Part shown: positions 1 to 64,000 of the stretch, piece after piece | Position numbering within the stretch: position 1 is the stretch's first letter | Layout: the number at the start of each line of letters is the position of its first letter | From: Heterodontus francisci | Taxonomy: Eukaryota | DNA length: 64,000 bases | NCBI RefSeq assembly: GCF_036365525.1 | Contig: NC_090399.1 | Span: 31,156,430 to 31,220,429, forward strand | Reading direction: 5' to 3' | Made by a program: the position numbers and the translations under genes | Notes under the pieces: model-generated | The model's input: the letters and a program-made list of their open reading frames with translations, nothing else | What the model was told of the DNA's origin: nothing | Databases searched by the model: none

Positions 1-440
1 GAGATTGGGGCAACTGGTCCTGTATTCTCCAGAGTTTAGAAGAACTTGAGGTGATCTCATTGAAACCTACAAAATGCTTAAAGGGATAGGCAAGGTCGAT
101 GCAGCTAAGATGGTTCCCCTGGTTGGGTGTTTAGAACCAGGGGGCACAATTTCAAAATAAGGGGGAAGGCGCTTAGAACAGAGATGAGGAGAAACTTCTT
201 TATTCAGAGGGTTGTGAATCTTTAGAATTCTCTACTCCAGAGGGCAGTGGAAGCTCAGTGTTTGAGTATATTTAAAGCAAATATTGACGGATTTCTAAAT
301 ACAAATGATGTCAGGGGATATGGGTATAGGGTGGGAAAAAGGCATTGAAGTGGATGATCAGCCATGATCATATTGAATGGCGGGGAAGGCTCTATGGGCT
401 GAATAGCCTAATACACCTCCTTAGTTCCTTTGTTCCTACG
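1..440 (+). mobile_element. CR1-type LINE 3' fragment (RT C-terminus and 3' UTR), degenerate
   Basis: Degenerate CR1 C-terminal motifs (GDLIETYKMLKG...EMRRNFFIQRVVNL) followed by a CR1-like tail (gggctgaatagccta...ttcctttgttcct). Confidence 0.8.
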
Positions 441-1092
441 AAATGAAACATCATTGACAATGGAACCAAATATCAGGTCCTCTGTATAACCAGTGGACAA
501 TTTTATATTTAACCACCTGAGATGGATTTCTACCCCAGAGTCTAAATCATGAGGTATAAAGCAAGGAGTATAATTAGTTTAAGATCATGCACAGAAAGCA
601 AAATAAAGATTGCAAAATACAGGTGGAATTAACAGAGAGGGAGATTTTTAAAAATCCAGGGAGAAAAAGTTATATATAAATTATCTGAAGAGAAAAAATA
701 AGGCAGGGCTACAGGTAAAAAGCAGCAAAGTGGGATTAGCATGGACTGAATGGCCTCCTTCTGTGATGTAACTATTCTCTGATTCTACGATATATTTTTA
801 TTTAAATCGCCAGCACTAATTATCTTTCAAGGGAATAAGACTTCACACATGCACACATGTAAAAGAAAATTTTCAGAGTCAGAGAGGTTGTGTCGCTGTA
901 ATTATCACAAGGTTAAAAAGTTACTTACTTCTGAATGCACTAGGTCTAACTATTTTCCAACATTCTCAGTGGTGAATGAGTGGGAAAGTCCCCAAAATCA
1001 AGCCGTTGTATTGAGATCAGTGCCAAGACCATTGGCAAGGGCTCCAACAGTGCACCCGATGAAGGAGTGGGCTAGCTCTTACAACAACTTAC

Positions 1093-1125
1093 CAACTTCC
1101 GCATTTGACTGCACATGCACAGGCA
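1093..1125 (-). CDS. Putative 33-nt exon E of the NCR3-like gene (phase 1-1: (V)PVHVQSNAEV)
   Basis: Minus strand aatttcag|TGCCTG...GAAGTTG|gtaagt. Perfect donor, weak polypyrimidine tract, open frame. Confidence 0.3.
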
Positions 1126-1399
1126 CTGAAATTTGCTGTCAGATTTATCCCATTATAGCAATGAACACTGTTAGCCACATAATTATTCTTATCGCAAAAT
1201 CTGGCCTATTATACATTTTTGTTCTATTATTTACACATGATATTCATTTCTAGCAGCAGGCCAGTTATTTCTACAACCTAATATATAATATATGAGTTGG
1301 GTTTCTGTTGTCCAAACCCTTATCTGGGATTAAAAGTAAAATACTGCGGATGCTGAAAATACACAGCACGTCTGGTTGCATTTGTGGACAGAAAAATCG

Positions 1400-1435
1400 A
1401 GTTAATGTTTCCGGTTTGTGACCAGTCATCAGAAC
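1400..1435 (-). ncRNA. Minimal type I hammerhead ribozyme motif in a PLE terminus
   Basis: Minus strand reads gtt CTGATGA ctggtcacaaaccg GAAA ca TTA act: canonical core boxes, stem I gtt/aac and a short stem II. Confidence 0.6.
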
Positions 1436-1643
1436 AGGCAAAGGTTAGAAATGTAACAGGGTTGGAACAAGTGAAAGCGGGGGCGTTGGGGGATAAGATT
1501 AAAAGGGAAGATCTGTGATAGGGCAAAGGGCAGGAGAGATTAACTGACAAAGATGTAATGGAATAAAAGGCAAAGAGAGTAGTAATAGGAAAAGTAAAAG
1601 ACAAAGCATTTGTCTGGAGAGAATGTTGATGGTATAAAAATAA

Positions 1644-2817
1644 AAGAACAAAGAACAAAGAGCAGTACAGCACAGGAACAGGCCATTCGGCCCTCCAAGC
1701 CTGCGCCGATCTTGATGCCTGCCGAAACTAAAACCTTCTGCACTTCCGGGGTCCGTATCCCTCTATTCCCATTCTATTTATGTATTTGCCAAGATGTCTC
1801 TTAAACGTCTCTATGGTACCTGCTTCCACCACCTCCCCCGGCAACAAGTTCCAGGCACTCACCACCCTCTGTGTAAAGAACTTGCCATCCCCTCTAAACT
1901 TTGCCCCTCTCACCTTAAACCTATGTCCCCTAGTAACTGACTCTTGCACCCTGGGAAAAAGCTTCTGACTATCCACTCTGTCCATGCCGCTTATAACATT
2001 GTAAACCTCTATCATGTCGCCCCTCCACCTCCGTCGTTACAGTGAAAACAATGCGAGTTTATCCAACCTCTCCTCATAGCTAATGCCCTCCAGACCAGGC
2101 AACATCCTGGTAAACAACTTCTGTACCCTCTCCAAAGCCTCCATGTCCTTCTGGTAGTGTGGCGACCAGAATTGCACGCAATATTCTAAGTGTGGCCTAA
2201 CTAAAGTTCTGTACAGCTGCAGCATGACTTGCCTATTTTTATACTCTATGCCCCGACCGATGAAGGCAAGCATGCCGTATGCCTTCTTGACTACGTTAAC
2301 CACCTGCGTTGCCACTTTCAGTGACCTGTGGACCTGTATGCCCAGATCTCTCCGCCTGTCAATACTTCTAAGGGTTCTGCCATTTACTGTATACCTCCCA
2401 CCTGCATTAGACCTTCCAAAATGCATTACCTCACATTTGTCCGAATTAAACTCCATCTGCCATTTCTCCACCAAGTTTGCAACCGATCTATATCCTGCTG
2501 TATCCTCTGAGAATCCTCATCACTGTCCGCAAGTCCACCAACCTTTGTGTCGTCCGCAAACTTACTAATCAGACAAGCCAAATTTTCCACCAAATTATTT
2601 ATATATATGACAAACAGCAAAGGTCCCAGCACTGATCCCTGCTGAACACCACTTGTCACATCCCTCCATTCAGAAAAGCACCCTTCCACTGCTACCCTTT
2701 GTCTTCCATGACAGAGCCAGTTCTGCATCAATCTTGCCAGCTCCCCTCTGATCCCATGTGACTTCACCTTTTGTATCAGTCTGCCATGAGGGACCTTGTC
2801 AAAGGCTTTACTGAAGT
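1644..2817 (-). mobile_element. CR1 LINE, 5'-truncated (RT C-terminal half and 3' tail)
   Basis: ORFs 2426-2899, 2037-2474 and 1728-2015 contain FSKAFDKVPH, QGSVLGPLLF, KFADDTK and RPHLEYCVQFWSP. (TTGTTCT)n-type 3' tail at ~1644-1660. Confidence 0.95.
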
Positions 2818-3477
2818 AATAATGAACATCTTGGTCCAAAAGCAAAAACATGAGATACACGTTTAAGACTAGTACATGGTAAAAAAAAATGGTAGTCATA
2901 GTTTGAAGTTGTTGAACTCAATATTGAGTACAGAAGACTGTCGAGTGCCTAATTGGAAGATAGGATGCTGTTTATCAAGCTTTCTCTGAGCTTCACTGGA
3001 ACACTACAGAAGAACAAGGACAGAAATGTGGACATGAGAGTAGGGAGGAAAAATAAAATAGCAAGAAAACCAGAAGCTCGGAGTCATGCTTGCAGACTGA
3101 ATGGAGGTGTTCCACAAAGCAGTCACCCAGTCTGCATTTGGTCTCCCCAGTGTAGAGGAGATCACATTGTGTGCAGCGAATACAGTATACTAAATTGAAA
3201 AAAAGTACAAGTAAATCGCTGCTTCACCTGGAAGGAGTGTTTGGTGTTTGGGGCCTTGATTGGTGAGGAAAGAGGAGGTAAAAGGGCAGCTACTACACCT
3301 CCTGTGATTGCATGGGAAGCTGCCGTGGGAAGAGGTTGAGCTGTCGGGGTGATGGAGGAGTGGACCAGGATATCACAGAGGGAATTATGACTTTGACAGG
3401 GGAGGGCAGGGTCAATGTGTTTGGCTGTGCCATGTAGTTTTTAAATGATGTGATTTCCTTCTTGTTGGGTTACTTAC

Positions 3478-3518
3478 CAGATCTTGCACTCCTGTTGATA
3501 GAAACGAGGTGAAACTCG
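3478..3518 (-). CDS. Putative 41-nt exon D of the NCR3-like gene
   Basis: ttattttgcag|CGAGTT...GATCTG|gtaagt, both sites strong. Open in all frames (phase 1-0 ASFTSFLSTGVQDL; phase 2-1 EFHLVSINRSARS). Confidence 0.55.
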
Positions 3519-3804
3519 CTGCAAAATAAATTATGGGAATATAAATATAAAACACACTAGCAGGTCTCCCCTGACATTGTTCATGGTGAATCAGATGGTG
3601 CACTGCTTTATAATAATGGTAATCTGTCATCAAAAAAATGACTGCTAAAATGTTACAAGTATGGGTGTTGTTTACAGGAAGTGTTTGTTGTGTGTAAGAT
3701 ATTGCCACATTGCAAATATATCCATCAGGCATTTAGCCCTTACAGCTTTGCTCAGTTGCCAACACTAAATAGTGAACATTGCAAGATTCAAGCAACATAC
3801 ATAC

Positions 3805-3820
3805 TCCACGGATTAGAGGC
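3805..3820 (-). CDS. Putative micro-exon C1 (16 nt, or a terminal exon) with an in-frame TAA
   Basis: catccctcaatag|GCCTCTAATCCGTGGA|gtatgt. The acceptor is conserved in all three repeat copies. Phase 1 reading is G-L-stop. Confidence 0.4.
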
Positions 3821-4238
3821 CTATTGAGGGATGAAATTGAAATTATCGACAGTGATGGCATTTTTGTTGAATGGAAATGAAGAAAAGCAATGTTGGCTTA
3901 ATGTAAATCAGATCCCAGAGACTAAGGATGTGAATTCTTGTACAAATATAAAGCGATGAATATGAAGACTTTTTTTTTTAAAGAACCCAAAATATTTTCA
4001 TGCTGACCATTTGTGATCTTCTACACTTCTGTTTAAAACAAAGCCACTAACTGAGCTAAAACAACTGTAATGGTACAGTTTGAAAAGCCTCATTTCAGGC
4101 ATTTCCTTGAACCATAATTTCGATAAATTGGGAACTTTTAAAGCAGTTTTAAACCTTTGGATAATAATATTTTGGGTTCCAATATCCCCATTTAAGCTAA
4201 TATTGTTTGCTCATGGATAAAATACCAACTTTTCTTAC

Positions 4239-4276
4239 CCGCTGTGGGAGTGATTGCTGGAATATCTATTTCTTGC
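4239..4276 (-). CDS. Putative exon B1 (38 nt, phase 2-1: QEIDIPAITPTA)
   Basis: ttcttgctttgcag|GCAAGAA...CAGCGG|gtaaga. Same length and splice sites in all three copies. Confidence 0.6.
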
Positions 4277-4774
4277 CTGCAAAGCAAGAAGATGAAACTG
4301 GTCAACTGCATGGTCTCATACCACAGCAACAAATAATTATATTTATATAGCAACTTTAACATAATAAAATATCCCAAACAATTCACAGGAGCATTATAAA
4401 ACAAAATATGGCATTGAGCCACATAAGGAATATTAGATCAGATGACCAAAAGTTTGGACAAAGATGTAGGTTTGAAGGAATGTCTGAAAAGACGTAAGTG
4501 AGGTAGAGAGGCGAAGAGGTGTAGGGAGGGTATTCCACAGTTTTGTAACATAGCAGCATAGACAAACTTAAGGCACTGAAGGAGGCTGTTCAGCTTCAAG
4601 TGATTTATTAAATTGTGATATGTTTCTGCCTCTACCACCCTTTCAGGCAATGAGTTACAGACCTCCACCACTCTCTGGGTAAAATAAATAGTGCTGAACC
4701 CCCCTCTAATCCTTCTCCCAGTTATTCCATGTATTTCTTATCATATGAATGTATATTGACTAATAATTACTCAC

Positions 4775-4793
4775 GTTGGAGCCTGTTGAACAT
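4775..4793 (-). CDS. Putative micro-exon A1 (19 nt, phase 1-2: (D)VQQAP(T))
   Basis: tctcccttttcattag|ATGTTCAACAGGCTCCAAC|gtgagt. Confidence 0.6.
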
Positions 4794-5860
4794 CTAATGA
4801 AAAGGGAGATACAAAAGACAAGTGGATTAGAAAATACATTTCTTATTACTTACCTCTTATTTCTAATCACCACCAGTTTTGCACACGGAGTAATACTGAC
4901 TTCAAAATAATTCATTATGTGAAGTGATTCAATATGTATGAGAGACAAGATAAAACCACTGTATGAGTGCAAATTGTTCCATTTTGAATGCATTTTATCT
5001 GACAATACATCTCTAGAAAAGTACAGAATGAGGGATGGTCTGGGAGAGTTGTGTCATCTCCATTCATTCCTACCCATATCCGATTGCAGCCCCAATATCT
5101 CTTAGAACATCAGACAATGGAATGTTTCAGGTATTCATACACTAATGTCACCAATGGATTAGAATCATTGAATATAACAGTACAGCACAGAAGAAGACCA
5201 TGTGGCCTGATGAGTCTGTGCAGGACATTTCACAGAGCTATCCTGTTAGTCCTCACTTTCACCCTTTACCCTACACTTTTCCACATTCATCAAAAATGTA
5301 TTTAACACCCTGGAATTGTAAATTTGTTTCTCCTACACAACTTTGAGCTTCTCCATTCTGCATTACCACAGACAGACTCTGTTGATTAGAGGCCTATTGA
5401 GGGATGGAATAGTAATTATCTACAGTGATGGCATTTTTGTTAAGTGGGACAGAAAAAAAAGTGGTGCCTTATGATAAATCAATCACAGAGACTGAGGATC
5501 TGCATTCTTGTACAAATGTAACAAACTTTTCTAAAGAGTTGAATATGAACACTTTTTTAGAATATAAAATATTTTCATGCTTGTAATTTGTCATCTTGAT
5601 AAGTTTTTGTTCAAAGGAAAGACATTAACTGAACTATGACAAGTGTAATGGCACAGTTTGAAAAGCCTGATTTCAAACATTTCTCCGGAACCATAAGTTA
5701 CGTATCAAATTGTAAACTTTTAAACCAGCTTTAAAGCTTTGGATAGTATTATTTTTGTGTTGGGGGGCGGGGGGTGGGGGGGGGTGGTGCTGGTGGTGGG
5801 GGGTGGTTTGTATTATCCCCATGGAAGTTTATCCATAGATTAAAAACCAGATTTTCTTAC

Positions 5861-5898
5861 CAACTGTTGAAGTGATTTCTGGAATATCTGTTCCTTGT
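5861..5898 (-). CDS. Putative exon B2 (38 nt: QGTDIPEITSTV)
   Basis: ttgatttgcag|ACAAGG...CAGTTG|gtaaga. Confidence 0.6.
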
Positions 5899-6056
5899 CT
5901 GCAAATCAAGTCGGTGAAAGATGTCAATTGCATGTGCTCATACCACAACAACTATTTATATTTATATCGCACTTTTGTCGTAATAAAATGTTACAGGACA
6001 CTTCACAGGAGCATTATAAAACAAAATATGGCACTGAGCGACATAAGGAGTATTAG

Positions 6057-6223
6057 AGTTAACATTTCGGGTCAGTGACCCTTCTTCGGAAGGGTCTTCT
6101 GATCACTAACCCGAAATGTTAACTGTGCTTCTCTTTTCACAGATGCTGCCAGACCTGCTGAGTGGTTCCAGCATTGCTTGTTTTTATTTCAGATTTCCAG
6201 CATCTGCAGTATTTTGCTTTTAT
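6057..6223 (+). mobile_element. Miniature PLE-derived insertion (terminal repeat with a short inverted 5' arm)
   Basis: Absent from the other two repeat copies. 14-bp TSD ataaggagtattag (6043-6056 / 6224-6237). Sequence matches the PLE end at 23630-23769. Confidence 0.85.
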
Positions 6224-6658
6224 ATAAGGAGTATTAGGTCAGATGACCAAAAGCTTGGATAAAGAGTTGGGGTTTAAAGAGTGTCTAATAGGAAGAAAAC
6301 GAGGCAGAGAGGAAGAGAGGTGTACAGAGAGTATTCCACAGTTTTGTAACATAGAAACATAGAAAAACCTAAGGCACAGAAGGAAGCTCTTCAGCCCATC
6401 ATGTCTATGCAGGTCGAGAAAGAGTTATCCATCCTAATCTGACTTTCCATCTCTTGGTCTGTAGCCCTGGAAATTAGAGAACTTCAAGTGCTTTATAAAT
6501 GAGATGTGTTTCTGCCTCTACCACCTTTCAGGCAATGAGTTGCAGACCTCCACTACCTTATGGTGATAAAATTACTGCTCAGCACCCCTCTAATACTTCT
6601 ACCAATTACTCAGTGTATATCTTATCATATGAATGTATATTTACGAACAATTACTCAC

Positions 6659-6677
6659 CTTTGAGTCTGAAGAACAT
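6659..6677 (-). CDS. Putative micro-exon A2 (19 nt: (D)VLQTQ(R))
   Basis: gtcccttttcattag|ATGTTCTTCAGACTCAAAG|gtgagt. Confidence 0.6.
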
Positions 6678-9677
6678 CTAATGAAAAGGGACATACAAAA
6701 GAAAAGTTTATTACAAAATACATTTATTAATTAAGTCTTATTTCTTATTGTTTCCAGTTTTGCATACAGAGCAATACTGACTTCAACATAATTCAATGTT
6801 CAAATATACGCGCATATAAATATGTATAAGAGACATGATGAAAACACCATATGAATGGAATTTGCTTCATTTTGAATGCATTTTATCTTAAAATGCATCT
6901 CAAGAAAGGAATAGGCTGAGAGATGGCCTCAGAGAGAGTGCCATCCCCACCCATTGCCACCCATATCCAACTGCATCAATGTCTCTTAGAACTTTAAACA
7001 ATGGAATGTCTGATGTATTCATACGCTAATGCAACAATAAATTAGAATCAATGAATATAACAGTACAGCACAGAAGGAGGCCATGCGGGCTGATGAGTCT
7101 GTGCAGGCCCTTTCACAGAGTAATCCAGTTCATCCTTACTTTCCCCCTTTTCCTGACAATTTTCCCCATTCTTCAAGAATTTATCCATTTCCCTTGGATT
7201 ATAAATTTGTTTTCCATATACAACTTTGAGCTTCTCCCATCTGCATTACTCCATACAGACTCTGTTGATTCAAGGCCTATTGAGGGATGGAATGGTAATC
7301 AACTACAAACAAACAAGGAACAAGGAACAGTACAGCACAGGAACAGGCCATTCGGCCCTCCAAGCCTGTGCCGATCTTGATGCCTGCATAAACTAAAACC
7401 TTCTGCACTTCCGGGGTCCATATCCCTCTATTCACATCCGATTCATGTATTTGTCAAGATGCCTCTTAAACGTCTCTATGGTACCTGCTTCCACCACCTC
7501 CCCCGGCAACAATTTCCAGGCACTCACCACCCTCTGTGTAAAGAACTTGCCTCGCACATCCCCTCTAAACTTTGCCCCTCTCACCTTAAACCTATGTCCC
7601 CCAGTAACTTACTCTTCCAGGCTGGGAAAAAGCTTCTGACTATCCACTCTGTCCATGCCGCTTATAACTTTGTAAACCTCTATTATGTCGCCCCTCCACC
7701 TCCATCGTTTCAGTGAAAACAATGCGAGTTTATCCAACCTCTCCTCATAGCTAATGCCCTCCAGACCAGGCAACATCCTGGTAAACCTCTTCTGTACCCT
7801 CTCCAAAGCCTTCACGTCCTTCTGATAGTGTGGCGACCAGAATTGCACGCAATATTCTAAGTGTGGCCTAACTAAAGTTCTGTACAGCTGCAGCATGACT
7901 TGCCTATTTTTATACTCTATGCCGTGACCGATGAAGGCAAGCATGCCGTATGCCTTCTTGACTACGTTATCCACCTGCGTTGCCACTTTCAGTGACCTGT
8001 GGACCTGTACGCCCAGATCTCTCCGCCTGTCAATACTCCTAAGGGTTCTGCCATTTACTGTATACTTCCCACCTGCATTAGACCTTCCAAAATGCATTAC
8101 CTCTCATTTGTCCAAATTAAACTCCAGCTGCCATTTCTCCGCCCAAGTCTCCAACCGATCCATATCCTGCTGTATCGTCTGACAATCCTCATCACTGTCC
8201 ACAACTCCACCAAACTTTGTGTCATCCACAAACTTACTAATCAGACCAGCTACATTTTTCTCCAAATCATTTATATATACTACAAACAGCAAAGGTCCCA
8301 GCACTGATCCCTGTGGAACACCACTAGTCAAATCCCTCCATTCAGAAAAGCACCCTTCCACTGCTACCCTTTGTCTTCTCTGACCGAGCCAGTTCTGTAT
8401 CCATCTTGCCAGCTCCCCTCTGATCCCATGTGACTTCACCTTTTGTATCAGTCTGCCATGAGGGACCTTGTCAAAGGCTTTACTGAAGTCCAAAGATAAC
8501 ATCCACTGCCATTCCTTCATCAATCATCTTTGTCACTTCCTCAAAAAACTCGAATACATTAGTGAGACACAACCTCCCCTTCACAAAACCATGCTGCCTC
8601 TCGCTAATAAGTCCATTTGTTTCCAAATGGGAGTAAATCCTGTCCCGAAGAATCCTCTCTAATAATTTCCCTACCACTGATGTAAGGCTCACCGGCCTAT
8701 AATTCCCTGGATTATCCTTGCTACCCTTCTCAAACAAAGGAACAACATTGGCTATACTCCAGTCCTCTGGGACCTCACCTGTAGCCAATGAGAATGCAAA
8801 GGTTTCTGTCAAGGGCCCAGCAATTTCTTCCCTTGCCTCCCTCAGTATTCTGGGGTAGATCCCATCAGGCCCTAGGGATTTATCTACCTTAATGCTTTGC
8901 AAGACACTCAACACCTCCTCCTTTTTGATAATGAGATGACTGAGACTATCTACACTCCCTTCCCTAGGCTCATCATCCACCAAGTCCTTCTACTTGGTGA
9001 ATACTCATGCAAAATACTCATTTCGCACCTCGCACATTTCCTCTGGCTCCACACATAGAGTGCCTTCTCTGTCCTTGAGTCGGCCAACCCTTTCCCTGGT
9101 TACCCTCTTGCTCTTTATATACGTATAAAAAGCCTTGGGATTTTCCTTAATCCTGTTTGCCAATGACTTCTCATAACCCATTTTAGCCCTCCTGACTCCT
9201 TGCTTCAGTTCCTTCCTAGTGTCTTTATATTCATCAAGGGATTCGTCTGTTCCCAGCCTTCCAGCCCTTACAAATGCTTCCTTTTTCTTTTTGACGAGGC
9301 TCACAATATCCCGCGTTATCCAAGGTTCCCGAAACTTGCCAAACTTATCCTTCTTCCTCACAGGAACATGCTGGTCCTGCATTCTAATCAACTGATGGTT
9401 GAAAGACTCAAGCATGTCAGATGTTGATTTCGTCTCAAACAGACGCCCCCAATCTAAATTGTTCAGTTCCTGCCTAATATTGTTATAATTAGCCTTCCCC
9501 CAATTTAGCACCTTCACCCGAGGACTTCTCTTATCCTTATCCACAAGTACCTTAAAACTTATGGAATTATGGTCACTGTTCCCGAAATGCTCCCCTACTG
9601 AAACTTCAACCAGCTGGCCGGGCTCATTCCCCAATACCAGGTCCAGTACGGCCGCATCCCTAGTTGGACTATCTACA

Positions 9678-9726
9678 AAGAACAAAGAACAGTACAGCAC
9701 AGGAACAGGCCATTCGGCCCTCCAAT
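9678..9726 (-). mobile_element. ~50-bp extreme 3' end of CR1 nested in a CR1 of the same family
   Basis: aagaacaaagaacagtacagcacaggaacaggccattcggccctccaa is near-identical to the tails at 1645 and 7315. Flanked by taca/taca. Confidence 0.8.
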
Positions 9727-9806
9727 TACATATTGTTTCAAGAAGCCCTCCTGGATGGTCTTTACAAATTCTGCCCCATCCAAGCTAAGTGTGTCCCAGT
9801 CAATAT

Positions 9807-9966
9807 CCTTTTGGGCCTCCTTATCTTGAAAGACAATGGATACGTGCCTGGAGGTGGTCAGTGGTTTGTGAAGCAGCGCCTGGAGTGGCTATAAAGGCCA
9901 ATTCTAGAGTGACAGGCTCTTCCACAAGTGTTGCAGAGAAATTTGTTTGTCGGGGCTGTTGCACTA
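9807..9966 (-). mobile_element. Short RTE-family 3' fragment nested in CR1
   Basis: Near-identical to 18790-18946. TSD tcaatat (9800-9806 / 9967-9973). Confidence 0.9.
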
Positions 9967-10425
9967 TCAATATAGGGGAAGTTAAAATCACCCACCACTA
10001 CAACCCTGTTACCTTTACATCTTTACAGTGGTGGCATTTTTGTTAAACGGGACAGAAGGAAAGCAGTGGTGCCTTTTGATAAATTAGATCTAGAGACTGA
10101 GGATCAACATTCTTCTACAAGTGTAACAACTTGTCTAAAGAGATGAATATGAACACTTTTTAAGAATATAAAATATTTTCATGCTGTCAATTTGTTATCT
10201 TGATAATTTTATGTTTAATACTAGGACATTAAATGAGCTATGGCAACTGTAATAGCACAGTTTGAAAAGCCTGATTTCAGGCATTTCCCTGAACCATAAC
10301 TTGGGTATCAAATTGTAAACCTTTAAAGCAGTTTTAAACCTTTGGATAGTAATTGTTTGGGTTCTAATATCCCCATAAAAGGTTATATTGTTTGTCCATG
10401 GATTAAAAAACTCTGCTTTTCTTAC

Positions 10426-10463
10426 CCTCTATGGAAGTCATGTCTGGAATATTTGTTTCTTGT
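10426..10463 (-). CDS. Putative exon B3 (38 nt: QETNIPDMTSIE)
   Basis: tcttgctttgcag|ACAAGA...TAGAGG|gtaaga. Confidence 0.65.
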
Positions 10464-11045
10464 CTGCAAAGCAAGAGGTGAAACAAATGAACTGCGTGTT
10501 CTCAATCCACAACTACGATTACTTATATTTATATGGCAACATTAACATCTAAAAACATCGCAAGGCACTTCACAAGAGCAAAATAAAAAACATGGCAATG
10601 TAACACCTAAGAAGATATTAGGTCAGATGACCAAATTCTAGGACACAAGATACGTTTTAAGGAATGTCTTAATAGAAGAAAGTGAAGTAGAGAAGCAGAG
10701 AGGTGCAGGGAGGATATTCCGCAGTTTTGTAACAGCGAAGCATAGAAAAATATAAGGCACAGAAGGAGGATGTTCCGCCTATCATGTCTGTGCCAGTCAA
10801 AAAAGAGTTATCCAGCCTAATCTGACTTTCCAGCTCTTGATTTGTTGCCGTGTAAATTACAGCACGTCAAGTTTTTTTAAAAATGTAATGTGTTTCTGCC
10901 TCTACCACCCTTTCAGGCAATGAGTTCCAGACGCCACCACCCTCTGGTTGAAAAGGAATTACTGCTTAACTCCCATCTAATCCTTCTACCAATTACTCTG
11001 TGTATTTCTTATCATATAAATGTATATTTACTAACAATTACTCAC

Positions 11046-11064
11046 CTTTGAATCTGAAGAATAG
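11046..11064 (-). CDS. Putative micro-exon A3 (19 nt: (A)ILQIQ(R))
   Basis: tctcccttttcattag|CTATTCTTCAGATTCAAAG|gtgagt. Phase-compatible with the TM exon donor. Confidence 0.65.
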
Positions 11065-11289
11065 CTAATGAAAAGGGAGATACAGAAGAAAAGTGCATTA
11101 CAAAATACATTTCTCATTACTTAATTTCTTATTGTTGCCAGTTTTGCTAATGGAGCAAAATAATTAATTGTGGGAAGTGATTCAATATGTATGAGAGACT
11201 TGATAACGCCACCGTATGAATGGAAGTTGTTTAATTTTTCATACATTTTATCTTCATATACATTTCAAGAAAAGAACAGGCTAAGGGGT

Positions 11290-11905
11290 AGCCTAAGCGA
11301 GGTCTTTTATGTTCTGAGAAGGTTTGATTGGACAGACGTAAAGAAAATGTTTCTGCTTGTGGGGGGAGTTCAAAACTAGTGGCTACAAATATAAGATAGT
11401 CACGAATAAGTACAGTAAGGAATTAAGGAGGATTTCTTTATCAACAGCGTGGATGCACATGGAGCACATGGAGCAGCTGACGCAAATAGCTGAGATGCAT
11501 GGAGTTATAGAGTCACAGAGTCATTTACAGCATTTAAGGAGGCCATGTGGCCGATTGAGTCCATGCCAGCTCTCGGTGGAGCAATCCAGACAGTCCCATT
11601 TCCCCACTCTTTCCCTGCAGTCCTGCAAGTTTATTTCCTACAAGTGCCCACCCAATTTCCTTTTGAAATCATTGACGATCTCTGTTTCCACAACCCTCGT
11701 AGGCAGTGAATCCGTGGTCAGTGCCACTCACTGCATAATGATGTTCTTCCTCACATCCTCCTTGCATCTCTTGCCAAAAACCTGAAATCTGTGTACCCTA
11801 GTCCTTGTACCATCAACTAATGGGAATATCTTTTCTTTGTCTACCCTATCCCAAGATGTAATAATCTTGTGCACCTCTATCACATCTCCCCTCAATTTCC
11901 TTTGC
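11290..11905. mobile_element. Two degenerate CR1 3' fragments (+ then -); the second is interrupted by the LTR element and resumes at 18465
   Basis: ORF 11728-11931 contains LRGDVIEVHKII...IFPLV...TR. The CR1 motif ctttgctgc|agaacaaccccagc is split by the LTR insertion. Confidence 0.7.
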
Positions 11906-12405
11906 TGCAAGTGCGACCAGAAGGGTAACATTAAAAGAATTAGTATTAGAATATATTAATAAGTTTAGGAGAATCGCTGTAGTTATAAGGGATCATGAAA
12001 TGATGGGATACTTGACCACGATGCTGGAACTGTATAACTCTGTACTTAATTGCCTTCATAGTCTGTGTAAACATGCTGTCCTTGCTTCACTAATCAAAGT
12101 GATAAGGGGAAAGGCTGGAAATAAGACAAACAGTAAACTATGGGACCTGGCATTTTAAGGTTTGGGAGGAGATAGCAGGGGAATGTTTGTTGGGGAATAT
12201 AATCCAGGTTATTGATCAAGCTGCAGACTGGAATGTGTCAGTGTAATGTGAACAATGAGTAATGGTTATCGTATTCTGTAGATGTGTGCGACAGATTCTG
12301 TTTCACTGAGAAGCTATTTGGGTGATGAGGGGGCTTCTCCCTTGCATATGCTTGTATAAAGACCTTTATTTTCTTTAATCTGGTGGACTCAAGGTGGACA
12401 CAACA
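11906..12405 (+). repeat. 5' LTR
   Basis: Collinear with 17956-18464. The start is approximate. Confidence 0.8.
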
Positions 12406-15400
12406 ATTTCCCGTGGTCAGCAGGATCCTCGAGGCTTGGTCGCCAGTGCTTGGTATAATGACGGCATCAGAGAGCAGGTGAGTACATTTACTTTATCAAC
12501 CATTAGATATGGACGTTGGTGTTCTGGACGTGAATCTGGCGGGTTTATTTGAGGATCCAAACCAAAGAACAGGTCCACAGGTGTAGTAACTAAAGGTGGC
12601 ACAGAGTCAGGATCTTGGTTCCTGGGGTAAAAGAGGAGGTAATATCGTTCTGCGGGTTAATCAGGTGAAGAAGTGGACGGTTGTAGAAGAAACAAGTGGT
12701 CCGTTTCTGCAGCGAGGAAGTAAGAACAATTGGAGAGGAAGGGAGAGGTCCATTATCATTTGGGAACCATGGTAGGGTATGGAGAGGTCAGTATCCACAG
12801 GAAGTAGCGAACAGCCGTAGAGGAAGCGAGAAGTCCATTTCCCGCAGAGAGGAATTAAGAACGATCGGAGAGGAAATCAGAAGACCGTTTCCCATGTAGG
12901 AACGTTAGTAGGTCATCGAGAAGTCCGTACCCATTCAAATAGTAACACTATTCAGACTGTAAAACATGAGCCGTGGCAAATAGGATCCAGAGTGGGGACC
13001 CAAGGGTCACTCACCAAATTTTTGGCAGCCAACAACAAGAAGACTTTAGCTAAAATGATCAGGAAGGTTGGGATCCCTCATGGATACCAGATAAGCATAA
13101 GGAATGGGGGAAAGAACAGACAAAAAGGAATAATTATATTATGCAAGAGCTATCTTACCACGTGTCAGTATGGAAAGTCTGAATTAGCTAGGCTAACTCA
13201 GGGAAAGGGACAGGTTACAAATGTTAAAATGGTGAGAGCCAGAGTGGGAAAGTGAGAGATATCAGGCTGAGGTAAGAGGGACAATTTAAACAAGACGTTT
13301 TAGTGAAATTTAAATGGAGTAAAAGCAAGTTACTGTGTCTTTGTTCAAGTCTGCATGAACGTTGGAAGCTTCCACGACTTTATGTACTTGTCTGTGTAGC
13401 TTGTGTGCTGTAGAGCTAACAGTCGTTAAGCCTTTGTTGTCCGGCTTTAATGTTGAAAGTATTAGTCTGTTACTTGTTCTATTCTTGTACATGTATAATA
13501 CTGTGAGAATCTTGAGTAATATTTTGGATGTGAACTAGTGTATTCCTTGGGCTTCGGGCTGGGAATGAAATGCAGATATTTCGGTACTTTGAATTCATAA
13601 CCCATTACAGGAATCAATATTCCTAAGTTTTTGGAATTAAGGAAGTTGGAATGTGATTGCTGAGTGTTGTCATTTCAATCTAAGTTTGTGCACCCAGAAA
13701 TAGGATAGAAAAATGGAATTGCATTTTAATTAAAAATGCTGGTGTGGTGTTTTATTTGTATTTTAAAAGTTGGTTTTGAAACTATGAAAAGACAATGCAC
13801 AGTTTTGTAAACAATAAGCTTCAGCCTTGAAGGCTTGGAAATACCTGGCAGAAATCCAATTTCAAGTTTTTGCTTTAATTGGACCAAAGTTTTAAATCAA
13901 CTATTGATTTGTGTTTTGCAGTTTAAATTAAAGACAATGTCTTACTGACTGTTAAAGGATAATAAAACGAGATATTGGAAAGATTTTAAAGTTAATTTAA
14001 GAGGCTGTGGTGAAGTCTTCATTGCAAGAATGTTAAATAAACTTTTCTTTAGTATTTGGTTTATTACAATCATTTGAAAAAGCGCCAGAAGAAAGAATAT
14101 GAAAAGTAACATCATTTATCTTTGCTTTTTAAAAAAAGAAAACACGTGCTATCCTGTTCTCTGTGCAGTTAATAAGCATTGGTGTGAATTAAATTCAAAT
14201 ATTTAAGATTAACTGACCTGTTAAGTTGGGGCAACTAGAATTTCATTAATGATCACAATGAACTTTGAAGTTGTCATTTCATGATATGAGCGAGTATTTA
14301 ATTCTGGATATAAGACCTGCTCATATATAACATTGGCACTTTTGGCTTCTAAATGTTTATTGCAGTTTACTGAAATTTGGAATCATCGTTGTTGTGTGAA
14401 AAAAAAACCTTAGGTTTAGAATCTCTTACAGAATTTTAAAAGTTCGGAAACAAATTGGGGTTTAATCTGAAAAGCTGCCTTCTCTAATTGAGATGTTTTG
14501 AAGTTTAAGGGGAAAATCAAAATCTAAAAACAAACAAGCAGTCTAGATGTTTTCTCCGAATACAGTGAATATGGGAAGACATGGAACATTAACAGAAACT
14601 ATCACCCCAACAGCACTGTTATTTGAATTTGTCATAATTTTGAGAGGCAAAACGTCCAGTATAATTTAACAAGTTACTTTTAAGAATATAAAATGTTATC
14701 TAATATAATGAACAAACAAATAAACGAAGGATAAAACAGAAAAGGGAATTGTAGCTCTGTGTCATGAACAAATAAGAGAGAGTGTGTGTGGAGTGTAGCA
14801 ATAAGGATCTTAGAAGGTCGGCAGTAAATAATTTGGGGTCGTCTTCCCATTTTAGGAAGCTGTCATGAACAGATTTAGGCAGGAGTCAGGAAGAAAGTTC
14901 ATGTGTGCGTAAATTTCTGTTTGTGTGTTATATCAGTGTCCTGTGATTTCCTTGGCTGTGTTAGCTCTGTCTGTGTCATCGAACTAATGACTTATTAACC
15001 CTTTGTGGCCTGGTCCTGCATGACGTTCTAAAGTTTTGATAGCTGTATAAAATGGATGAGAAGCTGTTAAAGCACACGTTTTATTTTGGCAATGGAAAAT
15101 ACAGAAGGGTTCCTTTAAGGGCGACGATAGGTAATAATAATCAGTACTGCCAATTCGATTGTTTCAATGGGTGAAAAACTCTAAGGCCCTTTCTTTCACT
15201 CCATGCTCGTGAGAGGTTGCTGTTTGAAGTTAGCAGACTTAAACGAAGGACCAAGACTACTGATAAACGTTATTTCCTTTGTTTCTTTGTTTTCATCTAA
15301 AGTGTTGCAGAAATTGTGTGGATAATGTATGTGTGTAAGTTTTAATGTGCTTTCTTTCCTAAAGGGTCGTTGTGCAAAAGGGATGTCAGCACTTTAAAAA

Positions 15401-16095
15401 CGAAGGGATTTCACAATGAGGAATATGAGTTGGTTAAAAAGGAAGGTTTAAACAAACTAAATGCTATAAGAGATTCAAGTTGTGATTTCTGGCCAAGAAT
15501 CACAATATGACTGTATTTTAATGAACGTGGGGATTTTAATCCAGATATGAATTCGCACATGCATAAACAGGGCACATTTTTAATGTTGGATACTGCTAAT
15601 TGGACCTTGGTAAATAGTTTGATCCTGAAACAGTTCACGAGTTTTAAGTTCAAATTGTTAAAAGGGAGAGAATTTGATAAAGGGATCTAAAAAGCTTGGA
15701 ATTTTGAAACATTGTCGGAAGAAAGTGTTCTGAAATTCAAATTTCTTGTTTGTTTGAAAAGTATGTGTTTAACCTATTCCATAGCTCGTGGTTTGTTCTG
15801 TCTTAGTAGGAAAAGGGTGGTGATATCGTCACTAGTCCATTTGAGGACGTTCGCCCCAACCCCTTTCAGACGAGCAGAAAGTTAACCCTTTCCGCTAGCA
15901 GTTTAAACTGACCATGCAACTTTCAAAATTTATTGCAACAAGATTGCTTCAGGAATTTGATCAGATATCTACAATGAATTGAAGCTGATGAATTAAATTA
16001 AATTGAGTTGGCATTCTTTGCTGAAATTTAAAGAGATGGGTAAACAATTAAACCACACACACAGACTTGCTGGTTTCTGTTTGGGCAACAGTAAA

Positions 16096-16422
16096 TTTAT
16101 TTATTTATTTATTTATGTATTTAGAGATACAGCACTGAAACAGGCCCTTCGGGCTACCAAGTCTGTGCCGACCAACAACCACCCATTTATACTAACCCTA
16201 CAGTAATCTCATTCCCTATCACCTACCTACACTAGGGGCAATTTACAATGGCCAATTTACCTATCACCTGCAAGTGTTTGGCTGTGGGAGAAAACTGGAG
16301 CACCCTGCGAAAACCCTCGCAGTCACAGGGAGAACTAGCAAACACAGGCAGTACCCAGAATCGAACCCGGGTCCCTGGAGCTGTGAGGCTGCGGTGCTAA
16401 CCACTGCACCACTGTGCAGCCC
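16096..16422 (-). mobile_element. tRNA-derived V-SINE (HE1-like)
   Basis: Minus-strand head GGGCTGCACAGTGGTGCAGTGGTTAGC...GGTTCGATTC (Pol III A/B boxes), V-domain core, CR1-like tail and (TAAA)n. Confidence 0.9.
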
Positions 16423-16774
16423 TTTTATTTTTTTATTTACAGATACAGCACTGAAACAGGCCCTTCAGCCCTCCGAGGCTGTGCCGACCGTCAACCACCC
16501 ATTTATACTAATCCTATATTAATCCCATTACCCTATCACATCACCACCTTCTCTTAATTCCCCTACCATCTACCTATACTAGGGGCAATTTGTAATAGCC
16601 AATTTGCCTATCAACCTGCAAGTCTTTGGCTGTGGGAGGAACCAGAGCACCCGATGAAAACCCGCGTGGTCACAGGGAGAGCTTGCAAACTCCACACAGG
16701 CAGTACCCAGAATCGAACCTGGGTCGCTGGAGCTGTGAGGCTGCGGTGCTAACCACTGCACCACTGGGCTGCCC
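16423..16774 (-). mobile_element. Second V-SINE, head-to-tail with the first
   Basis: Same A/B-box head and tail. Confidence 0.9.
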
Positions 16775-17955
16775 ATATTGGACTAAATATGAAAACAACA
16801 TCACTGTGTGTCAGCTCAGGGGGTTAGTACAGGTATCTATCCTGTTGATTGAAAATGGAAAAGTCTCAAGGTGATAGGATTGGTACTTTACTTTCCAAGA
16901 ATGTCGCATGGGGTGACATCATTCCCAATGGTCTCAGGTCAAACTACATGACTCACATTCTGTTTCTGGCAACAGGAGGGCCAGCGGCAGATTGCTTAAT
17001 TATTTTGTTTCAGGTAAACTACTGAAGCAATGGCTGCCCAGTGGGTAGCGTAACAGTGGTCACCCTCCTGGTAACTGCAGCAACATGGGAGGTGCCCACC
17101 ATAAATATCAAGAGAACTATATGACTGCATCCAGGACAGGACTTGCAACTCTCTGAAGGAGGGAGCACCTCAAGGGCATCCAACACCAGAGGGAACATCA
17201 TGGTGGGATGGACCAATCTGCTTGCATTTGTTTTAGGACTCAAAGGGATGGGCCTGTGACATGTTGGCTCGGGACTTGGCAGATAATTTTGATTCAGATA
17301 TTGAAGGTATAAGATTTAATATGCAACCCCCCAGCCCGCAGCCCACCCCGGAATATACATCAGGCTGTGAAAAGATTAGATCTTATTAATTTGAATGAGG
17401 AAAGACGGGAGCTGGTAGTTAAGCGACCTATAATGGGGGGAGTGGAGAATGCAATCAAGTTCCTAATGATTGCACCTCAATAACGTGCCAATTGTACTTA
17501 TTAAGGGGGATATAACTTCGTATCCCTGGGGGTGGTGAGGGTTGAGTTGGTGTATCATTTAGGATCACGGGGGTATATATCTCCAGGTTTAAATGGTGCC
17601 AGTTTGATGACAATATGAAAATGTTGAACTGAGTTGCAGCATTACATCATCTGCTCTTGTAATACTCTGAGACCCATCAGTAATGACTCTGCAATAGTGG
17701 TATTTGTCAGCCCTCTTGAAAAAGCCTCTAAGGCAGTCCAAACCTCCCCTACGTAGTGGTGCTTTTTGACGGACAGGACAAGGTTCTTATAAGGAGGTTT
17801 GGGGTGTGCTAATAACCACACCTTCTGCCTACAGATCATTGTCTCCTTTATGGTGGGGGATTTCCACCTTGTCGGCAGGGTCCACAAGGTGGAGGATTTT
17901 GGGAATGTTCCACCTTGTCAGGTGCTGCGTCTGACCAGGGTCCTAAAGGAGGGAA

Positions 17956-18464
17956 TGAAGTGGGACCAGATGGGGAACATTACAAGAATTAGTATTATAA
18001 CGTATTAATAAGTTTAGAAGAATCATTGTAGTTGTAAGGGATTATAAAATGATGGGATACTTGACAAGTATGCTGGAACTGTACAACTCTGCTCTTAATT
18101 GCCTGCACAGTCTATGTAAACATGCTGTCCTTGCTTCACAAATCAAAGACATAGGGGAAAGGCTGGAGAGGAGGCAGCAGTAACCTATGGGTGCTGGCAG
18201 CTTCAATGCTTGGGAGAAGATAGCGAGGGGATGTTTGTGGGGCAATACAATCTATGTTATTGATCAAACTGCAGACCTCGAATGCATCGGGGTAACGTAA
18301 ACAATAAGTAATGGTTATTGTATTCTAGAGATTTGTGCAACAGACCCTATTTCACTGAAAAGCTGTTTGGGTGACCAGAGGGCTTCTCCCTTGCATATGC
18401 GTGATTAAAATCTTTCATTTGCTTTAATCCCATGGACTCGAGTGTAGTTATTTTCTCCACAACA
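17956..18464 (+). repeat. 3' LTR
   Basis: TG...CA termini, preceded by a PPT, with an ATTAAA signal near 18404. Confidence 0.8.
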
Positions 18465-18777
18465 AGAACAACCCCAGCTTTTCCAACCTAACCTTGAAAC
18501 TAAAACCCCACCTGGTTCACTATTGTCATTTAGAGAAGGAAACCTGCCGTCCTTTCCTGGTCTGGGCCTATATGTGACACCAGACCAATACCAATGTGAC
18601 TCTTAACTGCCCTCAGAAATGGCCTAGCAAGTCGCTTAGTTGTCTCAAGGATAAACTGGAGGTGGGCAATAAAGGCTAGCCCTGCCAATAATGTCCACAT
18701 CCCATGAATAAGTAAAGGAACGGAATATTGAACGGGCATATAACAGGCATTAAGGTGATTTATTTATTCATTCTTGT

Positions 18778-20310
18778 CTTCTTTTCCATCTTTTGGGCCT
18801 CCTTATCTCGAGAGACAATGGATACGCGCCTGGAGGTGGTCAGTGGTTTGTGAAGCAGCGCCTGGAGTGGCTATAAAGGCCAATTCTGGAGTGACAGGCT
18901 CTTCCACAGGTACTGCAGAGAAATTTGTTTGTTGGGGCTGTTGCACAGTTGGCTCTCCCCTTGCGCCTCTGTCTTTTTTCCTGCCAACTACTAAGTCTCT
19001 TCGACTCGCCACAATTTAGCCCTGTCTTTATGGCTGCCCGCCAGCTCTGGCGAATGCTGGCAACTGACTCCCACGACTTGTGATCAATGTCACAAGATTT
19101 CATGTCGCGTTTGCAGACGTCTTTATAACGGAGACATGGACGGCCGGTGGGTCTGATACCAGTGGCGAGCTCGCTGTACAATGTGTCTTTGGGGATCCTG
19201 CCATCTTCCATGCGGCTCACATGGCCAAGCCATCTCAAGCGCCGCTGACTCAGTAGTGTGTATAAGCTGGGGATGTTGGCCGCTTCAAGGACTTCTGTGT
19301 TGGAGATATAGTCCTGCCACCTGATGCCAAGTATTCTCCGAAGGCAGCGAAGATGGAATGAATTGAGACGTCGCTCTAGGCTGGCATACGTTGTCCAGGC
19401 CTCGCTGCCGTAGAGCAAGGTACTGAGGACACAGGCCTGATACACTCGGACTTTTGTGTTCCGTGTCAGTGCGCCATTTTCCCACACTCTCTTGGCCAGT
19501 CTGAACATAGCAGTGGAAGCCTTACCCATGCGCTTGTTGATTTCTGCATCTAGAGACAGGTTACTGGTGATAGTTGAGCCTAGGTAGGTGAACTCTTGAA
19601 CCACTTCCAGAGCGTGGTCGCCAATATTGATGGATGGAGCATTTCTGACATCCTGCCCCATGATGTTCGTTTTCTTGAGGCTGATGGTTAGGCCAAATTC
19701 ATTGCAGGCAGATGCAAACCTGTCGATGAGACTCTGCAGGCATTCTTCAGTGTGAGATGTTAAAGCAGCATCGTCAGCAAAGAGGAGTTCTCTGATGAGG
19801 ACTTTCCGTACTTTGGACTTCGCTCTTAGACGGGCAAGGTTGAACAACCTGCCCCCTGATCTTGTGTGGAGGAAAATTCCTTCTTCAGAGGATTTGAACG
19901 CATGTGAAAGCAGCAGGGAGAAGAAAATCCCAAAAAGTGTGGGTGCGAGAACACAGCCCTGTTTCACACCACTCAGGATAGGAAAGGGCTCTGATGAGGA
20001 GCCACCATGTTGAATTGTGCCTTTCATATTGTCATGGAATGAGGTGATGATACTTAGTAGCTTTGGTGGACATCCGATCTTTTCTAGTAGTCTGAAGAGA
20101 CCACGTCTGCTGACGAGGTCAAAGGCTTTGGTGAGATCAATGAAAGCAATGTAGAGGGGCATCTGTTGTTCACGGCATTTCTCCTGTATCTGACGAAGGG
20201 AGAACAGCATGTCAATAGTCGATCTCTCTGCACGAAAGCCACACTGTGCCTCAGGGTAGACGCGCTCGGCCAGCTTCTGGAGCCTGTTCAGAGCGACTCG
20301 AGCAAAGACT
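18778..20310 (-). mobile_element. Young 5'-truncated RTE-clade LINE with an uninterrupted RT frame
   Basis: 491-aa ORF 18840-20315 (QCGFR, FIDLTKAFD, GVKQGCVLAPTLF, LLFADD, C-terminal CxxC...H). 11-bp TSD ttcattcttgt (18767-18777 / 20311-20321). Confidence 0.97.
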
Positions 20311-20677
20311 TTCATTCTTGTGATGTGAGTATAATTGGTAAGGCCAGCATTTATTGCCTATTCTTAATTGCCCTTGAGAAGGTGGTGGTGAGCTGCCTTC
20401 TTGAACTGCTGCAGTCTATGTGCTGCAGCTGCGCCCATAGTGCTTTTTCCCCTGTTGCAGTTTGATATGGTTTGATATCAGTTTGAATAGTTTGCTTGGC
20501 CATTTCGGAGATAGTTAAGAATCTAAAACGTTGCTGTAAGTTAGGAGTCACGTGTAGGCCAGACCATGCAAGGGCAGCACATTTCCGCCCGTGAAAGACA
20601 GTAGTAAACCCGAAATAAAAACAAGAAATGCTGGAACCACTCAGCAGGTCTGGCAGCATCTGTGGAAAGAGAAGCAG

Positions 20678-20713
20678 AGTTAACGTTTCGGGTCAGTGAC
20701 CTTCATCGGAACT
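20678..20713 (-). ncRNA. Minimal hammerhead ribozyme motif (inverted PLE terminus)
   Basis: Exact reverse complement of 23631-23666. Confidence 0.6.
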
Positions 20714-21433
20714 GACAAATATTAGAAAAGTCACAGGTTATAAGCAAGTGAGGTGGGGGTGGGGCAAGAGATAACAAAGGAGGTCTAGATTGGACCAGGC
20801 CACATAGCTGACCAAAAGGTCACGGAGCAAAGGCAAACAATATGTTAATGGTGTGTTGAAAGACAAAGCATTAGGACAGATCAGCTGTTAATACACTGAA
20901 TATTGAACAGCAGCAAGTGCAAACCTGAAAATAAACAGTGGGCAAGCAAACTGAACAAACTAAGATGAAATGAACTAAATGCAAAAAAAAAAAGGTTGTA
21001 AAAAATGTAAAAACGAAAGTAAAAAAAAGGAAGAAAAAAATAACTAAAAATGAAAGTAAAATGGGGAGCTGTCATGCTCTGAAATTATTGAACTCAATGT
21101 TCAGTCCGGCAGGCTGCAGTGTGCCTAATCAGTAGATGAGATGCTGTTCCTCGAGCTTGCGTTGATGTTCACTGGAACACTGCAGCAATCCCAGGACAGA
21201 GATGTGAGCATGAGAGCAGGGGGGAGTGTTGAAATGGCAAGCAACCGGAAGCTCAGGGTCCTGCTTGCAGACTGAGCAGAGATGTTCCGCAAAGCGGTCA
21301 CCCATTCAGCGCTTGGTCTCCCCAATGTAGAGGAGACCACACTGTGAGCAGCGAATATAGTATACTACATTGAAAGAAGTACAAGTAAATCGCTGCTTCA
21401 CATGAAAGGAGTGTTTGGGGCCTGGGATAGTGA

Positions 21434-23260
21434 GAACCTGTCCCCCTCTGAACTTGAGGCACTCCGTTCTCTCAGGTCTAACCCCGACACGGTCATCAAA
21501 CCTGCAGACAAGCGTGGTGCTGTTGTTGTATGGCGTAACGACCTCTACCTTGCAGAAGCTCAACGCCAACTCACGGACACTTCTTCCTACCTCCCTCTGG
21601 ACCATGACCCCACCACCGAACATCAAGCCACCATCCAAAGGACTGTCACTGACCTCATCTCCTCTGGAGATCTTCCCTCTACAGCTTCCAACCTCATAGC
21701 CCCACAATCCGCTTCTACCTCCTTCCCAAAATCCACAAACGGAACTGTCCCGGCAGTCCCATTGTGTCAGCCTGCTCCTGCCCCACTGAACTTATTTCTT
21801 CCTATCTAGACTCTATCTTTTCTCCGCTGGTCCAGTCTCTTCCCACCTACATCCGTGACTCTTCTGACGCCCTACGTCATTTTGACAATTTCCAGTTTCC
21901 TGGTCCCAACCGCCTCCTCTTCACTATGGACATCCAATCGCTCCACACCTCCATCCCCCACCAGGATGGTTTGAGGGATCTCCGCTTCTTCCTGGAACAG
22001 AGGCCCAACCAGTCCCCATCCACCACCACCCTTCTCCGCCTGGCTGAACTTGTTCTCACATTGAACAACTTCTCTTTCAACTCCACGCACTTCCTTCAAG
22101 TAAAAGGTGTTGCTATGGGTACCCGCATGGGTCCTAGTTATGCCTGTCTTTTTGTGGGATATGTCGAGCATTCTTTGTTCCAGTCCTACTCAGACACCCT
22201 CCCCCAACTCTTTTTCCGGTACATTGATGACTGTATCGGTGCCGTTTCCTGCTCCCGCCCCGAACTGGAAAACTTTATCAACTTTGCTTCCAATTTCCAC
22301 CCTTCTCTCACCTTTACATGGTCCATCTCTGACAATTCCCTTCCCTTCCTCGACTTCTCTGTCTCTATCTCTGGGGATAGGTTGTCTACTAATATCCATT
22401 ATAAGCCCACCGACTCCCACAGCTACCTCGACTACACTTCTTCACACCCTACCTCCTGTAAGGACTCCATTCCATTCTCCCAGTTTCTCCGTCTCCGACG
22501 CATCTGCTCTGATGGTGCTACCTTCCATGACGGTGCTTCTGATATGACCTCCTTTTTCCTCAACCGAGGATTTCCCCCAACTGTGGTTGACAGGGCACTC
22601 AACTGTGTCTGGCCCATTCCCCGCACCTCTACCCTCACCCCTTCCCCTCCCTCCCAGAACCGTGACAGGGTTCCCCTTGTCCTCACTTTTCACCCCACCA
22701 GCCTCCATATCCAAAGGATCATCCTCCGCCATTTCTGCCACCTCCAGCGTGATGCCACTACCAGTTGCATCGTCGCCTCCCTTCTGAAGGGATCATTCCC
22801 TCCGCGACACCCTGGTCCATGCTCCATTACCCCCACCACCTCGTCCCCGTCCCATGGCACCTTCCCCTGCAATCGCAGGAGGTGTAATACCTGCCCATTT
22901 ACCTCCTCTCTCCTCACTATCCCAGGCCCCAAACACTCCTTTCAGGTGAAGCAGCGATTTACTTGTACTTCTTTCAATGTAGTATACTGTATCCGCTGCT
23001 CACAGTGTGGTCTCCTCTACATTGGGGAGACCAAGCGCAGACTGGGTGACCGCTTTGCGGAACATCTCCGCTCAGTCCGCAAGTAGGACCCTGAGCTTCC
23101 GGTTGCTTGCCATTTCAACACTCCCCCCTGCTCTCATGCTCACATCTCTGTCCTGGGATTGCTGCTGTGTTCCAGTGAACATCAACGCAAGCTCGAGGAA
23201 CAGCATCTCATCTACCGATTAGGCACACTGCAGCCTGCCGGACTGAACATTGAGTTCAAT
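21434..23260 (+). pseudogene. PLE reverse transcriptase / GIY-YIG endonuclease, disrupted
   Basis: IKPADKRGAVVV, GVAMGTRMGPSYA, FFRYIDD and VVYCIRC...LYIGET.R. Frameshift near 21710 and a TAG at 23084-23086, where the inverted copy has CAG. Confidence 0.9.
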
Positions 23261-23630
23261 AATTTCAGAGCATGACAGCCCCCCATTTTACTTTCATTTT
23301 TAGTTATTTTTTCTTCCTTTTTTTTACATTCTTTTTTACATTTTTTACAACCTTTTTTTTTGCATTTAGTTCATTTCATCTTAGTTTGTTCAGTTTGCTT
23401 AACCATTGTTTATTTTCAGGTTTGCACTTGCTGCTGTTCAATATTCAGTGTATTAACAGCTGATCTGTACTAATGCTTTGTCTTTCAACACACCATTAAC
23501 ATATTGTTTGCCTTTGCACCGTGACCTTTTGGTCTGCTATGTGGCCTGGTCCAATCTAGACCTCCTTTGTTATCTCTTGCCCCACCCCCACCTCACTTGC
23601 TTATAACCTGTGACTTTTCTAATATTTGTC

Positions 23631-23666
23631 AGTTCCGATGAAGGTCACTGACCCGAAACGTTAACT
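23631..23666 (+). ncRNA. Minimal type I hammerhead ribozyme motif in the PLE 3' terminal repeat
   Basis: agtt CCGATGA aggtcactgaccc GAAA cg TTA act: core boxes (U4C variant), palindromic aacgtt stem III and stem I agtt/aact. Confidence 0.65.
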
Positions 23667-24534
23667 CTGCTTCTCTTTCCACAGATGCTGCCAGACCTGC
23701 TGAGTGGTTCCAGCATTTCTTGTTTTTATTTCAGATTTCCAGCATCCACACTATTTTGCTTTTATTATTGTAGTAAACCCGATGTGTTTTTACATCAATC
23801 TGGTAGTTTTATGATTGTTATTAAAGAGACTCACATTTTAGTCCAGATTTTATTCATCAATTGAGTTTAAGTTCCCCCCAGCTGGAGTGGTGGTATTTAA
23901 ATTTATGTTTCCAGAACATTATTCCGGGACTCTGGATTATTAGCCTAGTAATATTACCACTATGCTACCATCCCCTCTTATAATGTCCCCCATTTTGGAT
24001 TAACACTCAGAATAAATTCCTACCCCGCCACACTAAAAAAAAACACATTTTTTTCTGTAGGTGCTAGCAGATGGGATTAAAGTGGGTGGCTAGTTTTGTT
24101 CAGCTGGCGCAGAGAGAGTGGGCTGAATGGCTTCTTTCCGTGCTGTAAGTTTTCTGTGTCACCTTGATTGCGAAGGTTGCATGACTGGGTCTCAGGATGC
24201 GCATCCTTTCTTTTCATTAATTCATACAGGTAACCTTTCTAACCCATCCTGAATTTCCCTGAAAATATTTTGGCAGGCTTTTTCTTGAAGCAGCTGCTGT
24301 TATAACTGCGTATCTCGGACTTAACAGAGTATCATGAGTCAAACAAAGTTACTTGCAGGTGAAAGCATGATGCTATATTCCCAGTTGAGTTTTTCCAGAA
24401 TTCTGTAACTTCCATAGCCATTCCCCCATTGTCAGATTATCATAGTCATTAAATTTAACTTCACAACTAACTAGAGTAGAGTTTTAACTGACAACCACTG
24501 TGTTGCTCGCCCAGTACCTTCTCTACAGTATTGG

Positions 24535-25090
24535 TGGCCTGATTTAAGGAAGGATGTAAATGGGTTGGAAACAGTTCAGAGAAGGTTTACTTGACTAATA
24601 CCTTTAATGAGCGGATTGTCTTATGAGGGAAGTTTGGGCAGGCTTGTCTTGTATCTGCTGGTTTACTAATGTCTTTCACAGAAGGAAATTTAAAAGAGTA
24701 AGAGGCGACTTAATTGAAGCATATAAAATTCTGAGGGGATAGATGTGGAAAGGATGTTTTCCCATGTGGGAGAATCTGGATCTAAGGGTCACTATTTAGA
24801 AGTAAAGAGTCACCCATTTAAGACAGAGATGAAGAGAAATGTTTTCTCTCAGAGGGTTGTAAGTCTTTGGAACTCTCTTCCACAAAAGGTGCCAGAAACA
24901 GTCTCTGAATATTTTTAAGGCAGAGGCTGAGAGATTCTTGATGAGCAAGGGGGTGAAAGGTTAATGGGCATAGGCAAGAATGTGGAGTTGAGGCTACAAT
25001 CAGATCAGCCATTATCTTGCTAAATGGCGGATCAGGCTTGAGGGGCTGAGTCTCCTACTCCTGTTCCTAATTTGTATGCTCGTATGCTCG
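24535..25090 (+). mobile_element. CR1 3' fragment
   Basis: LETVQRRFT...RGDLIEAYKILRG-type sequence and a CR1 tail. Confidence 0.8.
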
Positions 25091-25234
25091 TACCGCACCA
25101 CTGTACCCATTTGCCAATGTACCCCTAGAGTTGCCAATTGGATACCTCGGACGTAATTACTCAATGTAATTCTTCTCACCACAATATTGAATAACTTTAA
25201 CACTTTTCAAACAGCAAAGATTAGACATCCTTAC

Positions 25235-25348
25235 CCTTCTTTCTGCGTAACTGCACACAGCGGAGTACAACGATTAGAAGGATACCTACTTCCACTGCTG
25301 CACTAATGAACAGGGTTAAAAATAGAGCCGTGGTAGATTTAGTTTTCC
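25235..25348 (-). CDS. ncr3: Transmembrane exon of the NCR3/NKp30-like receptor: (G)KTKSTTALFLTLFISAAVEVGILLIVVLRCVQLRRKK
   Basis: tgtgttctccatag|GG...AAGG|gtaagg. 114 nt, phase 1-1, a 22-aa hydrophobic helix followed by a basic stop-transfer. Not in the ORF track. Confidence 0.88.
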
Positions 25349-25894
25349 CTATGGAGAACACAACAAGTCAGATCGAAGCATTGAGACATAAGATCAGCAG
25401 CAGGCCGTTCGGCCCCTCGTATCTGTTCCATCTGAATCTTAATTCCTCTACCATCTTCATCCCACTTTTTAAAATATATAACTAACCAACAAGTTTGCTT
25501 TACAACGTGTGCTGCTTTTAATATAAAAGTTACTCCGCTATTTAAACACGAATTGGACAAAAAGGTGGTATCTTCCATGAAATACATCGCCCCATATTGA
25601 GTTCCACTGACTTTAGTAGCGCTGATTCGCACATGTGTGGTATAACGCAGTAAAAGCCAGCGCACCTGTTTTTTTGCCCCTATCCATGTCTAATTTCACC
25701 CCCAGTCTGTAACTGGTTATTTAATATGGTTAAGTATACTCCTCATTGCAGCTCAGGCTGATTCCGTCTTGAGTCCAACATGGGGCAGCCATTGTGACAG
25801 ACGCGCCAGTTGGGGATAGTGCCCCCACATTGTTCAGCAGATTCTCCCCAACCCCCATTGCTCAGTTGATATTGCAGATAGGAGAATGACTGAC

Positions 25895-26233
25895 CTCTCA
25901 CAGTGAGATTCGTTCCTGCTCCATATTCCTCGCCCAGTTGCATCATTTGCACTTTGCAGTAATACACCCCGGAATCATTCACTCTCACATCCGTTATTAT
26001 TATGGACGCATCTCCATGAAAGAAAGCCTCTTTTTGTTTGTAGATCCGTCCTCTGTACTGTGTTGTCCCATTGGAAACTTCAATGCCATTTCTGCTGTCC
26101 TTGTACCAACTATAAGACCCTATCGCCTTGGAGAGGTTGGCTGCGTATGTGCAGGGGAGGAAGACTGTCTGTCCTATATCTGCCAGAATCCTGGGCACCT
26201 TTTGAATAACTGTGAACTTCTCAGTGTTAATTC
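25895..26233 (-). CDS. ncr3: VJ-type Ig V-set domain exon, NKp30/NCR3-like
   Basis: tttactgatttccag|...AGAG|gtcagt. 339 nt, phase 1-1. FLPC..AIGSYSWYKD..G.EVSNGT..YRGR..DVRVNDSGVYYC..LG..YGAGTNLTV mirrors human NKp30 motifs as recalled (FLPC, AIGSVTW, EVRNGT, DVR, G.GT.L.V). Confidence 0.92.
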
Positions 26234-26279
26234 CTGGAAATCAGTAAAAGAAATTCTCTGCTATTTGATTGCAAGTTGG

Positions 26280-27090
26280 AACTTTGAAAGATGACATTAG
26301 CTTGGTCAAAGAAGTAGGTTTTAAGGGTTCACCTAAAAGGAGGAAAGCGGGCTGGAGAGCGGGAGGGAGGAAATTCCAGAGCTTGGGGCTGAAGCAACTG
26401 AAGGCACGACCACAAATGGTGGAGCAATTAAAATCGGGGATGCTGAAGAGGCCAGAGTTACTGGAGCGCAGATATCTCCAACGGTGGTGGGGCTGCAGGG
26501 GATTACAGAGATAGGGAGGGGTGAAGTCATGGAGGGGTTGAAAACCAGCATGAGAATTTAAAAATCGAGGCATTGTTTAATCCAGAGCCAACGTAGGTCA
26601 GCGAACACAGGGGTGGTAGGGGAACGGGAGTTGGTGCGAGTAAGAATACATGCAGCAGGTTTTTGGATGACCTCATGTTTACAGAAGGTGGAATGTGGAA
26701 GGCCATTGGAATAGTCAAGTCTAGAGGTAACAAAGGAATGGATGACGGTTTCAGCAGCTGATGAATTGGCATGGTGCAAATTTTGACAATTTAACAGGGT
26801 GAATATAGGTGATCTAAGTAACATGTAGCATATGTAGTCAGACGCTCATTGTAGGGTCAGATACGACACCAAGATTATGAGCAGTCGGGTTCAGCCTCAA
26901 ACACTTGCCAGAGAGAGGAATGACTTTGGTAGCTAGGGAACAGAATTTATAGTGGGGATTGAAGCAAATGGCTTCAGCCTTCACAACATTTAACGAGAGG
27001 AAATTTCTGTTCACCCAGTACTGAATGTCAGACCAACAGTCTGATAATGTAGCAACAGCAGAGGAGTCAATAGCGGTGATGGTGCGGTTG
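26280..27090 (-). mobile_element. L2-clade LINE 3' fragment in the leader-V intron
   Basis: AETVIHSFVTSRLDYSNG, TPVFADLRWL and GRAFSCFSPKLWN in ORFs 26558-26824 and 26241-26573. Confidence 0.85.
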
Positions 27091-27200
27091 AATAAATGAC
27101 ATCTTGGGCATTACAGCAGAAAGTGATTGAGCAGTGCATTTTTTCACAGTCACCGAAGACAGACCTATACCCCTTAAGAAACAATGGAATGTCCACTTAC

Positions 27201-27243
27201 CCGAGAGGGCAGCCAATATCCATAGGGTGGGGCTTGGACTCAT
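27201..27243 (-). CDS. ncr3: Leader (signal peptide) exon MSPSPTLWILAALS(G)
   Basis: ATG at 27243 in gaaATG context. A perfect G|gtaagt donor in phase 1 matches the V exon. An acceptor ccactgcag| at 27247 implies upstream UTR exons. Confidence 0.8.
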
Positions 27244-27859
27244 TTCCCTGCAGTGGAATGACGGATACATCAGACAAAACATGAAGTTAACAGTCGAAGT
27301 TAGGAAACGAAAATACCACATTGCAATTGGGATAGTGAAGACCACCGAAGGTGAGAACTGGGGCGGGGATGGGGGGCTTGTGTTTTCTCCTTGAGTGCAA
27401 CCCCTAGAAATTGCAGCCAGAGTTGTGCCCAATGTTGCACCCATGCTGCCGTTGTTCTAGTTACGCCCAAGTATGCACTCAATCTCACTAAAATATGCCC
27501 GAATTTAAAATGGTTATAAATCAACATCGTTGACTAAGGAAACTCCTGAACCCAAAGCAGAATATTTCATATTTGGGGATTAAAATTACAGTTTCAACTC
27601 ATTGATCCACCGTTCATGCACAACAGGCACAGAATTTTATAAAGGATCTGCTGATCGGGGAAGTTTTTCAACTTCTAATATGACATTTACTTCGCTATAA
27701 AAATGCATCAAAAGAAAGGCAAACTACAATGCCGATCTCACTGAGGACATGTTTATTTTTTTAAAAAAAAGCATAAATGCAATAAAAAGGTACTATAAAA
27801 TGATTGTTTTCTGAACTGCCTGAAAATGTGAGCCAGCCAATTCAATTGGAGGATGTTAC

Positions 27860-29402
27860 CTCAGATTTGACAGTCTGGATGTAACCAGTTTGGTGTGGAT
27901 AATCTGGTTGGAAGGGAAAGTTTACTGGAACATAAAGTAAGGAGGACAATTGTGCATGTTGTAGCTACAGTCATAACTCACTTGCGCCTAAATTTCCACG
28001 ATGGTTTGAATCACACAATTGGCGTGTGTCAAGAATAGATGTGCATCTGGGTGCAAATGTGGCGGAAATTCTTCCTCTCTGTCTAGACATTTGCTACCTT
28101 TGCTGTGGTTGAGCAGCCATGCTGAATGGGACGGATTGAGAAATGATGTTGGGTGTGAGGATATATCTTGAAGTTCCACTGTTGAATTAAATGTTTGTTC
28201 ACTAGCAACCTCACTGGATGCTGAGGCACCCGTCTCACCAGCCACTCTGTTGTAGTTTATTCAGGGCCGGCTGTACTCAGCCACTTTTGGGGACCAGACG
28301 CAGAGACAAATAAATGGAAGGGTTTAAAAAACTTTAATGTTGATTAGAAATAAGCCATGAGGATTTGAAAATAGAAAATACTGTCAAATTAAAATTTGCA
28401 ATATGTCAGAGACGCATAATATGCAATAAAGTAAGTCACTTTCTATGTTCTTTCCAACCTCTTAATCGTAAAAAAACCCCACAAATTATTGTTGTGATAT
28501 TGTTCACCTGATATGTAATGGTGAAACTTTCCTCCGTTCATAATTTTAGCAGAAATTTCAACCAGATTAGATTAAAGTGGCGACATTAGGTTAAAGAACA
28601 ATCGAAATTATACCACTGAATACAACTTTCCTCGCTAGATTAAAGACAGAAATATAAAATAAGATTGAGGCCATTACCTGGATAACAACTTTTAAAATGA
28701 CAGCCAGCTCTTCTGCCAACACCGGTTGACTTAATGAAAATAAACACAGGGAATATCTGGAATTAAAACAGAAACTGCACAAACCGTCCAGTAGCCCAGT
28801 CAGTCAAACTAACGCTGATATCCTTCACCTGGATAAAAATAAAATCCAACAGCGTTATGAATATTTCTTGAACCCCGAGTCCCGAGCAATCATCCAGTTC
28901 TGCTCATCCCCAAACCAGCTTCCTTCTCATACAATCTGTTCTACCTTCCCAGTATATCCCGGGGTAAAGACAGTTATTTCTGAAGGCTGTTGATTTTTGC
29001 ACATAAATCGTATAATTGTTGCTTGAAAACCTTATCTGCAGACATTCTTCCTGGACGATGTGAGCTTGTTCGCAGGAGACCCCGCCTCTCCTGGACGCTG
29101 ATCAACCCAGCTCGCTTGCAGGTGTTTTATTTAACAAACTTTGCAATGAGCTCCGCTTCTGAACCCAACACTTTACACTTCTGCAATTTAGAGTAGCCGA
29201 GTTTCCACGCATATTTTCGCCGTGTCCAGAAATAAACACGCCTGTTCTGCTTCGAATGCGGTTTGAATGACTGATGACAGGAGAATCACTCACTCTATTT
29301 TAATCCATCAAGCGGCCGGCTTGACACAAGCACAGAACCCATATCTTCATCATCTTCAGAGACCGGCTTTGTCTATCGATTATTTTAGCAAAATCTAATT
29401 TC
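27860..29402 (-). other. Candidate non-coding 5' UTR exons (27860-27903, 27982-~28283, 28678-28756, 29294-29402)
   Basis: Each is bounded by AG and GT consensus on the minus strand (e.g. ttccaaccag|..GAG|gtaaca; ttaattccag|..CAG|gtaatg; tgtgttcag|..|gtgagt). No continuous frame into the leader. Confidence 0.35.
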
Positions 29403-29524
29403 CTGAACACAAGTCAAGGGCAGTAAGAAAACCCCCGAGAATAAGCAGAATGCCAAATTGCGGGGGTGGGGGAGTCATCAATAGTACAGCATATTCAGAG
29501 ACATAATCATAAATAGATTGATAT

Positions 29525-31754
29525 TCACGCATGCACACACACACACACACGCACACACACACAGTGGCACAGATATTCACGCAGATAGGCACACACACAC
29601 ACACAATGATATAGATATTCACTCAGATAGACACACACGCACACACACACTATGGAAGAGATATTCACACCGATAGACATATTCACACTGTGGCAGGAAT
29701 ATGCACACAGATAGACACACACACTGTGCAAGAGATATTCAAACACACATACAGTGAAACAGATATTCACATAGGTAGACACACTCATACTGTGGCGGAA
29801 ATATTCACAGAGGTGACACACGCACTGTGACAGATATATTCACATAGATAGACACACACACACACACACTGTCAGAGATATTCACACAGATAGACACATA
29901 TACTGTGGCTGAATATTCACATAGATAGACGCAACTATGGCAGAGATATTCACACAGATAGATACACACACCCACTGTGACAGCGATATTCACACAGATG
30001 GACACGCACAAACTGTGGCAGGATATCCACTCAGATAGACAAACACGGTGACAGTGATAAATGCACAGATAAACATTAAAAAAACTGTGTGAGAGATATT
30101 CACTCAGATAGACATACACTGTGTGAGAGAGATTCACTCAGATGGACACACACATACTGTGCCAGAGATATTCACTCAGATGGCAACAGACACGCTGTGC
30201 CAGAACATTCACTCAGATGGACAAGCACGGTGACAGAGATAATTACACAGATAAACATAAACAAACAATGGGAGAGATATTCACACAAATAGAGACAAGC
30301 ACTGCGACAGACACAGATAGAAGCACTGAGAAAATAACACAGATATTCACTCAGAAAAACGCACACACAATCTGCCAGAGATATTCACAGCGATAGACAC
30401 ACTTATACTGTGACAGAGATATTCACACAGATGGCCACACACTACGAAAGAGATATTCACTCGGATGGACACACGCACACTGTGTCAGAGTTATACACAC
30501 AGTTAAACACACACACAGACTGTGACAGAGATATTCACACAGATGGACACGCGCACACTGTGCCAGATTTATACACACCATTAGACACACACACACAGTG
30601 TGACAGAGATATTCACACAGATGGACACACGCACACTGTGCCAGATTTATACACACAAGACACACACAAGCTGTGGCAGAGATATTCACACACATACACA
30701 CACAGAGACAGACAGACAGACACACACACACACACACACATATTAACACAAATATAAACACACACAATGTGCCAGAGATATTCACACAGATAGAGACACA
30801 CACTTTGTGGAAGAATATTCACTCAGGTAGACCATCATGGTGACAGTGATATTTGCACAGATAGATATAAACAAATTGCGTGAGAGATATTCACACAGAT
30901 AGACACATACTGTGACAGAGATATTCACACAGATAGACACATACTGTGACAGAGATATTCACACAGATAGACACACTCACACTGTGACAGAGATATTTAC
31001 ACAGATAGACACACTCATACTGTTAAAGTGATATTCACACAGATAGATACACACTGTGACAGAAATATTTGCACAGTTAGAGACACTCACACAGTGACAG
31101 AAATATTCACAGAGATATACACAGACACTGTGGCAGTGATATTCACACAGAATGACACACACTGAGCAGAGATATTGACAAACACATACATACACACCCA
31201 AACACACTTACACAATGACACAGATATTCACTCAAATATATACACACACAATGTGGGCATTGATATTTACACAGTTAGATACAAACACTGTGGGAGAGAT
31301 ATTCACTTAGCTAAACAAACATACACTGTGGCACAGATATTCACACACACACACAAACACACACAAACACACACACACACACACACATAGTGACAGAGAT
31401 ATTCACATAGATGGACACACTCTCACTGTGGGAGTGATATTCACACTGATAGACGCACTCACACTGTGGCGGAATATTCACAGATGTAGCCATACACACT
31501 GTGGCAGAGATATTCACACAGACAGACAAACACACACTGTGGGAGAGATATTCCCACAGACAAGCACTGTGACAGAGATATTCACACGATAGACACACAA
31601 TGTGGCAGAATAGTCACTCAGATAGACACACACCGTGACAGAAATATTTGCACAGTTGGAGACACTCACACTGAGACAGAAATATTCACACAGGTAGTCA
31701 CTGACACTGTGGCAGTGATATTCACACAAAAGACACACACTGAGCAGAGATATT

Positions 31755-31802
<48 letters not shown>

Positions 31803-31960
31803 ATGGCACAGATATTCACTCAAATATACACACACACAATGTGTTAGAGATATTCACACAGATACACACACACACTGTGGCAGTGATATTTACACAGTTA
31901 GATACAAATACTGTGGGAGAGATATTCACTCAGTACACAAACATACACTGTAGCAGAGAT

Positions 31961-31995
<35 letters not shown>

Positions 31996-34900
31996 GACAG
32001 AGATATTCACATAGAGGGACACACTCTCACTGTGGCAGAGATATTCATACAGATAGACAGATAAACACACTGTGGGAGAGAGATTCCAACAGACAGTCAC
32101 AAGCACTGTGACAGACATATTCACATAGATAGACACAGACACTCTGTCCGAGATAGTCACACAGATAGACACACATACTGTGGAGGAATTTTCGCTCAGA
32201 TAGACACAACTGTGGCAGAGATATTGACTCAATCAGACATGCACAAACTGTGGCAGAGATATTCACACAGATAGTCAGACACACTGTGGCAGACATATTC
32301 ACTATTATAGACACAAACATATTGTGATAGAATAAACACGGTGACAGAGATAATTACACAGACAGACATATACAAACTGTGTGAGAGTTATTAACACAGA
32401 CAGACACACATTGCGACAGAGATATTCTCACAGATAGACACACACACACTGTGGTAGAGATATTCACACAGATAGACAGGCACACTGTGGCAGACATATT
32501 CACTCAGATAGACACAAACATATTGTGATAGAATAAACACGGTGACAGAGATAATTACACAGACAGACATATACAAACTGTGTGAGAGTTATTAACACAG
32601 ACAGACACACATTGCGACAGAGATATTCTCACAGATAGACACACACACACTGTGGCAGAGATATTCACACAGATAGACAGACACACTGTGGCAGACATAT
32701 TCACTCAGATGGACACAAACATATTGTGATAGACTAAACACGGTGACAGAGATAATTACACAGACAGACATATACAAACTGTGTGAGAGTTATTAACACA
32801 GACAGACACACATTGCGACAGAGATATTCTCACAGATAGACACACACACACTGTGGCAGAGATATTCACACAGATAGACACACACACTGTGGCAGACATA
32901 TTCACTCAGATAGACACAAACATATTGTGATAGAATAAACACGGTGACGGAGATAATTACACAGACAGACATATACAAACTGTGTGAGAGTTATTAACAC
33001 AGACAGACACACATTGCGACAGAGATATTCTCACAGATAGACACACACACACTGTGGCAGGGATATTCACACAAAAAGACACACATACACTGTGTCAGAG
33101 ATATTCACACACACACACACAATGACACAGATATTCACTCAAATATACACACACACAATAGGTAAATTGGCCGTTGTAAATTGCCCCGAGTATAGGGAGG
33201 TGATAGGGAATATGGGATTACTGTAGGGTTAGTATAAATGGGTGGTTGTTGGTCGGCACAGACTCGGAGGGCCGAAGGGCCTGTTTCAGTGCTGTATCTC
33301 TAAATAAATAAATAAATAAATAACAATGTGCCAGAGATATTGACACAGATAGACAAACACACTGTGGCAGAATAATAACTCAGATAAACAAACACGTTGG
33401 CAGCGATAATTGCACAAATAAACATAAGCCAATTGTGTGAGTGATATTCACTCAGATAGACACATACTATGACAGAGATATCCACATAGATAGACGTTCT
33501 CACACCGTGGCAGAGATATTCACACAGATAAACACACTTACTGTGCCAGAGATATACACACATTTTGACAGACAGACACACTGTGACAAAGATATTCACA
33601 CAGATAGAGACACATACACTGTGGCAGAATATTCACTCAGATGTACACACACTTACTGTGCCAGAGATATACACACAGGTTGACAGACATACACACTGTG
33701 ACAGAGATATTCACACAGATAGACACACACACACACTGCGGCAGAATATTCACTCAGATGGACAAGCACGGTGACAGAGATAATTACACAGATAGACACA
33801 CACACCCACTGTGACAGATATTCACATGGATAGACACACGCTGTGACAGAGATATTCACACAGATAAACACACTCACTCTGTGACAGAGAAATTCACTCA
33901 GATGGACACACACATACTGTGCCAGAGATATACACATAGACTGACAGACACACACACTGTGACAGAGCTATTCACACAGATAGACACCCATACACTGTGG
34001 CAGAATATTAACTCAGATGGACAAGCACTGTGCCAGAGATATACACACAGATAGACACACACACCCACTGTGACAGATATTCACATGGATAGACACACAC
34101 ACACACTGCGGCAGAATATTAACTCAGATGGACAAGCACTGTGCCAGAGATATACACACAGGTTGACAGACATACACACTGTGACAGAGATATTCACACA
34201 GATAGACACACACACACACTGCGGCAGAATATTCACTCAGATGGACAAGCACTGTGCCAGAGATATACACACAGATAGACACACACACCCACTGTGACAG
34301 ATATTCACATGGATAGACACACGCTGTGACAGAGATATTCACACAGATAAACACACTCACTCTGTGACAGGGAAATTCACTCAGATGGACACACACATAC
34401 TGTGCCAGAGATATACACATAGACTGACAGACACACACACTGTGACAGAGCTATTCACACAGATAGACACCCATACACTGTGGCAGAATATTAACTCAGA
34501 TGGACAAGCACGGTGAGAGAGATAATTACACAGATAGGCATAAACAAACAGTATGAGAGATGTTAACACAGATAGACACACACTTTAACAGAGATCTTCA
34601 CATAGATAGACACTCTCACAATGTGACTGAGATATTCACACAGATGGCCACACACTATGGCAGAGATGTTCACAGATATACACTCTCATACTGTGACAGA
34701 GATATTCACACGGATAGACAAAGACACTGTGGCAGAGATAGTCACACACTCACACACACACACAAAATGACACAGATATTCACTCAAATATACACACACA
34801 CAATGTGCCAGTGATAGTCACACAGATCGACACACACACTGTGGCAGAATATTCACTGAGACAAACAAACACGGTGAAAGTGATAATTGCACAGATAGAC

Positions 34901-35855
34901 ATAAACAAACTGTGTGAGAGATATTCACACAGATAGACACACACTGTGACAGTGATATTCACACAGATAAACACACTCACACTGTGACAGAGATAGTCAC
35001 ACTGTTGGCCATGCACTATGACAGAGAAATTCACTCAGAGGGACACACATGTAGTGTGCAAGAGATATACACACAGATTGAGAGACACACATTGTAACAG
35101 TGATATTCACACAGATAAACACACTCACAGCGTGACAGAGATAGTCACACAGGTGGCCACGCACTATGACAGAGATATTCACTCAGATGGACACACACAT
35201 AATGTGCCAGATAAATACACACAGATTGATAGACACACACTGCGACAGAGATATTCACACAGATATATACGCACACACGTTGGCATAGATAATTACACAG
35301 ATAGACATAAACAAACTGTGTGAGAGATATTCACACAGATAGACATGCACTGTGACAGAGATATTCACTCAGTTAGACACATTCATACTGTGACAGAGAT
35401 ATTCACACAGATGACCAGACACTATGACAGAGATATTCAATCAGATGGGCACACACACACTGTGCCAGAGACATTCACTCAGATAGACACACACAGTGAC
35501 TGAGATAATTACACAGATAGACAGAAACAAACTGTGTGAGAGATTTTCACTCAGATAGACACACACTGTGACAGAGATATTCACACAGATAGATAGACTC
35601 GCACTGTGACAGAAATTTTCACACCGATAGACGCACTCATACTGTGACAGATATTCACACAGATGGCCACAAACTGTGACAGAGATATTCACTCTGATGG
35701 ACATGCACACACTCTGTGCCAGAGATACACACACAGATAGACCCTCACACACTGTGGCAGAATATTCACTACATAAACAAACACGGTGACAGAGATAATT
35801 ACACAGGTTGACTTATACAAACAATGTGAGAACTATTCACACATGTAGACACACT
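29525..35855. repeat. Complex CA-rich satellite, ~30-35-bp monomer (cacactgtgacagagatattcacacagataga), with higher-order repeats
   Basis: The monomer recurs for ~6.3 kb. Near-identical 201-bp blocks at ~32270-33060 (ORF track repeats at 32391, 32592, 32793) and a ~480-bp duplication at ~33640-34510. Confidence 0.95.
33160..33322 (+). mobile_element. 5'-truncated V-SINE inserted in the satellite
   Basis: Matches the 3' half of the SINEs at 16096-16774. (TAAA)n tail, acaat on both sides. Confidence 0.85.
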
Positions 35856-36265
35856 TGCAGATGGCGTTGCAGCCTGAAAACCTGCAGGGGAGGAGCAACC
35901 TCACATCTTCAAACCAACACCCCAGTTATTGGCTGCAAGGGTGAAAAGGAGACCACGAATTTCGGTGATGACCTCCGAATCCCATTTCCCATAAGAGATT
36001 AATTGCCCCACGTTTTCGAAAATAACTGGACGAACCTGGGATGTAGAATGGGTTGTCTGGGAATTAAGATAAACATGAACCAGCATCTAATTGAATGGTA
36101 GAATAGGCTCGAGGGGCTGAATGGCCCCCTCCTGATCTTATGCTCCTGTGAGTAAACACAGATCTACATGATGCTATGACCTGTGGAGCATGTCAGCTCC
36201 TCGCCTGCTGGGAATATTGTTGAAATGAAAATTGAAAATTCTGCAGATGCACGTGTTTTTATGTA

Positions 36266-36582
36266 TTAAACAGAAATTGTTGGAAATACTCAGCAGGTCT
36301 AACAGCATACATGTAGAGATAAATAGAGTAAACGTTTTAAGTCTATGACCTTTCATCAGAATTGCAAGGTCAAAGAAACAAACGGAAATCCCGTCGGACA
36401 GAAAACCAGAACTTGTTCAAGGTAGGCACTCCTGAAGAGAAGTGGCAGTGGATCAAAAACCAAAATAAAAGCAAAATACTGCGGATACTGGAAATCTGAA
36501 AAGGAAACCAAAATACTCAGCAGGTTTGGCAGCATCTGTGGAGAGAGAAACAGAGTTAGGTCTGTGGCCTTTCATCAGAACT
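36266..36582 (-). mobile_element. Two decayed PLE terminal fragments with hammerhead relics
   Basis: tactcagcaggt...cagcat...tttcatcagaa occurs twice. The minus strand contains CTGATGA. Confidence 0.65.
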
Positions 36583-36594
36583 GTTTTATGATGT

Positions 36595-37230
36595 GTGTGC
36601 AGTGAGACAGGGACACCAGCAAATGGAGATAGAGGAGGTGACTGATTTCAGTTTTACAGGAACACCAGCAGATGGAGAAGGTTAGAGGGAGTAACTGAAT
36701 GCAGTGAGACAGGGCCACCAGCAGATGGGGATGGTGAGCAAGGTGATTTAGTGCAGTGAAACAGGGCCACCAGCAAATGGAGACGGTGAGTGAGGTGATT
36801 GAGTGCAGTGAAACAGGGACACCAGCAAATGGAGATGGTGAGAGGTGGGGTAACTGAGTGCAGTGAGACAGGGACACCAGCAGATAGAGATGGTGAGGGG
36901 GGTCGGAGTGAATTGAGACAGGGCTACCAGCTGATAGAGATGGTGAGAGGGGGTGACGGCAGTGAAACAGGGACACCAGCAGATGGCGATGGTGAGCGGG
37001 GTTAACTGAGTGCAGTGAAGCTGGAATACGAGCAGATGGAGATGGTGAGAGAGGTGACTGATGCAGTGAGAGAGGGATAGTAGCGTACGGTGATAGAAAG
37101 AGGGGGTGACTGCAGTGAGACAGAGACACCAGCAGATGGAGATGGTGAGAGGGGTTAACTGAGTGCCACATAGCCCTGCAAGGTGTAGCATATAAAGAGA
37201 GGGGGGTGACTGATTGCAGCGAGAAACGAT
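36595..37230. repeat. Minisatellite, ~51-55-bp unit (gcagtgagacagggacaccagcagatggagatggtgagaggggttaactgagt), ~11 copies
   Basis: Directly visible tandem recurrence. Confidence 0.9.
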
Positions 37231-37254
37231 AATTTTGGACACAATTAGCAGTCA

Positions 37255-38140
37255 CTTGGACAGATGTGATTAACTAAGGAAAACCAGCATGGATTTCTTA
37301 AGAGTATTTCTTATTCTTAGACAGTCCGTCGGGAAGGAGGATGACTTTCTTCCACTCGAGGGTTGTAGGTCCTTAGGTGACTGAATAGTCCAATTCTGGA
37401 TCCACACGCTCTTCCACAGGTGTGGCAGGTGGTGTTTGGTGATGTTTTGGGATGTTCGAATTTCTGAACGCTTCTTCCACTTTTTGGACTTGGTCGCTCC
37501 CTGGACATGTCGACGTTGTTCAAACTGGCTGGCACCTTGACAGATGTTTCTTCTCCATTTTGGGCGGTCTCAGGCAAGAGATTCCCACGAATCAGTGGAG
37601 ATGCCACAATTTTTCAGCAAGGCATTAAGGACATGCTTGAAAGGTATACATCATGTTTAACTAACCTGCTTGTGTTTTCTGATGAGGTAACAGAGAGGAT
37701 TTATTTCTGTCATGCAGCTGATGTGGTGTACATGGATTTCCAAAAGACATTTGAGAAAGTGACACATAACAGGCTTGTCAGCACAGTTAAAGTCAATGGA
37801 ATAAAAGGGCAGCATGGATATGAATTTGGCTCAGTGAAACAGAGAGTAGTGTTTTTTTTTCCTGATTGGATGACGATTATATGCAGATGTTCCCTGAGAC
37901 TCCGTGTTAAGAGGCTTGCTGCTTTTATTGATATTTTTAATGACCTAGACTTGGGCGAACAGGACTCCATTTCATAATTTGCAGGTGGCACAAAACCTGG
38001 AAGTATTGTAAACTGTGAGGAAGATAGTGATAGTCTTCAAGAGGACATAGGTGGCTGATCGAATGTGTGGACAAGTGGCAGATGAAATTTAATTCAAATG
38101 TGTGAAGTGGTTAATTTTGGTAGCAAGAACAAGGAGAGGT
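37255..38140 (+). mobile_element. Degenerate CR1 RT fragment interrupted by an RTE fragment
   Basis: QHGFLK...SCLTNLL, DVVYMDFQKTFEKVTH and KWQMKFN motifs. Confidence 0.8.
37315..37620 (-). mobile_element. RTE-like 3' fragment
   Basis: TCHTCGRACGSRIGLFSHLRT C-terminal zinc-finger-like motif, as in 18840-20315. Confidence 0.75.
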
Positions 38141-38990
38141 TCTCCCACTATAGTACACCAAGGGGCTGGAAACTGTTTAAAACCCCTCGGGCTCCATCCA
38201 TAAAAGAATGTTGATTGTATGTAATGGAAATGTACATGTATTAGAAGTGGTTAGGAAATTCTGCTACCTTGGTCCACGATGACAGACAATCTGTCCCTTG
38301 TTGCAGAGCTCGATGCACACATAAGGATAGCAGCAAGCACCTTTGGCCAACTTTCAAAATGCACATGTGATAACACCAAGCTGACTCTTCGGACAAAGCT
38401 GATGCTTTATGAAGCCTGTATTCTCAGTACTTTGCTGTATGGCTGTGAAACATGGACAACTTGCAGCTACCAGGAAAAGAAGCACAATAATTTCCATATT
38501 CACTGTCTGTGGCACATTTTGGGTATATTCTGGCAGGATAAAATCACAAATTCAGCAGTCCTCTCAAAGGCAGAGCACCCATGTGTGTTGACACTAATCA
38601 AATGGAGGAGGCTGCGGTGGATTGGACATGTACACAGGATGGAAGGCATTCGTATACCCAAGGAACTTCTGTATTGTGAGGTCTCTGGGGCCAGACGACC
38701 AGCGGGATGCTCAAATCTCCGCTTCAAAGATGCTTGCAAGCGTGACATGAATCCCTAAATGTCAACTATCGCACCTGTGAGTCACGAGCTGGCGAAATAA
38801 GGCAATGGCGCCACATCCTGTAGACTGGTGTGCACTACCCCGATCACCAGTTGCTACAGCAGCTTGGCAACAGGCGCCAACGCCAAAAACAACATCTCAC
38901 AGCGTCATTTGCCAGCTTCTTGTGCAGCACTTGTGGCAGAACCTGCCTCTTAAGAATTGGCCTTCACAGTTATCAGCAAAGGTGAACCAA
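38140..38990 (+). mobile_element. RTE-clade LINE 3' fragment
   Basis: ORF 38279-38758 contains YEACILSTLLYGCETWT, RRLRWIGHVHRME and RIPKELLY. Confidence 0.9.
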
Positions 38991-40699
38991 GTAAAGACAC
39001 CCCACCTAAATGGATTGTTTGCTGTGTCAAATTGACGTCAACACTTGTAAATATAACCTGAAATCGTAAGTATAGTGAGGCACCTCCTGTACTGTATTGA
39101 AAGAAATTGATCTTTATTGCACTTTATGTAATGTAAAATTTGAATTATGTAACATATTGTTAGAAATGTTATGAATAATATTTTTTGGGAAAAAAAATAG
39201 TTTGCAGGCTCCTTGAGCCTCTGACATGTTGGGCAATTTCTCAATCTGCTCCCTAGGAGGCCTGTCTATTACTATATTAATCATAGTGTTAAAGTAATGT
39301 TCTTGCCAGAAGATTTGCTGGTGCTTTTGGGTAGGGTTTAAACTAGTTTGGCAGGGGGATGAGAACTCGAGGGAAGACTCAGATGGGGCAAAATCAGAAA
39401 TGTAAATGGGATGCAGAAAATTAGTGAGTAAGCCTGGAAGGCAGAGGAACCAAAGGATAAAAAGTAATGAAATAAATTGTTCGTGCTCAAGGGTATATTG
39501 TTCCATGCAACAGGTACAGCAGATAAAGCAGACAAGCTGGGGTTGCAGATAGAAACGTGGCAGTACAATATCATAGCTATTACACAAACATGGCTTAAAT
39601 AGGGGCACGAATCGCAGCTCAACTTTTCTGGTTACAGGGTTTTCAGACGAGACAGAGAGGAGGACTAAAATGGAGGGATGGTAATTTTGGTTAGAGAAGC
39701 AATTACAACTGTGAGGAAGGATGATATATTGGAAAGATCATCAATTGAGGAGATATGCATTGGCTTAAGGATAAAAAGGGGCAGGCACACTAGTGGCAGT
39801 GTACTATATACCCACGAACAGTCAGAGGGCGATAGAAGAGCAAATATGTGAATCAATCTCTGAGAAGTGCAAAAACAATAGGGCAGTAATAGTAAGCGAT
39901 TTCAACTACCCCAATATTAATTGGGAAAATGTTATTGTGAAAATAATAGAGGCAACAGAATTCCTGAAGTGCATTCAGGGCATCCTTTCTGGCCAATATG
40001 TAGCAATTCCAACAAGGTTCTGGAATTGGTTTTAGGTAATGAAGCTGGGCAGGTGGAAGGAGTGGTAGTGGGAGAGCATTTTGGTGGTGATGATCGTAAT
40101 TCAGTCGGTTTTAACACAATTACGGAAAAGGACAAGTATAAAGCAGGAGTTAGAGTTCTAAATTGGGGTAAGGCCAATTTCTCCAAGCTAAGGGATTTCG
40201 CAAAAGTGTACTGGAAACTGCTACTTGAAGGCGAGGCAGTGGGGGGGGGGGGGGGTGGGGGGCATTAAAAGGGGAGATGCAAAGGGTTCCGAGTAAACAT
40301 GTTCCCACAAAGACAAAGGGTGGGACCCCGCCAAATTTAGAGCCCCTCAGATTTCAAAGAGCTTACAGGGTATGATAAGGTAGAAAAGAAAAGCTTATGA
40401 CTGACACTGAGACCTCAATACTAAAGAACGCCGAGAAGAGTATAGAAAGTGGAGGAGTGAAATCAAAAAGGAAATTAGGAAAACAAAGAGAGGACATGAA
40501 AACCCAAAGATGAATTATCAATGCATTAAAAGTAAGAGGACAACTAAGGAAAGAGGAGGGTCAAAAAAGACCAAAAAGGTAACCTATGCGTGGTGGCAGA
40601 AGATGTGGTTATGGTTCGTTATGAATACTTTGTATTCGTCTTCAGAAAAGAGGGGGACGAGGCAAAGAATGTAGCTAAGGAGGAGTGTGATTTTTTTAA

Positions 40700-41545
40700 T
40701 TAATTCATTTCATGGGATATGGACGTGACTGGCCAGACCAGCATTTATTGCCCTTCCTAATTGCCCTTGAGAAGGTAGTGGTGAGCTGCCTCCTTGAACC
40801 ACTGCAGTGTCTATGGGATAGATACACCCACAGTGCTATTAGGAAGGGGGTTCCAGGAATTTGACCCAGCGACAGTGAAGGAACGACGATATACTTTGAT
40901 GTAAGGATGGTTTGTGGAACTTACAGGTAGTGGTGTTCCCATGTATCGGCTGCCCATGTCCTTCTAGGTGGCAGAGGTCGCGGGTTTGGAAAGTGTTGTT
41001 TGAGTTGCCTTGGTGCGTTCCTGCAGTACATCTTGTGGATGGTACAAACTGCTGCAACTACATGTTGCTTGCAGAGGGAGTGAATGGTTATGGACGGGGT
41101 GCCAATTAAGTCGGTTGTTTTTTCTTGGATGGTGTCGAGCTTCTTGAGTGTTGTTGGAGTTGTACCCTGCACTCCAGGCAAGTGGAGAGTATTCCATCGT
41201 ACTCCTGACTTGTGCCTTACAGATGGTGGACAGGGTCTGGGGCTTCAGGAGGTGAGTTACTCACCGCAAGATTCCTAGCCTCTGACCTGCTCTTGTAGCC
41301 ACAGTATTTATATGGCTTCTCCAGTTCAGTTTCTGGTCAATGGTAACCCCCAGGATGTTGATAGTAGGGGATTCATCAATCATAATGCCGTTGAATGTCA
41401 AGGGGAAATGGTTAGATTCTCTCTTGTTGGAGCTGGAGCCTGCCACTTGTGTGGCGCGAATGTTACTTGCCACTTATCAGCCTAAGCCAGGATATTGTCC
41501 AGATCTTGCTTTATTTCTACACGGGGTGCTTCAGTATCTGAGGAA
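40700..41545 (-). mobile_element. 3' fragment of a second CR1/jockey-group LINE family, nested in CR1
   Basis: INILGVTIDQKLNWRSHINTVATRAGQRLG, MEYSPLAW and the tail ccagcatttattgccc. Confidence 0.85.
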
Positions 41546-42189
41546 TATTGTATGTGATAAATATCGTGTGAGAGGAAGTATTAAGAGGATTAGCATCCTT
41601 GAAAGTGGATAAAGCACCAGCGCCGGATGAAATGTACCCCACGCTATTAAGAGAAACCAGGGAAGGAATAGTGGAAGGTTTTACCATCATTTTCCTATCC
41701 TCGTTGGAATCCAGGTGTGGGCCCAGAGTGTTGCAGGTTTGCTAATATTGTATCTTTGCTTAGAAAGGGAGCGAGGAATAGTCTGAATAATTATAGACCA
41801 CTCAGTCTAACCTCAGTATTGGGTAAATTATCGGATTCATTTCTGAAAGACAGGATAGACTGTCACTTAAAAAGTTTAATCAAGGATAGTTAGCATGGAT
41901 TTGTTAAGGGAAAGTCGTTTCTGAGTAACTTGATTGAATTTTGTGAGGAAATAACAAGGAAGATTGATGAGCGTAGTGCAGTTGACATATTCTACACGAA
42001 TTTTAGCAAGACCTTTGACCAGTTCCCATATGGCAGACTGGTTAAAAAAAAGCTCATGGGATCCGCGGAACTTTTAGCTGGATACAAAATTGACTCAGTG
42101 GAAGGAAACAAAGGATAATTGCTGATGGGTGTTTTTGCGACTGGACGGCTGTTTCCAGTAAGGTTCTGTGGGGCCCTGTACTAGATCCC

Positions 42190-42585
42190 CTGCTCCAACA
42201 CTCAAGAAGCTCTATACCATCCACGATAAAGCAGTACACTTGATTGACACCCCATCCACCACTTGCAACATTCACTCCCTCCACCACTGATGCACAGTGG
42301 CAGCATTGTGTACCCTATACAAGATGCACTGCATGGGAACACCACCATCTGAAAGTTCGCCTCCAAGCCACAGACCATCCTGCCTTGGAACTATATCGCC
42401 GTTCCTTCACTGTTGCTGTGTCAAAATCTGGGAACTCCCTTCCTAACAGCACTGTTGGTGTCCTTGCATCCCAAGGACTGAAGCGGCTCAAGAAGGCAGC
42501 TCACCAGCACCTTCTCAAGGGCAATCAGGGATGGGCAATAAATGCTGGCTGAGCCAGTGACGCTCACATCCCACAAATGAATTTA
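42190..42585 (+). mobile_element. 3' fragment of the second LINE family
   Basis: RRSFTVAVSKSGNSLPNS...AAHQHLLKGNQGWAINAG. Confidence 0.85.
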
Positions 42586-43059
42586 ACGTAAATATAAAAG
42601 GGAATGATCAAGAAGTTTGCAGATGACCCATAAATTGGCCACGTGGTTAATAGTGAGGAGGATGGCTGCAGACTCCAGGAAGATATCAACAGACTGGTCA
42701 GTTCGGCAGAAAAGTGGCAAACGGAATTTTACCCAAAGAAATGTGTGGTAATGCATTTGGAGAAGTCGAACAAGGCAAATGAATAGACAATAAATGGGAG
42801 GATACTAAGAAGTGAGGGACCTTGGAGTGAATCCACTGATCCCTATGGGAGCAAGACAGGTCGAAAAGGTGATTAAGAAGACAAATGGAATCCTTTCCTT
42901 TATTAGCCGAGGCATACAATATAAGAGTGGGAAGGTTATGCTGGAGTTACATAAAAGATTTGTTCGGCCACAACTTGAGTACTGTGTGCAGTCCAGGTCA
43001 TCTCATTACACAAAGGATGCAATTGCAATGGACAGGGCACTGAGGAGGTTTATGAGGAT

Positions 43060-43231
43060 AAAAGCAAAATACTGCGGATGCTGGAAATCTGAAATAAAAA
43101 CAAGAAATGCTGGAACCACTCAGCAGGTCTGGCAGCATCTGTGAAAAGAGAAGCAGAGTTAACGTTTCGGGTCAGTGACCCGAAGAAGGGTCACTGACCC
43201 GAAACATTAACTCTGCTTCTCTTTTCACAGA
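43060..43231 (-). mobile_element. Miniature PLE-derived hairpin insertion
   Basis: 11-bp TSD tttatgaggat (43049-43059 / 43232-43242). A ~44-bp near-perfect inverted repeat is centred on the hammerhead core. Confidence 0.88.
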
Positions 43232-43709
43232 TTTATGAGGATTTTGCCAGGATTGGAAAATTGTAGGTAGCAGTAAAGATTGGATATGGTGGGGTTGTGC
43301 TCCTTCGAACAGAGGAGGCAGAGGGGAAATTCGATTGAGATGCACAAAACTGTGAGGGGCCTGGATAGAATGGATGTGAAGGGCCTATTTAGCTTAGCAG
43401 AGAGGTCAGTGACTAGGGAGCATAGATTTAATGTGATTGGTAGAAGGATTAGAGGCGGGATAAGGACATTTGTTCACCCAGAAGATGATGGGGGTATGGA
43501 ACTCACTGCCTGAACGGGTGGTAGAGACAGAAAACGTCATCTCATTTAAAATCTTTTTGGATGTGCACCTGAAGTGACGTAACCTGCAGGGCCACAGAGC
43601 AAATGCTGGAAAATGGGTTTAGGTTGGGTGGCTCATTTTTGTGCCTGGCACATACCCGGTGGGCCCACTGGCCTCTTTCTGTGATGTAAACTTTCTATGA
43701 TTAATTTTT

Positions 43710-44220
43710 CAATGCTGGAGCCACTGCATAGTGTGCATAGAAAACTTAGGAGGATGATACCAGAAATGCCTGGGCATCCATATCAGGAAAAGGTGAACGG
43801 GTTGTGTCTCTTTTCTCTTGAAAAAATAATGCTGAGAGGTTACACAATAGAGGTCTCCAAAATTCTGAAAGATGTTGATAGAGTGGATTCAGAGAGAATG
43901 TTTCCATTTGTGGGGAAGAGCATAACTAGAAGCCACCAGTATCAGATAGTCATCAAGAAATCCATTAGTAAATTCAGAAGAATTTCTTTACCCAAAGAGT
44001 AGCGAGAAAGTGGAACTCGGTACCACAGAGAGTGGTTAAAGGGAATACTACAGATGCATTTAAGGGGAAACTAAACAAGTACATAAAAGAGAAGGAAATA
44101 GAGGGTAACGGTGATCGATTTAGATGAGGAAAAATGGGAGGAAGCTCCAGTAGAGCATAAAACGCCGCCATGGACTGGTTGGGCCGAATGGCCTATTTCT
44201 GCGCGGTATAAACTCCTATG
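43710..44220 (+). mobile_element. CR1 3' fragment
   Basis: ORF 43697-44002 contains LFSLEK..LRG..IEVSKILK..DRVD..RMFP. Confidence 0.8.
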
Positions 44221-46562
44221 AAAGTTATAAAACAGACACCATTTTGCTTTTCATTGAAGTGAATGGAAAGTAAAATTGGTTGGGCTATGCAATGGATCGC
44301 CGATCCAATATTACCGGATTTGCCACATTGCTAAAAGATATTTGTCAGATCTTGTGGTCAGTGGCGAAGGAACGCTTGTCACAAAATTCATTTTTCAGGA
44401 GCGTTTGAGCGGAGACTTGCTGTCATCGGGCGTCAGATCCAGCGCTGCGCCCTCTACAGGGGATCTGCGGCATGTGTGCGTAGGCCAAGAAACAACGAGG
44501 TTCTTCAATCAATTTTGAAAACTTTCACTGAGACACACAATCTAAATCGGTAAGTATAAAGCAGAAGGTATAAATTATGTACAGAGAGCGAAATAAAGAT
44601 TTTGGGGAAATTTAATGAAGCAAGAGATAAAAGACAAGCAGAAAAGGTATTTTAAAATCTCCATAATAACAATGAGTGCTACTGGCCCTACCGTTGTTCC
44701 CAATGCAAAACCTGGGCCATTATTCTGCATAACTACTTGCACTTATATAGCGGCTTCCATGTAGAAGTAATCCACCAAGCACTTAATAAAGGCGTACGGA
44801 AATTGACCCAAAAATGAGGCATTGGAATGGCTGCCGAAAACGTAAGCCAAAGAGGTGGACTTGAAGCATTGTCTTCGAGGAATGCAAGTGGAATTGCAGT
44901 GGATTTAGGGACAGAATTGAAGAGCTTAAAGGGGGCTGAAGGGCTGGTCACCACTGGTAGAACAAAGTGACGCAGGATATACAAGAGACAGATGGCTACA
45001 CATTAGGTTTAATTTTAACTTTGGTGAATGTGTAAAATTGTCAAAATCATATGGCTGTCCATTGGGCACCTGCTCGATTTTCCTGCCATTGAATTCAATA
45101 GAAATGAAAATTGGACCTAGTGTGTAATTTCATCTGACATGCGTCAGCCCATTTCACCGGACTGCCTATCTCTTCCTGAGGTCTGCTGCTGCCCTCCTCA
45201 TTGTTATGTCACCTATAATGCTGACCCTCAGAGAACACCATTGTAAAACGTGTCTCAGTCTGAAAAACTGATTTTCCTTCCATTAAAATCAATGGGAGAA
45301 TAATGTCAAGATCATATAAAGGTGTGGGATTCTCTTGCCCCGATGTTCTTTATGCCTTCGCTCAGGGGATGCTTTTATAGATTGCCTTTAATATAGAAAA
45401 ATGGCTCCAAAGCACTTCACAAATTTTTGAAAAACTCTGACCCAACAAAGACGAGTAAATGAACACAAGTACATTTGGCCTCTTTAGAGATGAATTCCAA
45501 TGGATTGCTAAATTGGAGCCCACCAAGATCCCACGGAATGGATATGAATGAACAACCACAACTGATGTTATTTGTCTCTTCCAATCAGTACTTTTGATGT
45601 TACCCGTCGAACCCTGCATAATTCCAACACGACACTTCGGGACACCTAGCAGCAACGTCACTTATATTGCACATACAGCTGAATACTTCACAGAGAACGC
45701 AAAATTCATGCACAAATGGTGCAGTTGTTTCCATGGTCATGAGTTCTTCTGCATATGAAAATTGCATTGTGAGGAATATGTGATGAAGAAGCTCTTGCAT
45801 CTATGTTAAAATGCCTCACCTATTTTTGGATAGTGCAGCTCAAGGTGGAATTCTGCCGCTCATAATCTTTAATGTTGCTGCAACGGTTGAGTCTGTTCAG
45901 TAATCTGAAGATGAATGCATACAAATCTTGTCTGTTTCGCTACACTGAGTTTCCAGACTTTTTTTTTATGTTGGGTGACTTTTTCATGTTCGGGGAGTTA
46001 AGAGATACCAGGTTTGAGAAATAAGGCATTTTCCCATTTCAGGTATCTAGGTTCCCCATTCTCCACTTGCTGGCAGCTATGACACAATCAGCCCTTCATT
46101 CGGACATGCTGTATCTTGCCTTAATATCAACCTTCGAAGACAGACTCGATACTGTGTCACTCTGATGGTCTTATTTCTCATCCCATGCAAGCTTCTTACC
46201 TTTCTGAGTAAGCTATATCATATAGTACCAATTACTAACAAAGAAGGGATTATTTCCTCACACTAATCTTCCAGTGAAGAGAGATTTCAATGCCATCAGT
46301 TTGTGCTGGACTATGTTGGTGTATTTAGGGTATCCTCCCCAGGATATTTATTAATCACTACTTAGGATAAGTGTTTCATTTAATTTCAAAGGTACCCACA
46401 CACATGCACACAAACAGACACATATAGAATATAGTTTTACCGTTATATTAACCTAAGCGGCTGTTATGTCTTGCAGGTACCGATAACATTAGGAAAGCAG
46501 GGATAGTAGAAGAAGTGGGAGATATAAGGTAATGAGTAACATATATATATATATATATATAT

Positions 46563-47495
46563 ATTGTGCACCATATACAAGATGCACTGTAGCAATGCAC
46601 CAAGGCGACTCAGACAGCACCTTCCAAACCCGCGACCTCCACCACCTAGAAGGACATGGGCGACAGATGTGTGGGAACACAACCACTTGCAACTTCCTCT
46701 CCAAGACACACATCATTCGTACTTGCAAGTATATATATATATATATCTATTTCGCTTCATGGGATGTGGGCGTCGCTGGCCAGGCCAGCATTTATTGCCC
46801 ATCCCTAATTGTCCTTGAGAAGGTGGTGGTGAGCTGCCTTCCATGTGGGGTAGGTACAGCCAAAGAGCTGTTAGGAAGGGAGTTCCAGGATTTTGTCCGA
46901 GCGACAGTGAAAGAACGATGATATACTTGCGAGTACGCATGATGTGTGGCTTGGAGGGGAAGTTGCAAGTGGTTGTGTTCCCACACATCTGTCGCCCATG
47001 TCCTTCTAGGTAGTGGAGGTCGCGGGTTTGGAAGGTGCTGTCTGAGTCGCCTTGGTGCATTGCTACAGTGCATCTTGTATATGGTGCACAATGCTGCCAC
47101 TGTATGTCAGTGGTGGAGGGAGTGAATGTTTGTGCACGGGGTGCCAATCAAGTGGGTTGCTTTGTCCTGTTTCTTGAGAGTTATTGGAGCTATACCCATC
47201 CAGACAAGTGGAGAATATTCGAGCACACTCCCGACTTGTGCCTTGTAAGTGGTGGATCGGGGTTGGGGAGGCAGGAGGTGAATTACCCTTTGCAGGATTC
47301 CTAGCCTCTCTCCTGCTTTTGTAGCCATGGTATTTATATGGCTCTCCAGTTCAGTTTCTGGTCAATGGTAACCCTCAGGATGGAGATAGTGGGGTATTTA
47401 GCGATGGTAATACAGTTGAATGTCAAGGGGAGATGGTTAGATTATATCTTGCTGGAGTTGGTCATTGCCTGGCACTTGTGTGCCACGAATATGGT
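46563..47495 (-). mobile_element. Second-family LINE 3' fragment (46750-47495) with a local ~170-bp inverted duplicate (46563-46734) embedded in (TA)n
   Basis: 46563-46734 is the near-exact reverse complement of 46921-47091. Confidence 0.85.
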
Positions 47496-47549
47496 GAATT
47501 AAAGCAAAAGGACAGAGAGCAAGCAAATGTTGTTTCGTTCCCATGGTAA

Positions 47550-48853
47550 GAACATCGAACAAAGAATAGTACAGCACAGGAATAGGCCATTCGGCCCACC
47601 AAGCCTGCGCCGATCTTGATGCCTGCCTAAAATAAAACCTTCTGCACTTCAGGGGAACGTATCCCTCTATTCCCATCCTATTCATGTATTTGTCAAGATG
47701 CCTCTTAAACGTCGCTATCGTACGTGCTTCCACCACTTCCCCTGGCAGCAAATTCCAGGCACTCACCACCCTCTGTGTAAAGAACTTGCCTCGCACATCC
47801 GCTCTAAACTTTGACCCTCTCACCGTAAACCTATGTCCCCCAGTAACTGACTCTTCCACCCTGGGAAAAAGCTTCTGTCTATCCACTCTGTCCATGCCAT
47901 TCTTAACTGTGTAAACCTCTATCATGTCGCCCCTCCACCTCCGTCGTTCCAGTGAAAACAATGCGAGTTTATCCAACCTCTCCTCATAGCTAATGCCTTC
48001 CAGACCAGGCAACATCCTGGTAAACCTCTTCTGTACCCTCTCCAAAACCTTCACCTCCTTCGGGTAGTAAGGCGAACAGAATTGCACGCAATATTCTAAG
48101 TGTGGCCTATCTAATGTTCTGTACATCTGCAGCATGACTTGCCTATTTTTATACTCTATGCCCCGTCCGATGAAGGCAAGCATGCCGTATGCCTTCTTGA
48201 CTACCTTATCCAGTTGCATTGCCACTTTTAGTGACCTGTGGACGTGTACGCCCAGATCTCTCTGCCTGTCAATAGTCCTAATGGTTCTGCCGTTTACTGT
48301 ATACTTCCCACCTGCATTAGACCTTCCAAAATGCATTACCTCACATTTCTCTGGATTAAACTCCATCTTCCATTTCTCCACCCAAGTCTCCCTCCAACTG
48401 ATCTATATCCTGCTGTATCCTTTGACAATCCTCATCATTATCCACAACTCCACCAACCTTTGTGTTGTCCGCAAACTTACTAATCAGACCAGCTACATTT
48501 TCCTCCAAATCATTTATATATACTACAAAGAGCAAAGGTCCCAGCACTGATCCCTGTGGAACACCACTAGTCACAGCCCCCCATTCAGAAAACACCCATC
48601 CACTGCTACCCTCTGTCTTCTATGACCGAGCCACTTCTGTATTCATCTTGTCAGCTCACCTCTGATCCCGTGTGACTTCACCTTTTGTACTAATCTACCA
48701 TTAGGGACCTTGTCAAAGGCTTTACTGAAGTCCATATAGACAACATCCACTGCCCTTCCTTCATCAATCATCTTCGTCACTTCCTCAAAAAACTCAGTCA
48801 GGTTTGTGAGACACGACCTCCCCTTCACAAAACAATGCTGTCTCTCGCTAACT
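47550..48853 (-). mobile_element. CR1 LINE, 5'-truncated
   Basis: ORFs 48643-48828, 48356-48595 and 47437-48381. Same family as 1644-2817. Confidence 0.95.
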
Positions 48854-48877
48854 CGTAGACTAGCAATCTTAGTTGGA

Positions 48878-49190
48878 ATGCAGTGCAGTGGTTAGCACCG
48901 CAGCCTCACAGCTCCAGAGACCCGGGTTCGATTCTGGGTACTGCCTGTGCGGAGTTTGCAAGTTCTCACTGTGACCACGTGGGTTTTCGCCGGGTGCTCC
49001 GGTTTCCTGCCACAGCTGAAGACTTGCAGGTAAATTGGCCATTGTAAATTGCCCCGAGTGTCGGTGGGTGGTAGGGAATATGGTTTACTGTAGGGTTAGT
49101 ATAAATGGGCGGTTGTTTGTCGGCATAGTCTCAGTGGGTCAAAGGGCCTGTTTCAGTGCTGTATCTTTGAATAAAGAAATAAAAAAAAAT
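48878..49190 (+). mobile_element. V-SINE (HE1-like)
   Basis: cagtggttagcaccgcagcc...ggttcgattctggg A/B boxes and an A-rich tail. Confidence 0.9.
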
Positions 49191-49697
49191 ACAAAGTGAT
49201 TCCTGACAACGCTGGCCGCCACTGACGTCATCAGGCTGCGTCGCAATGCGCACATGCGCAGACGGTCTCCTGCTATCTGTGCTGCATTCCGTTTGCCAGC
49301 ACAGTCAGCGCATGCGCCGATGACGTTATTGCTTGAGGTGTGCATCTTCGGGCAAAGCGCCTGGTCAGCCTCTGTGCATGCGCTTTTTGCAGCACCAATG
49401 GGTATTCACGCATGCGTCAACCTTCAGCGCGAGTTTCTTAAAGTGGAAGGAGGACAGGTTTTATCGGGCATTTTCTCGCAATTATTGTGCGTGTGCTCCA
49501 GTCCCTGTTGTAAGTTGCTCTGAAAACATTTCCATTGTCTGGAGCACTGCATGTGCTCCAGTCCACTGCACTGAACTAAAACATGAAGCATGCTCAACAG
49601 TAATTTCATTGGAGGAAAGGAAGTTCTGACACTGATGTTCTTTCCTTATTTCTTTTCGTGTAAGACATGCCAGCGAGAAAACAATCCTTGAGAATTA

Positions 49698-49845
49698 AGG
49701 GGGGATGGAGCCTGGAGGGGGGATTGGGGGAGAGGGAGGGATGGGGGTGGGGGGTGGCAGAGAGGGGGTTGGGGGACGGGGGGAGAGGGGGTTTGGGGGA
49801 GAGTGGGTGGGGGAAGAGGGGGTAGAGGGGAGAGGGGTGGTGGTT
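49698..49845 (+). repeat. G-rich purine tract with many GGG+ runs (G-quadruplex-forming potential)
   Basis: More than 15 runs of 3 or more G within ~150 bp. Confidence 0.75.
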
Positions 49846-52800
49846 GTGATAGGTATGACTCCAGCCAATGGAGAGATTTTCCCCTGATTTCTATTGACTC
49901 CAATTTTACTGGGGCTCCTTGATGCCACACTCGGCCTTGATGTCAAGGCCAATTATTTTCACCTCACGTCTGGAATTCAGTTATTTTGACCAAATTTGGC
50001 CAAATGCTGCAACGAGGTCTGAGCCGAGTGGTTCATGCAGAACTGAGCATCAGTGAGCAGGTGATCAGTAAGTACCACTTGATAGCACTGTCGATGACAA
50101 TTTCCATTACTTTGCTGATAGTTGAGAGCAAACTGATGGGGCATTAATTGGTTAGAATGGGCTTGTCCTGTTTTTTTTATGGACAGCAGACGCCTGGTCA
50201 ATTTTTCACATGGTCAGGTAAATGCCAGTATTGTACCCGTACTGGAACAGTTTGGCTAGAGGGAAGGTACTTCTGGAGCACATGTTCTCAACATGGGATT
50301 ATGTCGACGCCGAAAGGCTTTGTTGCATCCACGGTATGCAGCGGTTTCTTGATTCTACACAAATGAAGGAATTGGCTGAAGACTGTGATGGCGGAAATCT
50401 TAGGATGAAGCCGGGGTGGATTATTTGCTTGGTACATTTGGTTGAAGATGGTTGAAAATGCTTCAGCCTTGTCCTTTTCACTCACCTGCTGATCTACACC
50501 GTCATTGAGGGTGGAGATGTACATGACAAGACTGCACAGCTTTGATCTCATCCGTTGGTTATTGTATCACTCAGCTTTGCCTTTAGCATGCTGATTCCAC
50601 GGTTTAGCATGCATATAGTCCTGTGTTGCAGCTTCACCAGCCTGGCACCTTATTTTTAGGTATGCCTGGTTCCACTGCTGGCATGCACTTCTAAACTCCT
50701 AATTGAGCCATGATTCTTCCCCTGGCTTGATGGCAATGATAGAGTGAGGGATATGCCGGGTCATGCGGTTACATATTGTTTCAGAACAGTTCTGCTGCTG
50801 ATGATGGCCCACAGCATGGATGCCCAGTTTTGTCCTGCCATATCGGTTCTGAGGCCATTGCATTTAGCACAGTGTTAAAAACTCAGCAAGAATAGAGGGT
50901 GTGCAAAGTGAGAAGATTGTACATTCTGTGCTCTTGCTACCCTCAGTATTTTCTCTAAGTGCTGTTCACTGTGGAGGAGTACTGAGCTGTCAGCTGAAGG
51001 AGGATGATATGTGGTAATCGGCAGATGTGCTTGTGCATGTTTGACCAGATGCCATGAAACTTCAGAAGGTCCAGAATCAATTTGGAGGTCTCCCAGGGCC
51101 GTTCCCTCCAGACATCAATGTCCATCACTAAGTGTGGCTCTGTCTTACCACTACTGACAAACCTAGACAAGTTTTGAAGGATATATCTCCAAATCCAGGC
51201 CGACAGCATTTGGGGAGAGAAGTAACAACAGGGAAAAAAGATCTCGCCCTCACCAATCTGCCTGTCGCGGATGCATCTGACCATGGCAGCATTGGTAGGA
51301 GTTACCACGGCACAGTCCTTGTGGAGACGAAGTAGCACCTTCACACTGAGGATGCACTCCATCATGTTGAGTGGCACTGCCACTTTAATATATTGTGGTA
51401 GTTCAGAACAGATCCAGAAGCTCAAAACTGGGCATTCATTAGGCAATGTGTGCCATCAGCAGCAGCAGAATTGTATTCAGCCGCAACATGTTTCCTCATG
51501 ACTCGGCATATCCCTCACTCTAACATTACCTTCAGGCCAGGGGATCAACCCTGGTTCAATGAAGAGCGCAGAAAAAAATAACAAAAGCAGCACCTACAGT
51601 CCTGCCACATCCAGTCGCGATTTGTGGTGGACAGAAGGTGGAGGGCCCACAAATATCTCCATCCTCGATGATGGGGGAACCGAACACGTCAGTGCAAACG
51701 AAAAGGCTGAAACATTTGCAACCGGAAGTGCCGAGCCCTTGCCTCCTCCTGAGGTCCCCAGCATCACAGATGCCCGTCTTCAACTAATTCGATTCACTCC
51801 ACGTGATATCAAGAAACGGCTGAAGAAACTGCACACTGCAAAGGCTGTATGTCCTGACAACATTCCGGCAATAGTACTGAAGACTTTTGCTCCAGAACTG
51901 TCCCCACCCCCAGCCAAACTATTACAGTACAGCTGCAACACTGGCATCTACTCAGCAATTTGAAAAATTGCCCAGGTATGTTTTGTACACAAAAAGCAAG
52001 AGATATCCAACCTGCCAATTTCTGCCGCATCAGTCGACTCTCAATCATCAGTAAAGTGATGGAAGGTGTCATCGACAGAGCTATCAAGTAGCACTTCCTC
52101 AGCAATAACCTGCTCACTGACATTCAGTTTGGGTTCCACCAGGGCCGCTCAACTCCTGACGTTATTAAAGCCTTCGTCCAAACATGGACAAAAGAGATGA
52201 GCTCAAGAGGTAAGTGAGAGTGACTGCTCTTGACATCAAGGCAACATTTTATCGAGTATGGCATCAAGGAGCCTTCACAAAACTGGAGTCAATGGGAATC
52301 GGAGGGAAAACTCTCTGCTAGTTGGAGTCACGCCTAGCACAAAAGAAGATCGTTTGAGGTCAATCATTTCAGTTCCAGGACATCACAGCAAGAGTTCCTC
52401 AGGGTAGTGTCCTAGGCCCAACCATCTTCAGCTGCTTCATCAATGACCTTCCTTCAATCATAAGGTCAGAAGTGGGAGTGTTTGTTGATGATTGCACAAT
52501 GTTCAGCACCATTCGTGACTCCTCAGAAAGTGAAGCAGTCCGTGTAGAAATGTGGCAAGACCGGGACAATGTCCAAGCTTAGGCTGAAAAGTCACAAGTA
52601 ACATTTGCGCCACACAAGTTCCAGGCAATGGCGAACTCAAACAAGAGACAATCTAACCATCTCCCCTTGGCATTCAGAGGCATTACCATCACTGATTCCC
52701 CCACTATCAATATTCTGGGGTTACCATTGATCAGAAACTGGACTGGAGCAGCCATATGGATACCGTGGCTACAAGATGGTCAGAGGCTAGGAATCCTGCG

Positions 52801-55690
52801 ATGAATAACTCACCTCCTGACTCCCCAAAGCCTACATTTGACTCTAGACCCACAACAATGCGATTGTCTCTTAAATGCCCTCTGAAATGGCCGAACAAGC
52901 AACTCAGTTGTATATAACTGCTATGAAACCAGATGCAACACTTGGTATCGACCTAGGCACTGGAAATGGCAATGGTAAACCCAGTCGACTCTGCAAAGTC
53001 CTCCTTACCAAATTTGGGGGAGTTGTCCCATCGACTAATCTAGCAACAGCCAGACATAGTCACACTCATGGAATCATACATTACAGACAATGTCCCAGAC
53101 ACTGCCATCATCATCCCCGGGTATGTCCTGTCCCACTGGCAGGACAGGCCCAGCAGAAGTGGCAGCACAATGGTATACAGTTGGGAGGGAACTGCCTTGG
53201 CAGTCCTCACAATCGGCTCCAGACCCCATGAAGTCTCATGCCAACAGGTCAAACATGGGAAAGGAAACCTCCTGCTGATAGCCACCTACAGCCCCCATCC
53301 CCCACTCCGCCTCAGCTGATAAATTAGTTCTCCTCCATGTTGGGAGGGAGACTGGGTCTGTGGCAGATGGTGAAGGAACCAACAAGAGGGAAAAATATAC
53401 TTGACCTCGTCCTCACCAATCTGTCTGCCGCAGATGCATCTGCCCATGACAGTATTTGCAGGAGTGATCACTGCACAGTCCTTGTGGAGACAAAGTCCCG
53501 TCTTGGCATTCAGGATACCCTCTATGATGTTGTGTGACACTCCCACTGTGCTAAATAGGATAGATTTGAATAGATATAGCAATGCAAAACTGGACATCCA
53601 TGAGGCGCTGTGGGCCATCAGCAGCAGCAGAATCGTGCTCAACCACAATCTGCAACCTCATAACCCGTCATATCCCTCACTCTACCATTACCATCAAGCC
53701 AGGGACCAATCCTGATTCAATGACGAGTGCAGAAGGGCATGCCAAGAGCAGCACCAGGCATACATCAAAATGAGGTGTCAACCTGATGAAGCTACAACCT
53801 TACGTTACAAATTGCATAAGCAGCAGCTGATTCATAGAGCTAAATGATCCCATAACCAACGGATCAGATCTAAGCTCTGCAGTTCTGCCACATCCAGTCG
53901 TGAATGGTGGTGGACAATTAAACAGTTAACTGTAGGAGATGGTTCCATAAATATCCCCCTCCTCAATGATGGGGGAGCCTAGCAGTTCAGTGCAAAAGAT
54001 AAGGTTAAAGCACTTGCAACAATCGTCAGGCAAAAGTGCCAAGTGAATGATTATCTCGGCCTCCTCCTTAAGTCCACAGCATCACAAATGCCAGACGTCA
54101 GCCAATTCGATCACTCTGCATAATATCAAAAAACGACTAAAGGTACGGGATACTGCAAAGGCTCTGGGACCTGAATAAGTTCCGGCAATAGTACAGAGGA
54201 CCTGTGCTCCAGAACTTGCCGTGCTCCTAGCCAAGCTGCTCCAGAACAGCTACAACACTGGCATCTACCCAGCAATGTAGAAAATTGTCCAGGTATGTCC
54301 TGTACACAAAAAGCAGCACAAGTCCAACCTGGCCAATTAACGCCCCATCAGCCTGCGTCCATTTTATCAGTAAAGTGATGGAAGGTGCCATCAACAGTAC
54401 CATCAAGCAACACTTGCTTAGCAGTAATCTGCTCATTGACGCTCAGTTTGTGTTCCACCAGGGCCACTCAGCTCCTGACCTCTTTACAGCCTTGGTTCAA
54501 ACATGAACAAAAGAACTTAACTCAAGAGGTGAGGTGGAAATGAATGCCCTGGACACCAAGGCAACATTTGACCGAGAATGGCATCATGGAGCCCCAGCAA
54601 AACTGTCATCAATAGGAATCAGGGGGCAACGTTCCACTGGTTGGAAGCATACCTAGCACAAAGGAAGATGGTTTGACTTCAAGCATCTTAGCTCCAGGAC
54701 ATCACCGAAGGTGTTCCTCTGGGTAGTGTCCTAGGTCCAGCCATATTCAGCTGCTTCATCAATGACCTTCCTTCAATTATAAGATCAGAAGTCGGGATGT
54801 TCACTGATGATTGCATAATATTCAGTACCATTTACGACTCCTCAGATACTGAAGCAGTCCGTGTAGAAATGTGGCAAGATCTGGATTATATTCAAGCTTA
54901 GGCTGAGAAGTCGCAAGTAACATTCGCATCACAGAAGTGCCAGGAAATGACCAACTCCAACAAGAGAGAATCTAACCATCTCCCCTTGACATTCAATAGC
55001 ATTAACATCGCTGATTCCCCCACTATCAACATTCTGGTAGTTCCCACGACTAGAAACTGAACTGGAGTAGCCATATAAATACAGTGGCTACAAGAGCAGG
55101 TCAGAGGCTAGGAATCCTGTGGCGAGTAACACATCTCCTGACTCCCCAAAGACAGTCCACCATCTAGAAGATGCAAGTCAGGGGTTTTATGGAATACTCT
55201 CCACTTGCCTGGATGGGTGTCGCTCCAAAAACGCTCAAGAAGTTCGACACCATCCAGGACAAATCAACCCACTTGATTGGTACCTCGTCCACAAACATTC
55301 ACTCCCTCCACCACTGAGACACAGTAGCAGTCGTGTGTACCATCTACAAGAGGCACTGCAGCAACGCACAAAGTCTCCTTAGACAGCATTTTACAAACCT
55401 GAGAGCTCTGCCAACGAGAACGATAAGGGCAGCAGATATTGTAACACCACCACCTGCAAGTCCCTCTCCAAGTCACACACCATCCTGGCTTGGAACTATA
55501 TCACCGTTCGTTCACTGTCACTGGGTAAAAATCCTGGAACTTCCCTCCTAACAGCACTGTGGATGTACCTACACCAAATGGACTAAAGCGGTTCAAGATG
55601 ACGGTTCACTATCACCTTCTTAAGGGCAATTAGGGATGGGCAACAAATGCTGGCCTTGGAGACAATGCTCACATCCCATGAATGAATATA
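49846..55690. mobile_element. Three degenerate copies of the second CR1/jockey-group LINE (~49846-51120 minus; ~51120-52835 plus; ~52900-55690 plus)
   Basis: IRFTPRDIKKRLK, PDNIPAIVLKT, ESYITDNVPD (EN), ILDLVLTN and QGSVLGP motifs, with many stops. 3' tail at ~55680. Confidence 0.85.
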
Positions 55691-56785
55691 AAACGAATGT
55701 ATATAACTCTGCCACCACTTCCGGCTTTTCTGTCCTTTTGGTGGGACAGAACATACTCAGGTATGATAGTGGAGATGTCTGGGACATTGGTTGAAAGTTA
55801 TGACTAATTGAGTGAGACTATGTCAGGCTGTGGGACAGCTCTCCCAAGTTTGGCATAAGTCGACACTTGCTAGTGAGAAGGAATTTGCAGGGATGATTTG
55901 AATGTTTGTCTTTGCCGTCCAGTGCCTAGGTTAATGCCATGTGGTCCATCTGGTTTCATTGTTATTTGGCTTTAGCAGTTGGATAGAACTGAATGATTCA
56001 CTAATCAACTTCAGTGGGCAGTTGAGAGTCAACCACAGTATTGTGGGTCTGCAGTCACATATAGCCCAGACCGGGTAAAGATGGCATATTTCCTTCCCTT
56101 AAGGCCAGCAATGAAACACATAGATTTTTAAAATGAACCACAATCATCATTACTAAGACTAGCTTTTTATTCCCGATTCATTAATTAACCGATTTTAATT
56201 TTGCTGGCGGCCATGTCTCCTGATCATTGGTCCAGGCCTCTGGATCATTAACTATGCAACGCAATCACTATGATACTGCTTCCGTTTGTGTCCTGCTTGA
56301 CAACTTATGTCTTCCGTTTGAAAAGTTCCATTGTCTCTCTATTAAAGCTTTGGCTAGTAAGAATATTTACTCGATCTGATTAATAGTATTAATACATTTT
56401 AGGGGATGTTGGCCAAATCGCAAATACATCAAGAATCCTCAAGTGATTAAAAAGCACCTCACAATGGGTAATCTAGCCCTCATCGAGAACATTGTCTCAC
56501 CTCTCATCATCGAGTTTCAAACACTATCACCTCCATCCCAGTATGAGTCATTAAGCCGCTATCTAACGTCAGGCTTCTGTTACAACTGCCTTGGAAAAAG
56601 GAGAAAGTAAAGCTTGCAAGACGTAATGCATTTTCCCCTTTTGAGGGCCTGAAAAAAGAATGTTGGAGAACAATATAAACTCTGGGCAGTAGCATGCAAT
56701 GGGTGATATCAAATTAGCCGCTCAATACATTTAGATCAATCTCTGTGTATAACGGGCCGTCCATTCCATACTGACAATTTTACAC

Positions 56786-57839
56786 TGTTAGAAATTAGGA
56801 AAATGCATAGAATATGGATAGAATAGATGATATTTAGCTTGGAATAAGTGTAGAGGATTAGGTTGATATTGGACGTTGCGTTTTACTGGTAATAGTTTCA
56901 AATTCGTTCCACTAAAAACAATTGGAATGAACATTTAGATATATGGCAATTGACCCAGCTGCAAGGGAAACCAATATCCCAGGAAAGAGGGAGTGGTCAG
57001 ATGATGCCTGTGCGACAGTGCAATAGTAACAGGGTAGATGTCTAAAAAAACAACCATACATAAAGTTGCTAGGATTGTCTTTTCACCTTGTTTAACAAAG
57101 CTGTTTGTTAAAAATTCTTAAATTAACCAGTATATGGGAATAGAATAGGAGGTGTGTTTATAAAAATATTGTATCATTCTGTGGCGCAATTGTTTGAAAA
57201 AGGAGTAACACAGTGAGACTGGACTGCTGGACTTTGTGCAGCTCTGAGCATAAGCAGCTCATAACAGACAGAAACGACCAATGGAATGTTGACTGAGTAA
57301 GTCTGAAGTCTGGTATTGTCTCAGGGTTTTGTGAAATTGATCGTGGGGAAACAATTCTTCACATGCTTTAAGGGCACAATGCAAATAGGCTTCGGTCCAT
57401 GGTTCAGCCAAAGAACTCGACATACCATTAGACATCTTTTATTAAAGGGGAACCTATATAGGACAATGAGGCCATGTCAATCATGAACTCCAGCCCCCGC
57501 CACCGCCAATCCCCCACACCCTCACCCCCGAAAAGGAGCAAAAAAAGAAAGATTTGGTGGAGATCCAGTGCAAGCGGTGAGCTGGAGAACTCCCAAGAGT
57601 GGGTCCATGTTGAATTTGGTTCAACACTCCGAGGTAGTTCATGAAGTTGTGAAGACGTGAATCACCAGAGAAGCGAATAGAGCTGTTCGCGCATGGACTT
57701 CATTAGTACTCGTTACTTGTCACACTCGTATGTTTTTGCTGTATAACTAATGTGTTTTATCCCGTCTTATACTCATAATAAACACAACATATTCACCATA
57801 TTGCAGTCGGTCCTGCGTTGCAAAGAGTTAAAGACAACA
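56786..57839 (+). mobile_element. Possible solo LTR
   Basis: TGTT...AACA ends, AATAAA ~60 bp before the end, imperfect 4-bp flanks acac/actc. Confidence 0.3.
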
Positions 57840-59640
57840 ACTCTATCCCCCAAAAGTAAATTTACCCCCTTGGTTTATACAGAGGGAGAGTTTTGAGAGA
57901 ACGATGGCAGTATAGGATGGTAACTTAATACAATGATATTTTATCCAATAATCGAAGTTACAGAGGCTACCGAGGAGTGTGCTACTATTTACATAGGTCG
58001 CTGGGTGTTTCTCAATGTTTATATATGTCCTTACACTAGCCATACAATTTGCTTTAATATTTCTAATCGGCATCCCACAATTAAGTTCAATGTACAATCT
58101 TGTGTTCATCTATTTTACCTTCGTCACACATTATTACATTTGGTTTGTGAGCACCTGAAACCAATTACAAGTTTGTAATAATGTAGGTAAGTACTTTAGT
58201 CCTTTGCCTATATGCCCAAGATAAGTTCTAGTTGTGAAGTCAGTTTGCTTGTTTATTTAATGTTTAAATGAACATATTGTCACAACTAACACCGTGATTA
58301 CCAAAGATATTTTGCCATAGAGGAAATCACGTCACAGGTAACTGAGCTCAACCTTCACTCCTCCCTCTCTTACTTTTGCTCCTTCTCCTCATTCATGGGT
58401 TTAATATCTCCCCATTCATATTGTTTCTACTTGTACTAATCCATAGATACCTGCTTCAGTAATCCTTTACCCACTTTCGGTACCAATCCATATAATATGT
58501 ATCAGTATGATCCTAACTCTCTACAAATCAAGGCTTTCCATCTGATGTCTGTGGTCCTAAGTCTACCGCACTGGTGTTTAGGTAATTAAGGCAGAGAATA
58601 TACCGTTATGGTTCGTTCCAAATCATCTCTAAATGTAAATAATATGTGACCTAATTTATAAACATGCCTCTTTTGACCATGGCAGAGGAACTGTTAACTA
58701 CATTATCAGGTATTTTGGCAGCCTCTAGTTCTAAGACTGTAGAGCTTAATATAAATTGAAATTTGATTATAAATTAAAGTACAATATGGATTCTCTTACT
58801 CTTGATAGTATTGAAGTCGAACACTACTGCGATTGAACTGCTCAGTACAACATTTTGCCTTCTGAATTATTTGCATTAGAGTGGAGGCTGGATTGTCAGC
58901 GCCTGCTGAAGCTGATTTCGGTATTGAAGTAACATATTACATGTTAGAGTTAGACGAATATCTTCAGAAATTTTTCGATAAAACATAGATATATTGTGCC
59001 TGAACACATTGGAAAAGATGCTTATTAAATAACAGATGACAAGTACAAATTGAATTCAGAGCAGATGTATATACAAGGTAATCAACTATTTGCAACTGTC
59101 CGATAAGTTTATCAGTTCTGTTTGGCTGCAATTAGCTTAAACTAGTTGTGATAGATTCTGCCGGTTTCCTTACAACAGACAGTTGAATGGTGCATTTTGT
59201 TTTCTACATAATACTGAAAATGTTTCATATGCGATGTTAGTTATTGCATATCCGGCTTATGCAGAGTTCAAATAATTTACTCTGCTGTACAAACGTTGCA
59301 ACACATTATTTGGCTGATGCTACAAAACTGGAAGAGGGGTATACCTTCTGGATACTATGTCGCTACATCTATAAACGTGTGAGAACATTTCCTTAGATTA
59401 CAGTTTGTAGGGAAATTGTAGAAATTGCAAGGAAAGAAACATTGAATTCTTCCATCGATGTTTCGAATGAGTTTATCTTATAACAACCAAAGCGAATGTA
59501 AATAGTCTCAAATCGCTACATACAAGAGAATTTGTTTCACTTAATCGCACCAGCACTGGAAAACTTACAGAGAGGTAACAATTCCATTGGCTTCAATGAG
59601 AAAATGCCAGTTAAATACAAAGCAAATTTCGAAAAATGTG

Positions 59641-59673
59641 GATAGATAGACAGATAGATAGACTGATCGATAA

Positions 59674-59723
<50 letters not shown>

Positions 59724-59740
59724 GGATGGATGGATGGATG
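59641..59740. repeat. (GATA)n/(GATG)n microsatellite
   Basis: Directly visible. Confidence 0.95.
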
Positions 59741-59847
59741 AGTTGAGTTACATGTCTCCACAATGTGCAATAATGTTTAATATTGGATGATAACATGTTA
59801 AATGGCTTCAAGATCAATGCTGTAATCCCACAAATACACACGCAACC

Positions 59848-59934
59848 TTATTTTTTATCATCGGATGAACGGTTGTTTTGCTTTCCTTCATTGAAGGTCA
59901 GTGTACAATATTGTACATTGTCCGCTTCATTTGT
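59848..59934 (-). CDS. Putative terminal cytoplasmic exon with ITIM: TNEADNVQYCTLTFNEGKQNNRSSDDKK*
   Basis: Strong acceptor ttttgtttctctttaaacag|, phase 0. VxYxxL is preceded by acidic residues. Paralogous to 61164-61277. Confidence 0.6.
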   Translation of the reverse strand, partial: TNEADNVQYCTLTFNEGKQNNRSSDDKK

Positions 59935-60429
59935 CTGTTTAAAGAGAAACAAAATATTGATTTAATTTACTTACAAAGAAATAAAGTCTTTTTATGTTTG
60001 CCATCATCGAACTGCATATAAAGTGTTTTCATATATTAGAGATATTATGGCATTTTCTATCCAACTTCTTTTGCTGCAATTTTCCTCAACCTTTCGTTTC
60101 AAAATTTAGAATTAAAACTTTACAATGGCAATACGGTAATTAACCAGTTACTTATAACAATATAGCTGCCTTTTCTGGCTACTCTACTAAGAGAACTTGA
60201 TCGATATCCTGAATACTAGAAATATATTCATCAACTGACGATGAGAAAAAACATGGGCAATTTATTAATCATGTTTCTATTTCTTAGCGTTATGAAAATA
60301 TACAATAACACAATAATATTTTTCTAGAAACATATAAATAATTCTTGATAGACTTATCAATGTGATTGCTATTAGTAATAATAGCTGGAAATAAAGATAT
60401 GTTGTCGAAGCATTTCGCCTTGCACTCAC

Positions 60430-60467
60430 CAGGACAAATTGCAGGATACCAATGTAAGGGAAAGCAG
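60430..60467 (-). CDS. Possible 38-nt exon (phase 1-0: AFPYIGILQFVL) upstream of the first ITIM exon
   Basis: ttttacatatcag|...CCTG|gtgagt. Phase is compatible with the ITIM exon, but the frame is ambiguous. Confidence 0.25.
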
Positions 60468-60504
60468 CTGATATGTAAAACTGAACTCAACTGCACGAGT
60501 TTCA

Positions 60505-61020
60505 AAGTTCATAAGTTCAATGTGATTCTGTGAATCGACAACATTTGCTAAATTATCCTCAGTGTGTTAGGAATTACGCCTGGCAACCAATTTAAGATTG
60601 TCAGTCAAACTCACAGTGTGGCTCATTTGTGTGGACTGGAAACTACATATATTAATACACAGGGCCCTTTTTTTACAGACAGACATAACATGTGCACACA
60701 TTGCTCTTGTTTCAGTTAAACAAAATATGTGCCAGCCATTGGCTGGTTCATTTCTCAGGGCAATGCTTTGACCAATTGGAGTCAGATTGTCTGGTTTAAA
60801 CTTCAAACAAAGCTTGGTAGTTCATTATCAGTCACCATAAACGGGTGCATTCTCCATGGCAACGCTTCTACTAATCAGAGTCCACTTGCCAACCAATCAG
60901 CACTCTCTTGTCATACAGTATATATGTGTTGTTTTCCTTACATTAGTATGCTTTCAATTTGTCATGATGAGTGCAAATGAAAAGCTTCGACAAAATGTCT
61001 CTATTTTCAGCAATATTCAA
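60505..61020 (+). mobile_element. 3' fragment of a second Penelope-like family with a hammerhead relic at 60959-60993
   Basis: QHLLNYPQC...QFKIVS...VAHLCGLETTYINTQGP resembles a PLE C-terminus. Hammerhead-like ttgtc ATGATGA gtgcaaat GAAA agct TC gacaa. Confidence 0.7.
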
Positions 61021-61163
61021 GTTATGTACTGCCAAATGACTAGTAGTAATAATATTATGCAGGATAGCTAGACAAACAATTAGATAGATCGTTTGAGTTG
61101 CATGCCTCCATAATGTGCAATAATGTATAATGGTGCACGCGAACATGCTAACTGCCTTGAAGA

Positions 61164-61277
61164 TCAATCTTTTAACAAACCACACGCAACTTTGTCTTTA
61201 TCTACAGATGATCGGCGTTTTTCCTCTCTTTCATTGACGTTCAGTGCAGAATATTGCACATTATCGTCTTCATTTGC
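61164..61277 (-). CDS. Putative terminal cytoplasmic exon with ITIM: ANEDDNVQYSALNVNEREEKRRSSVDKDKVACGLLKD*
   Basis: Strong acceptor ctttatttctcttcaaatag|, phase 0. Canonical VQYSAL ITIM. Confidence 0.68.
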   Translation of the reverse strand, partial: ANEDDNVQYSALNVNEREEKRRSSVDKDKVACGLLKD

Positions 61278-61404
61278 CTATTTGAAGAGAAATAAAGTAC
61301 ATTACTAAATGTATTATTTATAGGGAAATAAATGTTCAGTTGTTTTGTTTTAATCGAACAACACTTAAATATTCATTCGTACATTAGAAATCTTTGTTGT
61401 GTAT

Positions 61405-62248
61405 TGTCATGCAAGCCTCCACCTGAAAATAATGAGGCATATTAATTTTGCTACATGGACATTAAATTTCAAAATGTTGCTGGAAAGAAAATAAGACCTA
61501 CTACAAGGGGTTGCCAAGCCCCTGGCAGGAGCAAGACATTTTTGCATACTAGCAGACAGTGTAGGAACAAGGGAGCCATCCTCCGCTCTCAATACACAGA
61601 ATACGTGGTCAGACGAATTTAGTCACATGACTAACTGGCTGTTGCAAGTTTTTCTTTTGAACTCGCCACTTAGAATTTGAACTCAGAATGCTCCTGGCTC
61701 CTGGATTGAGAACATCTCTCCCCTGTCTGTTCTCATCTCGTTCTCATCTGCTTTGGAATCTATTGAAGATGCAGGAACACAAAGAGAGAAAAGTGTCCTA
61801 CAGTGAACAAAGTTTAAGAAGAATACTGGGCTCCAACGTAAAGCAAGAAGTACCTACAAAAGGACTCCACAGTGAGCTCGAAGCACAGTCACAAGAAACT
61901 CTTCAGAAAGTGCCTCAAACCTTTCCACTGTATTTTTATCCTGCTTTGTTCTGTCTCTATTTGCATGGGCATATGACGTCTGCATGCTAGCTTGTGGAGC
62001 GGCATTTATCAGTAGGTGATAACCGAAATAGAGTTTAAGTTTAAGTTTTACTAAATTTCACTTTTCTTCTTTAAACCTAAGAAAACCTGTTTGTGCTCAT
62101 TTCTTTCCTTATAATTGGAAAGAGGTGAACATGGATTCACCAAGGGGGAGCTCAAAACACGGTGCATTTAAAATTAAATCCTGTTAGAGTCAGACCAGGT
62201 GAAGGCTGAAAGGAGACCCCTAGACCTCTTTCTCACCTAGTCATAACA
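61405..62248. mobile_element. Solo LTR
   Basis: TGTCATG...CATAACA terminal inverted repeat and an exact 4-bp TSD gtat (61401-61404 / 62249-62252). Confidence 0.8.
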
Positions 62249-64000
62249 GTATCGATGCATATCCTGTCCAGTTTCCTTTGCCACTGTTTTTCCTCAGGCG
62301 TTTCAGTCAACATTTAGCACTGAAACTTTAAAATGACATCCTAGAGTTAAGCAGTTGCCTGTACCATGGAGTTGCCAACACTAGCTACTAAGTGAATTCG
62401 ATTTCTATCATGTATAGACAAATATATTCATTTACTGACTGTGACAATGACACAGTCAACTCATTAACCTGCTTTCAGATTCTTAGAGGCATTATAAAAT
62501 GACAATAATATGGTTAGCATTTCATATGAATAATTCTGGATTGATTTACTATCAAAATTATTGCTATTAATAATATTTTATATTTAAGCATTGTCAGATG
62601 TTACAAGTGCATTACTTGAAGCAGTAGTGAATGATAGAAAATAAAAGGATCCTGGGCTGATTCTTTTAGCTGAGCTCTGATAAGCTAGCTGAATGGGCGC
62701 TATAAATGACTTTAGCACCCTTTGACTAGATTGGTAAAAAATAAGCAATAGTAGCTTTCATTGCTACTGAATGCCTTTTGGAAAGTGCAACAACAAAGGT
62801 ATTCGCTCTGATGTTCATTTATAGCTCGAGAAGCCGACGACGCTCCCTATCGAGGCTCACAGCTGAAGATTTAACACCGGTGCGCGCTTCAGATGAACAA
62901 CTGGCAACTCTAGAACCATAACTCAACATCAAGGAGATGAAGAAAAATATTCAACAATATCGATTGTTCGGAATTTTGATTGGAACCACGATTGTAACCA
63001 AATTAAGCTGCAGTGCTTAACACCAGGATGAAATTTCAAATAGTTTGAAATTGAAAAGAAATGTAAGGGCATATTCTTACAGATTTGTTACAAGTGTGGG
63101 AAGAGTTTACTCGGACTGAATTCTAATCTGCTAGTGTAAGAATGATATCTATTTTCTTGATATCATAGAAATATTATCTTCTAACTTTTTTGTTAAGCAG
63201 AGAAAGAAAAAAAAACATTTTAAAAGTAGTGATCATTCAGCGTTAGAACTGAGATTGACCCTAAGACATTGGCTGCATTTAATACAAAGTAACCAACTTC
63301 ATAATGAGGAATCTTAATTATACACTGGCTTGTAAGTTTCGAGAAGCTGTATTGAATGACATGGATGCAAGGACATTAGTTATTCCTGAAGCAGAAAAAC
63401 ATCTGAGTAAATAGCATATATACAATTCGGGTTTGTATAGCATGAGAAGGAAATTTTAAAAAAAGGTTAGATATTTCCTTTGAGGAAATGGCAATTATAT
63501 TTAACAAGAACAAAATTAGCGATAAGATACTTAACGAGGAGAGGTGTGCCAACATAAATACAGCTTGTTGGTAAGGAAAACAGTTCATTAATTTAAGTTG
63601 TTGATAAGGTCGATTATAGTAGCTTGACATGGAGTTGTATTTTTGGGAGAGTCATAGTGGTAGGTGTGAGGGAATTATATAAAAGTGATAGTTTGTAATG
63701 AGCATTGGGATTTGAGAGGTTTTGAGCAGCCTAAAGAACGAAGCTCGAAACAGTATTGCACTTACATCATTAAGTGCAATTGTAAATACTATCTTCTCAG
63801 TGGATGTTTTAGTACTTTTGCATGGATTGCATGCTTATTACGTCTACACGTTTTAATTCAACGTCTCAAGAACAGATTTTATTTTTGGGTATATACTAAA
63901 AGATCTAATGATAAATATCATCAACATTCATCGAACAAGTATCACTTGTTTAAGAAGATAAGCACACGCCTGCTCATTTTGAGGTGTCATGTACCTGATT

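Follow-up and report, generated by a model that had tools for sequence, protein, structure and literature searches.

Tandem triplication of a micro-exon pair in an NCR3 (NKp30)-like receptor gene of Heterodontus francisci

Introduction

Mammalian NKp30 combines a basic transmembrane (TM) residue with a short tail and signals via CD3zeta/FcRgamma. Linkage to the MHC and binding of B7H6 also count among the features of the NCR3/NKp30 group. In PECAM-1/CD31 and similar ITIM receptors, many short exons make up the cytoplasmic tail, and alternative splicing affects some of these; the tail exons of PECAM-1 are not known to be tandem duplicates. Shark genes of the NCR3 (NKp30) family have reportedly been described by Kinlein et al. 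in 2021 and Flajnik et al. in 2012. Internal protein repeats can arise by tandem exon duplication, a general phenomenon reportedly described by Letunic, Copley, and Bork in 2002.

The gene analyzed here lies on the minus strand of a 64,000-nucleotide stretch of Heterodontus francisci DNA (contig NC_090399.1; the window). Like the shark NCR3 family, it shows a non-rearranging VJ-type V domain, a leader-V-TM layout, and membership in a local cluster (NCBI calls the adjoining gene "natural cytotoxicity triggering receptor 3-like"). Both the basic TM residue and the short tail of mammalian NKp30 are absent: the gene has a Glu in the TM helix (...ISAAVEVGILL...), a tail of ~155 to 210 residues with tyrosine motifs, and a triplicated cassette of two micro-exons. 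These mammalian traits may not define the shark NCR3 family. We consider it highly likely that the cassette arose through an old tandem triplication of a segment carrying a 19-nt and a 38-nt exon, that the resulting pairs are spliced serially, and that they encode a probably disordered juxtamembrane segment.

Results

For protein comparisons, the V exon was searched directly, followed by the public H. francisci protein XP_067865378.1 (P0007). Its match to the window is 100% for four kinds of exon (leader, TM, cassette-B, and 41-nt) and extends over the whole length of the V exon; exon A of the cassette is shorter than tblastn can match and was compared via hand translation. The exons surrounding the cassettes are as follows.

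27201..27243, minus strand: coding part of the leader exon, with the ATG at 27243-27241; encodes MSPSPTLWILAALS and ends in phase 1; 100% to P0007 residues 1-15 in tblastn
25895..26233, minus strand: VJ-type V-set Ig exon, 339 nt, phase 1 to 1; includes the J-like GAGTNLTV
25235..25348, minus strand: stalk/TM exon, 114 nt, phase 1 to 1; the membrane helix contains Glu, and the encoded sequence ends in ...VQLRRKK; 100% to P0007 residues 128-165
3478..3518, minus strand: next cytoplasmic exon, encoding ASFTSFLSTGVQDL; 41 nt, phase 1 to 0; RNA joint 4239>3518

The V exon encodes a single V-set domain (Pfam; E = 7e-13) of the VJ type, closed within the same exon by GAGTNLTV, which follows the J-like pattern G-x-G-T-x-L-x-V. 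Among solved structures, its best match is human NKp30/NCR3 (E = 8e-17); the top four PDB matches are all human NCR3, and the next family, pIgR (1e-8), trails by eight orders of magnitude. The tail exons downstream of 3478..3518 fall beyond the window start. The tail carries YxxM (SIYIPM), ITIM-like (IQYTEI), and YEEL (FEYEEL) motifs, of which IQYTEI in P0007 (exon outside the window) conforms to the ITIM consensus (S/I/V/L)-x-Y-x-x-(I/V/L), with VQYATI, IQYAVI, and IHYATL as its counterparts in homologs. The length of the tail and these three motifs set the receptor apart from a short-tailed activating NKp30; it is most likely inhibitory, with putative SHP recruitment. In the neighboring gene, the ITIM exon is itself duplicated, and both copies stand in series in the public models.

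Between the TM exon and the 41-nt exon lie three tandem copies of one unit, each with a 19-nt exon (A) and a 38-nt exon (B), along with two copy-specific insertions. A further candidate exon lies at 15042.

11046..11064, minus strand: cassette 1 exon A, 19 nt; encoded in 7/7 RefSeq isoforms
10426..10463, minus strand: cassette 1 exon B, 38 nt; encoded in 7/7 RefSeq isoforms
7312..10023, minus strand: copy-specific LINE insertion, reverse transcriptase-coding, sense to the gene; 2.7 kb, between cassettes 1 and 2
6659..6677, minus strand: cassette 2 exon A, 19 nt; RNA joint 6659>5898
6055..6223, strand unassigned: copy-specific SINE-like insertion; 169 nt, between exons A and B of cassette 2
5861..5898, minus strand: cassette 2 exon B, 38 nt; RNA joints 6659>5898 and 5861>4793
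4775..4793, minus strand: cassette 3 exon A, 19 nt; RNA joints 5861>4793 and 4775>4276
4239..4276, minus strand: cassette 3 exon B, 38 nt; RNA joints 4775>4276 and 4239>3518

The six exons had been predicted from the letters of the window alone, and their coordinates, lengths, and borders all match that prediction: every A exon is preceded by cattag and followed by gtgagt, and every B exon by ttgcag and gtaaga, respectively. Degenerate patterns of exon plus borders each match at exactly three places in the window, where chance alone predicts 0. Self-BLAST recovers three copies (3795-5424, 5421-7307, and 10024-11301), as predicted, whereas the unit size of ~1.57 kb given originally has to be corrected to a period of ~1.6 to 1.7 kb once the LINE and SINE-like insertions are subtracted. 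Each cassette is frame-neutral (phases 1-2-1), and P0007 contains all three 19-residue translations unchanged. The LINE insertion shares 91 to 94% identity with copies at 1644-2817 and 47548-48851, and the SINE-like insertion shares 88 to 93% identity with three other copies within the window; as the units themselves are only ~81% identical to each other, both insertions are younger than the triplication. The SINE-like insertion has very deep coverage in RNA contigs. A search of 3300-11400 against Rfam gave no match, and the array is absent from the output of Tandem Repeats Finder because its period exceeds 500.

Intron identity between the copies is 81 to 82%, which implies that the duplication is old, and exon identity is 70 to 81%. 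With an assumed neutral rate of 0.5-1e-9 per site per year, the corrected divergence of ~21% would put the age of the triplication on the order of 100 My. Splice sites are conserved above background: 47/52 splice-flank columns are identical across the three copies versus a background of 56% (permutation P = 0.0005), and the splice dinucleotides are kept in 8/8 columns (expected probability, 0.01). The absence of exon indels alone is nonsignificant (P = 0.15). The cassette codons have a dN/dS of at least 1, with 8.5 to 13 nonsynonymous versus 1 to 2.5 synonymous differences over 17 whole codons (codons lying wholly inside one exon), and the exons evolve no slower than the intron. Purifying selection acts on the splice flanks and exempts the residues, the latter as judged by dN/dS from these 17 codons.

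A same-species paralog, a Scyliorhinus homolog, and a Chiloscyllium homolog have one recognizable cassette each, and the Mobula tail has at most one divergent cassette. Since relatives with a recognizable cassette have a single copy, the 19-residue repeat behind the NKp30-like TM exon grew by exon-pair duplication, as had been proposed. A weak and unproven match (E = 16) links the paralog P0001 (KKQIYQKSI) with exon 2B read in a different frame. Two elements recur in the three repeats and in the single cassettes of Scyliorhinus, Chiloscyllium, and the paralog: the core I-(P/S)-(E/D/A)-(I/M)-T-(S/P) and, ahead of it, Q-x-Q-R-Q. These would be expected if the cassette were a functional short linear docking motif, in which case triplication would raise the valency for a cytoplasmic partner, and the repeat would be an adaptation, not just a spacer that is tolerated. 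The exon identity of copies 1 and 3, which falls below that of the intron (0.70 versus 0.81; Fisher P = 0.056), could then reflect diversification around a fixed core. We nevertheless consider this reading unlikely, as Pfam searches recover no known motif or domain, ESM Atlas searches with the tail return sub-threshold matches only, the QRQ half is gone from copy 3, and a single copy is enough in every relative with a recognizable cassette. We know of no partner for such a motif. Word-based protein searches with the tail found nothing beyond isoforms of the same gene. A calcineurin PxIxIT-like reading of I-P-E-I-T-S was discarded, since a hydrophobic residue is missing at the fifth position.

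Quite unlikely, in our estimate, is the broader proposition that inhibitory NCR3-like receptors of elasmobranchs share the cassette as a conserved docking motif and that its copy number sets signaling strength; if true, the number of exon pairs would be a heritable means of tuning an immune receptor. That number is three here versus one in relatives and is perhaps variable between individuals. AlphaFold2, run with a 12-sequence alignment, gives residues 171-278 a pLDDT of <50 and no secondary structure, and the segment is probably a flexible, disordered juxtamembrane linker with a small kept core, (D/N)-I-P-x-(I/M)-T.

All seven RefSeq isoforms (X1 to X7; XP_067865370-379) contain the exact predicted peptide AILQIQRQETNIPDMTSIE / DVLQTQRQGTDIPEITSTV / DVQQAPTQEIDIPAITPTA, and P0007 has the three repeats in the predicted frame. 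The micro-exons do escape ORF finders, as originally claimed, but not annotation: all six are already annotated in RefSeq. Spliced contigs, one per run in two runs (X1 and X2) of a single sample and absent from a third run, contain the joints 6659>5898, 5861>4793, 4775>4276, and 4239>3518, and thus join cassettes 2 and 3 serially to the exon beginning at 3518. All four joints read CT..AC on the plus strand, i.e., GT..AG on the gene strand; the RNA nature of the runs is a guess by software, but contigs spliced at GT..AG are hardly DNA. Of the six predicted junctions, RNA thereby bears out three, along with 4239>3518 downstream of them; the three of cassette 1 (25235>11064, 11046>10463, and 10426>6677) are taken from the seven RefSeq models.

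These data also bear on whether the cassettes form a splicing-tunable module, yielding tails of one to three repeats and thereby setting how far the tyrosine motifs stand from the membrane and, through this, how potent they are. Skipping of a pair would be tolerable, the 57-nt pair being frame-neutral, and the gene is otherwise heavily alternatively spliced. We regard such tuning as very unlikely: variation across the seven isoforms consists of downstream exons and TM/V skipping with all three cassettes constant, the splice sites are all strong and conserved, and no pair-skipping joint (e.g., 5861>3518 or 6659>4276) occurs in those isoforms or among the joints of the contigs, which lose rare variants, so that minor cassette-skipping forms could escape. 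The term "length-tunable" in the original prediction therefore does not hold as a property of splicing. Another reading would make the extra copies an annotation artifact, or pseudo-exons, missing from real mRNA, as exon evolution at the pace of the intron and the nonsignificant indel result might suggest. This reading is extremely improbable and was rejected on the RNA contigs: in two runs they read from 2A through 2B, 3A, and 3B into the following exon at exact GT..AG borders, which largely refutes it for cassettes 2 and 3. Conservation of the splice flanks well above background also opposes it.

Discussion

The triplication is real and transcribed, and it is a fairly ordinary exon duplication, with a familiar mechanism and sequences already in RefSeq. 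We propose that a segment of ~1.6 to 1.7 kb was tandemly triplicated long ago in one H. francisci NCR3-like gene. In relatives, the two micro-exons of this segment encode only one stretch of 19 residues, directly beneath the membrane. A pair contributes 57 nt in phase 1-2-1 together with strong, copied splice signals, and all three pairs would therefore be spliced serially after the TM exon. The resulting 57 residues (3 x 19) would separate the membrane from the tyrosine motifs. Once included, a pair would probably become locked in, since loss of a single micro-exon would shift the frame and remove the ITIM-like tail. Such a lock-in would account for conserved splice sites beside freely drifting codons, and the pattern observed is consistent with a frame lock that retains duplicated micro-exons in the message. 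The net outcome may be a longer spacer, possibly with three copies of a docking motif, in a most likely inhibitory receptor.

The locus shows that six micro-exons, with their phases and junctions, are recoverable from raw sequence in a transposon-laden shark gene. It also documents tail growth by tandem exon duplication in a fast-evolving elasmobranch NKp30-like receptor cluster, in which the duplicated ITIM exon of the neighboring gene reflects the same habit. This is of relevance mainly to comparative immunologists. A literature search on shark NKp30 tails found nothing (Kinlein et al. 2021 and Flajnik et al. 2012 being outside that scope).

In exon make-up and motif, the tail resembles that of PECAM-1 in consisting of several very short exons, and IQYTEI recalls VQYTEV. 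As in tandem exon duplication generally, the homologous exons are adjacent, their flanking introns are homologous, and length and phase are the same; here, however, the duplicated element is a micro-exon pair, frame-neutral only as a pair. Unlike mutually exclusive duplicated exons, all copies of the cassette are used in series. In nurse shark UrIg2 (PMC12227049), the duplicated exons are recent, nearly identical, and encode whole extracellular C1 Ig domains, whereas the present duplicates are cytoplasmic micro-exons that have diverged by ~19%.

Recovery of the array and its gene

Reading of the minus strand of window 3700-11400 recovered three copies of each of two short segments with canonical borders, and degenerate patterns for the two exons with their borders each gave exactly three matches in the 64-kb window (0 expected by chance). 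Self-BLAST likewise recovered three copies, with a period of ~1.6-1.7 kb once the LINE and SINE-like insertions are taken out. The original prediction of conserved 19-nt and 38-nt exons in three tandem minus-strand copies was thus borne out, except for its unit length of ~1.57 kb. The array is absent from the Tandem Repeats Finder output, whose longest reported period is 500.

Features of the receptor gene and array (window coordinates)
27243-27201, minus: leader exon
26233-25895, minus: VJ-type V exon, ending GAGTNLTV
25348-25235, minus: stalk/TM exon, ending in phase 1
11064-11046, 6677-6659, 4793-4775, minus: exon A (19 nt) of cassettes 1, 2, and 3, bordered by cattag and gtgagt
10463-10426, 5898-5861, 4276-4239, minus: exon B (38 nt) of cassettes 1, 2, and 3, bordered by ttgcag and gtaaga
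3518-3478, minus: 41-nt exon after cassette 3, encoding ASFTSFLSTGVQDL
3795-5424, 5421-7307, 10024-11301: array copies (self-BLAST)
7312-10023: 2.7-kb RT-coding LINE insertion (self-BLAST)
6055-6223: 169-nt SINE-like insertion in the intron of cassette 2

The SINE-like element contains a long internal inverted repeat, has no match in Rfam, and is hugely abundant in RNA contigs, where its summed depth reaches as much as ~5e5 and chimeric joints and loose ends are numerous.

Searched with HMMER against 1.84 billion cluster representatives, the V exon retrieved a 320-residue, 99% identical Heterodontus francisci protein, P0007 (XP_067865378.1, isoform X6), which represented the gene product in our searches in place of a joining of the window exons. 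With tblastn, its leader, TM, cassette-B, and 41-nt exons matched the window at 100%, and it aligned along the full length of the V exon. The A exons lie below the reach of tblastn; translated by hand, they correspond to P0007 residues 166-222. Past ...VQLRRKK, P0007 reads AILQIQRQETNIPDMTSIE DVLQTQRQGTDIPEITSTV DVQQAPTQEIDIPAITPTA, exactly the cassette translation first read from the DNA in an open frame after the TM exon. There follow ASFTSFLSTGVQDL and a tail with SIYIPM, IQYTEI, and FEYEEL, encoded beyond the window.

The V domain is a Pfam V-set domain whose best solved relatives are four human NKp30/NCR3 entries (E ~8e-17), with pIgR the next family (1e-8); on these matches, the NKp30-like label is justified for this domain. 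The TM exon places a Glu within the membrane helix (…ISAAVEVGILL…; window 25290-25288). The paralogue P0004 also has a TM Glu (…ISAAGEIGIF…), and an acidic TM residue is therefore common to members of the subfamily.

Use of the cassettes in transcripts

All three cassettes are present in 7/7 RefSeq isoforms, X1-X7 (XP_067865370 to 379), which differ in exons further downstream and in skipping of the TM exon (X4) or of the V and TM exons (X7). In X4 (P0161) the V exon is joined straight to cassette 1 and in X7 (P0157) the leader is; both joins are in frame because all of the exons concerned share phase 1. The X7 join indirectly suggests transcript support for the acceptor of exon 1A.

A search with the V-TM stretch recovered three sequencing runs of one sample, RNA by the tool's guess, with about one-third of its words present in two of the three. 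Mapping covered window 3300-7300 (cassettes 2 and 3 plus the exon that follows), the cassette 1 junctions resting on the RefSeq models. One spliced contig was found in run X1 (depth 15.7) and one in run X2 (depth 14.6); run X3 had none.

Splice joints in the contigs of runs X1 and X2
6659>5898: 760 bases skipped
5861>4793: 1067 bases skipped
4775>4276: 498 bases skipped
4239>3518: 720 bases skipped

Every joint is CT..AC on the plus strand, i.e., GT..AG on the gene strand. The first three are among the six junctions predicted from sequence; the last, from the final cassette to the following exon, is additional.

Selection and the proposed role of the repeat

We aligned the three copies and compared the exons with the surrounding sequence. 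In pairwise comparison the copies are 81-82% identical outside the exons and 70-81% identical within; indel events occur at ~0.0175 per aligned base outside and at 0 inside, an absence that alone is not significant (P=0.15). Every one of the 8 splice dinucleotide columns is invariant among the three copies (expected 0.01). Counting as splice flank the 20 nt that precede and the 6 nt that follow each exon, 47/52 columns are likewise invariant, against 56% of the remaining alignment (permutation P=0.0005), a conservation above background that the original prediction had called for. Over the 17 codons lying wholly within one exon, each pair differs by 8.5-13 nonsynonymous and 1-2.5 synonymous changes (dN/dS 1.2-4.6, from small numbers). 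Therefore, selection has kept splicing and frame, not the residues.

The micro-exon lengths, 19 and 38 nt, are not divisible by three, so that dropping just one of the pair would put the downstream sequence out of frame and remove the signaling tail. We infer that such a frame lock-in would be enough to explain strongly conserved splice signals alongside unconstrained residues.

From a 12-sequence alignment, AlphaFold2 continues the TM helix as far as residue 174, in the first half of cassette 1, and gives residues 171-278 a pLDDT of <50 without secondary structure, which is compatible with disorder but weak evidence for it. What stays conserved in the repeat is a short core, (D/N)-I-P-x-(I/M)-T. 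Given the predicted disorder, the drifting codons, and this short core, we favor a flexible juxtamembrane linker grown from 19 to 57 residues, which would set the YxxM and ITIM-like motifs further off the membrane. That the unit is instead a docking motif with valency raised by triplication we regard as rather unlikely. The length tuning proposed originally, if taken as alternative splicing of the cassettes, is more doubtful still, being supported by no isoform or contig: none of the joints listed for window 3300-7300, from contigs in which minor isoforms are not visible, skips a cassette pair.

Origin of the array and other tail exons

A small HMM of the cassette, run over 157 retrieved proteins, found three copies only in the isoforms of this gene. 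Single cassettes were found in an H. francisci three-V paralogue (DVQQVQREETDIPENTSTA), in Scyliorhinus canicula (DVQLSQRQDTVSPEIVCVD), and in Chiloscyllium plagiosum and C. punctatum (GAQWAQRP.RVISEITSVD); in Mobula hypostoma, visual inspection shows at most a divergent single unit. The tail order is common to these species: TM, cassette, AS..S..G.QDL, NQ..LLESD.LC, IY.PM, ITIM-like motif, and DYGYDELN. This shared order and the single copy in relatives make one cassette the ancestral state, with triplication confined to this gene among the sequences examined, in agreement with growth by exon-pair duplication. The three copies are mutually equidistant (corrected divergence, ~0.21), and the two duplication steps therefore followed closely on one another. 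Under an assumed, not measured, neutral rate, the triplication would be roughly 100 My old. Both the LINE and the SINE-like element match their other copies at 88-94% identity and are younger than the triplication.

The neighboring gene has two ITIM-like exons (window 61277-61191 and 59937-59851, minus strand), both serial in its models XP_067865380/381 (P0158, P0057; "natural cytotoxicity triggering receptor 3-like") as ...ANEDDNVQYSALNVNEREEKRRSSVDKDK TNEADNVQYCTLTFNEGKQNNRSSDDKK. The pair adds a second tail-exon duplication to the cluster, with both exons used in tandem and not as two alternative tails. The TM exon and cassette 1 are separated by a 14-kb intron, in which lies a candidate exon (window 15042 to ~14986, minus strand) with a good acceptor (ttttatacag) and a fitting phase 1, reading AIKTLERHAGPGHKGLISH and then a stop; it shares 75% identity with AIKTFDHHAGPG, the segment that follows the TM in paralogue P0001 (XP_067865388). 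Used by 0/7 isoforms, it is possibly a relic or else a terminal exon for an alternative short tail. The P0001 tail KKQIYQKSI weakly matches another frame of exon 2B (KEQIFQKSL, window 5896-5870; E=16); this could reflect a B-like exon that P0001 reads in a different frame, or chance.

Comparison with known systems

Mammalian NKp30 has a basic TM residue, whereas this receptor has a Glu in the helix and, unlike mammalian NKp30, a long tail with ITIM-like motifs; it is therefore probably inhibitory. The cassette exons are already annotated in RefSeq, and a literature search that stopped short of the text of two shark NKp30 papers found no paper describing the repeat. Tandem exon duplication is a well-known source of internal repeats. 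In UrIg2, another shark VJ gene, two adjacent exons underwent three duplications involving whole Ig domains (PMC12227049). The unit here is instead a micro-exon pair, frame-neutral only as a pair; this, the use of all copies in series, and the cytoplasmic location of the segment are what is particular to the array.

Follow-up and report, generated by a model that had tools for sequence, protein, structure and literature searches.

NKp30 (NCR3) is among the few NK receptors whose history can be followed back to sharks; mammals have it as one activating gene. The mammalian receptor couples to zeta/gamma via an Arg in its transmembrane (TM) segment (PMC13107469, PMC6514059). In a 64,000-nucleotide stretch of the genome of the horn shark Heterodontus francisci (hereafter the window), an NKp30-like gene carries a mid-membrane Glu in place of such a basic residue, which prompts one to ask in what way this receptor would signal. 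A reading made earlier from the letters of the window, the sequence-only reading, had concluded that canonical adaptor pairing was excluded, that the receptor might pair with a basic-TM NCR3 family member or act as a decoy or modulator, and that its tail repeats held no Tyr motif. The resulting picture of a charge-reversed, tail-less receptor fails on the evidence described below.

Gene structure and transcripts

Two H. francisci proteins, P0008 and P0009, whose source label is "uncharacterized", agreed letter for letter with the leader, V and TM exons and with seven small tail exons of one gene in the window, here called gene A. All of its parts within the window lie on the minus strand:
27201..27243, minus strand: exon coding for the leader (signal peptide), MSPSPTLWILAALS-G, exact match to P0008/P0009, gt donor
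25895..26233, minus strand: single-exon V-type Ig domain, NKp30-like (Pfam V-set, E 6e-14), with contigs in X1 and X2
25235..25348, minus strand: TM exon, 114 nt, phase 1-1, ag/gt bounds, V-TM joint in one contig
25328-25263, minus strand: TM segment of 22 residues within the TM exon
25290..25292, minus strand: GAA codon of Glu147, the polar TM position, 13th of the 22 TM residues
11046..11064, minus strand: tail mini-exon 1, 19 nt, entered by contig loose ends from the TM exon and from the V exon
10426..10463, minus strand: tail mini-exon 2, 38 nt, forming with mini-exon 1 a 19-aa repeat unit
6659..6677, minus strand: tail mini-exon 3, 19 nt, from mapping of P0008/P0009
5861..5898, minus strand: tail mini-exon 4, 38 nt, from the same mapping
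4775..4793, minus strand: tail mini-exon 5, 19 nt, from the same mapping
4239..4276, minus strand: tail mini-exon 6, 38 nt, from the same mapping
3478..3518, minus strand: tail exon 7, the last within the window, from the same mapping
G000:C29:31155366-31145365: seven further mapped P0009 exons, 1-11 kb past the low end of the window

The interval 25235..25348 coincides with the bounds of the TM exon, whose encoded peptide, KTKSTTALFLTLFISAAVEVGILLIVVLRCVQLRRKK, is read on the minus strand from 25348 to 25235; frame 1 of the interval does not yield this peptide. The reported mid-membrane Glu (GAA) was found as described, at 25292-25290, and Arg and Lys are absent inside the 22-residue TM of gene A. 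The tail spacer between 11064 and 4239 on the minus strand is made of three copies of the 19-nt plus 38-nt exon pair, which occurs in two copies in paralog B and in one copy in paralog D.

Transcript evidence came from three runs (X1, X2 and X3) of one sample, which is regarded as RNA by a guess for which there is no record. The X1 and X2 contigs were confined to exons, with loose ends that correspond to the leader and to tail exons 1-2, and the leader exon was identical to the contig loose end beyond the V exon; run X3 gave no contig on any gene A exon. One X1 contig leaves out 25348-25893, a gap bounded by GT..AG, with 31 letters matched on its V side, and thus joins the V and TM exons, a joint whose absence would have spoken against the original proposal. 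In the X1 and X2 contigs the TM exon matches the assembly base for base, with 0 differences, so the Glu does not stem from faulty assembly. This identity, together with the corresponding column in relatives, rules out both an assembly error and a GGA>GAA change private to this genome; an unspliced or pseudo-exon was ruled out by the V-TM contig joint, the ag/gt bounds and the phase. The V exon showed a single difference in the X1 and X2 contigs (26159 G>A), which turns the Leu codon immediately preceding the first V-domain Cys into Phe and reflects either an allele or another animal.

Skipping of the 114-nt TM exon is in frame, since both of its ends are in phase 1. In X1 and in X2 a contig runs from the V exon (25895) directly into tail exon 1 (11064), in frame, with 29 letters, fewer than the 31 that the bridging rule of the tool demands, and at a depth of 4.9 in X1 and 14.4 in X2, all from one sample. 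These contig ends suggest a TM-skipped, soluble form of gene A. A V exon without the TM exon was present in none of the six isoform models (named X1, X2, X3, X5, X6 and X7), isoform X7 being without both. P0188 (334 aa) was considered as the TM-skipped isoform and rejected, as its length fits, yet the TM is retained. The catshark model P0007 also lacks the TM exon.

Family membership and paired layout

The description of the receptor as NKp30-like was confirmed. The top PDB matches of the V domain were NKp30 (E 5e-17), with the next family at 1e-8, and the V-set is encoded by one non-rearranging exon and groups with proteins that their sources name NCR3; searches of the ESM Atlas returned generic V-set clusters only. 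In V-domain trees gene A falls within a 22-row branch of sharks and rays, with support of 91/86 in a tree of 54 rows and 94/85 in one of 48 rows, from which six horn shark rows that were long or distant had been removed. On one-to-one orthology with tetrapod NCR3 the two trees differ: only the 54-row tree places this branch as the sister of tetrapod NCR3 (90/88), whereas the 48-row tree unites all shark rows apart from the tetrapods. By its V domain, gene A is a member of the broad NCR3/NKp30 family. A V-domain search of the genome gave 37 matches, 35 of them on contig C29, which also holds 59 of the 64 MHC I matches and both MHC II alpha matches (2/2), the nearest MHC I being ~0.89 Mb off.

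Mammalian NKp30 likewise has a single V domain in one exon, a G-strand GxGT and a place on the MHC chromosome. It differs in its Arg, which lies in the upper TM half, and its short tail, whereas gene A has no such Arg, has a long tail with Tyr motifs, and is a member of a large local family. Several divergent MHC-linked NCR3 subtypes of sharks were reportedly described by Kinlein et al. in 2021, and the polar-TM subtype with YxxM and ITIM motifs may already be among them. Gene A belongs to the same radiation, as the nurse shark protein P0047 (source name NCR3) is placed among the horn shark paralogs in the V trees; unlike gene A, P0047 has a Lys-TM and a short tail.

Within 434 kb around the window there are four genes with a polar TM (A to D), three short Arg-TM exons (LYIVRG) plus one WYIRAG exon, and four neutral-TM exons tied to ITIM tails. 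A further three exons, with a Lys in the TM, are found at C29:14.9-15.4 Mb. Among the Arg-bearing genes, gene E has an open frame:
G000:C29:31236734-31244583, plus strand: gene E, open leader-V-TM frame with a TM Arg, head-to-head with gene A and ~53 kb away

Gene E is the nearest of the Arg-TM paralogs with similar V domains, its V domain being 76% identical to that of gene A in amino acids and 88.5% in nucleotides. There was no sign of recent conversion between the two genes, as the 88.5% compares with 81.6-87.3% for six paralogs and the flanks are 64-68% identical. No protein matching gene E was found in the protein searches, and of the other Arg genes one has stops in V and another has its first V truncated. 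In one branch the V domains of the Arg type and the polar type are intermingled, the Arg type forming no clade of its own (3 changes), and in the basking shark both the Arg type and the Glu type are present, under consecutive locus numbers (P0023, P0167). Since Arg-, Lys-, neutral/ITIM- and polar/YxxM-ITIM versions occur on one MHC-linked contig, NCR3 appears to have formed a complete paired system among cartilaginous fish. Judged from these sequences, gene A is likely the inhibitory, possibly dual, arm of this paired family.

Several further loci of the family were recorded. The WYIRAG TM exon, with its V exon at G000:C29:31083274-31077052 (minus strand), is the closest look-alike in the cluster of the mammalian NKp30 TM (LLRAG). 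A second cluster of V genes at G000:C29:14.83-15.42 Mb has Lys-, Arg- and neutral-TM exons; its Lys type groups with nurse shark P0047, and one of the TM exons in the cluster, at 15204966, has an adjacent Glu-Arg. Paralog D, at G000:C29:31480847-31456743 (minus strand), is a gene of three V domains in which the Glu is retained, with the Tyr of its YxxM changed to Asp; a search for its ITIM exon found none.

The polar membrane position and the tail

Alignment A2 comprised 9 genes from 6 species (sharks and one ray), and the residues aligned with Glu147 are E,T,T,E,E,E,H,N,Q. Glu is found in gene A, paralog D, the white shark and the basking shark, Thr in paralogs B and C, His and Asn in two bamboo sharks, and Gln in the devil ray; the catshark model, from which the TM exon is absent, does not enter this count. 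The column is polar in 9/9 genes, strongly polar (E/Q/N/H) in 7/9 and acidic in 4/9, so that acidity varies among the relatives. It is the sole one of the 22 TM-core columns in A2 with any of D/E/N/Q/H/K/R. Hydrophobic residues were found in 0/9 across sharks and ray, and Gly, Val or Ala, each one base change from GAA and named beforehand as residues that would speak against the proposal, likewise in 0/9. As far as these nine sequences go, the position keeps polarity, not charge. The codons for E, Q, H and N are alike in having A as their second base, and this shared A, with drift at positions 1 and 3, implies that polarity is partly self-maintaining. Paralogs B and C have Thr only, plus Pro/Gly changes. 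The E/Q/N/H/T series amounts to a natural experiment on a buried polar residue in an ITIM receptor.

For comparison, we used 69 other TM-bearing matches among P0016-P0161, taken from a representative search and limited to 100-700 aa with a hydropathy of at least 2.0, the gene A subfamily being excluded. Only one of the 69 carries D/E among the 11 positions at the centre of its TM, and an acidic TM core is therefore uncommon; D/E/N/Q/H were found there in 9/69. The single acidic-core TM belongs to the NCR3-like sturgeon protein P0099, which has both Lys and Glu. The best 19-residue Kyte-Doolittle mean of the gene A TM is 2.65. An AlphaFold model built on the 9-row alignment had a mean pLDDT of 39.9, with the TM helix alone at 55-70, and a helix at 133-174 of this low-confidence model spans the TM. 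On the helical face of Glu147 lie L136, L140 (invariant), S143 and L151, and this face was more conserved than the other positions at a borderline level (p 0.059 with 9 rows, 0.037 with 6 rows) in a post hoc comparison of related rows.

The tail of gene A is 155-207 residues long and has Tyr motifs of its own. The absence of Tyr motifs reported for the tail repeats was correct for the window, where the seven tail exons (residues 166-236) contain 0 Tyr, and did not extend to the full tail, which has three such motifs: SIYIPM (Y298), IQYTEI (Y336) and FEYEEL (Y365). Their exons lie on C29 beyond the window:
C29, 31154453: exon with the YxxM motif
C29, 31146983: exon with the ITIM-like motif
C29, 31145397: exon with FEYEEL

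All three motifs (YxxM, ITIM-like and YxEL) are present in 7/7 full-tail proteins from 6 species, namely the horn shark (two genes), white, basking and brownbanded bamboo sharks, devil ray and catshark, a count that excludes P0004, P0010, P0014 and P0015 because their tails are incomplete. In these seven proteins the motifs are spaced by 36-43 and 28-30 residues, the latter from ITIM to YxEL, and in gene A Y336 and Y365 are 29 residues apart. A 29-residue spacing of Tyr suits tandem-SH2 phosphatases. The ITIM-like pattern [ILVST]xYxx[ILV], the non-classical consensus given in PMC12447643, was matched by IQYTEI in gene A, which fits this consensus only, and by IQYATI, IQYASI, IHYATL, IQYAVI and VQYATI in relatives. 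YxxM motifs are usually activating. PMC13107469 describes YxxM as a p85 site, as in CD28, and PMC6514059 an ITIM in NKp44 that recruits no phosphatase. A signalling-dead decoy was ruled out for the full-length form by the conserved Tyr motifs of the tail, and the decoy or modulator role suggested earlier fits only the probable TM-skipped isoform.

Possible modes of signalling

Within TM segments, strongly polar residues drive the association of helices. We consider it about an even chance (roughly 50%) that gene A signals via its own tail, with an inhibitory and possibly dual outcome, and that Glu147 serves as a hydrogen-bonding packing site, most likely for association with itself or with family members. 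Because the position keeps its polarity, though not its acidity, among related sharks and a ray, Glu147 likely helps helix packing instead of reversing the usual charge pairing. Binding of a putative, B7H6-like ligand would lead to phosphorylation of the tail Tyr residues, after which Y336 together with Y365 could recruit a tandem-SH2 phosphatase (SHP-1/2) and Y298 (YxxM) could recruit PI3K p85. The face formed by Glu147 with L136, L140, S143 and L151 would hold the TM helices together, and skipping of the TM exon would release a soluble V-plus-tail form.

The earlier claim that canonical adaptor pairing is excluded holds in that the Arg needed for an Arg-Asp-Asp arrangement is absent; it goes too far in that an acidic TM is compatible with FcRgamma/zeta, as PMC13107469 and PMC12447643 describe for CD16A (FxxDT) and CD300C (E191). 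A dual receptor, which would combine its own tail with zeta/FcRgamma bound via Glu147 hydrogen bonds and, like CD300f, could turn from inhibiting to activating and back, seems rather unlikely to us. E191 of the CD300C TM is required for FcRgamma signalling (PMC12447643) and CLM-1 binds FcRgamma in spite of its ITIMs (PMC4415817), and the depth of Glu147 and its acid/amide exchange fit the mode of CD16A (Asp) and CD64 (Asn) described in PMC13107469. The horn shark genome also has a TM exon of the zeta/FcRgamma type, which contains Asp and Y-G-x-x-x-T. However, the FxxD/NT motif is missing, with F at -3 in 1/9 and T at +1 in 0/9 of the A2 genes, a distribution on which a CD16-type motif was rejected for gene A; the Glu of CD300C is the 8th of 21 TM residues, whereas that of gene A is the 13th of 22; and gene A has signalling motifs of its own. 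A DAP12/CD3-type adaptor role (DxxxT) was rejected because +4 is L or F in 9/9, and a genome search for the DAP10 family gave a single weak match with a stop (E 0.21), which was not accepted as a gene.

That the polar residue has no specific partner, being either tolerated or a means of tuning ER retention or turnover in a plain monomeric inhibitory receptor, seems unlikely to us. The five different residues at the column, whose position-2-A codons interconvert by single changes, speak for such a reading, and the helix remains hydrophobic (2.65) in a background where 9/69 TMs are polar in their core; yet no hydrophobic residue has replaced the polar one in nine genes, though Gly, Val and Ala are one change away, and all other TM-core columns are non-polar. 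Pairing of Glu147 by a salt bridge with the Arg or Lys of an activating paralog, which would sequester that paralog from its adaptor or bring an ITIM adjacent to it, takes up the partner proposal of the sequence-only reading, and we judge it very improbable. Basic-TM paralogs do lie nearby: the 0.43-Mb stretch around gene A has four exons with a TM Arg, and C29:14.9-15.4 Mb has three with a Lys. Glu is kept in horn, white and basking sharks, two of which also have the Arg type. Acidity in only 4/9 argues against such a bridge, which is impossible for the His, Asn, Gln and Thr orthologs (5/9). The basic TM residues are, moreover, in the upper half of the helix, the Arg of the nearest paralog at +15 from the cytosolic basic residue vs +10 for Glu, and the Lys-TM exons have at least 14 residues below the Lys, vs +10 for Glu147.

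For the packing and tail-signalling reading, CD300f/CLM-1 offers a precedent: PMC4415817 describes a single V domain, ITIMs plus a p85 site, a soluble TM-less isoform and activating relatives. Gene A shares the single V domain, the ITIM-like motif, the putative p85 site and, probably, the soluble isoform and the pairing with activating relatives, but CD300 is another Ig lineage, the best V match here being NKp30. In the CD300A/CD300C pair the Glu is on the tail-less activating CD300C, whereas in gene A it is on the ITIM-bearing member and deeper. CD16A and CD64 (FxxDT/FxxNT) differ from gene A in having the motif Phe and Thr, in being without ITIM tails and in not being V-type NCR3. In searches of a mostly non-subscription literature by title, abstract opening and passage (including PMC12227049, PMC10751288, PMC12272517, PMC11599192, PMC12863176 and PMC4536121), we found no description of a polar-TM, ITIM-bearing shark NCR3, and a term search of the elephant shark supplement (PMC3964593) gave 0 matches. 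Paired receptors and polar TM sites are principles already known.

A broader proposal, which is conceivable but doubtful, is that gene A represents a switch-receptor subtype of NKp30 kept in sharks and rays, with an ITIM/YxxM tail, a polar TM that docks on zeta/FcRgamma or on an Arg twin, and a soluble TM-skipped decoy. Its retention in sharks and rays would span ~250-300 million years, and, if the proposal is true, mammals would have lost a checkpoint arm of NKp30.

The window also holds the last two exons of P0045, an NCR3-like protein with a neutral TM, at 61277-61191 and 59934-59851 on the minus strand; each has an ITIM (VQYSAL and VQYCTL), and the rest of the gene is mostly above the window. 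Upstream of gene A, positions 29530-35800 are occupied by a ~6 kb degenerate CA-rich satellite with a period of ~36-38 and positions 36597-37224 by a 52-bp repeat, and many retroelement fragments are scattered throughout the window.

Follow-up and report, generated by a model that had tools for sequence, protein, structure and literature searches.

Two diverged exon copies on the minus strand of the window (the whole 64-kb stretch of Heterodontus francisci DNA analysed here) very probably belong to a single NCR3-like receptor gene of the horn shark, in which they directly follow one another. Joined by splicing, these exons, denoted A and B, would provide the receptor with a tail that carries two ITIMs and likely recruits SHP-type phosphatases, consistent with an inhibitory receptor. 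The receptor, of inhibitory type and within the known family of shark NCR3-like genes, is real and already annotated: the last 57 residues of XP_067865380.1/XP_067865381.1 (RefSeq, 'natural cytotoxicity triggering receptor 3-like', Heterodontus francisci) consist of A followed by B, with 100% identity. Exons and entry represent the same gene, the RefSeq entry being an automatic annotation only. The initial annotation of this DNA had placed here the 3' terminus of an inhibitory immune receptor clustered with an NCR3-like gene, and on this point it is borne out by the RefSeq model and by the contigs described below.

Table 1. Features of the duplicated tail exons, the adjoining repeats and the neighbouring gene (positions within the window).
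Feature	Position	Strand	Evidence
Copy A: internal coding exon, 87 nt, phase 0/0, residues 208-236 of XP_067865381	61191..61277	-	spliced contigs; 29/29 aa match (100%)
Copy B: coding part of last exon, residues 237-264 + stop	59848..59934	-	spliced contigs; 28/28 aa match
A-B intron, 1256 nt, GT..AG	59935..61190	-	contig junction
Putative read-through extension of A, VACGLLKD then stop	61164..61190	-	intronic in contigs; homolog coding in white shark model X2 and paralog P0009
3' UTR of exon B, as covered by spliced contigs; ATTAAA at 59781-59776	59749..59847	-	
Part of intron preceding A; a homolog precedes B	62257..62575	-	67% over 337 nt
Homologous part of intron preceding B	60050..60380	-	
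Element separating the two units; terminal inverted repeats of ~84 nt, 81% alike, around a high-copy core	60381..61014	.	depth in thousands at 60539-61072
High-copy repeat in intron preceding A, not matched in intron preceding B; limits set by depth bins	61340..62407	.	
GATA/GATG microsatellite directly 3' of duplicated unit	59625..59756	.	
Neighbouring NCR3-like gene (XP_067865370-378): leader 27243-27199, V 26234-25893, TM 25349-25236, short tail exons; extends beyond window start	3475..27243	-	

The two exon copies and their splicing

Both copies begin behind a pyrimidine-rich acceptor on the minus strand (..TTTCTCTTCAAATAG at 61278 for A, ..TTTCTCTTTAAACAG at 59935 for B), and the phase-0 frames behind the acceptors encode VQYSAL at 61259-61242 and VQYCTL at 59916-59899, respectively. 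The regions 61093-61299 and 59743-59956 share 76% identity over 214 nt (E = 5e-36), and the duplication is far above chance expectation. The intron segments upstream of the two exons are likewise paired (E = 2e-15), therefore the duplicated block comprises intron plus exon. Directly 3' of both exons lies the stretch GTTGCGTGTG, whose first bases form the donor at which A is spliced; the ten bases at this donor recur behind the stop of copy B. Neither this donor nor the TGT that copy B has at the codon homologous to that of VACGLL is mentioned in the initial annotation. The initial annotation had described two diverged copies, each with an acceptor, an ITIM and a stop, and this description is confirmed in the sequence. 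The same holds for VACGLL, found 23 codons past VQYSAL if copy A is read without splicing (stop at 61166-61164), and for the insertion of one nucleotide in an A-run, which ends the frame of copy B (TAA stop at 59850-59848).

We note that an ITIM consensus match, taken alone, is weak evidence. The consensus has 263 matches across the six frames of the window, 16 of which are located at most 15 codons from a pyrimidine-rich YAG in phase 0; the motifs of A and B are two of these 16. Between the exons dN/dS is 0.69, a value that would correspond to weak constraint and is based on 26 codons, too few to be informative. The non-coding 3' flanks (61190-61093 versus 59846-59743) are identical at 80 of 98 positions and thus no less conserved than the exons (65 of 87, Fisher p = 0.29), and are more alike than the far intron segment (226/313, p = 0.06); their similarity may reflect constraint, conversion or noise. 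Neither exon peptide has a match in Pfam. A third copy of 30 nt at 60699-60728, within the element that separates the units, is regarded as chance, as is a VQYCTL readable on the plus strand at 59903-59920, where the DNA is near-palindromic.

Contigs of two of the three sequencing runs join 61191 to 59934 without mismatch. The joint is GT..AG on the minus strand (CT..AC on the plus strand), and no letters fit both of its sides. The contigs of run X1 (record 2, 1047 nt, depth 19.8) and run X2 (record 8, 902 nt, depth 10) each cover 61279-61191 together with 59934-59749 with 0 other letters, and both explain the entire depth of the two exon bins (6.6/3.33 and 13.8/6.96). They extend 724 and 579 nt upstream of 61277, respectively, a part for which no match is listed in 56000-64000; the 724 nt of run X1 compare to 621-624 upstream coding nt in the RefSeq model. 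The splice support consists of contigs, not reads, from one sample of one study, whose runs are presumed to be RNA (none is recorded as RNA), and the RefSeq model may derive from the same data and hence is possibly not independent. In run X3 the exons A and B are without cover, and the read-through stretch 61073-61190 has no covering contig; as contigs drop rare forms, absence is not implied in either case.

A collapse of repeats was rejected as the source of the A-B joint: it would link homologous positions and lose one unit, whereas the observed joint leads from the last base of A into the first base of B. From this joint it follows that A is an internal exon and that VACGLL is the first part of an intron. 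A lack of splicing into 61277 and 59934 would have spoken against the initial annotation; both acceptors are in use. The same annotation had also named a high-copy repeat as grounds for refutation; this does not apply to the exons, whose depth stems from one contig per run, but is true of the adjoining inserts.

A different reading, in line with the alternative last exons of the initial annotation, takes A and B as mutually exclusive last exons, each giving a tail with one ITIM. A has an in-frame stop 8 codons beyond its donor, and this donor (AAA/GTTGCG) is atypical compared to those of the neighbouring gene (GTAAGT, GTCAGT, GTAAGG). In addition, model X2 of the white shark gene and the horn shark paralog P0009 (XP_067865388-391) both end in an A-type exon that is read through. 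Mutual exclusion is nevertheless most improbable, as A is spliced into B in both informative contigs, both horn shark protein models contain A then B, and B without A occurs in 0 of the 6 models of the gene in horn and white shark. The earlier claim does not hold for the horn shark data (contigs of two runs and both models carry A plus B), whereas an alternative tail is found in the white shark model X2. A minor read-through isoform of A with one ITIM may also exist in the horn shark.

The initial annotation further regarded VACGLL as a second ITIM of copy A that has lost its tyrosine and is decaying. We consider such a decay very unlikely, as the stretch constitutes the intron start in the spliced horn shark mRNA, and as a tyrosine is found in none of the four copies that show the position, all of which have cysteine (TGT in A and B, Cys in P0009 and white shark X2). 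It is copy B that provides the actual second ITIM. Since the cysteine is common to both copies, to P0009 and to white shark X2, any loss would predate the duplication and would not be ongoing. A weak match points the other way: the read-through CGFAEL of P0009 aligns with YGYEEL of a sister subfamily (3/6 identical), and an ancestral tyrosine motif at the VACG position is possible in deep time.

The receptor and its relatives in sharks

The receptor (XP_067865381, here P0022, with P0025 as its isoform) consists of a leader, one V domain and an uncharged transmembrane segment (TM), followed by the tail that contains VQYSAL and VQYCTL. Exact 6-mers of its residues 1-207 are absent from the 64-kb window; the leader, V and TM exons are located beyond it. 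The stretch YYCKV..GQGTTL identifies a single V-set domain with a J-like GxGT strand, and the AlphaFold model (low-depth alignment, 9 rows) shows a V fold at approximately residues 19-129, with V domains as all of its top matches. No charged residue occurs in the TM (145-165). The two motifs start at residues 214 and 243, C-terminal to the TM where pLDDT is low, and contain the only tyrosines beyond residue 170, namely 216 and 245, 29 residues apart and both within the ITIM consensus. Motifs of the form (S/I/V/L)xYxx(I/V/L) are hence present behind an uncharged TM, and V-x-Y-x-x-L is kept in horn and white shark. A profile built from both exon peptides and the tail of a paralog recovers the receptor gene (4 matches among 387 candidates); phmmer with the copy A peptide ranks XP_067865381 first of 3 matches, and a search with the P0009 tail recovers only P0009 (2 candidates).

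With respect to family, NKp30 and SIRP tie in sequence searches with the receptor: phmmer gives 1.1e-8 for NKp30 versus 1.6e-8 for SIRPalpha, a profile search 1.5e-9 for SIRP versus 4.6e-9 for NKp30. In structure comparison, VIA gives a Z of 14.6 (rmsd 4.0, 113 aligned), tied with nanobodies at 14.4. The NKp30/SIRP tie, together with the name SIRP-beta-1-like that NCBI assigns to the white shark ortholog, would fit a receptor of SIRP-like rather than NCR3 lineage. Alternatively, the motifs might resemble ITIMs and signal otherwise, by way of sorting or other SH2 adaptors; YxxL also serves as a sorting motif. We hold either variant to be unlikely. The V domain of the receptor is 42% identical (E = 3e-24) to that of the neighbouring gene, which among solved structures clearly matches NKp30 best (7.7e-17 versus 1.2e-8 for the next family). 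Foldseek with the receptor model ranks NKp30 first (3noi, E = 2.4e-11, 30% identity). Both motifs, moreover, retain V-x-Y-x-x-L in both species. We place the receptor within the NCR3-like cluster of sharks, among its divergent members. The basic TM residue that is a feature of mammalian NKp30 is absent, and the receptor is therefore not the equivalent of the activating mammalian NKp30.

The white shark ortholog (XP_041069021/022/024/025) has a V domain 72% identical to that of the horn shark receptor and is its sister in a V-domain tree (100/100). The tree comprises 22 rows with a midpoint root and a long-branch warning, the rows of P0012, NKp30 and SIRP being left out, and supports only the white shark orthology. 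Like the horn shark receptor, the ortholog has an uncharged TM and, in models X1 and X4, an A-to-B junction at the same place. It differs in a shorter copy B, in the lack of a TM in X4, and in two models with one ITIM: in X2 the A exon is read through into VACGFLKD, X3 ends shortly after A. Models with one or two ITIMs imply that a choice of tail exists in the white shark. In either species the first residue is Ala for copy A and Thr for copy B, an argument for one ancient duplication that preceded the horn/white shark split, approximately 200 million years ago. White shark A, in turn, is nearer in sequence to horn shark B than to horn shark A, and independent duplications or gene conversion are possible.

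Several models of related genes show unusual compositions. The V domain of P0009 is 99% identical to that of P0010, its tail ends in a VGNQ exon and an A-type exon that both resemble those of the two-ITIM gene, and its N-terminal peptide is homologous to intron sequence of the neighbouring gene (window 15043-15008); P0009 may be either a truly exon-shuffled gene or a joined model. The models P0023 (white shark) and P0005 (catshark) have tail motifs and no TM, which suggests skipping of the TM exon or model errors.

The neighbouring gene and the surrounding repeats

The V exon of the neighbouring NCR3-like gene is 100% identical to Heterodontus francisci proteins and contains V and J within one exon. 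From the region of copies B and A to its leader exon (27243) the distance is about 32.7 kb, in agreement with the ~33 kb given initially. The claim that both genes form a cluster of paired receptors finds no support. The tail of the neighbour (164-222 aa) contains an ITIM, IQYTEI, its TM has a Glu and no Lys or Arg, and among the horn shark paralogs P0009, P0010 and P0013 neither a basic TM residue nor an activating partner was found. Given the Glu in the TM and the long ITIM tail of the neighbour, the two genes are not a pair of one activating and one inhibitory receptor. An acidic TM residue (Glu) occurs in the neighbour (25349-25236), P0001 and P0013, where mammalian NKp30 has Arg. As judged by alignment, the tail of the neighbour is also enlarged by tandem duplication: at 11065-4240 on the minus strand, three pairs of tiny exons (11065/10465, 6678/5900 and 4794/4275) are found in duplicated blocks that are ~72-80% alike.

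The element between the two units (60381-61014) is presumably MITE-like; no target-site duplication was established for it. A long CA-rich satellite array (29500-35860) is located upstream of the neighbouring gene and is interrupted by a short repeat near 33160-33330. The region 20606-23738 consists of an inverted pair (829 nt, 97% identity) that flanks a reverse-transcriptase-like frame of 477 aa (21653-23086), and is a probable retroelement.

Proposed mechanism, origin and comparison with known receptors

By analogy with known ITIM receptors, binding of a ligand would result in phosphorylation of Tyr216 and Tyr245, and the doubly phosphorylated tail would dock SHP-1 or SHP-2 by both of their SH2 domains, leading to inhibition. 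We regard this step of phosphorylation and docking as probable. For NKp44-1, the accessible part of PMC6514059 describes an ITIM consensus that can be non-functional and does not recruit a phosphatase. Skipping of the weak donor of exon A would give the form with one ITIM, as in white shark isoform X2.

The arrangement may have originated from a tandem duplication of the block of intron and last exon, probably older than the split of horn and white shark. The upstream copy would then have become an internal exon by use of a weak GT site; behind the stop of copy B this site persists, unused. In proteins of the sister subfamily, the distance from IQY/VQY to the next YxxL is 28-29 residues in all five that have both motifs (29 in P0006, P0016, P0010 and P0001, 28 in P0005; P0006 and P0016 are isoforms of one gene). 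The 87-nt exon A gives the same spacing of 29 residues, which may be coincidence. A tentative scenario, which we consider conceivable though rather doubtful, is that the lineage lost the second tyrosine motif of the family and regained one via duplication of the ITIM exon, the weak GT being recruited where the spacing of the family was restored. The donor might then have been conserved as a switch between two ITIMs and one ITIM that tunes inhibition in an ancient relative of NKp30.

Mammalian NKp30 is activating, and its shark relative is of inhibitory type and conserved in horn and white sharks. Together with the missing basic TM residue in the other horn shark paralogs compared, this bears on the ancestral state of the NCR3 family, which could have been predominantly inhibitory or mixed. 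The locus also offers a clear, testable case of a tandem ITIM pair that results from exon duplication, with possible tuning by splicing. The gain is incremental, given that RefSeq already contains the gene and that its family was recognised before. The shark NCR3 gene family was reportedly described by Kinlein et al. in 2021 (PMID 33742259), a work that may already describe the receptor subtype or its ITIMs. The literature searched, whose scope does not include that work, contains no description of ITIM tails of shark NCR3 genes or of the duplication that gave exons A and B. Likewise, the accessible sections of PMC12227049, PMC10751288, PMC11599192, PMC10450919, PMC6514059, PMC12272517 and PMC6360152 make no mention of ITIM tails of shark NCR3 genes.

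Three known systems invite comparison. With human NKp30 (NCR3) the receptor shares a single V domain, as its top Foldseek match, and differences in the tail: the tails of human NKp30 isoforms differ through alternative splicing (PMC6514059, accessible sections). In contrast, the TM of human NKp30 contains an arginine and signals via CD3zeta/FcRgamma (same sections of PMC6514059), whereas the shark receptor has an uncharged TM and two ITIM-type motifs. The shark NCR3 gene family is, as far as the available excerpts go, a multi-gene family of non-rearranging VJ-type receptors, like the horn shark receptor; nurse shark NCR3 sequences are MT914154-914161 (cited in the accessible portion of PMC12227049). 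Finally, inhibitory KIRs (KIR2DL1, KIR3DL1; KIR3DL3) have two ITIMs at similar spacing: according to the accessible text of PMC6360152, ITIMs of KIRs are ~25 residues apart and bind SHP-1/2 bivalently, compared to a gap of 23 residues between VQYSAL and VQYCTL, and a shared mode of action would be expected. The same text describes KIR variants with one ITIM and shuffling of tails among paralogs. No kinship with KIRs is claimed, and the second ITIM of the shark receptor differs in that it stems from a duplicated exon.
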